Shown here: positions 1 through 64,000 of the stretch, in pieces
Numbering within the stretch: the first letter of the stretch is position 1
How the letters are laid out: the number at the start of each line of letters is the position of its first letter
Assembly: GCF_963676685.1 (NCBI RefSeq)
Contig: NC_092349.1
Location: forward strand, 46,748,001-46,812,000
DNA from: Mytilus edulis
Lineage: Eukaryota
Reading direction: 5' to 3'
DNA: 64,000 bases
Notes under the pieces: model-generated
Told to the model about the DNA's origin: nothing
The model's database searches: none
The model's input: the letters and a program-made list of their open reading frames with translations, nothing else
Translations under genes and position numbers: made by a program

Positions 1-120
1 GAAAACAAGCACGGTGACCTATATATTGTTTTTGCTCTATTGATTCCTTTATTAATCCCCTATCAATATAAACTAGTGTTTTAAAAAGTTAATTACTTTG
101 AAACTGAGAAGCGAACTACC
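1..120. mobile_element. 3' end of a TTAA-flanked MITE (same family as 28938-29327)
   Basis: Aligns by eye to 29208-29327; ends ...AGCGAACTACC followed by TTAA (121-124). Confidence 0.7.
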
Positions 121-533
121 TTAATGTAAGTCAAACTATTATTTTATTATTCTATAAGGTACTTAACATCTTCTTTATAACATGGCAACATTTACAGACG
201 CAAAAAAGTTACTGTGTTCAGAACAAAAAGGATAATATAGTCACAGCTGTGTTTACTCCCTAGTATATCAATGGTGTGTTTATTGACTTATATTTTAAAT
301 TTTAATAAAACAATTATTACTATTTACCACATAATGTTCATATTGAATCTTATATTGATGGCGTTCCCTCTTTAAATACAAACTTTGCAAAACCCTAGAC
401 TTGGGTTTTTATTAAAACCTTTCTGATACATTTAAAAAAAAAATGATTATGAGCTTTAACTTAGATGTTCAAAACACACAGCCTTCCGATATATGTTTTG
501 AAAGTTTTAAATAAATTAGCCTACTTTTTTCAG

Positions 534-840
534 CTCAGTTTAATGGCTTTTACTGTAGTGAACCTGGGACATATGGCAATATGATCATCCTATCTTCCAT
601 AAAGAAACGCAACATAGTTACATGTGTATTTGCCTGTTCATTTAGAGATGGTTGCCTAGGAGTCAATTTCAATCTCAAAACTGAAGAATGTCAGATCATT
701 GCTGGAGGTCAACAGATCATGAAGGCCTATGTTCCAGAATGGCAGTTTTATATCAAATGCTAACAAGAGAAAATGATGTGCTTACCACGCTTGTGCAGGA
801 TTCTGGCACATAAGATGATTCAGGTTTATACATCACTTAG
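534..840 (+). pseudogene. Decayed last exon (PAN/apple-like domain) of a paralogue of the 16805-20137 gene
   Basis: Acceptor ttttttcag ends at 533, same phase as the 19824 exon. Translation QFNGFYCSEPGTYGNM...CLGVNFNLKTEECQIIAGGQQ matches RFTGFYCGESGAYGNM...CLGVNFNRKTEECQMIAGGQQ. TTA>TAA at 761-763, then a 1-nt frameshift and another stop before the homologous ...ATCACTTAG end. Confidence 0.75.
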
Positions 841-1479
841 GAGACATATAATACAACATAATGTGTGATTAATCTGTGATAAAGTAACATTAGTTTACTT
901 CTTACTGTGTTTTGTTTTATTGTATGTAATACTAATTTTTGTTCATTGTTCTGACCTTAACTGTTTTATTATATAGTCAACCAATTTTGTTTTTCTTCTA
1001 CATTGACCGAATTATGAAATTGAGATGATGAATATTAAAAACACTTTTTGTTTCATCCGGTCAAATGTGGTCAAACCTAGAGCCTGGAACCACATCCATA
1101 ATTGCCTTTCCTTTTTATTAGTATCCTGTTTGATACATAATATTGTAATCTTATCAAGCGCGGTTCGTCTAATTCAGAAACATTTCTATAATTACATTTG
1201 ATGTTATGTGTCCCGATTTCATTTCCTATTTGCTAATAACATCCCTAAGAGAGGGAATTCAACTATCAACGAAACATTACTTTTGGCCACTGTTGATATT
1301 GATGATGATTAGGAGGGGAAGGTGGAGGAGGAGAAGTAGGAGGAAACAAGAGAAAAATGTCTATTTAAAAGATAAATGCTTATTCAGGACCTGAACATAT
1401 GAACATAAAACCTGCATTGTAATATAAAAACACACTGAGCCCTAATGCTCAACATGCTCGAATTGAGACCGAAAATTGG

Positions 1480-1745
1480 AAGGTGTCAAAGAGACAACAA
1501 CCCGACCAGAGAGCAGACAACAGCGGAAGGCCACCAATGGGTCTTCAAAACAGCGAGAAATTTCTGCACCCGGAGGCGTGCTTCAGTTTACCCCTTAAAA
1601 CAAATATATACTATTTAAGGGAAAATTGACGTCATACAAATCACCAAAATATAAAATTGATCTAAAATTAAAAATCATACAAGACTAACAAAGGCCAGAG
1701 GATCCTGACTTGAGACAGGAGCAAACATGCGGCGGGGTTAAAAAT
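1480..1745 (-). repeat. Dispersed repeat family with core TGTCCCAAGTCAGGAGCC
   Basis: Reverse complement matches about 61370-61650. The same core occurs near 22100-22410 and 55670-56130 and, reversed, near 25560-25860. Class not determined. Confidence 0.6.
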
Positions 1746-3315
1746 TTTGTAAAACAAGTGTTGTGTCATGTGTACTATTGTTTGTCTGTTTGTCTTTTTC
1801 GATTTGATTTTTGAGTTTGACTGCATGTCCCTCGTTTTTGTGATATGGCAACCCTCTCCCTAAACTTCTAGCCAAAGAAAAAAACACAACAATACACACA
1901 GTAAAAAGAGGGACGAAAGACTCAGTTAAAAATAGGTTAAGGCCGATGTCAGAATAGGTAACAAAAGACACTAAACAAAATGACAATGATACATACATGT
2001 ATATTAAAAAGGACTAATAGCAGTTACTGACATGCCAGCTCCAGACCTCCATTTAAATGATCGAAGGATCATGTTCTCACCATATGAATATCAAGCACAA
2101 TACCTCCCGTTAGGGCTTGAGTATCATACCATCATAAAATATGTTAGAAGAACATAACCTGTTTCATGGTTTGAAAATAAATATGATTATTTCCGATGCA
2201 AACACCCAATAAGTGAATCAATATTAAAGCCAACATATGCCACCCTTAATGACTTGACAACAGTATCGTAACTATATCCCTTCGTAAAATTAATAAGTCT
2301 GTTTAAAGATTTTGTGAGGTCAATGTCGACATTTTTGTGATATGTAGAGAAAATAACCATACACAATTAGATGTGAAATATCTAAACGTATAATATGTTA
2401 GCAAGTTGATTTATATTCACGAATGATGTCCAATCATACAATTTAGTAACTGTTATCAAAAACATTGATAAGTCAAGTTGTAGTATCAAACTTACAATTT
2501 TGGTAATGTGCTTTGTATGCATGCCTTTTTGTGACGTGGCTCTGTACTTTCAAATCTCGTTATTGTGTTAGTGCTTTGGTAAATTATTGTATTCTTGTTT
2601 TTCCATTTTACTAACTCACATTGTGTATATGCATTTTTTGTGCTTCTTTATTACAGATATGTTTATTTTTTATAGTGATTGAGATTATAACACAATGTCG
2701 GATGCTGTACCCCGATGTTTGGCATTTTTACCAATTATTTATGTTTTTTTGTTCACACATTGATGTCAATATGATGGAATTTTATGCGAATGCATACAAG
2801 CGAGAGGTTTAGCTAGCTATAAAACCAGGTTATATCCAACATTTTCTACATAAGAAAATACCTGAACCAAGTCGGTGATATGATAGTGTTTATAATCCAT
2901 TAGTTTAATGTGTTTCAGCTTTTGATTTTTTACATTAGATTATGAACTTTCCGTTTTGAATTTTCCTCGGCGTTCAGTATTTTTGTGATTTTACTTTTTA
3001 TTTTCAAGTGATTATGTTTTAACTGATACATAATCACTAATGTAAAACAATAACATACTATAAACTATTTAACCTTAAATGTAGTTATCAAGATAAAAAA
3101 AAAATGATGTCACATGAATTGATATAAACCCTCTTTATTGATGAATTAAAATATATTTATTAATGTGTGTTGATTATAATTATATATCAAACTATTAGCA
3201 AAACAACGAATAAAAATTGGTTGAAAGCAGACCGACAGGACTTTAATTCCTTCTACTGTTTTAAAATTTGAAAAAAATTGCTCATCGCGAAAAGTTACTT
3301 TAAATTAATCCATAC

Positions 3316-3611
3316 ATAGTTATCAAAGGTACATGGATTATAATTTAGTACATTAGACGCGCGTTTCGTCTACATAGACTCGCCATTGACGTTCATATCA
3401 AAATATTTATAAAGCCAAACAAGTACAAAGTTAAAGATCATTGAGGAACCAAAATTCCAAGAAGATTTGCCAAATACGGCTAAGGTAATCTATACCTGGG
3501 ATAAGAAAATCCTTAGTTTTTCGAAAAATTCAAAGTTTTGTAAACAGGAAATTTATAAAAATGACCACATTATTGATATTCATGTCAACACCGGAGTGTT
3601 GACTACTGGGT
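3316..3611 (-). mobile_element. Dispersed retrozyme-like monomer with a degenerate hammerhead
   Basis: Near-identical to 23717-24028. Hammerhead core reads ATGGCGA instead of CTGATGA on the minus strand. Confidence 0.7.
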
Positions 3612-3774
3612 TGAAATGTTCCTTCCGTAAACTGTTTGTGTTCTGACAGGAAACTTCACTTTCGTTTTGCGAATGAAATAAAAGAACATTTTCGTCCAAA
3701 TCACCAACAAATGCTAGGAGCACTGACACAATCATTTACAAATCACTTTTATTCAGGATTTAGTATTGACAATT

Positions 3775-5883
3775 CTATCTTTTGTTCCGAAGTACTTTTG
3801 TTAAGTTTAACCAGAACTGTTCCTCCTCATATTCTTTTGTTGGAAATTTACTAAATGATGCTGAATTAACAAAAGCTCGCAAACTTGATGACATATTTTT
3901 TTCAGACACATCCTCTACCATAAGACTAATTAAAGCCTCAGATTCCATGTTCAGGCATTTTTCCTGTGCTATTCTTGATTCAAACAGACACCAGCTGCTT
4001 TTTACCATATCATGAGATATTACAATAATTATTCTTCTGCTTACGTTCATTTTTTCAATTATGTTTTCGACATACACTTTACCAACATCAAAATCTCGAT
4101 CTCTTATACATAAAGAAATCCCGGACTCATTTTCTACTTTTTTTAAAAGTTTTTTTCGAATCCATTGTAGGTCATCGTCGCAGTAAATAACATATGCTTC
4201 AAATTTGTAATCTGTTTCTTCATTTGATATAAGGGAAAATCCTTTCTTTTTCACTCGGTAGAGATATAACCAATATCTTATATGCCATCGCAATCTGTAG
4301 ATTAAACTGAAGATGATAATAAACACAATACCTGATAATGATAGTGATGTGACAATGGCTGTTAATAATTCATTATCTGTATTGGAACATTCGGAATGAG
4401 TTGGTATTGCATCTTTAAGCAATTCGCCGTCGTTTTCAGGAGGCGTTTTACAATGGAAAAATTCTGGATAATTTTCAAAAATATTTTTTTCCGTTTGTAT
4501 CCAGTTGTGAAACCATAGATTAGAACATGTACATGCAAAGGGATTGTTTCCTAATGACAATGTAGATAACTGTTTGAATACATTTCGAGGAAACAGTGTA
4601 TTGTTTATAGTTGATAAAGCATTTCCAGTTAGTATTATCGTTCTGACAGATGATTGGTTTCCAAATACGCTATTCCCATTCCATGATGATATTCTATTGT
4701 TTTTAAATGAAACACTTGATAAATTAGTCAATTTTAAAAACAAGTTTTCAGGGAGTGTGATAAGTTGACAATTGTTAATTCTTAGTTGTCTTAGAGATTG
4801 TAATGGTGATAACATTTTCTCTACAACGTTTATAGAGGGGAATTCATTGCCACTTAAATCAAGATATTCTATTTTAGGGCTATATCTGAAAATTTCGGTT
4901 TCATTAAAATGGTACAATATGTTATTTTTGAAAACAAAATGATTGTCAGTAAATATCAACTGTTTCAAAGTAATGCTTTGAAATGCCCTTTCATCTATTC
5001 TGTTAAATCGGAATCCTAAATTACTCATGAAAAGGCATTCAAGCGACGGGAGTTTATTAAACGTGTAATTTGATACAACCAAAATAGGATTTGCAGTGAG
5101 ACGTAAAGTGTTTAATTTATCTAAACACCAGAACAGGTTATCTATGTTAATGATATAATTAGCCTTCAAATTAAGTTTAACAAGTTCAGGGTAAAAACAG
5201 GTTGTTTCATTTCCAAAAAAGTCCTTTGTTAGTTGTATACGATTATAATGGAGATCTAGTATTTTTATTTTTTTGAAAAATCCTGGTTGGATAATGGATA
5301 TAATGCCATATCCAATACGCAACTCTTCAAGCTGCACCAAGTGTTTGCTTAGAAGTGTCATATTTAAGTTTTGAAAATTGCTATCCAATATTTCCAGCAT
5401 TGTAATATTAAAGCGTGATAACGCAATGTATAAAACGGTCGGTTCATTACTCCATTTCATTCTTTTTAATATAATTTGTTTAAAATCTGAACAATTGATC
5501 TGTGCTAATGCATTTGCTACTATCATCGAAGTCAGGTTAGGATTCCTACTGAGATCCAATCTAAGAAGAAAACGAAAATGCATGAAGGCATCAACTGTGA
5601 TATTTGTTAAGCCGTTCCGTGCGAGAGAAACACTTACAAGTTTCAATCCTTCCAAATTTCGAAACGTTGAAGCTTTAATGATTTGTAGTCGATTTCCAGA
5701 AAAGTCAAGTTCTGTTATATAGCTCGGAAACACAGGGACGAACCGCAACAAGGCACCCCGACATGACGCAGATCCATCTTTCTTTGAGCATACACATGAT
5801 TTGGGACAACTACTGCTTCGTGCAACACAAACATAGACTGTCAGCACAAGAAGTAAAATAATTGAAACCGACATAATTAGCAT
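3775..5883 (-). CDS. Toll-like receptor, single cysteine cluster type, 702 aa
   Basis: Signal peptide, LRR-NT (CPKSCVC), many LxxLxLxxN repeats, LRR-CT (NPFACTCSNLWF...C...C), TM helix, TIR domain (FEAYVIY; LCIRDRDFDVG; WCLFE; FW). A splice acceptor (ttttttag on minus, 5888-5889) lies just upstream of the ATG, implying a 5'UTR intron. Confidence 0.96.
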   Translation of the reverse strand: MLIMSVSIILLLVLTVYVCVARSSSCPKSCVCSKKDGSASCRGALLRFVPVFPSYITELDFSGNRLQIIKASTFRNLEGLKLVSVSLARNGLTNITVDAFMHFRFLLRLDLSRNPNLTSMIVANALAQINCSDFKQIILKRMKWSNEPTVLYIALSRFNITMLEILDSNFQNLNMTLLSKHLVQLEELRIGYGIISIIQPGFFKKIKILDLHYNRIQLTKDFFGNETTCFYPELVKLNLKANYIINIDNLFWCLDKLNTLRLTANPILVVSNYTFNKLPSLECLFMSNLGFRFNRIDERAFQSITLKQLIFTDNHFVFKNNILYHFNETEIFRYSPKIEYLDLSGNEFPSINVVEKMLSPLQSLRQLRINNCQLITLPENLFLKLTNLSSVSFKNNRISSWNGNSVFGNQSSVRTIILTGNALSTINNTLFPRNVFKQLSTLSLGNNPFACTCSNLWFHNWIQTEKNIFENYPEFFHCKTPPENDGELLKDAIPTHSECSNTDNELLTAIVTSLSLSGIVFIIIFSLIYRLRWHIRYWLYLYRVKKKGFSLISNEETDYKFEAYVIYCDDDLQWIRKKLLKKVENESGISLCIRDRDFDVGKVYVENIIEKMNVSRRIIIVISHDMVKSSWCLFESRIAQEKCLNMESEALISLMVEDVSEKNMSSSLRAFVNSASFSKFPTKEYEEEQFWLNLTKVLRNKR

Positions 5884-7116
5884 ATTCCTAAAAAAATATA
5901 TAAAAAGTGTAATTTTAAGGTAGTTTGATTGACGTATTTTTATATCATAGATTATACAAGAGAGTAGATTGCTACACGTACCAAATTTTTGGGCCGGACA
6001 TATGGAGGTTTTTAGTGTAAAAAAAAGTGCAAAGTATTTTATAACTATCTGTATATTGAGATGACTTTAATAATAAACTGCCAGAACCAGTCCAATCAAA
6101 TTAGATATTAGAGTGCTATAAATGATGAAAGTGATGAAATCGAATATCTTTTAATGCAGGTGATGAAATGGAATATCATCTAATTTATTTTCAAGACTTA
6201 ATTATGAAACTTGTGACTATCATCTACTGACAAAATATTCCAGTGTTTTCCTCATATCAGATATGGACTTTCGTCTTATTTACTCATTAATGAGTTTTAT
6301 GTCAAGATAGTATATTTTTTAGGACCCTCGATTCTGCGTATTACAGACGCATTTACTAACAAAAATATTATTTCTCTACGAGTTGTATCTCAGATATGGA
6401 CTAGCGCAAACTTTTATCAGTCACTCATTTGTGAATTGTAGGGTAATATTATCTTTTTTTAACGGGAGCCCTTGGTTATTCAAGACGCATCTACGAACAA
6501 AATCTCGTGAAATATGACTTATACTTCAACAGAAAGATGTACTTTAACTTTTTTACGGACAAATGAAACACTATATCCCTTCCCTAACTTCGTTTGACAA
6601 AAAATGTAAATATCGTAAAGTAAACAAATGTCAAAGTGTTCCTCTAAATAAAGGTTGAGAAATCCTAAACATAATGTTTTCATTTAATTCGTTTTTTTGG
6701 TGAAATTTTAAAATTATCAACACACAGTCATAAAAAAAGTAATGTAGCTTTGTATGATATTTAACCATGTGTTCTGCTCTAACCGACGCGAAGGATCTTC
6801 TTGAACTTACTACCAGTTATAAGAAATATTGATCATTGTTGAATGCCCAATGGTGACTTGAAGATGGAGAACAACAATAAAAACGTTCCATATTTCAGTT
6901 TTATTATCAATATTGTCGTGTGTACATTTAACCAATATTCATTCACATTTTCATTACGTATACGACAGACTAAAAATTGCTACATACTACGTCAACTAAA
7001 ATTCAGAAAGCTTCAGACAGTACAGCAAATTATTCTCTTCGTAACAACTGACAAATCATTGACAAAATATTTTTTATTTAAATTTGTTTGGATGCAGTAA
7101 AACTGCATAGTATTAA

Positions 7117-7792
7117 AGGGGCACTAGCTACGAGATATATAAAAATCTAAAGTTTGATTTTTTTTCTGTTCAATCAATAATGAAAGTGAAATAGTGAAAT
7201 AACAATTCGCTTTTTGCAGCCAAAAAGTTTCAATTTTGTCAAATTACGCTAAGAAACACTGATAATTAGTTATTCACTTGCAAGTGAATGAGTCGACCTC
7301 TTTAAATCTGTGTTCATGTGAACTTCAATTTAACCCCTAGCTAGAGATTGACAACGCATGCATTGTACGTGTACTGGTTATTTTAAGAAAAAGAATGTCA
7401 ACAATAAAAGTGAAACTACGGTAAATCATTTGATTACTAATTCGATGCACATAAAATCATTCTTATACGGTTAAAAACAATGAAAAACATCTATTTTTAA
7501 TCTATAAAATAAAATCAAACAGACTTATAAAAATCCAACTGCACGTGTTGGTTTAATCTATTCATATCTTTATTTATGTTTACATCGCTTCTATGGTAAT
7601 CTGAGGTCAAATCGATAGTTAATTAGATGGTGTATGGACTAGAATACACACGAAACAAACCTATATATTATCTACCCCATGCTCTGTAAACTGTTTATTT
7701 TAGACTTTTGATAGTTTGGATAAATGTTTTACATTGTTATAAATCAAATATGAGTCAAATCGGTGACCATGAATTTGACAGCTAGTGCCCCT
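7117..7792. mobile_element. Non-autonomous DNA transposon (MITE), Kolobok-like ends
   Basis: Perfect 13-bp TIR AGGGGCACTAGCT/AGCTAGTGCCCCT; TTAA on both sides (7113-7116, 7793-7796). Confidence 0.88.
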
Positions 7793-8241
7793 TTAACAAA
7801 CATCAAATGGATATTCGAGAGGTTTGAAAATCACTTTCAATTACTGAAGCATGTATTTATATGTTACCTTTAAAAACTCCCGATATCGTTTGAGTTTTTT
7901 CCCCTGAAGGTATCACCAGCCCAGTAGTCAGCACTTCTGTGTTGAAATGACTATTATTGATATGGTCATAACTATAAGCTGTATTTGGTCATCAATGCTC
8001 TTCAACTTCTTACATTATTATTATTTTTTTAACTTTTTTATTCGAGCGTCACTGATGAGGGTTTTTTTTTTAAACGAATTGCGCGTCTGACAAAATTTCA
8101 ATCCTAGTATCTATGATGATTTTGTTGACTTTTTTTTCGATTTTTTGCATTATACTTCCACATAATTATATCACAACTGAGGATAACTTACACAGTCTTT
8201 CATTTGATAAATGTTAAATTCGATAAGAAAAACCTCAATAT

Positions 8242-8995
8242 ATGTGTTCCAGACCGTATAAGTATTTGGATCGTACGCGTACTGTCCAGACCGTATACGT
8301 ATACTGGTACGGTCCGACCATACGCGTAGTGTTGGACCGTATGAGTATACGTGTATGGTCCAGTACGAGCTGATCATACATGTTATTGGATCATATGGGT
8401 TAAGGTTAAACAAACATTCATCACAATCTTTTTGTTTTTAGTTTAAAAACTTGTAATTATCACAATTAGATAGATAAAAGGAACAAATGACCAATTGAAT
8501 TATATATTTGTTTAATTGAATATCTGGATCCTATTTTTGTACTCTCGCCCAAGGAGAGACTTGCTACGACACGTAACGTATTATTTTTAACATTTACATG
8601 TTTGCATGCAGTTCATACATGTTCCTTTGCATTTGCATGTTTTGCTTTATATTCCAAAGCAATATTTCTCCCACATTATGTTAACTTCCGATATCTTCAG
8701 TGATCATATTTCAATTAATGTATTACTGATCGACATGCTAAGAAATTACTGGTAACAGATTGAATTGGTGGAATTTATTCAATAGTTAAAATATAATTTT
8801 TTTATTTCAATTACAGTTGAACTCTTTTATTTTAAATTTAGAGTTAAATTATGTTGATCTGTTAAATTAATTTGTATCGGATAAATTGACCAACATCTTA
8901 ATATAATTTAGACCGTACGCGTGCGGTTCGACCGTATGAGTATTTTAAAAAAAAGTACGCATACGGTCCAAATACTCATACGGTCTGGAACACAT
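8242..8995. mobile_element. MITE with about 41-bp TIRs and subterminal GACCGTATGAGTA-like repeats
   Basis: ATGTGTTCCAGACCGTATAAGTATTTGGATCGTACGCGTAC versus GTACGCATACGGTCCAAATACTCATACGGTCTGGAACACAT (3 mismatches). Confidence 0.85.
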
Positions 8996-9544
8996 GCATT
9001 ATATGTAATAAGTTATGATGTAAAATTTATTAAATCAAAAATTTTAAAAAAGTAATCATATCTCTCATTTAAAAAGAGATATAAATTATCTTGTACATGA
9101 CATACTAACCAACACTTTCCTCTTCTAGCGTGAATATTATGAATACCTGAGTGCGAAATTGTTTAAACCATAATTATATGTATTTTCTCATGAGAAAAAA
9201 ATTAGCTTTTACATATAATGATATGTTCTTATGTCACCTTTGAGCCTTGTACTTCCTATTTCACTTAATGAACTATTTTGAAATATATTAGGCCTAGGTT
9301 TTTGATATTTGCTCAATTAGTAAGGAAATATTATAAAAACATATAGAATCATACTGTTTTGGATCATCAAGAGTGTTTAGCTTATTGGAAATTACCTATT
9401 CTTTTCATAAAAAAAAAAACCTTTAAAAAAAACTACTGTTCCAAACTAATTTGAGGTCCAATAAGCACTTCCGTTTTGATTTATAAGAACTGTCATTGAT
9501 TTTGATACGGTCATACTCACAAATCAGCTGTAATATGCTCTTTA

Positions 9545-9955
9545 AAGAGGGACGAAAGATACAAGAGGGACAGTCAAACTCATAAAACGACAATAAACTG
9601 ACAACGCCATGGCTAAAAAGAAAAGGACAAACAGACTAACAATAGTTCACATAGCACAACATAGAACACTAAAGAATAAACAACACGAACCCCACCAAAA
9701 TCTAGGGGGAATCGCGGGTGCTCCGGAAGGGTAAGCAGATCTTGCTCCACATGTGGAACCCGTCGTGTTGCTTATGAGATAAAAAAAAATCCGGTAAATA
9801 GTCTAATAAAGTATGTCACATTTATGAAAGGGAAAGGGACTGTCGTTACGACGTAAGGAACATATATCAGATATCGTTTGTGAAACAGTTATTCCATAAC
9901 GGTCAACCAACTCGTGATGGCGTCCGTAAAATTTACGAAGAGATGATTTTAACTT
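9545..9955 (-). mobile_element. 3' fragment of a Penelope-like element
   Basis: 9910-9950 is the approximate reverse complement of 32280-32318, which follows an RT remnant. Boundaries approximate. Confidence 0.45.
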
Positions 9956-10781
9956 TGTACTTTACTTGGCTTTTTTTAACATTTTTAATTCGAGCGTTAC
10001 GGTGAATCTTTTGTAAACGAAACGCGTTTCTGGCGCAAATATTAAATTTCAATCTTAATATCAATGATGAGTTTATTATTAACTTTAAAATTTTCGAAAT
10101 CCCAACGCTTTCATTTTTACAAGGTAAGATTCACTGGGGTAAAGCTGATGACCGTAACTGCATTCACGGTCATCCCAAGATGTCGGATGAAAAATTAGGT
10201 CAGTATTTGTATTGTCTGTTTAAGTGTTTCTATATCATTTTCATTACAAAGCATACACTGGTACGATGTAAATGTATAAAAGAATCACACGGAAATCACA
10301 TATTACAACCGAGAAATGTGTATGAAACAGGAAATTGGAATTGAAAAAATCGCTAAGATAACCGTAAATCGTCAGTAAAATATTTTCAATTATACGACAA
10401 AAAGATGAAACTAACTTTTAATAAAGGTAATAATGATAATAATGATAATGTTTTTTTTTTATTAAGTTGCACAGATATGTTGAAACTCTACTCAGAAATT
10501 TTTCGTCCATTTCTTCATATATTTTTTAGAGGGTGGTGTATTTCTTTGACCTTTATTAAGGTGTGTATATTTCTAAACTCGTTCGATATACTCGTGTCTG
10601 TATTGTCGTGTTTTTGTTGCAATTTTCGTAATCCTAAGAAGTTTAAAACCGTTACTAAAGCAAATATTTATGTCGGAATATTTGACCGTACCTGTAGAAT
10701 CTTAATAACCAACGAGATATCACATTCTAACTATTACGGGGTGTTGTGTAAAGACTTTTTATTATAAATACGACAAAGTCG

Positions 10782-11760
10782 ATGGAGCCAAACTTAGCCG
10801 TTGAAATGGTGCAGGACCTGCAATGCAAAGGATGCACAGTTTCATGTATAATAATGGATGACGATACCACTACTCTAGCTAGACTTAAACAAAACATTAA
10901 TTCTGATATTGTTAAAAGGTCAGACAAAAACCACCAAAGAAAAAATATTGTTAGTGACTTATACCGCTTACATGAAAAACACAAAGGTAAATTGTCAACA
11001 AGTACTATAAGCTACTTGACAAAAGATTTAGATTATGCGATAGCCCAAAACCAGAATCATGCAGAACAATTAAGCCAGAATATTTATTCCATCATTCCCC
11101 ATTCTTTTGGTGATCATTCTAAATGTGACTTATCATGGTGTAACTACCATAAAGATCCAGAAAATTACAAACACAAAAGTCTTCCGTATGGCAAAGATTT
11201 AAACGGAGAGGAAATGTTTGCTGATCTATCAAAATTGTTTGATTCTTATGCAAAGAACTCACATAAATTAGCTAATTGTGGCAGCTCACAAGGAAACGAA
11301 TCCTTAAATCAAATTATCGCGTTAAAGGCACCAAAAGCTAAGCATTTTGGGAGTAGTCAATCCCTTCCTTTCCGAGTATGCGTGGGTGTTATTCAGAAAA
11401 ACGAAGGTCGTTCTTATATACCACAAGTATACGAAGCTCATAAATTGTCACCGGGAAAATTTACAGTAATGCATACGGCAAAAATAGACAAAAAGCGCAA
11501 GCATGACAAAGTGAATGCAAGTACCCGGGAGGCAAAGAGAAAAAGACTAGTCAAAAAAGGAAAATTTAACTTAAATCTAAAGGCCAAAGAAATACGAGAA
11601 GGCATCACATATGCAACCTCTATATCTGCACCAGCAAATTCGAGAGAGAAAGCTGATGATATTTCACCCATTCCTGATCCTGAACCAGAAGTGACGGAAG
11701 ATCCTCTGTCTTTGAAAGACGAAACATTTGTTTACTTTGACCTTGAAACTACAGGATTCG
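10782..11760 (+). CDS. DDE transposase exon (Mutator-like/Kolobok type; N-terminal part missing) ending in the ExoI motif
   Basis: Motifs KSMEP, IIMDDDTT, SDKNHQRK, HSFGDHSKC..WC, SSQGNESLN, a basic NLS-like stretch, then FVYFDLETTGF. Phase-1 donor G|GTAAGA at 11760/11761. Confidence 0.82.
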
Positions 11761-12493
11761 GTAAGAAATTAATTGTTTTTGTTGTTGGTTTTCTTTTATT
11801 ACATAGCCAATATAATCGTTATCTTTTTTCGGCTACAGATTATTTTCTTATTTATGAACAATTTAAACAGACAGATCTTCTTTGATTTAAATCTACACTG
11901 AGTAATTGGAAATTTATAAACAAAAAACAAAAACAACAAATAAAAAAAAACACGATCAGGCGACACCAGTATGTAAATGTTATATGTATGCCTAATACAT
12001 GTATTTATATTTCTTATTGTCATTCAAAAAGGGACAAAAGACAACTTGGAATATAATGTGTTGCGTTTCTATAGGACCTGAGTATATTATTAGAAATCTT
12101 TGTAGTATCACAGTATATAAAATGTCTTAGCGTTTTTACCAATACTTAGGAGTTTGAATAATAATATCAAATGTGTTTAACATTATGCATACATAATAAA
12201 TAGGCTAAATAATTATGAATAAAGAGAGAAATTAACTGGAATACAGAAATTCAGAGGACACTACAAGAAGAAAAAATCCCCTTCACATCCGCAATCGCTA
12301 CATATAATGTTTAACATGAAACAACAAACTTTTTTCTGCATTGGATTGTATGCGTTTCCGTTTGTGTTGCTAAGTAACATAAACGGTAATCATTGTAGTT
12401 TGTTACTGTGTGCATGTATCGTAAGATGAATGATAGGACGGCATTTTTTAAGTATTAATAACAAAGACTTATTTTGAATTGTTTCTTTTTCAG

Positions 12494-13293
12494 GTACTGA
12501 TTGTGATATCATTCAATTAGCTGCAGCATATGCCAACCAAAATTATAATCGGTATATGGTACCCAGTCAGCGTATCTCGCCATCTGCCTCTAAAGTAACT
12601 GGGTTTTCAAAAAGTGGTTTAATTTTGTATAAAAACGGGGAAATTATGCAGACAGACGAAGAAACTGAAATTTTAAAGCATTTTATTTCTTGGCTTCCGA
12701 AAAAATGCATTCTGATTGGTCACAATTCAAAAATTTTTGATTCCAGGATTCTGACTAAGGCTTTACAAAATAATAATATCATGAAAGATTTTGAATTAAA
12801 ATGCGTTGGATTTATTGACACTTTATCATTGACGAAAGAACTATTACCAGACAGAAAGACAAGTAAGCAGTCATACAAACAGGAATCACTCGTAAAAGAT
12901 ATTGTTGGAATAAGTTATGATGCACACAATGCCATTGGTGATGTGCAATCCCTGCAACAGCTGATCAACACGTTAAAAGTTTCTCCAAGAATGCTAGAAA
13001 AACACAGCTTCTCTGTTCGCTACACAGTAAACATGATCAGTAAGCTGCAGCTAACTAAATCTAGACTGGAGTCATTTAACAACATACCACCTACTTTTTG
13101 TTCAAAAACAATGCTGAACAAAATTGCCAAATCCGGTTTACGGTTAAACCATCTCATCCTTGCAGGAAATAGAGGAGGTGTTGATGGTATACGCGAATTG
13201 CTTACAGAACAGATCGACGGGAAGCCCCGAGTTACCAAAGACAAGAAGATACTGGACTCGATTTCAAAACATATTATGTCATTGCAAAGCTAG
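12494..13293 (+). CDS. Second exon: DEDDh 3'-5' exonuclease plus a PML-C-terminus-like helical domain
   Basis: Acceptor ttttttcag ends at 12493 (phase 1), giving DLETTGFG-TDCDIIQLAA. ExoII GHNSKIFD, ExoIII HNAIGD; C-terminal KIAKSGL...L...GG.DG...KPRVT. Confidence 0.85.
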
Positions 13294-13633
13294 AAAAAAA
13301 AACCATTGTCTGAACGTTTATATATTAATTTTGTTATTTTGTATTACACGTTTAGTTTCTAGACAAAACACATTACGATTTTATAATATTGGCATCAATT
13401 CACAATCATTGAACAAAACAAAAAATAGGAGAAAAGAGTAATGAAGATTTGCATCAAACTTTGATATATTGTGTAGGCTTTATCTATAAATTACGTGTAT
13501 CCCATTTGCTTTTATAATATTAAACACAGTCACCATCTAATTTCAGGATTGAAAAATAAATCAGTACTGTTGGACTCGAAGTATTTGTCTATTTTTTGTG
13601 TTGTGTTCATGTGCCATTTAAACATAATTATCA

Positions 13634-13659
13634 ATATATATATATATATATATATATAT
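13634..13659. repeat. (TA)n microsatellite
   Basis: Direct reading. Confidence 0.85.
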
Positions 13660-15565
13660 GTATTATATGACCTACATCTACGTCGTACGACGATTCATCG
13701 GCACATTGATGACTCGATTAGGTAAAAGAAATGTTGTGTTTCTCAGTACAGTTTGACTTTTTCTACAGTTTTTCTGCGGCATTGTGAATTTGTTTTCATC
13801 CTTGGTACATTCCGTTTCCCTTACTGATTGCGCAGCAGCAAATATTTCATGTATTTTCGGGTCGAAAATGTATTCAATGAATGTATATCGTCATTCTGTG
13901 AATTTCAATGATAGTTTCCGTTTACTTTGTTTAAACTTTTACAGACTCTAAACTACAAGTCCATTGTTTAAAGATTTCCTTTTTATCATTAAATCAGTGC
14001 CTTAATTGTTGTTCATTGACATAAACCCCACACTGATAGAAGAATCAAGTTATACATGACTAGGGTCTCATATACTCCGTAAACAAACGAATATCCGTAA
14101 TAACTAGTGATACTTTTTCAGACAGGATAATTATTTCATAAGCGCTATAGCGCATAATTAGTTTAAAAACACATTATAATCAAAGAGACGCCTTGAGGTA
14201 GCGGTCGTTGTCTTTATTTGACAAGATTTTTATGTTGGTGACTATTCTGCTGATGGAGACTTGACGTTGCGTAATCCTCTTCGGCGACGTCATGCAATTT
14301 CTATCTTTTCCCGTCAGCAATGCCCTTTCAACGGCTGATATATAAAAAAGGAGTCCGGTAACCATAGGAAAATTATATATCAATAGAAAGGAAAAATCTA
14401 TCATAAAAACATTTAATTTTTATAGAAAAATCGTAGAAATGGTTTTAACTGCAGATTAAAATAAGCTGGAAATTTCATACTTTTTGCGTAAATTTGACGT
14501 TATGTCTATGTACTTCATGGTGTTTTTCTAACAATTTCAAATGACTGTAACTTTGAAAGTAGATCGGTTACCCACTCAAAATTTTCAATTTTTCTGTTTA
14601 TTTTTAAAAGTTCTACGTGAATACAATTTCTTAAAAAATTCGGTGGACAAGCCATTTACGTACCTGTTACCTTAAGTAAACTTATTAAAAGTTTAATAAT
14701 GTAATACTGTTTTAAATAAAGGCAACAGTAGTATACCACTTTTCAAAAGTTATAAATTCATTGAGCGATAACAAATCCGTATAACAAACTTAAACCGAGG
14801 GAAACACATCATTTATAAGAGGAAAACAACGAAACAATAGAAACACAGGAATGCAACTAAAACAAGTTAGATTATTGAATATTGTCTCCTTCGGTATATC
14901 CATTGATTTGTATTGTGGTAATTTAAAACATTACTAAATAAGTGTGGCTGTAAGCACGTTTCAGTTATGAATATTTTTGATTTATGAACTGTCAATACTT
15001 ACATGTTGGCAACTGCACGAGGGCATGCTTTTTCTCAGATTTTGAAATCAAGTACAAACTACATTAACGATATTTTGCAGAATTTTAACTGACTTTTTGG
15101 AGAAAATACTCATACATATAATTTGATTGCTTTTATTCTTGTATATATGATGAATTAAAATCAAATACAAATCATAATAGATGTCCTCCTTCCTTGTGTT
15201 TAATCTTATCGCTGTTGTCTATACACATTGCCACAAGGATGATATGGATCAAACGAATAAGACCATCCCGAAATGGAGATTAACATCGGCCTACATCGAT
15301 TCATCACTCGGGTTAGTAAAGTTTACCGTTTGAAACAACCCAAATTATAATGGAATCAACTCCGAGAAGAAAATGGTTATTTGGACTGGTTTCATAGCTA
15401 GCTAAACCTCTCACTTGTATGACAGTGGCATACGTTCCATTATATTAAAAATTATGTGTGAACAAAGCAAACAGAAACCATGGGTAAAAAGGTAAAAAAT
15501 AAGGGTACATCAGTCAATATTGTGTAACAATTTATCAAAACAAATTATAAAAAAATGATATCATA

Positions 15566-15779
15566 TACTCTAGATTCATTTATTTTCATGGGTACCAATT
15601 TTCGTGTGGATTGATGAAAACTTGCATGTTCGTGCATATCTAAATTAGCTGATTTGGCAAATTTTGCATACATTCCTTTAGGAAATGTGTATTTTGTTGG
15701 ACATTAAAATTCGTAGTACACCTGTACCCACGAAATCCACGAAAATTGGTATCCAACGAATAATAATGAATCCACAGTA
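15566..15779. mobile_element. About 210-bp TA-flanked MITE
   Basis: Imperfect TIRs TACTCTAGATTCATT/AATGAATCCACAGTA. A second, inverted copy lies at 34529-34727. Confidence 0.7.
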
Positions 15780-16804
15780 CAAAGCACATATCGAAACCTG
15801 GAAGACTAGAATGATGGATTTCATAATTACCGAGCCACGCCTAAAAATTTACAAAAAAATGGATTAAACAGTAAAGGTTGACAACTTACAATAAACAATA
15901 AAAGAAAAATATAACACGTTATCAAAATGAAAAACAACGTCAGTACCTAGAATCATTATCATGTTTTGTTGAGGTTGATACGGAATATTTATCAACAAGG
16001 TCTTGGTATCTTCCTATGAACCTTTTTATAAAATGGACTCTGTCCAATTGCATCGTTGTCTCCTGGAACACGAATTTCGACCAGACCGTTGTACTTACCT
16101 ATCGAAGATACCAATAATAATATACAATTTATAAAGAAATTGTTATGATATACGGATGGTACCGGGATATCCAGTAACCAGAAACAGACTTTAAAAAATA
16201 TTTCAAATTTTACTTTGATTACTTCAAATGTTACTCTTAATGGATGTTTAATATTCCAACATTTATTTTCATTTTGTCATTTGTGATCATATAAAACCGT
16301 TACTCTATAATTCCTATCTCGGAATCTTTATTTATCAAATGGGGACAGTTTTTAGCGATTATATAGTCAAGGTATGTTTAATATGAGTATCGTAATGTAA
16401 GAATATTACTTTGATTACAACATGTACAAAACCTGCAGAGAACAATCATTTAAAAACATTACGAAAACATCATTTGAAACTACTTTAGGCGGTTTTGTGC
16501 TTTAAATGATGAAACAATGATTTATTTTCTATAAATTTCAACAGACTTAAAGGCATACCTGATATAGATGTCTATTTCTCATGAGAACGTGGTTAGAATA
16601 TACAATAGTACACATCAAACAGAGTAATTAACAAAAGTATCTATCTAGATTGAAATTCCTCAGGCAACAGTGTTAACTGCCAGATTTCATTTTCTTTTTG
16701 ATAAAAATTAATTATTCCTAGTGGGTATTGTTTATGCATGAAAAAAAAATTTACGAAATGATTTTCATGCTTTCAACATTATTGTTAAAATTTTGCAAGT
16801 GAAA

Positions 16805-16853
16805 ATGATGATAACTGTGATATTTTGTGCTGTTTTCACTACAGTTAGTCTTG
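16805..16853 (+). CDS. Exon 1 (signal peptide) of a secreted FAMeT + PAN/apple-like protein
   Basis: MMITVIFCAVFTTVSLG then a phase-1 GTAAG donor, compatible with the exon at 17233. Confidence 0.7.
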
Positions 16854-17232
16854 GTAAGAAAACAATCGTAGACAAATTATTATGTCTTACTTGTTACATT
16901 TAAAAATGTAGATATAAAAATGTTATTAGTATTGTAGTTAAAGGAAGGTTTCAAATGTTCAGGTGCCTGTTCTAAGTTAGGAATCTCTTGATCGAGAGGT
17001 TATCACATCATAATAAATTTTTATTATTATAAGAATGTGAATGTAATGTTTCTATAGGTTTTTTCCACAACTTTTATTGTCGATAAATGTTTGTTAAAAA
17101 AGCAAAATTTAATACCGACATGTATGAAAATGTGCAGAAATATAGGTATATTTATTTTTAAGTTGATTATTTATACTGATGCAAACTGAGGAATTACTAT
17201 TATATTTTGATGTTTTAACTATTACATTGTAG

Positions 17233-17718
17233 GAAACCTTCTTGATCAAGTGTGGATAAAAACAAAGAACAGTGGTTTCGTCAATGCTTCTACACCAAAT
17301 GTGGATTACATCAGTCTCTCGTTCTTTCAGCTATACCCTGCTAACAACCATCATATGAAATTCTCCGTTAAAGCATGTAGTAATGCCTTTATCTTACTTT
17401 CAAGTGATATGTACTTACTTTATTCCTTCTTCGATTATAGAATAGTTATCGGGGCTGGTGATAATTCAAAAATAAATGTCCGTCGAAATTTTGATCTAAT
17501 TATTAGTAGTTTTGACATAAGTACACCTGGTATACTCAATTGCACAGAGCACAGATCGTTTGAACTCAATTGGGCAATTCCCGGACGAATAACTCTAATG
17601 TCCGGTACCAAGATGGTTATGAATTATATGGATCCATCTTCTACTCCTATCTCTATAAAAGACGTAGGGATCACGACTGGGTTGGGATCTGTAGGTCTGT
17701 GGAAAGTGGAACATACTT
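17233..17718 (+). CDS. Exon 2: farnesoic acid O-methyltransferase-like (Methyltransf_FA) domain
   Basis: Acceptor ttgtag ends at 17232; donor T|GTAAG at 17718/17719. Motifs FSVKACSNAFILLS, YRIVIGAGDNSK, TPGILNCTEHRSFELNW, VGITTGLGSVGLW. Confidence 0.85.
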
Positions 17719-19529
17719 GTAAGTTATATAGTTTTTTGTTTTAAGATCAAAAGCACACAAAATACGTGTTAGCTGACTCTGCAGTATTATTTGTGCTCAT
17801 TGTTTAAGGTCATACGGCGCACGATTGTTGTAAGTTTTCCTGTTATTCGGTCTTATGTGAAGAGTTGTCTCCGTGGTAATCATACTGCATCTTCTTGTTT
17901 TTATATTTGATTGAATGATGCAACTGTTTTGAAAAAGTTCAAATGTCAGGTTTTTTCTTCTCTAGAAACAAACGAAATGCTAATTCTTTTTAGAGAATAT
18001 TGTAAAGTATGCTATTAATTTGGTATTTTAATTAACTATGCAGGATATTTTACAAATTTATTATTAGTTTACTAGTTATGAATATAAAATGTACATAAGA
18101 GAAATGTGTAATTATTAATATACTAGCACAACCATGAACTAAAATTTCGTGTTCATTTCCGAATCAATTTATTGAGAAAATTTGCTAAATTTAATTATTG
18201 AACTTCTTTAGCATGTTTAGAGCCTGCTCATGTTTTTTGAAGTGAGAAACACATTTTCTTTAAACGAAAAAAACAAACAAAACATGTATGTATCAAGAGA
18301 TAATTGCGGAAAAAGCTATTTTCCCTTCCTATATTGATTACAAATCATGGAAATGGCAACACATATCAAACATCCCAACACTTAAATTCTATAAGAAAAA
18401 TTGAAATCTTAATAATATTATTTTTATTGTTTGAGTTGTGCATCATACAATATAATGGTCAACTGCTTGATTCTCCAACGATCCCAGTTTTGCAGCGATA
18501 AGCTGAGCCAGCTCAAAACTGGAGGATCACGTGCTCGAATCTTACAATCTGATGGTGACACAATTATTTCTAATACTATATGAAACTTAACTTTAAATTT
18601 CCATAAATATGTTTTTTTCTTCAAAGCTATAGTTTTCTTTGAAAGGCTGAATTGTTTTTACTGTATACATGTGACTTGTAATTCTATCATTCTAATGAAT
18701 ATATTGATTTAGACAGAAACTCTTGTCTGTTATAATGTTTGGACAAAAACTTCTGAAATTTGATATTTAGAATACTAGTGTTATGAGCATACACATGTCG
18801 AGGTACATAAATAAAGGCAACAGTAGTATACCAATGTTCAAACTCATAAATCCATGGACAAAAATCAAAATCGGGGTAACAAACTAAAACTGAGGGAAAC
18901 GCATTAAATATAAGAGGAGAACAACGACACAACACTACAATGTAACACACACAGAAACGAACCAAGCAACAGACACAATCCCACGAGAATAACAAATATA
19001 ACATCAAAACCAAATACATAACACGTACTTTCTGTTCCTTACCCATTTGAAAACTAGCCTTTTAATAACAAACCTAGACCATTACTTTTTTCACTACAAA
19101 ACTGTTATCGAAACAATATGTTTATACCTAGTACACGACTTTTTTTTCACATTTTGCGGCACTTTTTCCAACAAGGCATTTGTATAATTCGGTTCGAGTT
19201 CTCTATATAATTGAATTTGGATAGTGTCTTTTCAATAAGTTGAGGTATAAAATACCTAAAAGGACAGGAGTTAATCCTTATTTTGAAAATTTACACAAAC
19301 AGATTTAAACAAACTGGAGCTTGGGTTAAAACTGAAGTCACAAACTGAGAATTACAAGTTTAAGATTGAGATTTTATATTTTATTAAGGTTTTTACAAAC
19401 GTTTACCCTGATATTTTATGCCGGAAAAAACATCAATGTATAAATCCAATATATATACCAATATTTAAAGAACAAACATTTGAAAACTCAAGATAAGCTA
19501 AAAGCTTAAAAAAGCAGATAAAGCTGGCA

Positions 19530-19795
19530 TGAAAATACGGATTTTTTTTGTGTTATTAAAATTTACTGTTACAAAATGATAGAAATTATTATAAATTAAG
19601 GAATGTATCTCCCTCATGCAAAGCTCTGATTCCTTACACGGATTTGGCTATACTTTTTGGACCTTTTGGATTATAGCTCTGCATCTTTTATGTAAGCTTT
19701 GGATTTCAAATATTTTGGCCACGAGCATCACTGAAGAGACATGTATTGTCGAAATGCGCATCTGGTGCAAGAAAATTGATACCGTTAATTTTATT
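19530..19795 (+). mobile_element. Dispersed retrozyme-like monomer in intron 2
   Basis: Colinear similarity to the 350-bp array unit (CTCCCTCA.GCAAAG, ATTTGGCTA, GGATTTCAAAT) ending in a hammerhead. Confidence 0.75.
19725..19768 (+). ncRNA. Type I hammerhead ribozyme, intact core
   Basis: Stem I GCATCA/TGGTGC; CTGAAGA; stem II GACA/TGTC; GAAA; palindromic stem III ATGCGCAT; predicted cleavage after C19762. Confidence 0.85.
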
Positions 19796-19823
19796 ACTAA
19801 GATAGTCAACCTGTCTTTTTCAG

Positions 19824-20137
19824 CTAGGTTTACTGGCTTTTACTGTGGTGAATCAGGAGCGTATGGTAATATGACTTTATTATCTACCTCAAAGAAACAC
19901 AGCAGGATTGACTGTGTATCTGTATGTTCAGTTAGAGATGACTGTCTTGGAGTCAATTTCAATCGCAAAACAGAAGAATGTCAGATGATTGCTGGAGGTC
20001 AACAGGTTATCAAGATTGTTGTTCAAAAATCACCATGGTATTTGTACACAAAATGCTTACAAGATAAAACGATGTGCGTATCATGTATTGTTTGGGATTC
20101 TAGACCACCCGATAATACAGGTATCTTGATTACTTAG
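19824..20137 (+). CDS. Exon 3: Cys-rich PAN/apple-like domain (joined protein 282 aa)
   Basis: Acceptor ctttttcag ends at 19823, phase 1. Pattern CVSVCSVRDDCLGVNFN...ECQM. Exon lengths 49+486+314 = 849 nt, in frame. Confidence 0.8.
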
Positions 20138-22878
20138 TACAATACCAGACCAACACAGTCAGTGACTGTGAGCATTCGTTGAAGTGAACTTATCAGTAAC
20201 CTTTACTTGTATTTGTGTCTAATCTTCGTAATTACAATTTGTGTGCTTCTTTTGAACGAAATATGTAATACTAGTAAAGCTCTTCTTTATATATCTTTTT
20301 ATTTTCTTCTATGCTGGTTGAAATGAAAACAAGATGTCGAGTACTATAAAAACAGCCTACTTTAATCTGACTAAAGGTGACTTAAACCACATCATTGCCT
20401 GTTTTACATTTCATTATCATCATATTTGATACAACATTGCTACTACGCTATATGTAAAGAATCATGTTTAAGATATCACGCATACACCAAATATGTTGGT
20501 TTTGTCAAACACGTCTTTAACAATGAAAGTTCAACCTAATAATGCGTTATTTTCTGTTTTGATTACGACAACCACGACGACGATAATGTTGCTGATGAAG
20601 ATGATTATAATGACAACTTTTTAAATTCATAGTCAGGACGAGCACGTGTTAAAATATATTGATATCAGCCGTTTTGTACTTAACCCACATATTGAGGCGG
20701 ATTTTTAGTCTGCTATTTCACAACGTAAGGTTCATCATAACCTTTTTGCTAATATGGCCGTATTAACACCACAAATTTTACTCTGAGTACAGACAAATCT
20801 ATGCACATGCAAGTGTTTTTAATGGATGACAGGAACTAGATATATAAATTTTATATGCATTTTATGTTTTATAAAAAATATAAACTTTACTAGATTTTGC
20901 TACTAAGGTTTTTTTTTCGTTCAACTAAGTTTGGAAAGAGGTTTGAGAATCTCCCCTCATATAATACATGTTGTGATTAGTATTGATTTAAATGGACAAT
21001 AGATGGACAACAGACATCTGCAGACAATATATAGGTGATTTGAACTGTTTAACTGAGTGGATCGTATCAAATGAAACTCAGGTGTTTGTTTATTTTGCTA
21101 TCTTCTGCAGACTGGAAAACATTTCAAAAAGTTGTGCTAAATACGCCTCAGGTAATCTATTCCTGGGAATAGAAAATACTTAGTATTTTCAAACAAATCG
21201 AAGTTTTGTAACAGGAAATTTATAAAAATTACCATATAATTGATACTCATGTCAACACCGAAGTGCTGACAACTGGGCTGGTGATACATATAACTTTTAT
21301 ATATCTAGTATCTGCCATGCCTTAATATATCCTAGATATATCAGTTTGTCTGTACTCATAGTAAATTTTAAGGTGTAAACACGGCCATATTTTTTAATTC
21401 CTTATGATGAACCTTAAGTAAAACATGATGATACTACTCTACACGGGGCTGACCATTTTGTGCTCATATTCCTAAATAACACGGGCCTAACAGTGAGGCA
21501 CCCAATTAAAAATGTTTAAGTCTTTGGTTTTACTCTGCCTTGTGTAGAAGCCACGACCATCCGTACAGCAGCCGATCATGCTACTTCGAGATAATCGATG
21601 TAGTTTTTGTTGAAGTGCATACAGAAATAAGCAAATGTTTTGGAGTCTATTTTTAACCAACATGTCAGTGCCAAGTTTCTGTATTTCTAGAATGAGGATT
21701 TTCTTTAAAGTTTTACAATTGATTTTTGTTTGATTAACTTTCGGCGGCCAATATTTCATACACGTTCAGAATGAGAAAAAAAAAATAACAATTACACAAG
21801 AGGTCAGTTCTGTAAAGCGGTTCGGCTAAAATGAAAATTGGGGAATTTTTATGCCTCTAGAAAAATAGGATATTTAGTCTTCGATGCATGATTGTTTTTT
21901 ATTAGTTGTAAGTGGCTTTGAACAAGCTGCCAGTTAACTGCGAGTACTCTCAGATCTGTTCCTAGTGTCTTTTGTTGTTGGAATGTACAAGTACCCGGCC
22001 ACGTCTACTTTTATTTTTGTCCATCTGATGGGTTAATAGATATAGGAAGATGTGGTGTGAGTGCCAAGCCTTTTTCAACTGATTTTTATAGTTCGTCACA
22101 TGTTTAACCCCGTCACATTATGTAAGTATGTGCCTGTCCAAAGTCAGGTGCCTGTAACTCAATGGTTGTCGTTTGTTTACGTGTTACCTTTTTAGTTTTT
22201 GTACATTTCTTATATAAATAAGGCCGTTAGTTTCTAGTTTCAATTGTTTTACATTGTCATTTCGGGGCCTTTTATGGCGGACTATGCGGTATGGGCTTTG
22301 CTCATTGTTGAAGACCGTACGTTTACCTTTATTTGTTAATGTCTGTGTCATTTTGGTCTCTTGTGGATAGTTGTCTCATTGACAGTCATACCACATCTTC
22401 TTTTTTATATGTATGATAGGGACAGAACCTTATTAAACTATGACAGCACCTATAATTCGAGTTAATGGGTACAAAGCGAAAAACTAAAACAAATGACCGG
22501 TATCCTTTTCTAAGATTTCGTAACACTAACAACACGAAAAAGCAGGAATGAATAATGTGCCCTGGAGAGTTTGGCGTACATAAGTTGTTTTAACAATATT
22601 AAACATGTCATGTAAATCCTTATGCACAATAGAAAATGAAACCTTTCACCAAAACGTACAATATGCGTTAAATTCAAGATGAACTTATTTCAGAAATACA
22701 TAACGGCGAAAAAACTTTTCATTTTGTACGCCTGCCGTGTGTTTCATAAGACATAGATTCATTTGATACTTCATGGTTAAACAAAATTAGTATATGTTGT
22801 TTAAACTAGCATACAGTTTCCATATAAAAACAAGTGTATGTGGAATTTCTTGTGAAAGAAAAACCTCTACCCTATTAA

Positions 22879-23426
22879 GGTAGATCATAAGTAAATGTTT
22901 TTTGAGACAGAATTTTCTTATAATTTGACAAAATGAAGATTTTTCTATGCTTTTTTCAAAACTATAATAAAAAGTATGGGTCACCGTGCTATTTTTCAAG
23001 CTATGAGTCGTTGAAAATTGCCTAAATTTGGTTAGTTTGTTCATGAAAAACACATAACAGTGCATAAACAAAATTCTATGAGATAGAATTTTGAAATAAA
23101 TTGTGAGAAGATAGGTTTTTTTGTTTTCTTGCCACAAGTAAAAATAAAAAATTTCCCTATTAGCCCAGTAAACATTTTGTGCTAAAAGAGTTATCTCCCC
23201 TTAAATGGCTCATTTGAAAAAAAAATGATTTAAAAAACCAAAAAGGTTGATATTTGTTAAAATATTTTGAATAATACAATAAATTAGCAAGTTTTCTTTA
23301 TATAAATTAACAGTCTAACCATTAAATTGCAAATCTGATTTCAAATTTGCTGATTTGGGCAAATAACTAGACCGATTTTGTACTGTGATTGTACAATCCA
23401 AGATGGCGGTATACCATGATTCTACC
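22879..23426. mobile_element. TTAA-flanked MITE, Kolobok-like ends
   Basis: TTAA|GGTAGATCAT...ATGATTCTACC|TTAA (TIR with one gap). Confidence 0.75.
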
Positions 23427-23716
23427 TTAAAGTCTTCAGAAATGTACTGCTGTTGAACTAATGTCTTCCTGTACCTACTCTAATGTGTCGATATTCCTCC
23501 GCATGCAGTAAGTTTACCCCTATAATTATCGTTGCAAATACGACTACAACACAGCGCAAGAATGAAAACTCGTAATGAAAGAATGGAAAAACACACACTC
23601 GAAGGTAAATAGTAACGATTGATTCATAAAAAACAAATTTAAAACACAAAAATAAGAAAGATTAAAAAACTAAAAACTAAAGATTTGACATGTTGAATCA
23701 GATAATAGAATATGAA

Positions 23717-24028
23717 ATAGTTATCAAAAGTACCAGGATTATAATTTAGTACGCCAGACGCGCGTTTCGTCTACATAAGACTCATCAGTGACGCTCATAT
23801 CAAAATAGTTATAAAGCCAAACAATACAAAGTTGAAGAGCATAGAGGATCCAAAATTCTAAAACGTTGTGCTAAATACGGCTAAGGTAATCTATTTCTGG
23901 GACAAGAAAATCCTTAGTTTTTCGAAAAATTCAAAGTTTTGTATCAGGAAATTTATAGAAATGATCACATTATTGATATTCATGTCAACACCGAAGTTCT
24001 GACTACTGGGCTGGTGATACCCTCGGGA
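23717..24028 (-). mobile_element. Dispersed retrozyme-like monomer
   Basis: Reverse complement is homologous to the array unit (CCCGAGGGTATCACCAGCCCAGTAGTC...GAGCGTCACTGATGA). Partial copies near 7900-8120, 9960-10075, 21120-21290, 54110-54210, 57405-57680 and 59770-59842. Confidence 0.8.
23751..23794 (-). ncRNA. Type I hammerhead ribozyme, intact core
   Basis: Minus strand reads GCGTCA CTGATGA GTCT-TATGT-AGAC GAAA CGCGCG TC TGGCGT; palindromic stem III ACGCGCGT. Confidence 0.87.
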
Positions 24029-24285
24029 AAACCATGCTTTACTTTGCTGTCACGTTTGGCCAAATCTGACGCCCGTTGTTATGAAACACGGCCTGAACCA
24101 GATAATATATTTTATACTGCAATCAGCTATTTTACTATACAGATAAACCTATACGTATAAACGTTAGTGACCTCAACTAACCTATTAACCCCGTCTACTT
24201 ACCGGAACTACTGTATTTCATCAACAATTTCACGTCACAACCATGACAACGTTTAGCAACAATTGTTAAACTTTTATTCATTTAA

Positions 24286-24887
24286 GGGCATACGATACAG
24301 TTACAGGGGAGGTAATGACGTTGCTAACGTAAAATGTTATTTTTGCGACGTCAAACTATGACATATCGGGAAAAGATGCATTTTTCGACTGATTTTTAAT
24401 CATTCAAAGTGATTTAATTTGAAAACAAGTGCATGGACCCCTTTTTTTTAAAACGACATTTTGTTTCATTTTGCAGGGAGATTATGTGGATCAAATTTTA
24501 TAAAACTGTAAATAGTGCAATTTTTTTAATTTTGATAAATATGCAGCAAGAAATTACGTTTTTTCTCAATTCATGACCATTCGATAAATATGAGTTATTT
24601 CTGAATAAAAGATATATAAATTTTTAGGATACTTAAAAAAGTCAAAAATTACAAATTATTTAACAAAAAACAATTTGTGTTTATCTTTTAATAGAAAAAA
24701 GTTATGGCTTTCTTTCGAAAGGGAAAATACGGCCACAAATCCGAATTGTGAGCAAATATACAAAATTTCGACCTCATTTAACTCAAAACGCAGCACATTA
24801 AAGTATATTTTTTATTACATATTTGATAGCCTATATGCAAATTTTCATCAAACTGTAAATACGGGATCAAAACTGTATCGTATGCCC
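24286..24887. mobile_element. TTAA-flanked MITE, Kolobok-like ends
   Basis: Perfect 17-bp TIR GGGCATACGATACAGTT/AACTGTATCGTATGCCC; TTAA on both sides. Confidence 0.9.
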
Positions 24888-27100
24888 TTAAACTTGTTAT
24901 GTCTTCAAATTGGTAAACTATATACCATGTTTATTTTAAAAATGTTATTAATTAAGTTCATTTTCCCTTTCTAATTCCTTAAAATGTCAATGTCTTACCG
25001 CCTGGACTACGCTTATAGGAAATTACCCCAAAATTGTACCCAAAGAGGGTTTTTTTTTTAACAATATTTGTTACATTTTTTTTTTTTTTATCGATTTCAG
25101 TATAAAAACAATATACGTATAGTGTCTAAATATATAGCACATTTAAATCCAACACCAGTTTTTAAACCATGTAGCAAAGTGTTAATTTGATATGCAGAAC
25201 CATTAAAAACGACAAATTATAACAACGCGTTCATTTTTGTGATTTTACTTTTTACTTCATACTAACTATAATCAGAGCTTCGATCGCATTTGTGAGGCCT
25301 TACGATTTGAAATATCAGAGCTGTCGGCATTTGTTAAAAAAATGGCATTAATGTTCACTTTATTCGTACATCCATAGTATTTTCGGTCCGATTAAGTAGT
25401 TAACAAAGGTACCAGGATTAAGTTAAGGTTGTAGTGCGATATGTATTTGTTTCTGTTGTGCTATGTAGTACGTACCAGAATCCATGTTTATAGGTTTAAG
25501 TCCGTTTCAGTTTATTCATTTTATGTCTTACTACAATAAACGTTTCCCACAACCGTGGTTGATAGATATAAAAAGATGTGGTATGAGTGCTAATGAGACA
25601 ACTCTTCATCCAAGTCAAAACTTATTAAAGTAAACCATTATAGGTAAAAGTACGGTCTTCAACATTGAGCCTTGTCTCATACCAGCAAGATATAAAGGGC
25701 CCCAAAAATAACAAGCGGAGAAAAATGAAATGGGGAAAACCAACGACCTAATCTATATAAAAAACGAGAAACACTTATGAACCACATCAACAAACGACAA
25801 TTACTGAACATCAAACTTGGGACAGGTGCAATTAATTGCAGCGTGTTTAAACGTTTTAATAGGTACCAACCTCCACTCCTATCTAAAACTATAGTGTAAT
25901 ATCACAACATTGAAAAACACACTATTTAATATGAATTGAAATTGATTAACTAAATCAAAAAACATATTAACGCAAGTAAACATACACTGAACAAATGAAT
26001 TTGATCTACGATACAATGTTAATACAAAATCAAGAAAATAAGGAGTGAATAATTATAGTAACAGTATTATGCCGCTGTGAAATGTTAAACAATTTCAGGA
26101 AAAAACAACAATATCCTTATGTATCTGAATTTAAAATTAAACTTGATAAAGCCTGTGACATTGCCAAAAATGAGTACGTAGACCACAAGGTGAAATGAAA
26201 GTTTGGCGCGATAAGCACATTTGAAGCATATCAAAGGAAATTATTTTAACATCCAGTTTTATTATTTTACAAATACTTAGTAGTCAACTGTAAAAGTTCT
26301 ATAAACTATACACAATTGGAATCGGTCACTGGGTGTATGTTGTTAATACCCATTGGCACGACAAATCAGAAAGGATGTGCATTATAAATCTCGATGTTCA
26401 TGGCATATGCATTTTAATGATGTTAGAACAAATGGATTTAAAACTCAGATACTGAATCTTGATGAACTGTCTAATTTGGACATACAAGTTAGAGGTTTGG
26501 CTAGCTATAAAACAAGGTTAAATGCACCATTTTCTACATAAAAATGCGTTTACCAAGCCAGAAATGTAACAGTTGTTATCCATTTGTTTGATGTGTTTGA
26601 GTTTTTGATTTTGCCATTTGATTAATACGGAATTTACGTTTTGAATTTTCCTCGGACTTCGGAACTTTTGTTATTTGACATTTTGGTCAGTAAATTGTTA
26701 TATATATACTTATCAAAGGTATCAGGATTATAATTTAGTACGCCATACGTCATATTCACACCAGCATTATTTACAGAAATGTATTATATATTAAAGTTTA
26801 ATCTTATTGATATACCATATAGCGGGTTATTTTCGCTGGTGTAAAATTTCGCGATTTTCATTGAATAAAGTATACGAAATAATATTGACAGTTATTATCA
26901 TGGCGGATTCAAAACTTTTAACAATACCTTTGCATGTGCATTTTAAAATTGTCTACAGAGATCATATTGGGGGTTAATTAGGTGGCGTCTAGACAAAATG
27001 CACACGAAATGCTGACACATATTAATGATATCAACGGTACCAATTTATCTGCATCATATTCGCATTATGACAGATTTTTTCTAAAAATATCTTTTCTTAA

Positions 27101-27549
27101 AGGTTGCATTTCTGTAAATATTGACAATGCAATTTCCCATAGGAACTCCTTTTACGGCTAAAACTGTACCACTTTTTCTATGAAGTTTTGAAAAAAATCA
27201 TATCCTAGAATTGAAAGTTCATACGCACTACAATTTTTTCAAAGGTAAAAGTATAGGGCTGTGCAGCATATTTTCAACGTTTATATGCCCTGAACATTTC
27301 TGAGTTTAAACTAACACTATTTTTCTTAACTACCCCTACCTCGAATGAAGGGTTACCACAGATCTCAATGTAAACAATATGCACATGTATATTTACTGGT
27401 AAAATTCCCAAGTTATGTCTCTATGAGACGGGACATAGAGATCATAACTGGGAACCAGTATGTAAACAAAATTAATTTTCTATGAATATTCTAAATCTCC
27501 CCAAAAGAGGCGTGGTTTGAGAAACAGCTGTTTTTACAAAGTGCAACCT
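27101..27549. mobile_element. MITE, Kolobok-like ends
   Basis: TTAA|AGGTTGCATTTCTGTAAA ... TTTACAAAGTGCAACCT; right flank degenerate (ATAG). Confidence 0.65.
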
Positions 27550-28937
27550 ATAGGCTCAAAACATTCCCCATTAAAGCTCAACAGAATAAATATATGTTGC
27601 CTGATCATGAAACACACCCGTAACCGAAAATAATGTTTTACAGTAATATTTTAAATAGATTAAAATGAAACGTACTTTCTTTGTGGATATCTTTAAGCAA
27701 CTATTGTGCGTTATGTAATTGCTAACATTTATGATTTATATAGTCAATGCGTAATTCCACTATTCAACTGCATTAGCCTGTTATTGTCCTCATTGAAACT
27801 CCTGAAAATTAGATATGTTTATCAAATCTGTATGTTTATGAGAACATACACACTTGTAAATAACCTGAGTCAACACATTACATGGTCACTTATCAAGTCC
27901 AAAGTAGATTTTCATAATTAACATGCATATGTATAGGAAATGCATAATAGACATAAAAAAAACTTATTACTTAGAATTTAGCTTATTCTCCTTTGCCTAA
28001 TTCCATTCGCTTTATATGTAATTTTTCTTTTTTACTTAAATATAAGTGTGACCGTCCATGCGTTGGCTTTATAGTCAATCAATATCGTTAAACACTGCCG
28101 TAGTAGTACTCAAACAATGAACCTCCTTATATGGTTTTTATTTATGTGATTTATTATACGTTTTTAGAGTGATTTTTTGAAAACCAGACCAAATCTTTTA
28201 TGATGATTTGATTATATATGACTATACTTTCGATTATTTGATTATCCATGACTATATTTTTGATTTTATCTATGACTGTATTTTTGATTATTTGATTATC
28301 TTATTAAAAAATATTCAAGGATTGTGAGACTTTATTGTCAGAAAAATTGTGATTACATTGTAAATGATTACTTTGACATCCCCATCATAATGATTTTTAG
28401 TAATACTACTTCGATTATATACGCGAGATTTAGAAGGCACCAATCATGTTATCGGCATTCATCGTGCCTATTAAAAATTAAACTTTATAAAGTACACAAG
28501 GTAAGTTCTCAATATTTCTCGAGATAAGCTCGGTGCAAATCATTAACCTATTTAAAAGACCTAAAAAAACAATTGTTTTGCCATGCACGTTATTACGTGC
28601 CAAGAAACTAATTTACTCGAAAGAGCTGGAAGATGTGTTTTTCACCAATAAATGAAATGACAAATACTTATTACAATTGATTTATATTAATCAAACAGTT
28701 AGTAATCGAGTTTTAAGTTTGGTTATTAATCAGTTTTTGATAAGGTAGTTTTAATATAGAAATTATACATCATCTACCTGTTTTTACTTGCAGCCTGTGT
28801 TACTTATTTCACGATGACGGTTAAAAAGGCAAAATTTATGTAAGTGTCCAATTTCCGAAAATTTAGATAAAAATAAAGTGTTTATGGTACACAAGCAAAT
28901 AATGAAACTATTGAAAACCGAGAAAAACCTTAATTAA

Positions 28938-29327
28938 GGATGTTCGCTTGTCATGTTTTGGAATTTTTGTCAGACTTTCGAAATCCTCTGGTTTTATCTA
29001 TTTGAGTGCCTTGAAAAAAATTGCTAATTGATCACCATTTTTCTTTTAATAAATCTTGTTCATGCACAATTATAAGCCATCTGTAGTCGTATTATATAAT
29101 CTAAGTTATTTCTAAATAGTTTCTGAGAACTTAAACTTGTCAATGAAAAAGCTATGAAAAATCAAGAGATAACACTTTCCCGCCAAATTTTCAATGGCTA
29201 ATATCTCGAAAACAAATACATTGACCTATATATTGTTTTTGCTTTGTTGGTTCCCTTATTTATCTCCTAGCAATATATACTAGTGTAATGAAAAGCTTGT
29301 TATTTTGAAACTGAGTAGCGGACTTCC
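28938..29327. mobile_element. TTAA-flanked MITE
   Basis: TTAA|GGATGTTCGCT ... AGCGGACTTCC|CTAA; a second copy's 3' end is at 1-120. Confidence 0.7.
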
Positions 29328-31435
29328 CTAAGACGTTGGTTATAATGTATACTGAGATTAAAACAAAACGCTTCTATATGTAGAAAATGAATGACCATAA
29401 TAAGTTCATGTCAAATTGTATATTAGGTTTTATTTAATTTTTTACACTGTTCTAGTATTATATATAATTTCATCAGTATACATTATATGGCCATATTCAA
29501 ACATTTATGTATAAAACATGTTTAATGCGTACTTACATTTTTATTTTCCGTTTTTCATTAGTATACAAATAAAAATAGCACAAATTCACAAAATCTAATA
29601 GTAAGTTAACAAATTTATCAAACATCTAACATAGGAATTAATTCTCTTTAGGACAAACAAACTAGGATGTAACGCGTAAAATTTAAATGACACACACATA
29701 TTTTCTACCATCGCATATCAGCAATAAAGAAAACAAAAGCTTTCAATGCCAACCATCAAACAAAAAAAAAACCCCAACATATGATCGGGTAGTAACCTCG
29801 TCATATCGAGGAGCGCTTATTACAGTGTATTGTCATAGTTTGGTTAAGTTTGACATGACTGTGTTAAGTGTTTTTAAGAACAAACAATGCCAAAATCTAA
29901 ACACTCGAATATTTTGTTAAAGGAACTTCTGACTATAAATTCAAGCTGGTAAGTATCTTTGTTTATAGCTAATATGTTAGTTCATCAACATTTGTATCCT
30001 ATAGTTTATAAATTGACACAAGATAATGCTTGCGTATGTCAAAATTTAAACGTTGTGATTCGTTTCTAATGCACAAAGAAAAGTGGTTTTGCTTACTGTT
30101 TGTTACATCAAATATTTCGTTGTGATTTAAAACTAACATCAATTATTTCAAAAACAAAATATCCAGCTAATCTTTAAATAATTACGGAAAATTCGGTGTC
30201 ATAGCTTGGTAAGTCCTGACACGGTTAATTATGTGATTCTTTTCGTTTATGAAGGAATTGTAACGATCTAAATAATCAGATAATATACAACTACTGAAAT
30301 ACTTATTGATAAAATCGTTTTATTTGGAATACAAAAATTCCTATGAATGCGTTTACAGTGTGGTATTATATTATTAGTACATGCGGCTTGCCTGCCAATG
30401 TAATAACTATCCACCCGAGACTCAAATATGTGAGATATGTCGTTGTACGGTCTTCAACAATGAGCAAAAGACATACCATTCGTTATATTAATTAAATAAA
30501 ATTGAAACTATAACGGCTTCATTCCAATTCGAAATTATAAACTTTCATATTTTCAAATACGGAACTTCATGAGTATTTCTTTTTTAAACAATTCAACTAA
30601 TAGTTTAAAAACAAAAAATGTTTGAATTTTGTCCATGTCACGAGTTAACATTTTGTTTCATGGATGGTTGAAGACTTATTTTGTCCTTTCAATATCGTTC
30701 GGCTAGTTTTGTGGTTGGCTTACTATATCATGGGCATATAATCCCCACTTTATTTATCATAGTCTGGTTCAAAATAAAGCAGCCGATGTTAAGTTTGCTA
30801 GAAAAAGATATAAAACAAAAAATACTACGTTTTACATCTGTAAGTAGACGTTTTTAACTATTTTACAAATGATCTCGTTCACGATATCCCGGCAGAGTCA
30901 TTGGAAGACATACGGAGAAAATATTCTATGTGAAATTGAAGAATTGCTTCCAGTTTTTTGAATTATTTTATCGAAAGCTTGTTTAAAAGAGCAATGACTA
31001 TTTAAATTATTTCGCCGGAAAATAAAATAACATTACCGAGATCCGAAGAAAATTCAAAACAGAAAGTCCCTAATCAAATGGTAAAATCAAAAGCTCGAAC
31101 ACATCAAACGAATTGGCAACAACTGTCATATTCCTCACTTGGTAGACATTTATTTATGTAGAAATGGTGGATAAAACCTGGTTTTGTATCCAGCTAAACT
31201 TCTCATTTGCATTTCAGACGCAACAAAAATCTTTTATTTAGACAACGACGTTTGAACAAAACACATACATAGTCGGTAAAAATGTCACAAATAGGGGTAA
31301 AGCAATCAACATTGTGATATAATGCCAATCACTATAAAAACAAGGAAATATGTCAACAAAGAAACCAAAAAGTCATATAGAGTTTAAAGAGAGAATTTTT
31401 ATCATAGACACATACTATACACCGTTTCAGATTAG

Positions 31436-31601
31436 CCATATAAATGTGATATTTGTAGTGAACGTTTTTGTGGAGTCTATGCCTTATAGACTCACATGAG
31501 AACACACACTGGTGGTAACCCTCATATATGTAAAGTATGTCGCAACTTGGTACACTTTAGAAAAACGTGCAAACACATACCGAGAAAAACCTCATAAATG
31601 T
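31436..31601 (+). pseudogene. C2H2 zinc-finger remnant
   Basis: PYKCDICSERFCGVYAL*THMRTHTGGNPHICKVC, then a frameshifted EKPHKC; contains an in-frame stop. Confidence 0.7.
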
Positions 31602-31719
31602 TGGAAAATTGATGTACCAAATAATCAACTATAATATTTCATCTAAAAAAATAATACAATTTTTAAGATGGATTCAATAGAATAACGCGTTTGACAACAA
31701 ATAGCCAAAGTATATACAA

Positions 31720-32320
31720 TTATCTCGTCTTAGGGAGGGATAAATCCTCATCTAAATCAGGCAAACAATTCTCTGAAACTGACATTATGATCAAGATGAT
31801 TGATTTCTTGATTGACAACATATTTGTTACTTTTTAGAGAACGTGTTTTTCAATAAACAGTTAGCATTACCACGAGAACCAACTATGCCACATTTCTTTC
31901 CGACTTGTTCATATGACGCTGATTTTATACAGGATCTTCTTAGGAAGAACGAAAAGAAGTTGGCAGTATCCTTTAAGTATACATTTCGGTATGAAGATAA
32001 TTATCTCTCCCTAACTAATTCAAAATTGACTTATATCTAGAAATTGACATAGAGGATCAGTTTAAAACAAAACTTGACGACAAAAAAAATTGATTTCAGC
32101 TTCCTAACTTTCAACTGTCCCTTGCTATAAATCATTATTCCAGAAGCGCCTGTATACGGAGTATATATCTCCCAATTGCTTCGATAGTCCTGAGCTTGCA
32201 TTTTGTAAAATGATTTCCTTGAAAGAGGGTTGCAGCTGGCAAGAAAGTTATTTAACCAAGAGTTCCAAGTAATGGATATGAAAAATCACTTCGTAAATTT
32301 ATGGACGGCATCACGAATTA
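31720..32320 (+). mobile_element. Degenerate Penelope-like RT fragment
   Basis: Broken frames reading KMIDFLIDNIFVTF and DADFIQDLLRKNEKKLAVSFKYTFRYEDN (decayed RYIDD). Confidence 0.7.
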
Positions 32321-34528
32321 TGATATTAGACATAATTGGAAAGGTATCAAAATAAGGATTCTGTAACGTTACCTGTTCTTAAATATTTTTTTTGAAAATT
32401 AAACCCCTTTTTATCTTACAAACCATATCAGATTTTTGTTCACGACCAAGTTAATATTTTTTTTATCTACATTAGGCATCGAAATTTTCTGAAGAAATTT
32501 TAATTTTCGATTGATACGAAGTGAATTAAAATTGGTACCGTTAATGTTATTAAACCCATCTTCTCCGGAACATTTTTGAATGATTTGCTTTAATTTAACT
32601 CCTCTTTGAAATTAAAACAAATTTTATTGCAATAAGTGTTTTTATTTAAATAAACTTCTAAACATTGAACTTTTATAGACGGTCTAGAAATCTGCAAGAA
32701 CCTACTTTTTTCTATAAACATAGTAACTGGTTTCCATTGCAACAAAACATTCCAAGTAACTACATTACATATTTTCATAATAAAAAGTACATCTTTAAGT
32801 AAAAACAACAATGCTCTTAACTTCAAGTCAATTCATAACAAAAAATTTCTTAGGTGTGGTTTATGAATATTTTGTCAGGGACCTTCTTTTCCCTACGATG
32901 CAGGGTAAAACAAAACTTTGCCCCACAACATCCATTTTTGTTCATATAGAACTTCAAAAGCTGATAAAAATTCATTCACAAAAATTCCCGTTGTGTTTTT
33001 TTAAATATCTCGATAAAGAGCTCCGTAACCTATCAATATTTTAGCCTACTTTGTTCCTTAACTAATGCTCGTCATACTTAATAATGAATTCTAAATTTTA
33101 GACTTTTTCATTTCAACCAAAGAACCGAAGTACATTCTCAACAACTTTAATATTTATACAAAAATTACAAATGCTGCAAGGGATAAAAAAAAAAAACAAA
33201 CAGAAAATTAAAAACAACAGCGCACCCTTTAGCAGTATATATAGAAACAACTTCATATATTTTAACAGTATTTTTATACAGTAATTTTCTTAAGAGCAGT
33301 ACAATTTTCAACAAGAACTGTTATTTCAACCCAACATTTGAACTACAACTCAAATAACATCTTTTTCAACAATAAAGTATCTATCATAACAAAGCAATTT
33401 TTGAATAACAATATCACATACCAAACCAATAATACATCTCTCAAGTATGATACCCAATCTTTTAACACCAAGATAAAATAACAATAATACGTTTTGTCAA
33501 GCATATCTGTTCATCTTTTAACAAAAATAACTCGCACATTTCGCACAAACGATAGTACTGTTTAAACAATATATTTACAAAAAGTAGCAGGTTAACAGTC
33601 GTATTAAATATACGATCTCTATAATCATCAGAAAAGTTTTATGCTACAATAGTAAATCAGTTCAAATATTTACAACAATCTCAAAACGATAATTATTGTG
33701 TAGCACCTGAGGTCAACCGGTTGTGGGATCGTGTTACTTAGTCTTCAGTTTCTTACTTAATGTTTTTTCTTTATTTGTTGTCAATTCGTCGTTTTTAATG
33801 ATAACCAAGGTGTTGTCTATGTGTTTATTGAAATTATGAATACTGATTGCCCTCTGCATCATATCTAAGAAGAAGATATCTTCAAAATGTGATAAAAAAA
33901 TAATTTTGTTTGCATTTTATTGTCCAAATACATGTTTACAACGTTAGTATATTTTTTTTTATCATAACAAAGTTTTCAATTAACGTTGGTTTTTGATGTT
34001 ATGATTTAAAATCAACATAACAATTTTTCCGATATGGAGTATGTTTTATAAATCACTAAGACTGTATTTTCATCTGTAGATACAAGTCTGAAATATAACT
34101 AACTAAACCAGTCAATTAGTACGGTCTGTCCATCGGTCTAACACAAGTTTAACCAATTTTACAATACCGTGTTAAAATATTTTTTACATGCAGGTGACTG
34201 ACCCAGTAGTCAAGTTCATCACATTTGACTCCTTTGTCTTGAATCATCTTTCGATTTCTTAAGACTCAATGCACATACTGTTATTACAGATGACACATTT
34301 ATAACACTGTCATATATCTAACAGCATAATTGATATTTTATATGACCATGTCCATCATTACAGGCAATTCATAGAAAGTACCTTTATTGCAGCTGTTGTC
34401 TCTTTTAAAAATATATTTTCGGATACGAATATGCTCACTCGCTTTCACACCAGGAAAGGTACGTCCCGTCCTTATTAGATCATTTACAGTCTAGTCCTCT
34501 GTCTAGTTACATCTTGAACATTTTTGTT

Positions 34529-34727
34529 TACTGTGGATTCATTATAATTCGATAGGTACAAATATTCGTGAAATTCGTGGGTATAGTAGAACCAAGAATT
34601 TTCATGGTTCAATGAACAATATATTTTTCAAATTAACTTGTATACAGAATTTGTCAAAACCTCGAAAATGGAACTATTCCTCAATCAGTGAAAATTGATA
34701 CACACGAAAATAAATGAATACATAGTA
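34529..34727. mobile_element. TA-flanked MITE (family of 15566-15779)
   Basis: TACTGTGGATTCATTA ... AAATGAATACATAGTA. Confidence 0.65.
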
Positions 34728-34776
34728 CTAGAATTCACAAGCCTTCATTACAGGTATCTTACCAAGAATATACAGT

Positions 34777-36940
34777 CTATACAGTTCCCAATGTATCTAA
34801 CAAAAGATTTTGGATTTCTGTATGATCATTTTCAACAGCCATCATCAAAGGAGACTGTCCTTCAACATCACATTTATTGCAATTTGCTCCTCTGTGTAAC
34901 AACATTTTTACTATATCTATTCTGCCGTTTTCACAAGCATACAATAAAAGTGACTCGCCAAACACGTAACATGTATTTATATCTTCCCCTTTGTCTAACA
35001 ACATCTTGACTATTTTTGTATGACCTTGTGTACATGCCATCATTACAGGTGACCGACTCAACCAATTAACACATTTATATGTTGCTCCTCTGTTTAATAA
35101 CATATTTACGATTTCGGTATGACCATTTTCACATGCCTTCATTAAAGATGTATTCCACATGATGTCATATGTATTTACGTCTGTTCCTCTGTCTAACAAA
35201 ATCTTTACTATTTCTGTATGACCATGTTAACATGCCTTCATTACAGCTGACTGCCCCCTGACGTCACATTGATTAAATTCTGCTCCTTTGTCTAACAACA
35301 ACTTCAGTATTTCTATATGACCATGTTCACACGCCTTCATGACAGATGACTGTCCCTGATTATCACAGTGATTAAAATCAGCTCCACTATCTAACAATAA
35401 CTTGACTATTTCTGTATGACCATTTTCGCATGCAGTTAAAACAGGTGATTGTCCGCTATATGTACAATACCTGTTAACATTAACACCATGATTACAACAC
35501 CACTTGACAAAAAAATAATCTCCTATAGAACAACAATGTAATAAAGCAGTAGGGTAGTAATCCTCATCCTCATGATCCTTTCTCTCCTTATGAATGCTAT
35601 CATCATCAGAATCATCAGAACTAAAGCAATCCATGTACCATAGGTCACATTCTGCAAGTCCAACACTAAAATCGTGAAACTCTTGTTTATCATTACATCT
35701 TTGGATAAAATCTTTATCAAAACTATGCGCCAGTTGTTTTTGGTAAGATACATCAAGCGTATTCAAATGTGACAGAAATGTCTCTCTGAAATTTGGAAAC
35801 TTCATATTGATGTTGCTGAATACATCTTGGACTTTTCCTTTTGACCAGTCATCTGACATTCTCTGTATGTAGATCTGATGATATTTTTGTGGTATAACAG
35901 TAATAAACTGCTCCATGTCATCCTTTCTTTCTAATACAAATCTTTCTTTGATCACACCACTGTCTGCGTTTAGGATCAGGCAATGTATTATTTTCTTTGC
36001 AAAGTAGTAAACCAAAAAGTCAAATATTTTACCATGGATCGTCTTGTAAACGTTTTTTTCTTCTTTATAAATGTATGTGTTAGTGAATCAAGTTCATCCA
36101 GAAGAATAGTTTTTGAAGTTCCTCTATTTAATTTACACGCCTCACAAATGTGTTCGATTATAGTTCTGGTTTCTTCATTCACCTTTTCCATCAGCATTTC
36201 TTCATTAACATTGTTGTTGAAGAAGACACATAACGCTAAAGCACAGTATTTGCCGTGATACCCTTTCTTGAGTAGCTTGTCAATTTCTGTTTCGTAAACT
36301 GAAAATGGATTCTGGAAGAAATCTGTAACTTCAAGTTCAGGATTATCATGATATAGTTTACATAAAAGTGGAAAACAATCATATAAATCATAGTATTGAC
36401 TGATATCAGATGTTTTTTCTTTGAGGTACAACTTAGCAATTGCTTGCTTTTCAGTTTCAGACAAACAAATGTCCTTAGATAAAATGTTACATACACATGA
36501 CTTGAATAGTGATAAACATTCAAACTTTTCATCATTGTAAATCTGTAACCGACATGCTACAATTATTTTTGCGAGTTTACTTTCAAGAACCATTTTCAAA
36601 TGATCAATAATTGGTTCCCAAATATTAATTTCACCCTGGTTAAAAGAATAATTTCCACATAAATCATCAACAATAAACATTGCTTTTTTACTCATGTTAT
36701 TTGGGTTATAAAATTTTAAAATGTCATCTGGAAATGTCACAGGAAGAATATCGTATTTGTTTTCTGCCATTTGTAAAGCCACGTGTCGGAGTGTTGCTGT
36801 CTTTCCGACACCAGAACTAGCAGTAATAGTTACACAACTATTTTCTTGAATACATTTGAGAACCTGTTGAGCAGCTCTTGTTTCTATAAACATCTTATCA
36901 TCAGTGTCTTTCCAGGCTTTAAGTGTTTCTTTGATTTTTG
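34777..36940 (-). pseudogene. Coding exon 4 of the HEPN-STAND-ankyrin gene: STAND (nSTAND3-like) NTPase plus ankyrin repeats, disrupted
   Basis: Acceptor tttcag (AG at 36941-36942), phase 1. Walker A ASSGVGKT (36798-36821), Walker B MFIVDD, IIVACR; about 8 ankyrin repeats (GQSPVLTACENGHTEIVKLLLDSGAD). Frameshift at the T7 run 36053-36059; in-frame TAA at 35227-35229 where sister repeats have Glu (KAC*HGH). Confidence 0.85.
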
Positions 36941-37719
36941 CTGAAATGTTAATTCAGTGTCAATTAAGCATCTAGTGACATGCATGTAGTACATAGTAAC
37001 TATAAAAGGCCATATTTGTACGATAATTTCATTAAAACCGTTCAATTGAAACTTGAATTACAAATTAATTAGTTATCATTATAATGATTTCACTGTACTT
37101 TTTTATTTATTGTACATGAATCTTTTTGTTGGAATAAAGGAAATCGTTAGGATCTCTTACTTTCATTTATGTTGACTCGGTCTTTTCTGAGTAATTTAAA
37201 CTTTACCTTAAAAGTTCTTACAGACAAATGAAAAGGAATTTTCCTTTAATTGTATGTGTTGAGCTATCAAGACCGTATGCAATAAAAAAAACACCTCCAA
37301 GTTTATAAAGACAGACAGAGGTAATCATGTAAAGGACAGATTGCTAAAACGGGTAAAAGAAAAATATCAAAAATACCGAACTCAAAGGAAAATTCAAAAC
37401 GGAAAGTCCATTATCGAATCAGATGTTCAACCACATCAAACGGATGGAAAACAACTGTCCTTTTAATGACTTGGAACAGGCATTTCCATATTTAGAACAT
37501 TGTGGATATAACACGCTTTTATATCGAGCTAAACCTATCAGTTGTATGACTGTCGCATTAAATTCCATTGAACTGAAAACAATGTGTTAAAAAAATGTCA
37601 AAAATAGTAGTACATAGTTTAACATTGTGTTTTTATCTTAATCACTATAAAAACAAACAAATATGTCAACAAAGAAAATCAAAGTGGCATTAAACCAAAG
37701 AAAATAAGCAAAAATACAA

Positions 37720-38525
37720 ACTAGAGACTCCAAAGAGCCTGAGTCGGTCACAATATATTTTTATTTACAAATGATGCATGAAATAATACAACCGTAATAC
37801 TTTTGCTTTAGTTTCAGAGATACAAGTCAAAAACTGCCATTCTTAGCCATGTTTGCCATGCTGGTTGGCAGGCAGGGTCATCGGACACACTTTTAAAACT
37901 AAATACCCTAATGCTTATTTGTGCACAAATGTGGTTGAATTTGTCTCAGTTGTTTCAGGAGAAAACTTTGGAAAAGATTACAAAAATGTACGATAAATGA
38001 TAAATTTGACTTTAAATATAACTCCTTGTTGGGTCAATTGACCATTTTGCCCATGTTGACTTATTTGTATACCTTACTTTGCTGAACATTATTGCTGTTT
38101 ACAAATTATCTCTTTCTATAATTATATTCAAAATAATAACCAAAAGCAACAAAATTTACTTAACCTTACTAATACAGGGACAGCAACCCCACAATGGATT
38201 GTCCGATTCGCCTGAAAATTTCAGGACATATAGATCTTGACCTGATTAACAATTTTACACTGTCAGATTTGCTCTAAAGAGATATAAACCAAAATCTAAA
38301 TTTTACTACTTTGTTCTGTCTTAGCCATGGTGGCCATCTTGGCCATCTTGATTGGTTGGGTGATTGGGCATATTTTTCAAATAGAGACCCAAATGATGAT
38401 TGCGGCCAAGTTTAGTTTAATATGGCCCAGATTTCAGAGAAGAAGATTTTTTTTTAAAAGTTTACGACGGACGCCAAGTGATGAGAAAAGCTCACTTGGC
38501 CCTTTGGGCGATGTGAGCTAACAAA
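37720..38525 (+). mobile_element. Non-autonomous element with a 3' stem-loop (Helentron/HINE-like), nested in another dispersed repeat
   Basis: Ends in hairpin AGCTCAC...GTGAGCT plus an A-rich run. It interrupts a repeat whose halves (about 37370-37720 and 38525-38786) resemble 15380-16040. Confidence 0.5.
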
Positions 38526-38781
38526 CGAACATTGTACAATAACATCATGGCAGAATGTATAAGTAACGAAGCAGGTCGAAAAGATATTATCAAAAATGGA
38601 CTAAACAGTAAAGGTTAATAGTTAACAAAGACAAATAAAAGACCACAATTAGACGTTATTAAGATTATAGATAACGTCAATAGATAGAATCTATACTTAA
38701 AAACCATCATGTATTTTTTGATGAAATTGATACGGAATATTAATCAACTTTCTCTTGGTATCTTCAGATAAACTCTTTTAG

Positions 38782-39141
38782 AAATGAATATGGGTTGTGA
38801 CATTACACGAGAAGTAAAGGAAAAACATTTTATTTCAAAATTTAAATCACGATTGAATGCAAACTATGCATTTTCTATTGTGTAATAATGACGCTCCATA
38901 CTTCTATATATAGACTAAGTGTAATACGATTTATCTCCCTTTATATACTCAACGACAACTATGACGTTACATACCTACCGTTACATAGTTACGTTAATCA
39001 TGTATAGTTTCACCTGAAGATTGTTATTTAAACATGAAAGTACTAGTGAATTAAAACTATTCATACCGGAAATGTTGAATTTTTAGTAATCTATATATAT
39101 TTCTATACACAAGAACATTTATTATAGTGATCTTTATATAT
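38782..39141 (+). repeat. 5' pseudo-LTR (partial tandem copy of the element's 3' end)
   Basis: Identical to 42560-42919 except A38923/C42701; includes the last codons of the endonuclease. Confidence 0.93.
39009..39050 (+). ncRNA. Type I hammerhead ribozyme in the 5' pLTR
   Basis: TTCAC CTGAAGA T-TGTT-ATTTA-AACA-T GAAA GTAC TA GTGAA; palindromic stem III AGTACT. Confidence 0.8.
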
Positions 39142-39160
39142 TTATTGTGTGTGTGCCAAC

Positions 39161-40408
39161 ATGGCCGGAGGAGCTACAAAGAAGACTAACGAAACAGAAA
39201 GACTTCTTGGGGAGATACTTAATAAGCTAAGTATATCAGTTACAAAGATAGACTTCCATACTTCAATTCTTAAAGATATGGAAAAAAACTCATCTGATTT
39301 ACGACCAATACAAGAGGCGTTAAATTCAGAAATAAGAAACTTGTCCGATACAATTGCCGTTATACCTCAAACAACTAGGCAAATTCCCGTAGATGAACTA
39401 CTTTCTACCCCAGAATGGATAAGTAATCTAAATGATGCTAATTTAGAAAAAGAAGCATTCCGTAAAAGAAAGGAAATCTCAAAATTATGGAGCAGAAATT
39501 TAAACGACCGAAAACAAAATTTCTGGAATGCTTACAAATGCGAAAAATACGCAGAGGTTTATTCACGATGGATAACCATGGATTCACCCATTTTTCCAAG
39601 AAAATTTCTGATTAAAGAAATTGAAGCCGAACCAATCGAAGACACGAAACTTCGTTGGGATTTGGCAATTCAACAATTTCAAACAGAAATTTCAATTATC
39701 TTAAATAAACAAACTCGCTACACTGAGAAATACAACGCAATTGATGCTGAAATGGTGGCAGGAATACAAAAGATATCAACGGAAAGAATAGCTGAAAAGC
39801 TTAAGGAAATTTGGACACGTGATATTTTCAAAGAAGAGGAAAAATCCCGTAATTTATGGCATAAGAAGCAAGAATTCTTAGAAAATTACATAAAAAATTA
39901 CGGTAAAGAGCAGTCTTTTGAAGATAATCGTAAACCAAATAAATACAAGAAACGGCAACAACGATCAAAACTTCAAACTGGTCAAAATACCAGAAGACAA
40001 CCAAGTGGACAAAAGAAGATAACCAATCGCAGACGCTCAAGTTCGACAGCCAGAAAAAATACTGCGACAAACATTTCAAGAAGGCAAAGTCGGTCAGTGT
40101 CGACAAAAGGAGAACGAAAATCATATGCGGAAGTTGTTCGCAATGCTTCGTCTCAAAAACGTCGGACAGCGAATCCGCAGTCAGCTGGTAGAGGAAACTA
40201 CCAACAAAATCGCCGTTCAAGAAATAAATCAGTGAACCGATCCCGTATCAATAAGAATAACGTTCAAAACAACCGGCAAAATTATGTAAATTATGTAAAA
40301 ACTAATCAGCGCCAGAATCAAGAAAAACGTATTCATTTTTTAGTGTCGGGCCAAATAACTCCCGAGAGGGAGAAAAATCCAGAAGAAACCAGTCTAAAAC
40401 ATGCCTAA
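39161..40408 (+). CDS. Penelope ORF1: helical/coiled-coil N-terminus and very basic R/K/N/S-rich C-terminus, 415 aa
   Basis: ATG in CAACATGG context 20 nt after the pLTR; uninterrupted ORF. Confidence 0.8.
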   Translation: MAGGATKKTNETERLLGEILNKLSISVTKIDFHTSILKDMEKNSSDLRPIQEALNSEIRNLSDTIAVIPQTTRQIPVDELLSTPEWISNLNDANLEKEAFRKRKEISKLWSRNLNDRKQNFWNAYKCEKYAEVYSRWITMDSPIFPRKFLIKEIEAEPIEDTKLRWDLAIQQFQTEISIILNKQTRYTEKYNAIDAEMVAGIQKISTERIAEKLKEIWTRDIFKEEEKSRNLWHKKQEFLENYIKNYGKEQSFEDNRKPNKYKKRQQRSKLQTGQNTRRQPSGQKKITNRRRSSSTARKNTATNISRRQSRSVSTKGERKSYAEVVRNASSQKRRTANPQSAGRGNYQQNRRSRNKSVNRSRINKNNVQNNRQNYVNYVKTNQRQNQEKRIHFLVSGQITPEREKNPEETSLKHA

Positions 40409-42663
40409 AAGTCGATCCAAAAATTATAAATTTGTCCAACAGAGTATTTAATGACAATGAACTGAAATTGCTTAAAAGGGGTTTAAAATTTACACCAACT
40501 CCCTCTGTGGATCATGATGAACTTAAAGCAGACATGTTGAAATTTTGTCGAAGATTGAGACTCACTGAATATTTCGCGGATAAAGAAAGTGAGGAGGACG
40601 ACTCGTTAGTAAGAAACAAATCTACCTTTATTCCAAATACCGGAAGAAACAAGTGTTTAGATGACTATATCGAAAATTTGTCCAACTACCCACTTACACC
40701 AATTAAAGTCAACCACAACTTAACTAAAGGCGAAAAGTCAGCACTCCAAAATCTAAGAAACGATAAAAGCATAGTAATTAAGCAGGCCGATAAAGGTGGG
40801 GCAATAGTAATAATGGATTCAGACTACTATAGAATTAAAGTTGAAGAACAACTCAATGATTCGACATTTTACTCAGAAATTCCTGATAATATAGATCATC
40901 TAGTCAAGAGAAGAATGAATACCGTACTGAACAAATACACAACGGCCACTACGGAAAAAGAGTATGATTACTTGAAAAATTTCGAAAGGAAAACGAGTAA
41001 CTTTTATGGCCTTCCAAAAATCCATAAATCAAAGGAGATCCAATCGGCTATTAATTCTCAGCAAAACGAATACATAAAAGTGCAAAAACCGACGGATCTT
41101 AAACTTAGACCCATCATTGCAGGTCCAGCAAGTCCCACTCACAGACTAAGCAACTTTTTAGACATAATTTTGAAACCATTGTGTAAATATGTACCGAGCT
41201 ATATAAGAGACGATATAGATTTTCTCTCACACCTGCCAAAAATAGCACCGGTTCACGCTCGTTTAGTAAGCTTCGATGTCACAAGCCTATATACGAACAT
41301 TCCACACGATTTAGGAATAGAGGCAATACAATATTGGGTTGCAAAACATCGAGATGCAATACCAAATCGATTCACTGTTGACTTTATATACTCGATTCTA
41401 CTAAACTAATTCTTGAAAACAATTCTTTCTATTTCAATGGCAAGAACTATTTGCAACATCGGGGGACAGCAATGGGAACAAAATTTGCACCAACCTATGC
41501 AACATTAGTCATGGGCTTCCTTGAACAAAGACTGTATCAAGAAGTTGAAAATAATTTTGGAGTTGAATTTGCAAGAGAATTCGAATTATCATGGAAAAGA
41601 TACCTTGATGATTGCTTCATTATCTGGAACAAATCCGACGAAGAACTCCAACTATTTTCGGACATACTAAATAACCTTCATACCTCCATAAAATTTACGA
41701 AGGATGAAAATTTTAACCAATTACCGTTTCTAGACATTCTTGTTATTAAAGATGGCACTGAAATTAAAACCGATATTTTTTACAAAGGTACTGATACTCA
41801 TCAGTATTTAGATTTTAATTCGTGCCACCCATCTCATACCAAAAGGAATATCCCCTATTGTTTAGCAAGAAAAATATGTACAGTAGTCGAGGATGAACAT
41901 TTGAGAGAAGACCGTCTAGAGGAACTACAATCATTTTTGATCAAGCAAAACTATCCAGAGACTTTAATAGAAAGGGGAATTCAAATGGCAAAACAGATCC
42001 CAACCAACCAACTACGCTCCACCTGCGAGGAGCAGAGTAATAACAACGATAAAATACCGTTCGTTATTACACATAATCCCCGGAACTTTAAAATTATTCC
42101 CGTTGCAAAGGCAAATTTACCTATTCTTGATCAGGATGAAAAGATGCGCCGTTTAATTAATACAGAAACACTTCTACAAAGTAAACGGCAACCACAAAAC
42201 CTTAAACGACTATTGACCCGAGCACGATTCGACCAACAAAGAACATTCAGTGTGTCAAAATGTCGAGATAGTCGTTGTGGAGCATGTCCGTATATCCATG
42301 TCGGCAAGGGAATGGACATACCTAATTGGTCTATCACTTTTTACCAACGAAGACATTACCTGTAAATCCGAGAACTTAATTTATTGCATTAAATGTAATG
42401 GTTGCCAGGAAATTTATATCGGCCAAACAGGGAACAGTGTAACAGAAAGAGTGCGCATTCATAGACAACATATAAGGCAGCCACAATACAGAAAAATCCC
42501 CCTAAGCAAACATTTAGACGAATGTGGAGGGGGATTTTTTAAAATATTTCCATTTTATAAAATGAATATGGGTTGTGACATTACACGAGAAGTAAAGGAA
42601 AAACATTTTATTTCAAAATTTAAATCACGATTGAATGCAAACTATGCATTTTCTATTGTGTAA
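40336..42663 (+). CDS. Penelope RT + GIY-YIG endonuclease (starts in the -1 frame relative to ORF1; two internal indels)
   Basis: The frame is open across the ORF1 overlap (...FSVGPNNSREGEKS...PKIINLSN). Removing 2 nt at 41385-41390 and 1 nt at 42308-42310 joins the three ORF-track pieces into one RT-EN frame. Confidence 0.9.
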
Positions 42664-42919
42664 TAATGACGCTCCATACTTCTATATATAGACTAAGTGT
42701 CATACGATTTATCTCCCTTTATATACTCAACGACAACTATGACGTTACATACCTACCGTTACATAGTTACGTTAATCATGTATAGTTTCACCTGAAGATT
42801 GTTATTTAAACATGAAAGTACTAGTGAATTAAAACTATTCATACCGGAAATGTTGAATTTTTAGTAATCTATATATATTTCTATACACAAGAACATTTAT
42901 TATAGTGATCTTTATATAT
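42560..42919 (+). repeat. 3' pseudo-LTR followed by (TA)n
   Basis: Direct repeat of 38782-39141 at offset 3778. Confidence 0.93.
42787..42828 (+). ncRNA. Type I hammerhead ribozyme in the 3' pLTR
   Basis: Identical to 39009-39050. Confidence 0.8.
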
Positions 42920-43629
42920 ATATATATATATATATATCTATTACAAAATTAAAGAGTATTAAACAGATTGTGACAAATCATAATACGACGATCTATGCCG
43001 CGTGTTAAAACAACCTTATTGTTCATAACATTACTATTTCGTGAAAAAGTAAATTTACGACAAATGACCAAATAAATGAGTTAGATATAAATATTAATAC
43101 ACGAGTTCTGATTCCTTGACTGTTGAACTTTGATCTTTAGAATTTACACAACTTACCATTGTTAAAAATTCCACATATTAAACTTACATCCCTTCGTTAC
43201 CGTTTATCTACATATTTGTGACCAGATCTAAAATGACTTTTGCATACGATAAATAAAACAAATCTTCCTATACACACTTTTCCAATGTCATTGCATTACT
43301 TGTAGCTGTTTATCGCTTCCATTAATATTACAAATTTAAAAAAAAATTCGCATGGATGATAATTTGTCTCACAATATATCTATCTGACCTTCTGTGTTTA
43401 TCTAACATTATAAGGTATTATGAAACTATCTTTCCTTGACAAAATATTGTCCTGACATCCCTGTGTTAACCAGTTATATGTATTAAGTGTACAGACCATT
43501 GTTGACCTCTTACATTAGTAAGTACCCACCTGGTAAAGCAGAGACATGTTTCTAGACAAGCCTTCCTAATGATAATAAAATCAAAGTAAGTTTCATAATA
43601 ACAGTCTTAGTACTTTAACTACAAATTAC

Positions 43630-43861
43630 CTCTAACATTCGGTGGTATTGGATCCTGTTGAGATGCTTTTATTATTTTCATTTCTCTTCTCATAATAGTA
43701 TGTGAGCGTTTCATTCTTTTAAATGATTTTTTTATATCCTTGATTTCATCATTAGAACGTTTGATGCCCCTTATTATTTCTTGGTTGGTTTGATCTAGGA
43801 ATTTAGTTTTCAGCTGATCACATTCCTGCTTCATTGGCTGCCCACCTATTCTTTCAATGGC
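43630..43861 (-). CDS. Coding exon 3 of the HEPN-STAND-ankyrin gene (end of HEPN region plus coiled coil)
   Basis: Acceptor ttaacag, phase 0; AIERIGGQPMKQECDQLKTKFLDQTN...PIPPNVR; phase-1 donor G|GTAAT; 232 nt. Confidence 0.8.
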
Positions 43862-44139
43862 CTGTTAAATACACAGAGAATAATGGCATTTTGTCTTTGA
43901 TATAACATATGAATCTAATCATCAAGTTCATAGTTAAGTGACGTCATTGCATAATATTTAAGTAGCATGTCTGTGTGAATGATCGACCAAAGTCCGTTTT
44001 CAAAGACAAAGAGGCTGTGAAATGTCTATCATATCTTCACATTAAGCATGGTGTTGTTCCTGGGGAAAAAAGCTTCAAATAACATTGTTTTGTGAGTAAA
44101 TCGCACTACTACAAGTATCTTAGTTGTAAACGAATTAGG

Positions 44140-44945
44140 AATAGATGAGCACTCAGATAATCCCACATATATAAATGATGAGATTTTTGAGAATCATAAG
44201 TCCGTCATGGCATCAATGAACATTAAATTGAACAACAAATCGGAGGACTCACATTGTTTGTAATGGATAATTAAGCTTTACGAAATTCAATTACGGTACA
44301 TTGTTGTCACATCTACATGTTCAACTAAAAAAATGTCCTTTAGATTGACTACAATTTTGTCTGCAGTGAAAGAGGGTCTTCATAAATATTGTGAAACTGT
44401 TTACTTGTGTAGTGGTATTAACCATATGTGGATTAAAATATATACTTTAAAGAACTTCTGGATAATTTTCCTTAAATGAAAAAAATCTTTTTCAATCCGG
44501 TATACCAGCATTCCACATTTTAAATTGAAAAGTCTTTTAAATAAAAAGTCCACAATGCTTATCAACATACAAATGGTAGCATACACTTTAAATTTATCAA
44601 CTTTGGATATCACACGGCATATTTTATTAATAGTGAATAAAAAGTTGAAACATGATACACAGAGGAACAAGTAATCAGTATGCTGGAGTTCATTATTGAC
44701 AATATATGTGTTGATAGTACCAAAAAGAGAAACAATAATCACGGCTTCTCCTGCCTCATTTTGATCCCTTATACCTTGAATTTGACATACGCAGTCATCT
44801 CAGAGTACAAGAAACTATGACAAACGAGACGATTGCAATTTTGAAATTATCAATGTCCACACCCTAGTAGCCATATACCGACTTATCCTGTTTATGGGAT
44901 ATATATTTCCATACTAATTCAGTATTAAAGAGCTGGCAGCTTTGT
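44140..44945 (+). mobile_element. Highly degenerate Penelope-like RT fragment
   Basis: Reads STCSTKKMSFRLTTILSAVKEGLHKYCETVY..SGINHMWI and later EFIIDNIC; resembles 31720-32320. Confidence 0.55.
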
Positions 44946-45957
44946 AAAAATGTCTGAGCATCAAGTGGATGTTTTTAGTAAGTTTTGCCATTACGTGTGT
45001 CTTTATTTCGTTAAGATTTTTATGAATTGATATTTTGCAAGTTAATATGTCCATATTTTGTCATATTTTATTAACTTCGAATTTTCATAATTTACATTGG
45101 ACATTGGTATCAGTGTTCATAGTTTTCACAAGTTACAATACAATATAAAAAAAATGGTTTCCTTGCTATTTCTTTAAAACAAAAGGAAAACAACAAAATA
45201 CCGAACCCCAAGGCAATCTTAAACAAAAAGTCTCCACCAAACGGAACAATCAACAACTAAGAAGTACATGATAATTTGTGCTGTCAAATAAAGAAACACA
45301 AATAATAATTAAAAAAAATCATTTGGTTTAAATTGTGTTACTTTTTCATCCAGTAAACAAAAATGAAAGTTATAAATTCAAAAGTCATAGGATGGCAATA
45401 ACAACAATAGGGTAAATTTTGAAAACTAAGGCAATGGACTCAAGCGAATATTACGTATTTTTCTCGTTTACAAAATACTTATCAGTGACAATCGAAGCAA
45501 AACGTTAAAAATGCCAAATAAAGTACGAAACTGATAAGCAGTGAGAACCCATCATTTAAAAGAAAAATCGGTTCAAATCAAGCATAATTGATGAGTCTCA
45601 TGCAGACGAAACTCGTTGCTCGCTGACCAATCCATAACCCTAGTATCATAGATGAATTTTCTGCTTGTTTATATGTTGAGATTTTTTCATGAGGAAAGAC
45701 GATTTACTAGTTCAAACGGTGTTATGTCCTTAATTAACTTCCAAAATATGTCTTAATATGTATCATATGTAAATATCAACAGAAAATATTATTGAAAACA
45801 GTCACTTTATTTTCACAAATTAAAAACGTGTAGGAAATATCATTATTATGTGTTTAAAGCACATTAAACCAATAATATTAATATTTTTTGAATTACAGTG
45901 CCAAATGATGTTAACTTGGTGATTTAACATCAGCTGAAGGAAACTTAATAAACTTAC

Positions 45958-46187
45958 TCCAGTTATATCAGTCCAGGCTGTGTTGAAGAAAGTATCGTCT
46001 AGTTTACCATTATCCGTATGGGACAAATAATTCCTGTAGTGTTTTATTCTTGCTAAATCTGCTGATTGTGTTGTCTCTGCTGCATTAGGTAAACTGTCAA
46101 AGCCATAAACGGGAGGGTTCATTGAAGTCAAGTTCCTCAATAATGTTATCATCAGTGTCACATCAAAAGTTTTAGAATCTGGAACAT
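45958..46187 (-). CDS. Coding exon 2: DZIP3-type HEPN domain with RxxxxH motif
   Basis: Acceptor ttactag, phase 1; DVPDSKTFDVTLMITLLRNL...ADLARIKHYRNYLSH; donor GGA|GTAAG; 230 nt. Confidence 0.87.
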
Positions 46188-46886
46188 CTAGTAAATACAT
46201 CAGATAAAATTATAAGCGATACAAAGATAGGACAAAAGTTTATTCATCTCCATTGAAACGAATGATAAATAGGTGAATCATCTAATGAATTATATGTTAA
46301 TTTAAGACAACAGTAGTTTACCTTTGTTCAAATTCATTGATAAAATCTGGTACATGCCTTAACAGAGATTGAAAAAAATATGACTTGAACTTGCTTTTCA
46401 AATGTTGATTATGTTACACCACGGTTGGTAAGTGATGAGGAAAGCATATGTAACTTATATTTTCTTTTATCCTTGGTCTTTGATTGATAAACGTCTCATA
46501 AGCAGTAATGCCACATGTTGCCAGTTTCTTAGTGTATTTCTTGCATAAATATTCAAGTATAGCTAGTATAATTAAAGACTTTTGAAGATTCTTAAAAGAT
46601 TTTAGCAAAAAGTGGAAATTAAACAAATACAAAAAAACCAAACAAAAGCCTTACAAATAGAAAATTCCGAAGGCTTGCGATACCATTGGAATGGAAATGT
46701 TCAAATCAGAGACGAATTAAGCCATGACTAATATACGCAATCAATATATTTTTAAATTCATTTTTGTAAATGGGTTCATCTATATACAGAGAGTGATAAG
46801 ATATATATTTCAAAATTGATATGTCTAGCTTGTGACAGGGATTTTTTCGGAATCTGAGGCAAGAGATTGTTAAATTTGAAACTCAC

Positions 46887-47103
46887 CAGGACGTCTTGGA
46901 AACAGGAGGTTCCACTGTGAGTGGTTGATTCGCCGTTTCTTTTGCATGTCACGCAGTTTGTTATACTCTTTATTCAGTGAGACATCTAAACTTGCTGGAG
47001 CAAATTCATTATCAAAACACTTCCTCACTGCACGTGGAGCAATTCCAGTTAGTAACAAACTCATTCGAACGTAATATTCTTCATCTTGAGAAATGGATTC
47101 CAT
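46887..47103 (-). CDS. Coding exon 1 of the HEPN-STAND-ankyrin gene
   Basis: MESISQDEEYYVRMSLLLTGIAPRAVR...QWNLLFP; donor G|GTGAG; upstream acceptor ttttttcag at 47247-47248. Confidence 0.85.
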
Positions 47104-47453
47104 TCTGACGGATTGAATCAGGATTCAAACTCTGATGATCTTTGATAGTTATATGATAATGGTCACTATTTTGAAATAGATATCAAACTAGACATTTGTA
47201 ATTCGTATGAAGAGGAAAATAACCATCTTAAAATCTGCTTTGTCTCCTGAAAAAAAATTGATAGTATGCCATTAAAGAAACTTGATTAAACTAGCTAGAT
47301 TTGTATTACATTTACCATTGGCAAAATTTTTTAGTTAAAAACTATTAAAAGTTAAAAAGGATTTTATAAGATTGAATAAATTGGCCTTTTAAAACTCTAT
47401 TAAATAAAATTAAAAAAGAAAAGGGGATTACGGGTCGAAATTGTTTGATGATA

Positions 47454-50400
47454 CTTCGGACGCAAGAAATTAATAACGTGTTGTTTTCAATATTTTACAT
47501 CACTGGGTCGATACCTCTGCTGGTGGACTATCAGTCCCCGAGGGTATCATCAGCTCGGTAGTCAGTATTTCGGTACTGACATGATTTAACAAACTTTACT
47601 AAAATTGTCCGTTTATAAATTTATAAATTATTAAGAAACTAAGGTTTCAACTCCCTCAGGCAAAGTTGGCTTTAGATTAATTTGGCTAATTATTTTAGGT
47701 ATTTTTTGACATTCAGCTCTTCAACGGTTTCGGTACTTATACATCTTCGGATTTCAAATGTTTGGCTTTGAGCGTTCCTGATGAAGGTAAATCCAGAAAA
47801 GCGCTTCGGACGCAAGAAATTAATAACGTGTTGTTTTCAATATTTTACATCACTGGGTCGATACCTCTGCTGGTGGACTATCAGTCCCCGAGGGTATCAT
47901 CAGCTCGGTAGTCAGTATTTCGGTACTGACATGATTTAACAAACTTTACTAAAATTGTCCGTTTATAAATTTATAAATTATTAAGAAACTAAGGTTTCAA
48001 CTCCCTCAGGCAAAGTTGGCTTTAGATTAATTTGGCTAATTATTTTAGGTATTTTTTGACATTCAGCTCTTCAACGGTTTCGGTACTTATACATCTTCGG
48101 ATTTCAAATGTTTGGCTTTGAGCGTTCCTGATGAAGGTAAATCCAGAAAAGCGCTTCGGACGCAAGAAATTAATAACGTGTTGTTTTCAATATTTTACAT
48201 CACTGGGTCGATACCTCTGCTGGTGGACTATCAGTCCCCGAGGGTATCATCAGCTCGGTAGTCAGTATTTCGGTACTGACATGATTTAACAAACTTTACT
48301 AAAATTGTCCGTTTATAAATTTATAAATTATTAAGAAACTAAGGTTTCAACTCCCTCAGGCAAAGTTGGCTTTAGATTAATTTGGCTAATTATTTTAGGT
48401 ATTTTTTGACATTCAGCTCTTCAACGGTTTCGGTACTTATACATCTTCGGATTTCAAATGTTTGGCTTTGAGCGTTCCTGATGAAGGTAAATCCAGAAAA
48501 GCGCTTCGGACGCAAGAAATTAATAACGTGTTGTTTTCAATATTTTACATCACTGGGTCGATACCTCTGCTGGTGGACTATCAGTCCCCGAGGGTATCAT
48601 CAGCTCGGTAGTCAGTATTTCGGTACTGACATGATTTAACAAACTTTACTAAAATTGTCCGTTTATAAATTTATAAATTATTAAGAAACTAAGGTTTCAA
48701 CTCCCTCAGGCAAAGTTGGCTTTAGATTAATTTGGCTAATTATTTTAGGTATTTTTTGACATTCAGCTCTTCAACGGTTTCGGTACTTATACATCTTCGG
48801 ATTTCAAATGTTTGGCTTTGAGCGTTCCTGATGAAGGTAAATCCAGAAAAGCGCTTCGGACGCAAGAAATTAATAACGTGTTGTTTTCAATATTTTACAT
48901 CACTGGGTCGATACCTCTGCTGGTGGACTATCAGTCCCCGAGGGTATCATCAGCTCGGTAGTCAGTATTTCGGTACTGACATGATTTAACAAACTTTACT
49001 AAAATTGTCCGTTTATAAATTTATAAATTATTAAGAAACTAAGGTTTCAACTCCCTCAGGCAAAGTTGGCTTTAGATTAATTTGGCTAATTATTTTAGGT
49101 ATTTTTTGACATTCAGCTCTTCAACGGTTTCGGTACTTATACATCTTCGGATTTCAAATGTTTGGCTTTGAGCGTTCCTGATGAAGGTAAATCCAGCAAA
49201 AGCGCTTCGGACGCAAGAAATTAATAACGTGTTGTTTTCGGACGCAAGAAATTAATAACGTGTTGTTTTCAATATTTTACATCACTGGGTCGATACCTCT
49301 GCTGGTGGACTATCAGTCCCCGAGGGTATCATCAGCTCGGTAGTCAGTATTTCGGTACTGACATGATTTAACAAACTTTACTAAAATTGTCCGTTTATAA
49401 ATTTATAAATTATTAAGAAACTAAGGTTTCAACTCCCTCAGGCAAAGTTGGCTTTAGATTAATTTGGCTAATTATTTTAGGTATTTTTTGACATTCAGCT
49501 CTTCAACGGTTTCGGTACTTATACATCTTCGGATTTCAAATGTTTGGCTTTGAGCGTTCCTGATGAAGGTAAATCCAGCAAAAGCGCTTCGGACGCAAGA
49601 AATTAATAACGTGTTGTTTTCAATATTTTACATCACTGGGTCGATACCTCTGCTGGTGGACTATCAGTCCCCGAGGGTATCATCAGCTCGGTAGTCAGTA
49701 TTTCGGTACTGACATGATTTAACAAACTTTACTAAAATTGTCCGTTTATAAATTTATAAATTATTAAGAAACTAAGGTTTCAACTCCCTCAGGCAAAGTT
49801 GGCTTTAGATTAATTTGGCTAATTATTTTAGGTATTTTTTGACATTCAGCTCTTCAACGGTTTCGGTACTTATACATCTTCGGATTTCAAATGTTTGGCT
49901 TTGAGCGTTCCTGATGAAGGTAAATCCAGAAAAGCGCTTCGGACGCAAGAAATTAATAACGTGTTGTTTTCAATATTTTACATCACTGGGTCGATACCTC
50001 TGCTGGTGGACTATCAGTCCCCGAGGGTATCATCAGCTCGGTAGTCAGTATTTCGGTACTGACATGATTTAACAAACTTTACTAAAATTGTCCGTTTATA
50101 AATTTATAAATTATTAAGAAACTAAGGTTTCAACTCCCTCAGGCAAAGTTGGCTTTAGATTAATTTGGCTAATTATTTTAGGTATTTTTTGACATTCAGC
50201 TCTTCAACGGTTTCGGTACTTATACATCTTCGGATTTCAAATGTTTGGCTTTGAGCGTTCCTGATGAAGGTAAATCCAGAAAAGCGCTTCGGACGCAAGA
50301 AATTAATAACGTGTTGTTTTCAATATTTTACATCACTGGGTCGATACCTCTGCTGGTGGACTATCAGTCCCCGAGGGTATCATCAGCTCGGTAGTCAGTA

Positions 50401-53400
50401 TTTCGGTACTGACATGATTTAACAAACTTTACTAAAATTGTCCGTTTATAAATTTATAAATTATTAAGAAACTAAGGTTTCAACTCCCTCAGGCAAAGTT
50501 GGCTTTAGATTAATTTGGCTAATTATTTTAGGTATTTTTTGACATTCAGCTCTTCAACGGTTTCGGTACTTATACATCTTCTCGGATTTCAAATGTTTGG
50601 CTTTGAGCGTTCCTGATGAAGGTAAATCCAGAAAAGCGCTTCGGACGCAAGAAATTAATAACGTGTTGTTTTCAATATTTTACATCACTGGGTCGATACC
50701 TCTGCTGGTGGACTATCAGTCCCCGAGGGTATCATCAGCTCGGTAGTCAGTATTTCGGTACTGACATGATTTAACAAACTTTACTAAAATTGTCCGTTTA
50801 TAAATTTATAAATTATTAAGAAACTAAGGTTTCAACTCCCTCAGGCAAAGTTGGCTTTAGATTAATTTGGCTAATTATTTTAGGTATTTTTTGACATTCA
50901 GCTCTTCAACGGTTTCGGTACTTATACATCTTCGGATTTCAAATGTTTGGCTTTGAGCGTTCCTGATGAAGGTAAATCCAGAAAAGCGCTTCGGACGCAA
51001 GAAATTAATAACGTGTTGTTTTCAATATTTTACATCACTGGGTCGATACCTCTGCTGGTGGACTATCAGTCCCCGAGGGTATCATCAGCTCGGTAGTCAG
51101 TATTTCGGTACTGACATGATTTAACAAACTTTACTAAAATTGTCCGTTTATAAATTTATAAATTATTAAGAAACTAAGGTTTCAACTCCCTCAGGCAAAG
51201 TTGGCTTTAGATTAATTTGGCTAATTATTTTAGGTATTTTTTGACATTCAGCTCTTCAACGGTTTCGGTACTTATACATCTTCGGATTTCAAATGTTTGG
51301 CTTTGAGCGTTCCTGATGAAGGTAAATCCAGAAAAGCGCTTCGGACGCAAGAAATTAATAACGTGTTGTTTTCAATATTTTACATCACTGGGTCGATACC
51401 TCTGCTGGTGGACTATCAGTCCCCGAGGGTATCATCAGCTCGGTAGTCAGTATTTCGGTACTGACATGATTTAACAAACTTTACTAAAATTGTCCGTTTA
51501 TAAATTTATAAATTATTAAGAAACTAAGGTTTCAACTCCCTCAGGCAAAGTTGGCTTTAGATTAATTTGGCTAATTATTTTAGGTATTTTTTGACATTCA
51601 GCTCTTCAACGGTTTCGGTACTTATACATCTTCGGATTTCAAATGTTTGGCTTTGAGCGTTCCTGATGAAGGTAAATCCAGCAAAAGCGCTTCGGACGCA
51701 AGAAATTAATAACGTGTTGTTTTCAATATTTTACATCACTGGGTCGATACCTCTGCTGGTGGACTATCAGTCCCCGAGGGTATCATCAGCTCGGTAGTCA
51801 GTATTTCGGTACTGACATGATTTAACAAACTTTACTAAAATTGTCCGTTTATAAATTTATAAATTATTAAGAAACTAAGGTTTCAACTCCCTCAGGCAAA
51901 GTTGGCTTTAGATTAATTTGGCTAATTATTTTAGGTATTTTTTGACATTCAGCTCTTCAACGGTTTCGGTACTTATACATCTTCGGATTTCAAATGTTTG
52001 GCTTTGAGCGTTCCTGATGAAGGTAAATCCAGAAAAGCGCTTCGGACGCAAGAAATTAATAACGTGTTGTTTTCAATATTTTACATCACTGGGTCGATAC
52101 CTCTGCTGGTGGACTATCAGTCCCCGAGGGTATCATCAGCTCGGTAGTCAGTATTTCGGTGCTGACATGATTTAACAAACTTTACTAAAATTGTCCGTTT
52201 ATAAATTTATAAATTATTAAGAAACTAAGGTTTCAACTCCCTCAGGCAAAGTTGGCTTTAGATTAATTTGGCTAATTATTTTAGGTATTTTTTGACATTC
52301 AGCTCTTCAACGGTTTCGGTACTTATACATCTTCGGATTTCAAATGTTTGGCTTTGAGCGTTCCTGATGAAGGTAAATCCAGAAAAGCGCTTCGGACGCA
52401 AGAAATTAATAACGTGTTGTTTTCAATATTTTACATCACTGGGTCGATACCTCTGCTGGTGGACTATCAGTCCCCGAGGGTATCATCAGCTCGGTAGTCA
52501 GTATTTCGGTACTGACATGATTTAACAAACTTTACTAAAATTGTCCGTTTATAAATTTATAAATTATTAAGAAACTAAGGTTTCAACTCCCTCAGGCAAA
52601 GTTGGCTTTAGATTAATTTGGCTAATTATTTTAGGTATTTTTTGACATTCAGCTCTTCAACGGTTTCGGTACTTATACATCTTCGGATTTCAAATGTTTG
52701 GCTTTGAGCGTTCCTGATGAAGGTAAATCCAGAAAAGCGCTTCGGACGCAAGAAATTAATAACGTGTTGTTTTCAACATTTTACATCACTGGGTCGATAC
52801 CTCTGCTGGTGGACTATCAGTCCCCGAGGGTATCATCAGCTCGGTAGTCAGTATTTCGGTACTGACATGATTTAACAAACTTTACTAAAATTGTCCGTTT
52901 ATAAATTTATAAATTATTAAGAAACTAAGGTTTCAACTCCCTCAGGCAAAGTTGGCTTTAGATTAATTTGGCTAATTATTTTAGGTATTTTTTGACATTC
53001 AGCTCTTCAACGGTTTCGGTACTTATACATCTTCGGATTTCAAATGTTTGGCTTTGAGCGTTCCTGATGAAGGTAAATCCAGAAAAGCGCTTCGGACGCA
53101 AGAAATTAATAACGTGTTGTTTTCAATATTTTACATCACTGGGTCGATACCTCTGCTGGTGGACTATCAGTCCCCGAGGGTATCATCAGCTCGGTAGTCA
53201 GTATTTCGGTACTGACATGATTTAACAAACTTTACTAAAATTGTCCGTTTATAAATTTATAAATTATTAAGAAACTAAGGTTTCAACTCCCTCAGGCAAA
53301 GTTGGCTTTAGATTAATTTGGCTAATTATTTTAGGTATTTTTTGACATTCAGCTCTTCAACGGTTTCGGTACTTATACATCTTCGGATTTCAAATGTTTG

Positions 53401-53481
53401 GCTTTGAGCGTTCCTGATGAAGGTAAATCCAGAAAAGCGCTTCGGACGCAAGAAATTAATAACGTGTTGTTTTCAATATTT
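47454..53481 (+). repeat. Tandem array of 17 near-identical 350-bp units, each with a hammerhead motif (non-LTR retrozyme array)
   Basis: GGACGCAAG follows a full hammerhead motif at 47808, 48158, 48508, 48858, 49209, 49591, 49941, 50291, 50643, 50993, 51343, 51694, 52044, 52394, 52744, 53094 and 53444. Confidence 0.95.
47772..47813 (+). ncRNA. Type I hammerhead ribozyme (first of 17 in the array)
   Basis: Stem I GCGTTC/GGACGC; CTGATGA; weak stem II A-GG-TAAAT-CC-A; GAAA; palindromic stem III AAGCGCTT; predicted cleavage after C47807. Confidence 0.85.
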
Positions 53482-53577
53482 CATGACCTTTGTATAAAAT
53501 TGGAGATTTCAAAATATCTGACTGAACGTTACAAAAATACATCCTTAGAATGTACAAACTTAAAAAAATATACTTAC

Positions 53578-53770
53578 TTCACATATTCTTTCGATTACAG
53601 CAGTCTTTGAACTTCAAACAATGAATAGTAGATACTTTTTGGCAAAGCAACTTTAACTAAATGAATTAACTGATCAAACTACTGTCAAAAACTAATCTCA
53701 AATGTTTCGCATGTTAGCAGTGAATTTAGTTCACTGTCATTACACCAGGTTGTCGTACTTTATATAAATG
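53578..53770 (-). promoter_or_regulatory. Candidate TATA promoter and non-coding first exon of the HEPN-STAND-ankyrin gene
   Basis: Minus-strand TATATAAAG near 53758-53766, initiator-like ACAGT about 30 nt downstream, and a GTAAGTA donor at 53577-53571. Motif-based inference only. Confidence 0.4.
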
Positions 53771-54229
53771 GAAAAAAAACTGTAGATTTTGAACTATATT
53801 TGTAAATAATATACGTGTTGATAACGCAATAAAGGATCGTATTGACCCAAGAACTGCCCTTTCAAATTTAAAAAAGATTAAAATACCTTTAAATGAATTG
53901 TATGAAAATTAAGATAATACTTTAGAAACCATGTGAGACATGTCGACAAGACGGCTTGTCAAACATATAAAAAGATATATAATATGAGAACAATGAACAA
54001 GAACAAAAACAATTATGTTTGATATGTATATGTTGTGTATAATATCGATTTCAGAATTTGATTTTCATATAATAATGTATTCGAAAGGAACGTTTCAGAA
54101 ACGTGTTTTGGGCTTTTTAACTTTTTTGGATTCGAGCGTCACTGGTGAGTCTTTTGTAGACGAAACGCGCGTCTGGCGTATATACTAATTTTAGTCCTGG
54201 TATCTATGATCAGTTAATCTACATAAATG

Positions 54230-54425
54230 ACACTTACATCAATGCAAATGACCTGATTATCATCCTTTTTATGAGTCTGATCAATCGATCCTTGCATTGC
54301 AAATTCACATCATTTAACATGTTTGAAGTATATTCCCCAGGACCAACAATTGTTATCTTGCAAAACCTCTTTATCAACAAAGAAGAGTATTGGATTCGCG
54401 AGCTTGAAACTGTGACACCCTATTT
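54230..54425 (+). mobile_element. Degenerate GIY-YIG C-terminal fragment of a Penelope-like element
   Basis: Reads DQSILALQIHII and KEEYWIRELETVTPY. Confidence 0.5.
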
Positions 54426-55659
54426 GTTGTAATCTAAAAAGTTGTTAACTGTACATATACCGAACAAATAGATAAACATCAATTATGTAAACGGTACACA
54501 ATCAAATAATAAAACTGTACAAACAAGAGGGGAAGAAGAATCAGTTGAATTAAAACGTTTGATACCAATGAAACTGAGTATAGATACAAATTTAAAACAC
54601 GTATATATAAACATGATAAATGTATAAAATACCCGTCTCATGTTAGATTGTATGATAAGGGTTATTTTTTAGCCTTTTCTGGTGTTGTCTAGTTTTGAGA
54701 AGTGATTTAAAACTTGTTATAATCTTATCATATATCTCAATTTATTTAATGATAGAGTTCAGCAAATCTCATTTGTAGGCAAACCATTATGACAATGTAC
54801 AAATTGCGTGGATCAATTAAATAGGAGGAGCATAAAATTCTTTTATTTCGGGTTGTTTATATACCTCATTGTGTGTTCAAAAGATTCCTCTGTTAGGCAA
54901 TAAAAATGAATTAAAAATACCGAACCCCAAAGGAAATTATAACAAATGGAAGTTCATAAAAACCGACTCAATTAACCAATCACTCGGCAATATTAAACAA
55001 CGACTTGAAACGATTCTCATATTCGGCCTTGGTGCAAATATCTTCTGATGTAAGACAGTTAGTATTTATGTAAACGCCCACTTTAAAAAAAAAAACACTA
55101 TTAGTTGATAAGAAAAAACAACAACAATGAAATTTTCGTGGAATGTACAATGATTTCTTTTCTTCGTTTCTCAAACTTAAAATATTTTTTGATCGAAAGT
55201 TCATAATTCCTTAAAAGCTTTGATGCTAATAACTAATATCGTATTTAAGACGAAGTAGTTCTTTCACATGACATTGGTAATTATTTTTTAAATTGAAAAC
55301 ATATGGCGGATTCAAATTACTCGTCTTAGTGCAAATAATTGTTTACAATCCTGTCCGATAATATATATCTACTCTAGTCATCTACAGTAGTTGAAAAGAG
55401 AAAAAAACTAATGATTTTTCTTAAATGTATACTGACAAAAACACCAGTGACGTTCCAATCAAGACAGTAAATAGACAGAACAAAAATACGAAGTTTGATA
55501 AGGAGCATTATGGAATGTATCACCTTTTTTTTTTAAACTTCTTACGAATAACACATTATTGTCGGTAACTTATGATTCCTTGATAACTACCATCTGAATT
55601 ATTACCGTATTTGAATACTAGTAATTCCTCTATGTCATACAATATGTTCATAATGACAG

Positions 55660-56130
55660 GGAAGGGTTTGGTACCCGCTAACATGTTGAATCCCATCACA
55701 TTTTGTATTTGACTGTCCCAAGTCAGGAGCCTGTTATACAGTGGTTGTCGTTTGTTTATGTGTTACATATATTTGTTTTTCGATCATACTTTTACATAAA
55801 TAAGGCCGTTATTTTTCTCGTTTGAATTGTTTTACATTGTCTTATCGGGGCCTTTTATAGCTCACTATGCGGTATGGGTTTTGCTCATTGTTGAAGGCCG
55901 TATCGTTTGTTGCTGTGTTGTTACATAATTGTTTTTCGTTCATTATACATTAATTAGGCCTTTAGTTGTCTCGTTTGAATTGTTTTACATTTTTGTTTCG
56001 GTGCCTTTTATAGCTGATTTTGCAATATGGGAATTTTTCATTGTTGAAGGCCATTGGTTAAACTCCGTATCACTCGGTCTCTTTTGAAGGGTTGTCTCAT
56101 TGGCAATCAAACCACATCTTATTTTCATAT
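55660..56130 (+). repeat. Dispersed repeat with an internal tandem duplication
   Basis: Homologous to 22100-22410; TCTCGTTTGAATTGTTTTACATT...CATTGTTGAAGGCC occurs twice, about 150 bp apart. Confidence 0.65.
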
Positions 56131-57740
56131 AAGTACAACATATTTGTACAAATACTCAAACACAGAATTATCATTTAATTTACATTAACTTTCATTTCAG
56201 CACAGCATTCATGGTACATCTTTTTTTATAGAAAAAATAGTTACGTCTTGATTTTCAATGAATTGAAAAAAATTATTGTAGGGTTAATGTTTATGAGAAG
56301 GCAATCTATTTGCCAACAATAGACAAATTTCTTTTATAGTCTGCCATGGTTTCAGCTGCCTTTTAAGGGCTTTTGTGACTTTAGTGTGATAATAAAACCG
56401 AACCTTTGTTACTACTAGATCAACATAATAGGACTTAATCAGTCATGACATGGGCTTACATACATGAGGTATAAAACATGTTGAATTTGTACTTTCATTT
56501 TATTTTCAGGATTCAATAAGTATACATTAGAATAACAGTCAATATTTACATCGAATATAATTAGAATGAGGCAAAATTGTTTCATTCCGACGCATGTAGT
56601 GTTTATGTATTCATTGTCTCAAGAGCTTTTATCAGAAAATAAAAATTAAACAGTAAAACAATGCAAGCAGATTTAGTACCAGTAACAAGATGGCAGACGT
56701 ATCTGGTAGAATAAAAACAAAATTAAGGCAATGACAATTTGCTAGAATATATTTTTGAAAAACAATCAATGCTGATAAAATTTAAGCTACAACAAACACA
56801 TTTGCATGCAGACATTCCTATTCCAATCTAATATCAATTTTTAAATTGATTACATATTCTTTTTTTCTTTTTCTTTCTATGGTTGTCAGACGGTGTGTTT
56901 CATTTCATTGGTGCAGCCAATCGAAAAGATGTTTTTTTCTCTTAAAGTTGTATTTATTGTTTTAATTTGCAATTACTTAACATACGTTAGATTATACTTT
57001 ACGTTTAGTGAACGTCGTCGTCGTTTTCATGCGTCTAGCTTGTTTATACGACTTCCTTAATTAAAAACTATGTAGACAATTCATATTCATAATCACAAGC
57101 GTAAACAAATGTAGAGATTAAAACGGCAAGCGAAAAATATCTAACAATTTTAAATGAAATCAAAATAATCGGTAAGACATTTTGCGATGGACCACACAAT
57201 AGTGATATCCCTGGTAGTTTAACAAAAGTAACGGAAATAGTATTTGGCTTAGTTACGTCAAAAACATGTTAAGTTAGCATTTGGCCTAGGATTAAATGAA
57301 TATGTTGACATCCCTCCTCTAAGAATGTTTTTCTCTCTATCTGTCAAAGAAATATGGTAAGACAAATATATCTCATTTTGAGTTGATACAACTTGTGAAT
57401 ACTTATGTCAGCACTTCTGTAATGACATGAATTATCATTGATCTGGTCATAACTATAAATTAACTGTTGATAAAATTTTGGAAATTTTAAATATTAAGAC
57501 TTTTATACTTTAGGAAAAGATTACCGTAGCTGTATTTGGCAAACCTTTTAGGAATTTTGGTTCTCAATGCTATATATTCACTTTCGTACTTTATTTCAAC
57601 TTTTTAACTTTGTTTTTTTTAGAAAACATCGTCACAATGAGTCTTTTGTAGACGCAACTACTGGTATCTATAATGAGTTTATTTAATGGGTCGTCTGTAC
57701 TAGTCATATTTAGTACCGCCGATTTACCAGCATAATGTAA

Positions 57741-58888
57741 CTATCCGAATTTCACAAAAAAGATATATGTAATAATCGAAATAAATATAAGTACATATGA
57801 GAAAGTACAAAACAATATGTCTAAAACTTTTGCAACGTCTTTCCCATGAAACTTCTTACTTTCCAGTGGTCTGCCATTCTCCCAGTTGCAACATAAATTA
57901 AAAAAGATCTCAAAAGAAGAATTATGGTCAAAGGTCTCAACATAATGGCATCTTGCACTGAGTATAACTCCAATGATGATAAAGCCACTTATTGTAATAA
58001 TAGAGAATATCATACACAGCAGAAAACACATTGGACTTGATGATGTCGGTAGGACGTTCGCAACAATAGTAAGAAAAAATGCAAATGTTAGGAGTACCGT
58101 TATCGCAAGTCCCATTCTTTCGCCAGATTCTATTGGAAATGTGAATACTAACGGATTTAGTAAACATAGCAAAAGTATAGGTAAAATAATGATGACGATG
58201 AAGTATAGAGGTTTCCTCTGTATACATATATCTATGTTGTATGTATACACTCCGTTTTCTTCGACAATGTATGCTTTATGGTTCGCAAGATTCCAATGTG
58301 CATTTGGGGTAAAGAATTCCATCAAAAGTTCATCCGAATTAGATATGAGCTTGAAAGCAGATCCAGCACTCCACATAATGAATTTTAGTGTGCATGTTTG
58401 AACATCAAATGGGAATTTAGACATATCCGTAGGACAGTTTGATTTTATTATCGCTCCGGGTGCATCTGTCACACTTCCATTCGGACAAATCGATGCGAGA
58501 AAAGGGGCGTCTTTTCCAATTGGTTCAAAGTCGTCTACACTATTAAGAACATAAACCCATGGGATCCAAATGTCAGCAGAGGGGATACGTAGAATGTCCG
58601 TGTTTCCATAGTCCTTTGGATTCCACGTTAATGATGGGTCTGTCCAATTCATTCTCAAAGCGACTACTATTGTTAACACCTCGTTCACGTCATTAAAATC
58701 GTTTATCATTTTTAACCATAGTGATAGTCCTACTTCTAACGGTTTTGTACTGTTTTCGCGTGGAAATAGTTGTTTCTGGTATCCTGTAAGTAGTTTTTCA
58801 TAAAGTCTTTTTGAATCATCAAATGTTTCAGATCTGTGTTTATTTGTACGAACAGTGAAATAAACATTGTTAAATATAGAACATCCAT
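57741..58888 (-). CDS. Intronless Cys-loop ligand-gated ion channel subunit (nAChR-like, non-alpha); apparent frameshift after the signal peptide
   Basis: WTDPSLTW, IWIP, Cys-loop CPTDMSKFPFDVQTC, four TM helices, M2 entry SGER. The frame extends upstream of 58709 (SETFDDSKRLYEKLLTGY..FPREN). Signal peptide MDVLYLTMFISLFVQIN starts at 58888 in another frame and joins by removing 2 nt at 58835-58839. Confidence 0.9.
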
Positions 58889-61289
58889 TGCAATGAATAT
58901 ATTGTTCAGTTTATATGATAAGACTTGTATGATCTTGTATCACATTTACAATAAAGAGATTTGGTATGATTGTCAATGAGACAACTGTCTAACATCGTCC
59001 AAATGACCTCGACTAAAGCAACTCAAGGGTGGTTACTATGCTATAGTCTACTTTAACTGGAAAGTGAATGAACAACCTCGGGATAATGTTTTTCTACAGA
59101 TATCAGATAAGCAAATTACTTAAACATGTTCCTAGTCGATAATAAATATAATGTTGGCGTTGCAATGTTTGTTATTTTGAGTTTTTATGATTAGATCTAT
59201 AATGTAAAGAATAAAATAATTCGTTTTCTTTTTAAGGAAGATTTTTCAAATAAAATGCCAATAACATTATTAAATTTATGTATAGATTTAATTTTGTGTC
59301 TGATGAGATATTTGTCAGTAGATTTAAATAAATTAATATAACCAATTAAAACTAAACTTGATTAATCTACATTGATCTAAAAAGAAATTAAGAGTAAGAA
59401 GGCGCAGCGTATGTAGGTTAGGTTAGAACAAGATTAAAACTGACATTGTGGGAATGATTTATAGGACGATGTCTTTTAATATATTGCTTCATATAGCATC
59501 ATTGTCAATGACATTATTCTATGCAATTACTAAAGAAAGTATAGAAATACCGAAGTATACGTAGGTTTTATCCTTATTCGTGTATTGCAATCTTTTATAT
59601 TAAAAACAGAATTTATGCATAAATTTTACTTCTATAGAATAACAAGTCGTAGATGATGTTTATACATCGATGGACCTAAAAGGGATACTGATACTGATAG
59701 GTTTCATATTTAGTGTTTGATTCGAGAATATTTGTTTAAAGAAGATAAACAGCTCATATGTCGAATCAATAGTTATCAAAGGTACTAGGATTGAATTTTG
59801 TAAGCTAGTCGCGCGTTTCGTCTACATAAAACTCATCGGTGTATTTGCACAAAACCAATTGACAAGAATGTCTCTTTTTATTACTAGAAAACATGCAATT
59901 GTAAAAAAGCTACACACATTAATTTTGATTATGCTAAGTTTCAATGTCTTTTGAATTCACTATTGTCCAATTTAAGATGTTAAACGATGTAGACGATAAT
60001 ATACAGTGGTGATAAGCACTGTTTAAGACAATTCCTTTGTTGTAGAACATGCAAATATGGCGGTAATTTACCGTTGTTATGTATCAAGCAAGATTTGCTG
60101 ATCAATGTGATGTTCATTAAACCCATGAAGGACTTATATGATTCGCAAAAATTTCTTCCTTGTCGAATGATATATGTTTTTGTATGTGGGATTATAGGAG
60201 TGCTCATTAATTCCAAATGCATTTACAAATTACTCATAGTAGTACATTTACATACAAAACCGATATTTAAAGATTTGTCCGCAGGAACAACAGCATATTT
60301 ATCGTGCAGAGATAATACACTTCAAAGCTTCTTAATTTGTCTCTGAAAACGAACGTTGGTCGAGCATTCACACAGCTCATATCCAACTAAGTTAGACAAC
60401 ACGTGACTTTTGTGACGTATTCTGGCGGCCATTTTGTATTATATTTCCCCATATAAAATGCATAGATGCTTCAATAAAGTTTAATTTTCTCATAAAACTG
60501 ACCAGTTTTCTAAGTTTTGCAAATCAATCCTTGATATTCAAACATATTTCTATCAAACAATGTTGTTCCTAACAGTTTAAATTTTGATTAAAGTCCATCA
60601 TTTTAGACTTGTAAAAACATGCACTTTTCCCGTCATTTCTTCGTTGCCTCCATGCTAAATTACCGATACTCCTACTTGTACAACAAATAAAGAAATTCTG
60701 TACATTAAAAACAAATTTTGCAAATCGATTAAGTATATTAAAACATATATCTGGCGAAAAATACTACTTAAAACAGTTTAATTTCAAGTCAAAGTCGGTC
60801 AAATATCGATTTAAAAAATGGAATTTTTCGGGATTTTTCAAAATGGCGGATGATGAATATCCCATAATATGGAAATGTTGCATCAAATAAAGGATTTGTA
60901 TAGTAAGACTTTCCTAGATTATATTAATATTTTCATGCAGAATCTCTGATGTTTCTGTTCTTTTCTTTGGTAATATTTCAAAATGATTGATTTCAAAATT
61001 TCTTGATTAAAAAAAATACTTTAAGTGTGACACGGGAACATTTATTTGACAGATATCCAGGATATACTGTTACCAGAAAATAGTTTACAATAAAATTAAA
61101 ATAATTTTTTTCTCTTCTTTTTTTAAAGGTGTTTTTCTGTATATTTTACCTTTCTTTAGAAATATATTTATACATCCCTTTTAGAACAAAAAATGTTTTC
61201 ATCCCATGAGAAAAAAAACAATGCCCGAAAATTAATATAGATAAATATTCTATTCTATACCTTTAAAATTTCATTCCTTTACAGAACAG

Positions 61290-61650
61290 GTGAACTCTGA
61301 ATTGGGTTGTAATGCTTTTCTACATTGGCTAGAGGTATAGGGGGAGGGTTGAGATCTCATAAACATGTTTAACCCCGCCGCAATTTTGCGCCTGTCCCAA
61401 GTCAGGAGCCTCTGGCCTTTGTTAGTCTTGTATGATTTTAATTTTTAGTTTCTAGTGTATAATTCGGAGTTTAGTATGACGTTTATTATCACTGTACTAT
61501 TATGCATATTTTAGGGGCCAGCTGAAGGACACCTACGGATGCGGGAATTCTCGCTACATTGAAGACCCATTGGTTGCCTTCGGCTGTTGTTTGCTCTATG
61601 GTCGGGTGGTTGTCGCTTTGACATATTCACCATTTCCTTTCTCAATTTTA
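61290..61650 (+). repeat. Dispersed repeat, TGTCCCAAGTCAGGAGCC family, well-preserved copy
   Basis: Homologous to the reverse complement of 1480-1745. Confidence 0.65.
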
Positions 61651-63300
61651 TTACATAACAATATAGTGTCAGGTAGACGTGCAAACCAAAAGCAACCAGG
61701 TCACATTAAACATCCTGTGTGTACATGTATTACCAGAGTTTAAATTTTGCGATATACAAAAGTTTTCATAAATGTACAAACTTTCTCTCTTAATTTCCCG
61801 TTTCAAATCAGAAGAAGTATCTATCATAATAAACTTTAAGAAAATATGAATATTATGAAAATGTCTTTAAAAAAATGATTTTTTGCTTAAAACATTTTAA
61901 AAGATTTTCAAATATTTTTATTTTTCCATAATTATTTTAAAGAAATATTATGATACAAATTTTAATTCAAATGGATTTCTATTTTATTTTATAGGAAATT
62001 CAACGAGATTTTATTGCATATGATTAATTTTTTTTTTTAATTCAATGTTTTAAGCTAACTCCAGGCATTCAATGAATCGATATAAATTTAGCATTTGTAA
62101 AAAATATTTTATTGTTTACATTTCAACAGAGACCTATAAAAGTCATTATATGTTTTCAAGGGGGGGGGGGGTTCGTCCGAACCCCTCGAACCCCCCCCCC
62201 CCCCCCCCCTTGGCTACGTGTATGATTGTATACCCTTTAATATCTATCGACAGAGTTATCGGTCCTGAATAGGACTGATATATTCGGGTATGAGTTTTTC
62301 AGCTTATGAATTCGAAGTTTTATCAGAGACCTGATTGTGTTCATCCGTGAATTCTGACAATGTATCTAGTTCATCTTCTTTAATATAGATTTTTTTATGA
62401 TATCTCACGACAGTATAACGATTGAATTTTTTTTTAATGTATATTTTTATTATGTCATTGTATTATGTATAATCAGTTTAAGACACAATAATAAAATAAA
62501 TTCATTATTATTTTTATTTATATGTAGAATTACATATATATCCTGAATCCAAGATCACACATTCAGTTAAAAAGTTTGGACATGGCACTCTCGGAGCGGC
62601 TTTTTACCACAGAACACCACAGAATACCACAGAAAATTGAAATATTTACTTTCATAATCATAACATGCATAAATGTATATTGATGATCTTGTTTATTGTT
62701 TTTTCCCCTTATTTTTTAATTTTGTGTGACATGCTATAAAATGACAATAAAAGATATGAATAATTGAATTTTTATTATCAGAGACATATATTGTATTATA
62801 TGTCTCTGTTTATATTATGTCTTTTTTTGAACGTAATCGTACCAAGTGCCATATATTTGTGGTGCTCCTACACGTAGGAGAATGTGAATAGCAGTAAACA
62901 TGGCAATATCGACATCATGATGATACTTGTTTCTTTTCCCTATACATAACATAACAGCGGGAAATCATTTACAAAAGAAATATTATACTCCCCAGGAAAC
63001 ACAGATAGTCAGTGAGATACCACATCATGTGGTATTTGATATCTTTGGATAATCCAGGTTTGGGTCTTCTTAGAATACGACACACTTTTATCAAAGTCCG
63101 TAGTTTTTTAGTAATGAAAATTCGTATAACGATAATCAGAAAATGCAAGCAATGGAAATCTACACTTAATGATCAATGTTGTAGAGTCCAGGGCTTCCAA
63201 AAAATATTTGAGCCAGCCGAACATTTTATATCTCATCCCGATTTTAATCCCTTAAGACTAAGTCACAAAAGGTAATTATGGCAATCAGATGGCCATTCCA

Positions 63301-63501
63301 GAGGGAGGGTAGGAGGGGTCCTGATCCCGAAATCCCGGGGTTAAAAACACCTGATCCCAAAATCCCGGGCTTAAATACACGAAATCCCGAGGTCCCGAAA
63401 TTCGAAAAAAAGAATTCCCGGATCCCAAAAGGGTTAATCCCGAAATACCGAGCTTAAAAACACCCGATCCCGGAGTCCTGATAAAGGTCCTATACCCCCT
63501 C
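63301..63501. mobile_element. GC-rich 201-bp insertion with a 6-bp target-site duplication
   Basis: ATTCCA on both sides (63295-63300, 63502-63507); imperfect TIR GAGGGAGGGTAGGA/TCCTATACCCCCTC; internal ATCCCG(A/G) subrepeats. Confidence 0.75.
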
Positions 63502-64000
63502 ATTCCAATGATTGACATTAGATTAAAAAAAAAGATTTTAAACTTTACTTTGATATGAATTTGATGTTCGGATGTAAACTATTAAATTGGCAGTGCATCG
63601 TACAAAGTGTGCACATCAGCATGCTCATATCTGCCTTAGACTCTTTATTTTTGCAAAATGACAGTCATTGTCAAAAATTTTACTTTCGTTTTTAAAATCA
63701 CATTTTTCTAAAACCGGATGTTGACTTGACTATATGGTAAAACATGGACCATAAACGGATACGTAAAATCTGTGTACGTTAACAAAGCATGTCTTGAGTG
63801 AAAAAGCTTTTCCACGTTATTTCTTCAACAAATTACTTGAAATGAACGTTAGATACAGTAATCAATGATAATTTTAGCATTTTTGAAGAAATGTAGGATG
63901 CATAATTTAATTTCCCACCTGTGCACATGCGCACACGTGTTCTAGTTGATACAACGTAGTTCTGATGATTTTTCATTTTAATAAAGTCATATGAAACGAG

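Follow-up and report, generated by a model that had tools for sequence, protein, structure and literature searches.

The 64,000-nucleotide stretch of Mytilus edulis DNA analysed here (the window; contig NC_092349.1) very probably carries a young, 5'-truncated copy of the cut-and-paste transposon KolobokD, which has kept its right end, the adjoining TTAA and a spliceable reading frame and has lost its left end and the first catalytic Asp of its transposase. As judged from contigs, tblastn and terminal sequences, the surviving 3' part is 3,898 bp long (10774..14671, + strand), with its 5' break at 10773/10774. Kojima and Bao described KolobokD, a lineage within the Kolobok superfamily, in 2022 (Mob DNA; PMC9587614), and the window locus is a further copy of that lineage and already an automatic gene model.

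A phase-1 intron joins two frames into one protein

The coding sequence lies in two open frames: one starts with an ATG at 10782 and reaches 11760, where a GT donor follows, and the other runs from behind an AG acceptor at 12493 as far as the stop at 13293. The donor reads G/GTAAGA after 11760, and the acceptor at 12493/12494 is a pyrimidine tract followed by TTTTCAG/GT. Removing the intervening 733 bp (11761..12493, +) in phase 1 joins 10782-13293 into 592 aa plus a stop; this GT-AG intron, read from transcript contigs and the sequence, splits codon 7 after the first Asp of the exonuclease. A first-pass annotation, made by a model from the letters of the DNA, had placed a phase-1 intron just after the ExoI motif, had proposed a single spliced protein with transposase motifs and all five DEDDh residues, and had asked whether any transcript joins both exons. 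The 11759/12493 joint (733 skipped, GT..AG) is present in contigs of all four probable RNA runs, from four studies, with the run types guessed, and the joined 592-aa frame contains the expected motifs and residues. Depth in the intron-centre bin (12001-12281) was 0 in each of the four probable RNA runs. Two runs of unrecorded kind, taken as DNA, covered the intron and did not list the joint; X21 and X24, both raw RNA and thinly covered (6 and 19 aligned reads), listed none. The public gene model P0258 (592 aa) matches the spliced translation exactly. This splice evidence concerns the element family and says nothing on transcription of the window copy, since the sampled transcripts run into the part that is missing from the window and therefore derive from fuller copies in other animals.

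The 592-aa frame combines half a transposase with an exonuclease that has all five DEDDh residues

Exon A (10782..11760, +), counted from the first in-frame ATG and defined by PF20700 and alignment, encodes the C-terminal half of the transposase, a basic helix, a linker and the ExoI motif. It matched PF20700 with E 3.8e-21 over profile positions 224-357 of 357, the last 134. The fusion of a DDE transposase to an exonuclease, as first proposed, is thus borne out by the joined frame and by Pfam, but the transposase is not whole, PF20700 being represented by positions 224-357 only. A DDD motif (10857..10865, +; aa 26-28) would be the site of the second catalytic D, judging from alignment and from the Kolobok layout in the accessible text of PMC9587614; D306 and D308 of the full-length relative P0001 are invariant across 26 aligned rows. 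The sequence and alignment also contain DKNH (10923..10934, +; aa 48), an instance of the DxxH signature given in that paper. A His/Cys cluster (11100..11141, +) corresponds by alignment to the Kolobok zinc finger that the same source puts after the second D and before the final E, with H387, H392, C395, W399 and C400 of P0001 invariant in the aligned rows. The likely catalytic E (11298..11300, +; SQGNES, aa 169) aligns with the invariant E453 of P0001. Near the end of the exon, the sequence DLET (aa 320) contains the ExoI motif D-L-E (11739..11747, +), which supplies the first two DEDDh residues.

Exon B (12494..13293, +) encodes the remainder of the DEDDh exonuclease and a PML_C domain, up to the stop, according to Pfam and PDB sequence matches. 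Its catalytic residues, read from the sequence, are D 12739-12741, H 12925-12927 and D 12940-12942 (all +), and HNSKIFD and HNAIGD stand at aa 403 and aa 471 of the joined frame. Pfam matches were to PF22123 (E 3.2e-8), PF00929 (E 1.5e-5) and PF25244 (PML_C; E 6.5e-15). The last of these covers residues 203-262 of exon B and scores 55.5 bits against a cut-off of 27.1, confirming a likeness to the PML C-terminus that had been recognised by eye. The PML_C domain (13102..13281, +; PF25244) is helical in the predicted model and probably corresponds to the SAM-like subdomain within PML's PXL, as characterised in the accessible part of PMC13659232.

Termini, target site and protein features match those of KolobokD

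Sequence 3' of the stop matched many places in the genome. Comparison with related loci and a 24-mer count placed the right terminal inverted repeat, which ends in CC, at 14653..14671 (+); the same comparison placed the right-side TTAA target site at 14672..14675 (+), its left partner being lost. Both ends were present in 10 of 21 fetched related loci, with TTAA on both sides in nine of the ten. These two-ended copies read TTAA and then GGTGAGAGG at the left and CCTGTTACC and then TTAA at the right, with the ends 2.8-5.1 kb apart and broken transposase-start pieces retained ~100 bp from the left end. Their termini are GG..CC, and 17 of 19 bases agree between left and right end. Exact right ends (24-mer including TTAA) occur 57 times in the genome and exact left ends 49 times (reversed control 0 for the right ends, control 0 for the left). 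Over the last 430 bp, identity between the short derivatives and the window is only ~83%, which puts the derivatives in a sister subfamily. In the same genome, 144 matches to exon B were counted, and the assembly holds only one near-identical copy of the element. Decayed or internally deleted relatives in the 79-88% identity range lie at G000:C3:44734421-44736376 (L035), G000:C8:62216537-62217798 (L093) and G000:C11:25678193-25679220 (L034).

KolobokD is characterised by GG..CC ends, TTAA, DxxH, a zinc finger and a DEDDh exonuclease of DnaQ type that resembles Exu and TREX (PMC9587614). The window element shares with it a DDD/E transposase and a mollusc host. Its right end, ..CC at 14671, together with the related copies, shows the 5'-RR...YY-3' termini with inverted repeats of Kolobok, and the TTAA at 14672-14675 agrees with the duplication seen around the two-ended copies. 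DKNH and the invariant H387, H392, C395 and C400 correspond to the C/DxxH and zinc finger of the superfamily, and the exonuclease has its five residues. We therefore assign the window element to KolobokD on its features, as set against the published description and not against the published tree. Unlike a whole KolobokD, the window copy lacks a left end and 277 N-terminal residues. KolobokP has long terminal direct repeats and a His-Me finger nuclease, whereas the accessory domain in the window is DEDDh. Filing under MuDR/Mutator, from the Pfam name, was ruled out: the ends and TTAA are those of Kolobok. The earlier idea of a donor-type element thus survives as a spliced transposase-DEDDh fusion in a mollusc DNA transposon, but the type already had a name (PMC9587614). 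The accessible text of that paper does not mention PML, its passages on KolobokD contain neither a PML_C tail nor the intron, and no rows labelled KolobokD, DEDD or DnaQ were found in the part of its supplements that was available.

P0001 (872 aa) is identical to the window frame at 576 of 592 residues (97%). Another relative, P0261, is identical at 587 of 592 and retains the first Asp. All close relatives are from Mytilus, with 89-98% identity across several species. The search for full-length copies that had been suggested found them in Mytilus trossulus, where four loci encode 872-aa copies identical at 870-872 of 872 positions. Because of these near-identical copies we regard the element as a mobile family and not as a single host gene; they also mark recent activity of the family. 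PF20700 and PF25244 occur together in 20 of 28 longer relatives, from molluscs, a sponge and an ant, and PF20700 occurs in 23 of a hand-chosen set of 36 long exon-B matches. In three relatives from the same genome, a single frame of 667-693 aa encodes the fusion with no intron.

The exonuclease resembles Plex9.1 and may trim transposition ends

We compared a predicted structure of P0001 (pLDDT 81.6) with known folds; the matches concern the exonuclease part. The closest was Plex9.1 (Z 27.5, rmsd 1.4, 183 aligned; Foldseek E 8.6e-15), followed by Exuperantia (Z 25.5) and TREX2/1 (Z 22.4 and below, 20-22). Likewise, PDB sequence matches of exon B to Plex9.1-type chains had E values from 4e-24 to 1e-19 (9mrc, E 1e-19), against 5e-7 for TREX1. 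Profile and fold are therefore both nearer to Plex9/PML-C than to TREX, and the structural comparison that had been proposed as a check gave Plex9.1 as the best Foldseek match alongside the PF25244 match to the PML C-terminus. Identity to the exonuclease is 36% for Plex9.1 and ~20% for Exuperantia and TREX. Exuperantia shares the DEDD fold and the arrangement of EXO and SAM-like parts, but is inactive. TREX1 and TREX2 share the DEDD fold but have no SAM-like part according to the accessible text of PMC13659232. Since the five catalytic residues are present and the model fits Plex9.1 best, the attached domain is likely to be an active Mg/Mn-dependent 3'-5' DNA exonuclease of the Plex9.1 kind.

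In the Kolobok superfamily, a DDE core cuts at the element's ends and carries out insertion at TTAA. A copy that is whole, as in related mussels, would yield one 872-aa protein that combines transposase and exonuclease. By analogy with the family, the whole transposase would bind the 19-bp ends, excise the element and insert it at TTAA, and the family's proteins would have moved ~3-kb non-coding derivatives. From its structure, the helical tail may aid nucleic-acid binding. The tethered exonuclease would then trim 3' ends during transposition, at the excision gap or at the excised ends. Kojima and Bao proposed trimming of DNA intermediates as the role of the KolobokD exonuclease (PMC9587614), and we give such trimming of 3' DNA ends about an even chance.

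A competing function is that the exonuclease destroys the cDNA of competing retroelements, as the first-pass annotation had also suggested, or other loose DNA, or hides the element's own by-products from DNA sensing, as TREX1 and Plex9 do, and does not act on transposition ends. It draws on the closest solved relative, Plex9.1, an enzyme that clears micronuclei and, given Mg or Mn, breaks down ss- and dsDNA, and on the LINE-1 restriction reported in the abstract of the same paper (PMC10123124). We consider it unlikely, roughly half as probable as trimming: most long relatives have domain and transposase fused, which suggests that the domain acts on the DNA ends of its own transposase, and in most lineages of Kolobok the accessory nuclease is a different one or is absent (PMC9587614). 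Because the exonuclease is tethered to the transposase, we favour action on the 3' ends of transposition. With its four near-identical 872-aa copies in M. trossulus, this recently active family offers a system in which to assay the role of the fused exonuclease.

The window copy has lost its 5' part

The break at 10774 is clean, contains no N, and falls within a codon of a coding exon and not at a splice site. Each of the four listed probable-RNA contigs that reach 10774 continues for 418-634 more 5' letters that are absent from window positions 6100-14500, and upstream of 10774 the X20 contig is the upstream coding sequence of P0001. In tblastn with P0001 (872 aa), the match in the window starts at residue 277 (frame ~278). 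The N-terminal part of P0001 was not found by tblastn upstream in the window or in the preceding 30 kb, and the best match to the missing 277 aa in the assembly, among the best 140 of 970 candidates, was an 85% fragment. No left end was found within 4 mismatches in the window and the 30 kb upstream. The missing part, about 277-280 residues, includes the first catalytic D (FDGAW motif, residue 215 of P0001) and a CCHC finger that follows this D in P0001 (CRKC..HDC). A complete DDE triad and both ends are thus absent from the window copy, and what had been called intact is so for the exonuclease, with its five DEDDh residues, but not for the copy as a whole. Lacking the catalytic Asp and one end, the window copy likely neither catalyses transposition nor is moved, and is probably unable to transpose alone.

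It could instead be that the animal has a whole element, the break at 10774 having arisen in assembly or the fuller copy lying on the other haplotype. In X15 one contig starts right at 10774, as a branch in the graph would produce, and has a depth of 7.3 against 4.3 upstream; the 5' side is intact in X20 and in all RNA-type contigs; and the 5' flank is covered (to 10720) by X15 only, a possible source sample, with no listed contig bridging 10774. On the other hand, X15 reproduces the window's own flank at 10400-10720 without differences and covers the bin 10721-10827, the break is clean and free of N, and a branch is compatible with both forms being real. We therefore regard an assembly or haplotype effect as improbable and retain a truncated copy as our reading. 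That the truncation instead left a domesticated host gene, a stand-alone Plex9-like exonuclease translated from the ATG at 10782 and kept by selection, is very improbable: the unbroken 592-aa frame with its in-frame ATG and intact splice sites, the public gene model, the single near-identical copy in the assembly and the 89-98% relatives in several Mytilus species might suggest it, but all four listed RNA-type contigs that reach 10774 enter the 5' sequence of the full element and not the window flank, the relatives are full-length copies at multiple loci, the right end and TTAA are intact, and the window copy and P0261, in which the first Asp is present, are separated by only 5 differences in 592 residues, so that there was little time for selection and the frame needs none to be unbroken.

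The exonuclease probably shares an intron position with PML

The likeness of the exonuclease part to PML and Plex9 is real. A paddlefish 'protein PML-like' is 34% identical over 242 aa that include PML_C. A profile match with E 1.5e-63 was set aside, as the alignment behind it (A3) includes rows that are possibly vertebrate. The fish proteins Plex9.1 and Plex9.2 (also TREX4, 'protein PML-like') and the C-terminal DEDDh of gar PML belong to the same exonuclease subfamily (PMC10123124, accessible text), but Plex9 genes, unlike KolobokD, are host genes that carry no transposase and no transposon ends. PML_C was not matched in P0198, the teleost protein scanned. The PXL of human PML-I resembles the window protein in its layout, EXO-like followed by a helical SAM-like part, and differs in being catalytically dead and fused to a RING-B-box-coiled coil (PMC13659232, PMC11602975). 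No human PML chain stood among the PDB and fold matches, which is no evidence against the likeness. A protein search for full-length PML returned instead a ray CABIN1-like fusion, a tandem fish protein, Kolobok proteins and bacterial exonucleases.

The position of the intron adds to this likeness. Human PML exon 8a encodes residues 571-620 and exon 9 begins at 621 (PMC11602975), and D614 is the sole DEDD residue that human PML has kept (PMC13659232). As D614 stands where the domain begins, we take it to be the first Asp. So aligned, the exon 8a/9 boundary at 620/621 lies seven residues past it, the same Asp+7 position as the window intron. The fish-type pair P0215 (spliced) and P0175 (other start residues) diverges at the same Asp+7 codon, and Plex9 probably carries this intron too. 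Fish Plex9 DNA, sought in metagenome contigs in order to read the intron phase, gave no match. Among 18 loci of the M. edulis genome, an acceptor lies at Asp+7 in the window and in eight loci that belong to three further families, six are intron-free and three had no motif match. KolobokD families of this genome differ in whether the Asp+7 intron is present (L036, L037, L038, L041, L107 and L108 versus L042-L049). Shared with human PML and probably with fish Plex9, the intron is a concrete marker for the origin of the PML-I exonuclease domain.

Transposon and vertebrate exonucleases may share a transposon origin

To place the vertebrate domains, we built trees, one of them a quick tree, from 191 of 241 domain matches and then from two sets picked by hand (54 and 46 rows); distant bacterial exonucleases served as the root, and true PML, TREX1/2 and Exu were absent from the rows. 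Vertebrate rows formed their own clade (SH-aLRT 96 and 98), with P0001 outside it. In the free trees this clade was nested among transposase-fused rows, with no strongly supported branch forcing the arrangement. Keeping the transposon rows in one group raised the log-likelihood by 5.7 and 20.1 units (p-AU 0.636 and 0.846), so that a sister relation is not rejected. We had read the nesting as support for a transposon donor and dropped that reading after the AU tests.

Either direction would account for the shared intron: an intron-bearing element may have been domesticated, or Kolobok may have captured an old gene of a host, for which Exuperantia is a precedent in layout. PML is first seen in jawed vertebrates (PMC10123124), whereas the fusion is widespread among invertebrates; this distribution speaks for domestication. 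The C-terminus that defines isoform PML-I, along with the Plex9 exonucleases, could, at somewhat less than even probability, be a domesticated KolobokD exonuclease: an intron-bearing KolobokD would have inserted itself behind a TRIM gene of an early jawed vertebrate, and the exon 8a/9 junction, whose splicing separates PML-I from PML-IV, would be the transposon's own intron. If this is true, a domain of a tumour suppressor, which in its fish form restricts LINE-1, comes from a DNA transposon. The first-pass annotation had given this origin as established; we found no such statement in the literature searched, which mostly did not extend to subscription papers and Repbase reports, and treat it as a hypothesis and not as background. 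The accessible main text of the Plex9 paper (PMC10123124) has no 'transposase', 'transposon' or 'Kolobok', and that of the PXL paper no 'transpos'.

Neighbouring features and other exonuclease fusions

Several host proteins carry related exonuclease domains. The CABIN1-like protein P0221 of the ray Narcine bancroftii ends in an intact-looking DEDDh and PML_C (~1577-1823) and groups with the vertebrate Plex9 clade; its cluster comprises 10 isoform records. P0221 is either another fusion in a host or the product of gene models run together. P0220, P0078 and P0101 (Merluccius, Cottoperca and Muraenolepis) are tandem arrays of Plex9-type exonucleases annotated as single proteins. Three proteins of the cricket Anabrus simplex (P0066, P0067 and P0074) have 2-4 tandem exonuclease domains with altered catalytic residues and no transposase, and are possibly an independent domestication.

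Within the window, an intronless Toll-like receptor frame with LRRs and a TIR domain (PF01582, E 1.7e-17) lies ~5 kb upstream of the element (3775-~5885, - strand). A dispersed repeat of ~260 bp at 10131-10389, outside the transposon coding region, is 90-97% identical at at least 36 other places among the best 40 of 3039 candidates. High-copy repeats at 9544-9955 and 7113-7796 have very high depth in RNA-type contigs, and the latter has short inverted sequences at both limits, as in a MITE. Downstream, open frames at 17211-17744 and 19595-20137 (both +) resemble host-gene exons, and the second has what we take to be a PAN/apple-like Cys pattern.

What the first reader, a model, noticed from the sequence alone, without database searches (positions are those of the whole stretch)
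34777..47103. HEPN RNase - coiled coil - STAND NTPase - ankyrin gene: an NLR/Avs-like animal receptor with a nuclease effector
Seen: four exons with compatible phases (47103-46887, 46187-45958, 43861-43630, 36940-34777) join ORFs that the track lists separately. The HEPN RxxxxH motif is intact (RNYLSH, 46035-46018), Walker A and B are present, and an ankyrin array follows. Established: effector-STAND-repeat sensor is the architecture of NLRs and bacterial Avs proteins, and RxxxxH HEPN domains are dimerisation-activated RNases (Cas13; related KEN domains in RNase L and Ire1). Inference: ligand binding by the ankyrins drives oligomerisation and RNA cleavage, an invertebrate innate immune system that to my knowledge is functionally uncharacterised.
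Basis: partly seen in the sequence, partly recalled or inferred. Interest (0 to 1): 0.82.

Follow-up and report, generated by a model that had tools for sequence, protein, structure and literature searches.

The report
Broken mussel RNase-armed immune receptor allele
This is one copy of a very large mussel gene family that joins a predicted RNA-cutting domain to a bacterial-type immune switch and a variable ankyrin sensor, likely an innate immune receptor; the copy in this window is broken by a frameshift and a stop codon, but a full-length version is on record in a sister mussel species.

Summary
The four exons, splice sites, RNYLSH motif, Walker A/B and ankyrin array are real; Pfam calls HEPN_DZIP3, nSTAND3 and Ank. 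The spliced product stops at 543 aa, before the ankyrins. Both lesions recur in public DNA contigs, so they are not assembly errors. A 933-aa intact orthologue exists in Mytilus galloprovincialis (96% identical over 520 aa), as does a second frameshift allele. The family is large: at least 150 HEPN loci in this genome; 28 of 38 nearest NTPase copies run open into 2-34 ankyrins. HEPN and NTPase are under purifying selection (dN/dS about 0.2), R and H are kept in 140 of 141, and ankyrin binding-face positions vary. The NTPase folds as a STAND module of the Avs5-type nSTAND3 family, not NACHT. HEPN-NACHT receptors are described in corals and pearl oyster; I found no paper on this nSTAND3-ankyrin form. 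RNase activity, oligomerisation and ligand are untested. Verdict: new variant of a known kind; this copy is likely a null allele.

The parts
46887..47103 (-). Coding exon 1 (ATG at 47103; first part of the HEPN domain), phase-1 GT donor
   Evidence: (HEPN_DZIP3 profile 1-34)
45958..46187 (-). Coding exon 2, core of the DZIP3-type HEPN domain
   Evidence: (E 5e-23)
46018..46035 (-). RNYLSH, the Rx4H HEPN motif, intact
43630..43861 (-). Coding exon 3: end of HEPN and long helical (likely coiled-coil) linker
   Evidence: helix 173-232 in the homologue model
38781..42923 (+). Penelope-like retroelement in intron 3, antisense to the gene: RT and GIY-YIG in shifted frames, 365-nt identical direct repeats at 38781-39145 and 42559-42923
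36420..36890 (-). nSTAND3 NTPase domain (Walker A 36821-36798, Walker B 36680-36663) in exon 4
36053..36059 (-). A-run in the winged-helix wing; this haplotype is 1 nt short of frame, and the shifted frame stops at 35990-35988
35557..36052 (-). End of winged helix, helical domain 2 and acidic loop (out of frame in this haplotype)
34780..35556 (-). Ankyrin array: a capping repeat plus seven 99-nt repeats (out of frame in this haplotype)
35227..35229 (-). In-frame TAA inside the ankyrin array; the intact orthologue has Glu here
34777..34779 (-). TAG ending the full-length frame; the intact orthologue has the same C-terminus

Best explanation
The locus belongs to a large Mytilus family of HEPN - helical linker - nSTAND3 - ankyrin genes that likely act as intracellular immune receptors with a built-in RNase, and the haplotype in this window carries a frameshift and a stop that remove the sensor, so it is likely a null allele. 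Inferred mechanism for intact copies: the ankyrin array folds back on the NTPase and holds it off. A foreign or altered-self protein binds the variable concave face of the ankyrins. Nucleotide exchange lets the STAND modules oligomerise, the long helices bring HEPN domains together in pairs, two Rx4H motifs form one active site, and RNA is cut, stopping translation or killing the cell. Copies are gained, reshuffled and lost continually (birth and death), and the A-run in the winged-helix wing is a mutational hot spot.
For: Shown: domains. Splice sites are conserved in paralogues. An intact 933-aa orthologue P0200 has all motifs. The lesions are in DNA contigs: the TAA in X1 and X2 (0 differences over 35192-35556) and the frameshift in X2; X1 has an in-frame form and X4 a different out-of-frame form. 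Of the 38 nearest NTPase copies with a Walker A frame, 10 break before any ankyrin and 28 run into 2-34 repeats. Four other copies break at the same wing site (P0001, P0129, L007/P0127 frameshifts; L003 stop). R and H are kept in 140 of 141 aligned HEPN domains and in 28 of 30 genome paralogues. Walker A lysine is kept in 119 of 120 and Walker B aspartate in 119 of 120. Median dN/dS between paralogues: HEPN 0.21, NBD 0.23, HD1-WHD 0.17, first ankyrins 0.51. Repeat positions 1, 2, 4, 9, 12, 13 are the most variable. The predicted NBD-HD1-WHD aligns over 255-272 residues to archaeal STAND ATPases (Z 13.4, 12.8), plant NLRs (Z 12.6, 12.3), CED-4 (12.1) and Avs5 (9jap, Z 11.7). Nearest Atlas models outside molluscs are bacterial nSTAND3 proteins, some with Mrr nucleases (TM 0.77). 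From papers: Avs5 is effector-nSTAND3-repeat, needs its Walker motifs and senses a phage protein (bioRxiv 2025.07.08.663546); HEPN RNases need Rx4-6H dimerisation (PMC8266594).
Against: No activity, ligand or oligomer is shown. Many structural HEPN residues are as invariant as R and H, so conservation does not prove catalysis. No solved HEPN structure was matched; the NTPase filled the fold lists. AAA+ ATPases score within 1-2 Z of the STAND hits. Variable ankyrin positions give dN/dS only 1.1-1.4 on non-independent pairs, which is not a test of positive selection. The near-neutral N:S among alleles at this locus (19:5 and 13:4 against about 4.2:1 sites) rests on a truncated variant list and short divergence. 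The stop lies in the last exon and the 543-aa form is annotated as coding, so a product may be made. RNA evidence is thin: contigs only guessed to be RNA.
Confidence: 0.6

Rival explanations
1. Same receptor logic, but the HEPN domain is a non-cutting RNA-binding or dimerisation module that signals to another effector.
For: Some HEPN domains are proposed to be non-catalytic RNA binders (PMC3710099, passages). No DZIP3-type HEPN activity turned up. Structural residues are as conserved as R and H.
Against: The non-catalytic cases in that paper lack the motif. Here R-N-x-x-x-H is kept in 140 of 141 domains down to about 45-50% identity.
Confidence: 0.15
2. The family senses self/non-self between mussels (allorecognition, transmissible tumour cells) or mobile-element products rather than microbes, as some fungal NLRs do.
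For: Many repeats within one gene are nearly identical at silent sites (1219 within-gene pairs with pS under 0.1), like the high-internal-conservation repeats of fungal NLRs (PMC13449251, section 12). Null alleles segregate.
Against: No ligand data either way. That paper reports such repeats in NLR-like proteins of all domains of life.
Confidence: 0.12
3. The 543-aa sensor-less product is made and has a role (helper subunit, inhibitor or constitutively active form), so the frameshift is a functional switch.
For: The stop is in the last exon. 41 of 142 HEPN + Walker A database proteins lack ankyrin motifs, several ending at 520-570 aa. Breaks recur at one site.
Against: The break cuts through the winged-helix wing. 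The same haplotype has a second, redundant stop downstream. Alleles shift by -1 and +1 with different tails, as expected from slippage in an A-run. Other paralogues break at scattered places.
Confidence: 0.1
4. The gene is intact and the two breaks are assembly errors.
For: The frameshift lies in a homopolymer, and the best DNA holder (X1) shows an in-frame form there.
Against: The X2 contig spans the site with the same frameshift. The TAA is in X1 and X2 contigs with no differences. X4 and P0184 carry another out-of-frame form. X1 and X2 may be the individual that was assembled, but their contigs are separate from the assembly.
Confidence: 0.03

Closest known systems
HEPN(DZIP3)-NACHT NLR-like proteins of pearl oyster and corals (PMC9646362, PMC8260672)
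   Same: N-terminal DZIP3/hRUL138-like HEPN with Rx4H on a STAND NTPase with C-terminal repeats; large, copy-number-variable expansions; proposed RNase-based immunity, untested
   Different: The NTPase here is nSTAND3 (E 6.5e-26), not NACHT (E 0.07, below cut-off). The sensor is ankyrin, where those passages name LRR, TPR or WD40.
Bacterial Avs5 (Sir2-nSTAND3-TPR/Sel1/PPR) and other bacterial nSTAND3 proteins with Mrr nucleases
   Same: Same Pfam NTPase family and tripartite layout with an enzymatic N-terminal effector; fold match to Avs5 structures 9jap and 9nc9 (Z 11.7, 11.6); Atlas TM 0.77 to a bacterial nSTAND3 cluster
   Different: Animal, intron-containing, HEPN instead of Sir2/Mrr, ankyrin instead of TPR. 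No PADLOC AVAST model hit; the best NTPase hit was PDC-S73 at E 2e-12.
DZIP3/hRUL138 HEPN family (PMC3710099, table 1)
   Same: Same domain family; the table lists fusions to ankyrin and NACHT ATPase and an expansion in oyster
   Different: Lists domains, not this architecture; nSTAND3 is not named in the passages seen
RNase L (ankyrin-pseudokinase-KEN); description recalled, not from a call
   Same: Ankyrin sensor controlling a dimerisation-activated HEPN-superfamily RNase in an animal
   Different: Opposite domain order, kinase instead of STAND switch, 2-5A ligand, single conserved gene; only the ankyrins match
Fungal NACHT/NB-ARC-ankyrin NLRs with high internal repeat conservation (PMC13449251)
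   Same: Effector-STAND-repeat layout with reshuffled, internally similar repeats
   Different: Different NTPase families and effectors; HEPN does not occur in that paper's text

Membership tests
DZIP3/hRUL138-like HEPN (PF18738) | Profile match above the curated cut-off | tested here: met
   81.9 bits on exon 2 alone; 136.6 bits on the 543-aa product; cut-off 27
DZIP3/hRUL138-like HEPN (PF18738) | Rx4-6H motif conserved | tested here: met
   RNYLSH in the window; 77 of 78, 140 of 141, 28 of 30 genome paralogues
HEPN RNases | Fold match to a solved HEPN structure | tested here: inconclusive
   All-alpha domain at pLDDT about 90, but the fold lists were filled by ankyrin or NTPase hits; Atlas TM 0.93 is model against model
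HEPN RNases | Dimer-dependent RNA cleavage | not testable with these tools
   Needs an assay
STAND NTPases | P-loop NBD followed by helical domain and winged helix | tested here: met
   Homologue model aligns over about 260 residues to 2qen, 2fna, plant NLRs, CED-4 and Avs5; Foldseek top hits are NLRP3, ORC/Cdc6 and Roq1. In this haplotype the winged helix is cut.
STAND NTPases | Intact Walker A and Walker B | tested here: met
nSTAND3 (PF20720) | Profile match above cut-off and better than other NTPase families | tested here: met
   91.3 bits against cut-off 27.2; NACHT 13.3 bits
Canonical animal NLR (NACHT-LRR) | NACHT domain | tested here: not met
   13.3 bits against cut-off 26.7
Canonical animal NLR (NACHT-LRR) | C-terminal leucine-rich repeats | tested here: not met
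   Ankyrin repeats instead
AVAST type 5 (Avs5) | N-terminal Sir2 NADase | tested here: not met
   HEPN instead; no AVAST model in the PADLOC scan
Effector-STAND-repeat receptor (NLR-like, broad sense) | All three parts in one open frame | tested here: not met
   Not met in this haplotype (543 aa); met in orthologue P0200 and in 101 of 183 database homologues
Effector-STAND-repeat receptor (NLR-like, broad sense) | Ligand-triggered oligomerisation | not testable with these tools
   No ligand known

The most novel reading that the evidence does not exclude
Mussels run a repertoire of probably hundreds of Avs5-clade (nSTAND3) receptors, each wired directly to a HEPN RNase and fitted with a reshuffling, DARPin-like ankyrin sensor: an animal counterpart of bacterial Avs defence, separate from the NACHT-based NLRs, with working and null alleles segregating at single loci.
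Probability: 0.45. Interest if true: 0.8.

Novelty: new variant of a known kind. Interest (0 to 1): 0.5.

Why it matters
Surveys of mollusc NLRs count NACHT domains; the pearl oyster paper gives 5-20 for most molluscs (PMC9646362). An nSTAND3-based family would be missed by such counts, so mussels may have far more intracellular receptors than recorded. If the HEPN domain cuts RNA on activation, it is an animal STAND receptor with its own enzymatic effector, as in bacteria, and one that can be tested in simple cells. The segregating intact and broken alleles offer a natural knockout. This particular copy is a poor reagent; P0200 and the open paralogues are the ones to study.

Tried and rejected
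1) Auto-active allele silenced by null mutations. The window has IHG where most homologues have IHD at a position that resembles the MHD motif of NLRs (label recalled). Gly occurs there in 4 of 120 database homologues and in the intact orthologue, so this was dropped as unsupported. 2) Programmed frameshifting at the A-run: not needed, since in-frame alleles exist and a second stop follows. 3) Expression: no RNA holder was listed. One raw RNA run, 6% read, laid a single partial read on exon 4. No intron-skipping joint was among the rows shown (36 rows hidden); the exon 3-4 junction is not shown by RNA. 4) Sequence searches of the PDB with the NTPase piece gave 0 hits and with the 543-aa product only noise. 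Full-length searches returned only ankyrins. 6) dN/dS binned by dS is biased and was discarded; only the adjacent-repeat figure is quoted. 7) Searches of this scan's earlier notes gave nothing for this genome or sequence. 8) PMC7773633 and PMC10514466 held no relevant passage.
Full report
Observation. The four exons lie at the stated coordinates on the minus strand with AG acceptors, GT donors and compatible phases. Pfam gives HEPN_DZIP3 on exons 1 and 2 (E 1.4e-4 and 5e-23), nSTAND3 on exon 4 (E 6.5e-26, 91 bits; NACHT 13 bits) and ankyrin families. RNYLSH, ASSGVGKT and MFIVDD are present. Exon 4 is not one open frame. It is 2164 nt long and falls into three ORFs. Intact homologues align with a frame change near 36050-36090, and a TAA sits at 35229-35227 inside the ankyrin array. 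The spliced frame ends after 543 residues.

Gene model. Full-length Mytilus homologues map exon by exon with the same junctions. In the 30 best exon-2 paralogues of this genome the acceptor is AG in 30 of 30 and the donor GT in 30 of 30; the exon-4 acceptor is AG in 35 of 37. A database model, P0201, named uncharacterized protein of Mytilus edulis, is identical to the 543-aa product; it may come from this same assembly. RNA support is weak. Among contigs only guessed to be RNA, one covers exon 3 almost exactly (43632-43854) and one stops at the exon-2 donor with 53 letters left over, but no intron-skipping joint was among the rows shown.

Are the breaks real? DNA contigs of runs X1 and X2 span the TAA with no differences. 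At the A-run, X2 has the window's form, X1 an in-frame form (+1), and X4, under another species label, a +2 form that is still out of frame, plus a further 1-nt loss at 34900. X1 and X2 share many two-allele sites and may be one heterozygous animal, possibly the assembled one. Guessed-RNA contigs in X15 and X16 that span the site are one letter longer than the window, consistent with the in-frame form. The 90% cluster of this locus has 7 members. P0200 (M. galloprovincialis, 933 aa) is full length: 22 differences in the first 520 aa, Glu opposite the TAA, the same C-terminus. P0184 ends in the other shifted frame at the same A-run. So intact, -1 and +1 forms of one locus exist in Mytilus. Differences listed between the window and these runs are mostly nonsynonymous (19:5 and 13:4, against about 4.2:1 sites; 6 rows were hidden), which fits relaxed selection but is weak evidence. 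P0200 and the window diverge most in helical domain 2, the acidic loop, the cap and the first ankyrin (62-83% identity per block, against 94-100% in repeats 2-5).

Family. All named homologues listed are Mytilus. Of 183 proteins then held, 101 have HEPN, Walker A and at least two ankyrin motifs, and 41 have HEPN and Walker A without. In this genome PF18738 gave 651 candidates, 150 scored, all over the cut-off; PF20720 gave 604 candidates, 21 scored, all over the cut-off. I fetched 39 stretches covering the 40 other matches. With the window, 38 of 40 had a Walker A frame; 10 of these break before any ankyrin and 28 run open into 2-34 repeats, 7 of them past the fetched edge. Their link to a HEPN exon was not traced copy by copy. 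The wing A-run is hit again in P0001, P0129, L007/P0127 and L003.

Selection and motifs. R and H are kept in 77 of 78, 140 of 141 and 28 of 30 genome paralogues; several structural residues are equally fixed. Walker A lysine 119 of 120, Walker B aspartate 119 of 120. Median pairwise dN/dS among 25 open paralogues: NBD 0.23, HD1-WHD 0.17, HD2 0.23, first ankyrins 0.51; HEPN exon 2 among 30 loci 0.21. In 321 repeats from 25 genes the most variable positions are 1, 2, 4, 9, 12 and 13. Five of these match positions randomised in DARPin libraries (recalled, not from a call). Their dN/dS is 1.1-1.4 against 0.6 for the framework, on non-independent adjacent pairs.

Structure. AlphaFold models of homologues P0007 (pLDDT 85) and P0124 (87) show an all-helical N-terminal domain, a long helix, a five-stranded NBD, a helical domain, a winged helix whose wing is where the frameshift falls, a second helical domain and ankyrins. 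The NTPase module aligns over 255-272 residues to archaeal STAND ATPases (Z 13.4, rmsd 4.4; Z 12.8, 4.0), plant NLRs (12.6, 12.3), CED-4 (12.1) and Avs5 (11.7, rmsd 4.5, 264 aligned); AAA+ proteins score close but mostly over about 200 residues. Atlas neighbours by structure are molluscan and bacterial nSTAND3 clusters, some with Mrr nucleases (TM 0.77 over 380 residues). This is no evidence of gene transfer. The HEPN fold was not matched to a solved structure.

Mechanism. Shown: architecture, conserved catalytic-type and switch motifs, purifying selection, variable sensor, frequent breakage. From papers: Avs5 is Sir2-nSTAND3-repeats, needs Walker A/B and is triggered by a phage protein (bioRxiv 2025.07.08.663546, passages); Avs5 is activated by filament formation (PMC11897194, title and start of abstract only; PDB titles); HEPN RNases need two Rx4-6H motifs brought together (PMC8266594, passages). 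Inferred: ankyrin binding releases the NTPase, oligomerisation pairs the HEPN domains, RNA is cut. The window's allele cannot make the sensor or a whole winged helix and is likely null.

What is known. PMC3710099 (passages and section 16) lists DZIP3-type HEPN fused to ankyrin and NACHT, expanded in oyster, and proposes RNA-degrading defence. PMC9646362 (passages) reports over 50 HEPN-NACHT genes in pearl oyster with Rx4-6H in 194 of 202 HEPN proteins. PMC8260672 (passages) reports 17-83 HEPN-NACHT proteins in anthozoans. PMC8195603 and bioRxiv 2022.07.19.500537 (passages) mention HEPN with STAND in oysters and bacteria. PMC13449251 (passages and section 12) covers repeat-shuffling NLRs. Ten searches listed no paper on HEPN-nSTAND3-ankyrin genes in mussels and no activity test of a DZIP3-type HEPN; nSTAND3 occurs in 5 papers. 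The library lacks most subscription papers, and I did not read the supplements of PMC3710099 or PMC9646362, which list architectures and could hold this one.

Verdict. A real and under-described family, a new variant of a known kind. The copy flagged here is broken. Interest 0.5.

Noticed in passing
window 38781-42923 (+): Young Penelope-like retroelement (RT + GIY-YIG, frames shifted in this copy, 365-nt identical direct repeats) in intron 3; 13 places including this one are 99-100% identical over 901 nt in the genome. Presence or absence in other animals was not resolved.
   Followed up: partly
window 47454-53481: 350-bp tandem satellite, 17 copies, 98% alike, starting 350 nt upstream of the ATG.
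   Followed up: no
window 3775-6066 (-): Single-ORF LRR + TIR protein, Toll-like receptor type.
   Followed up: no
window 10752-13293 (+): Mutator-like transposase ORF followed by an exonuclease ORF with a PML_C hit.
   Followed up: no
window 57741-58910 (-): Ligand-gated ion channel subunit (Neur_chan_LBD and membrane part) in one ORF.
   Followed up: no
window 17211-17744 and 19595-20137 (+): Methyltransf_FA ORF and a PAN-domain ORF.
   Followed up: no
window about 37600-38520: Very high-copy repeat in intron 3, abundant in guessed-RNA contigs.
   Followed up: no
window 34700-35820: In X1 and X2 only one haplotype lays here at 92% or more while two lay on parts of the NTPase; with the block of divergence against P0200 this suggests strongly divergent alleles around helical domain 2 and the first ankyrins.
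   Followed up: partly
L005 (G000:C3:6502800-6507800): Paralogue whose single open frame appears to hold most of the NTPase module twice before 14 ankyrins.
   Followed up: no
G000:C3 about 4.9-7.0 Mb: Dense cluster of the nearest paralogues (14 of 41 matches), whereas the window's copy stands alone on C6.
   Followed up: no

Follow-up and report, generated by a model that had tools for sequence, protein, structure and literature searches.

Endonuclease-bearing (EN+) Penelope-like elements (PLEs) are, in their canonical form, called single-ORF elements in the available part of PMC8557442, which also describes the Neptune clade as itself paraphyletic. The initial annotation of the locus described here stated that the prototype Penelope has a single ORF. 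This is correct, although an ORF1 set apart by a frameshift has been published: according to the Fig. 1 legend in the same part of PMC8557442, some type of animal PLE can have its ORF1 separated by a frameshift that has a pseudoknot. Our literature search, with most subscription papers and Repbase outside its reach, found no report of a slippery frameshift in Penelope-like elements or of frameshifting in the Athena elements of rotifers. The opening 300,000 characters of PMC5009743 mention neither Penelope nor Athena, and the available part of PMC8310308 does not mention Penelope. The U_UUU_UUA site of SFV shifts without a compact structure and is helped by the first 14 nt on its 3' side, according to the accessible sections of PMC2569925.

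The single ORF of EN+ PLEs was not found in the window, the 64,000-nt stretch of Mytilus edulis DNA analysed here; its element and the intact relatives have two ORFs in a -1 overlap. The PLE type with a frameshift-separated ORF1 we take to be the endonuclease-less Athena/Terminon group.

Structure and class of the element

The window element is 4.1 kb long and is bounded by identical 360-nt direct repeats (38782-39141 and 42560-42919). Its features are the following.

38782..39141, + strand: 5' pseudo-LTR (pLTR), 360 nt, identical to the 3' copy
39009..39050, + strand: minimal hammerhead ribozyme motif in the 5' pLTR, with helix I TTCAC/GTGAA, CUGAAGA, GAAA and a palindromic GTAC
39161..40408, + strand: ORF1, 415 aa, with its ATG at 39161 in the start context GCCAACATGG; helix core 1-245, followed by a basic, low-complexity tail
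40306..42663, + strand: RT-EN coding region, beginning in the -1 frame, with a CX4CxxC linker finger plus a GIY-YIG at the C-terminus
40336..40342, + strand: slippery heptamer T_TTT_TTA, encoding Phe-Leu in ORF1; predicted -1 shift site
40343..40355, + strand: 3' context conserved over 19 sites, with G at +1, GGC at +7 to +9 and, here, A at +12; candidate stimulator
40346..40372, + strand: two alternative local hairpins from the initial annotation, present here and not conserved in other families
40406..40408, + strand: ORF1 stop TAA, 21 codons past the Leu of the heptamer
42560..42919, + strand: 3' pLTR, with a second hammerhead at 42787-42828, followed by (TA)n

The hammerhead motifs were identified by our own pattern search with a descriptor from section 4 of PMC4209133 (available in part), and an Rfam search of 38500-43200 gave no match, hammerheads included. 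The RT matches RVT_1 with an E-value of 6.8e-5, as a fragment only and under the curated cut-off, and its motifs fit the PLE RT alignment by eye. The C-terminal GIY-YIG domain is matched at E 1.1e-5 and has two cysteines between GIY and YIG (LIYCIKCNGCQEIYIG). The finger between RT and EN, CRDSRCGAC, agrees with the Neptune pattern CX2-5CxxC, and its spacing to the GIY motif is, by eye, Neptune-like and not Nematis-like. Judged by its sequence, the window element is an endonuclease-bearing, Neptune-like PLE, an assignment made from these features. Membership of Naiad/Chlamys was rejected because these carry an N-terminal endonuclease, whereas the EN is C-terminal here, and membership of Athena/Coprina (EN-) was rejected because GIY-YIG is fused to the RT. 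The RT/EN of the window copy contains two further insertions, near 41390 and near 42330, neither of which is present in the sister copy L101. Since these copy-specific insertions break the RT/EN, the window copy is defective.

The structural model of ORF1 residues 1-255, built from 17 sequences, consists of six long helices (pLDDT 84.6, pTM 0.61). A gag-like character of ORF1 is not seen in this fold, as the all-helical model has no fold match, and hence no capsid match, in BFVD or PDB (Foldseek, E <= 0.001), and ORF1 has no Pfam match and no usable match in the ESM Atlas. The ORF1p of LINEs is an RNA-binding, oligomeric protein, and by analogy we infer that ORF1 may be an RNA-binding or packaging partner with a similar oligomeric role. 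A protein with the source label Mytilus edulis matches the first half of ORF1 at 99% identity. By eye, ORF1 hints at homology with the extension that single-ORF relatives carry at their N-terminus, but the comparison did not reach significance (hhalign probability 0.24, E 0.25; otherwise E >= 0.04). An ORF1 pattern scan across metagenomes gave no match, and no longer, fused ORF1 protein was found among 7849 candidates, which is weak evidence.

The frame offset and the heptamer across copies and families

In the window, TTTTTTA at 40336-40342 is preceded by CA, and 40337 is the start of an ORF1 codon, which confirms the X XXY YYZ phase given in the initial annotation. The RT frame is indeed -1. 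It is open from 40306, and its first ATG, at 40534, lies past IINLS (40423); the window copy has no ATG in this frame ahead of motif N1. The slippery heptamer is thereby placed in the 0-frame phase inside the overlap of two open frames, as is canonical for -1 sites. By itself, TTTTTTA is ordinary and occurs 49 times on the + strand of the window. The signal beyond chance comes from the conservation of the heptamer in phase across families and not from its mere occurrence.

A DNA search of the element's own genome gave 16 matches. Two near-identical sister copies have the same T6A and the same offset, and L004 is a decayed copy with a T-to-G change inside the T-run. The protein search of the same genome gave 146 matches from 150 scored of 665 candidates, and the examination covered the 30 best loci and another 20 stretches. 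The heptamer is present in RT phase in 24 of the 31 clade copies in this genome. Of the other seven, truncation at or past the site affects three, and the remaining four have decayed and have a broken RT. The site is mutated or deleted in the decayed copies L027, L029, L033 and L041, the last of which has ORF1 and RT in one frame through a deletion. In 15 copies the RT frame stays open as far as the locus reaches; 13 of these have the heptamer and two are truncated at the 5' end. Three families (L097, L098 and L099) are intact, with an ORF1 of 378-411 aa from the ATG and an RT-EN of 784-812 aa, the offset being the sole break. The -1 offset is common to the sister copies and all eight families in the genome, and RT identity among five of the own-genome families is 50-59%. 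The trees were quick trees and FastTree phylogenies, and in the quick tree a branch with a support of 100 has the heptamer families together on one side. The more distant PLEs of the same genome mostly have a single ORF with its own ATG. A frame offset and heptamer shared with other copies, which the initial annotation had put forward as a check, are thus found in both sister and distant copies, with the same -1 offset.

The RT alignment led to 80 metagenome loci, of which 60 were examined and 20 were set aside, mostly because they lacked the RT N-terminus. Metagenome members with long RT frames fall in the clade (FastTree support 100), while shorter members were assigned via RT identity alone. 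The clade is marked by an RT insert of about 20 aa between PK.HK and RPI. The metagenome ORF1s match the own-genome profile, with E-values of 1e-14 to 1e-37 for six of them. For the counts below, one copy per family was kept, giving a set of 22 families that excludes L107, whose contig begins within the site, L121 and L166, which duplicate counted families, and L161, in which the junction is replaced. An in-phase T6N in the overlap is present in 20 of the 22 families, as compared to 0.40 expected from composition, and some heptamer in 21 as compared to 3.6 expected, although the families are related by descent and are not independent events. The 20 sites comprise 17 TTTTTTA and three TTTTTTG. 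L118 has A_AAA_AAC in place of T6N in the same phase, and L120 has C_AAA_AAC only. The T6 runs in these families are distributed over the phases 0/1/2 as 20/0/1, and the length of the T-run is exactly six in 18 of 19 DNA sites. Three DNA sites are T_TTT_TTG, which is outside the "Z not G" consensus and counts against a canonical site.

The ORF1 profile matched 1307 clusters at 50% identity (E <= 0.001). Among 152 ORF1 proteins examined (147 new from the best 150, plus five), 109 have the full core and a tail of 60-300 aa. The dipeptide FL is found within the last 60 aa in 85 of these 109 homologs (7.6% expected), where it sits in an otherwise unalignable tail; another five have FF and 19 have neither. 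The 85 FL proteins are known at the protein level only, their codons and RT linkage being assumed. In one protein, P0223, the sequence is FFF and ORF1 runs on into the RT in one frame. The RT search gave 621 matches at E <= 1e-100, and the insert of about 20 aa is present in 118 of the 120 listed. The named RT relatives are from mussels, oysters, a scallop and Solemya. Taken at the level of sequence comparison, the elements make up a large clade of two-ORF EN+ PLEs with a real, deeply conserved -1 junction.

Accounts of the junction and candidate stimulators

We estimate at roughly 0.87 the probability that programmed -1 frameshifting joins the overlapping ORF1 and RT-EN, with a minority of ribosomes slipping. 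Most ribosomes would stop at the end of ORF1 and release ORF1 alone, while a minority would slip back one base on U_UUU_UUA and produce an ORF1-RT-endonuclease fusion. The slippage would set a high ratio of ORF1 to enzyme. The comparisons support this reading, which the initial annotation had proposed, in that offset and heptamer are conserved and splicing is disfavoured; it is the best reading because the one-frame and the splicing refutations both failed.

One rival account concerns the AG at 40342-40343. TTTTTTAG could be a 3' splice acceptor, with RT-EN made from spliced mRNA and ORF1 from unspliced mRNA. This rival is real because 16 of the 19 T6 sites in DNA have a G as the next base after the heptamer, which creates an AG that is always in the same phase. 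Introns are known in PLEs (PMC8557442 and PMC4209133, both available in part), and the gene models P0013, P0069, P0056, P0050 and P0121 seem, from their peptides, to join at the AG. However, the AG is missing in L104, L111, L117, L118 and L120; counted over the 19 T6 sites alone, it is missing in three. The residue after FL is incompatible with an initial G in 21 of the 85 proteins. There is no pyrimidine tract by simple consensus scoring, T making up only 0.05-0.30 of the 20 nt upstream, and a further AG lies 9-14 nt upstream in eight of 19 sites. No phase-2 donor is conserved in 11 ORF1s, and in the window family none of the phases offers a strong donor. The gene models also disagree, with different junctions in P0077, P0121, P0042 and P0203, and the first exon of P0013 is the flank of one copy only. 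Splicing leaves the exact run of six T, the fixed phase and the switch to A_AAA_AAC unexplained. On these comparative grounds, namely the loss of the AG and the lack of a tract and of a donor, we consider the use of this acceptor very unlikely. RT-EN might also be translated on its own, through leaky scanning, reinitiation or initiation at a non-AUG codon; the T-run would then serve only to encode a conserved dipeptide, Phe-Leu in the 0 frame or Phe-Phe in the -1 frame. While the stop and start overlap as ATGA in L130, a two-ORF PLE at a greater distance, and a separate ATG precedes motif N1 in many relatives, the first RT-frame ATG of the window lies past this motif. Furthermore, Phe-Leu has 12 codings and tolerates any preceding base, yet it is written T_TTT_TTR in 20 of 22 families and in a tail that is otherwise unalignable, which makes this account highly improbable.

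Slippage of RNA polymerase or reverse transcriptase in the T-run could bring a share of the RNAs or copies into frame, as in P0223, whose FFF reads into the RT, and T-runs of other lengths are seen in some decayed copies, among them L088 and L090. We regard this as scarcely credible, since six T is short, the phase should be irrelevant although the T6 phases are 20/0/1, and no in-frame intact copy was found among the genomic copies examined. A further account, a sequencing error or one-off mutation in the window copy, draws on the fact that this copy has two other frame breaks. Those breaks are copy-specific, however, and the offset is common to the sisters and eight families. The error in T-run length that the initial annotation had named as a refutation did not materialize, and the offset is not an assembly error because 24 of 31 copies carry the heptamer and three families are intact apart from the offset. 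A one-off error is refuted and its probability is negligible.

As for what may promote programmed frameshifting, both hairpins in the window exist as described (TCGGG 40346-50 with CCCGA 40361-65, and CTCCC-GAGA-GGGAG 40359-72). As stimulators they are not upheld, being absent from the nearest family and not conserved across families. The window fold downstream of the heptamer has a z-score of -1.05, and 34 of 200 shuffles were as good. Folding over 29 sites gave a median z of 0.05, with z <= -2 in four and no shared pseudoknot, and no long-range helix partner common to the sites was found. A conserved stem-loop or pseudoknot 5-9 nt downstream, as in canonical signals, was not found. There are good local stems in L148, L106 and L174, and L113 and L148 possibly covary, but these are lineage-specific. 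A 3' motif is found at fixed spacing over 19 sites, with G at +1 (16/19), +7 (15/19), +8 (17/19) and +12 (15/19), and C at +9 (13/19); constraints from coding in two frames may contribute to its conservation. Most likely, the sites have no RNA structure in common that acts as stimulator. This role probably falls to the short 3' sequence, G at +1 and GGC at +7 to +9, which would aid the shift, assisted in many families by a terminating ribosome.

The latter suggestion concerns the position of the ORF1 stop. The distance from FL to the stop is exactly 10 codons in 29 of the 85 proteins, as compared to 1.9-2.9 expected under a geometric null, and this is the commonest distance in the clade. It is nine codons in one protein and eight or fewer in none, as compared to 20-42 expected for the latter under the same null. 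The 10-codon state is found to either side of the midpoint root; it requires 10 changes on the tree, seven of them forced by strong branches, and is clustered by descent. The tail peptides of the 10-codon proteins are not conserved. In the four 10-codon cases known from DNA, the distance from the heptamer to motif N1 is 48, 60, 60 and 84 nt, and because this distance varies, the stop position tracks the heptamer. With the A site of the following ribosome on UUA and the leader on the stop, the spacing is 33 nt, which becomes 30 nt upon translocation. In yeast, disomes of 61 nt and 58 nt with these spacings pile up at stops (PMC7784341, available in part), and the 10-codon stop spacing equals the eukaryotic disome spacing. 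In reporters in E. coli, -1 slippage is stimulated in the ribosome that follows one stalled at a stop (PMC6815119, section 8, within the available part).

These data suggest, from sequence and spacing, that frameshifting is collision-assisted in part of the clade, where a ribosome terminating 10 codons ahead would stall its follower on the heptamer. That the stop one disome-length past U_UUU_UUA is a natural, selected device, in which the terminating ribosome replaces the pseudoknot as roadblock, is a tentative proposal that we consider possible but rather doubtful. The distance is not 10 codons in 56 of the 85 proteins, and it is 10 in only four of 20 families known from DNA; it is 21 codons in the window family and one codon in L110. 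The 10-codon stop could also be a by-product of the constraint from coding in the -1 frame. In the window's family, the shift may be helped by the local hairpin or by a ribosome in the second place of a queue. We do not claim a periodicity of 10, 21 and 31 codons, as the longer tails cluster by descent and 11/31 share a C-terminal motif. No natural programmed site based on a collision at a stop was found in our searches of the collision literature or in the available parts of PMC7618472, PMC9661723, PMC13712778, PMC8310308 and PMC8168617. The 10-codon peak makes collisions as a stimulator of programmed frameshifting testable by moving the stop in one construct. If the collision model is true, the output of RT-endonuclease would rise with ribosome load and slow termination.

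Comparison with known systems

The element resembles the Neptune-clade EN+ PLEs, as described in the available part of PMC8557442, in its pLTRs, minimal hammerhead, PLE-type RT, CX2-5CxxC finger, C-terminal GIY-YIG with two cysteines inside and (TA)n beside its end. It differs from these single-ORF elements in that an ORF1 of about 400 aa precedes the -1-frame RT, and in the RT insert of about 20 aa. With the frameshift-ORF1 type in the same source, it shares a coiled-coil-like ORF1 and a frameshift join to the RT, but it has no conserved pseudoknot and carries its own endonuclease. The enzyme gene has no proper start, and annotation pipelines truncate it or invent introns.

Similar to HIV-1 gag-pol and alphavirus 6K/TF (PMC5009743 and PMC2569925, both in part), the junction has the U_UUU_UUA heptamer in the same phase. 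The logic of a structural protein followed by an enzyme is that of HIV-1 gag-pol (PMC5009743, in the available part), and the lack of a compact 3' structure is shared with SFV, which relies on the first 14 nt (PMC2569925, likewise in part). Unlike these viral systems, the element is a cellular retrotransposon, has no capsid fold match and no conserved stem-loop at a spacer of 5-9 nt, and shows a strong bias in where the 0-frame stop lies. The clade contributes a natural collection of eukaryotic -1 sites that have no RNA structure in common.

The known cases that link collisions to -1 frameshifting are, in the parts available, the synthetic E. coli reporters in PMC6815119, a non-stop mutant of herpes TK in PMC8310308 and an effect of the 0-frame stop in SARS-CoV-2 in PMC8168617. 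While these are engineered, mutant, or explained by pseudoknot refolding, the spacing here looks selected and belongs to a natural eukaryotic element. The spacing between A sites is 11 codons, as compared to the peak of nine codons in E. coli.

ORF1/RT junctions in other Penelope-like elements

A second, separate lineage of endonuclease-bearing Penelope-like elements (PLEs), represented by the metagenomic copies L174/L175, L180 and L181, was recovered with a support of 100. The long ORF1 of these copies stops immediately after an in-phase heptamer, and in L174 a stem follows the heptamer at a spacer of 6 nt.

Heptamer and stop codon at the end of ORF1
L174/L175: A_AAA_AAC-TAA
L180: T_TTA_AAC-TAA
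L181: T_TTA_AAC-TAG

This lineage may use an independent -1 frameshift. The heptamer T_TTT_TTA is also located within the -1 overlap of a distant metagenomic PLE with 31% RT identity (L149). On visual comparison, the ORF1 of L149 looks similar to the N-terminal extension that single-ORF relatives carry. The related two-ORF PLEs L102/L059 (G000:C3:19.66 Mb) and L130 contain no canonical heptamer: the -1 overlap of 256 nt in L059 has only T_TAT_TTA, and the stop-start overlap ATGA in L130 suggests reinitiation.

ORF1 tail and source labels of the relatives

The basic tail of ORF1, which otherwise cannot be aligned, contains a short motif resembling SYA(E/D)VV(R/K), placed at about 40120-40143 in the window and repeated among the homologs. 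The loose pattern was matched in 40 of the 109 ORF1 homologs with a full core and a tail of 60-300 aa. Four RT-EN proteins of the clade to which the window's element belongs (P0018, P0034, P0065 and P0115) are labeled by their sources as bacterial symbiont proteins; they probably represent host DNA within symbiont assemblies.

Surroundings of the element in the window

34777-36953 (-): host gene fragments upstream of the PLE, spread over several frames, in which a P-loop domain (GVGKT) occurs together with ankyrin repeats
19731 (+) and 23788 (-): a hammerhead motif standing alone at each position
47454-53481: 17 units of 350 bp arrayed in tandem

The solitary hammerheads are possibly solo ends of PLEs or retrozymes. 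The motif is also present in 14 of the 17 array units, and the array resembles a retrozyme-type repeat.
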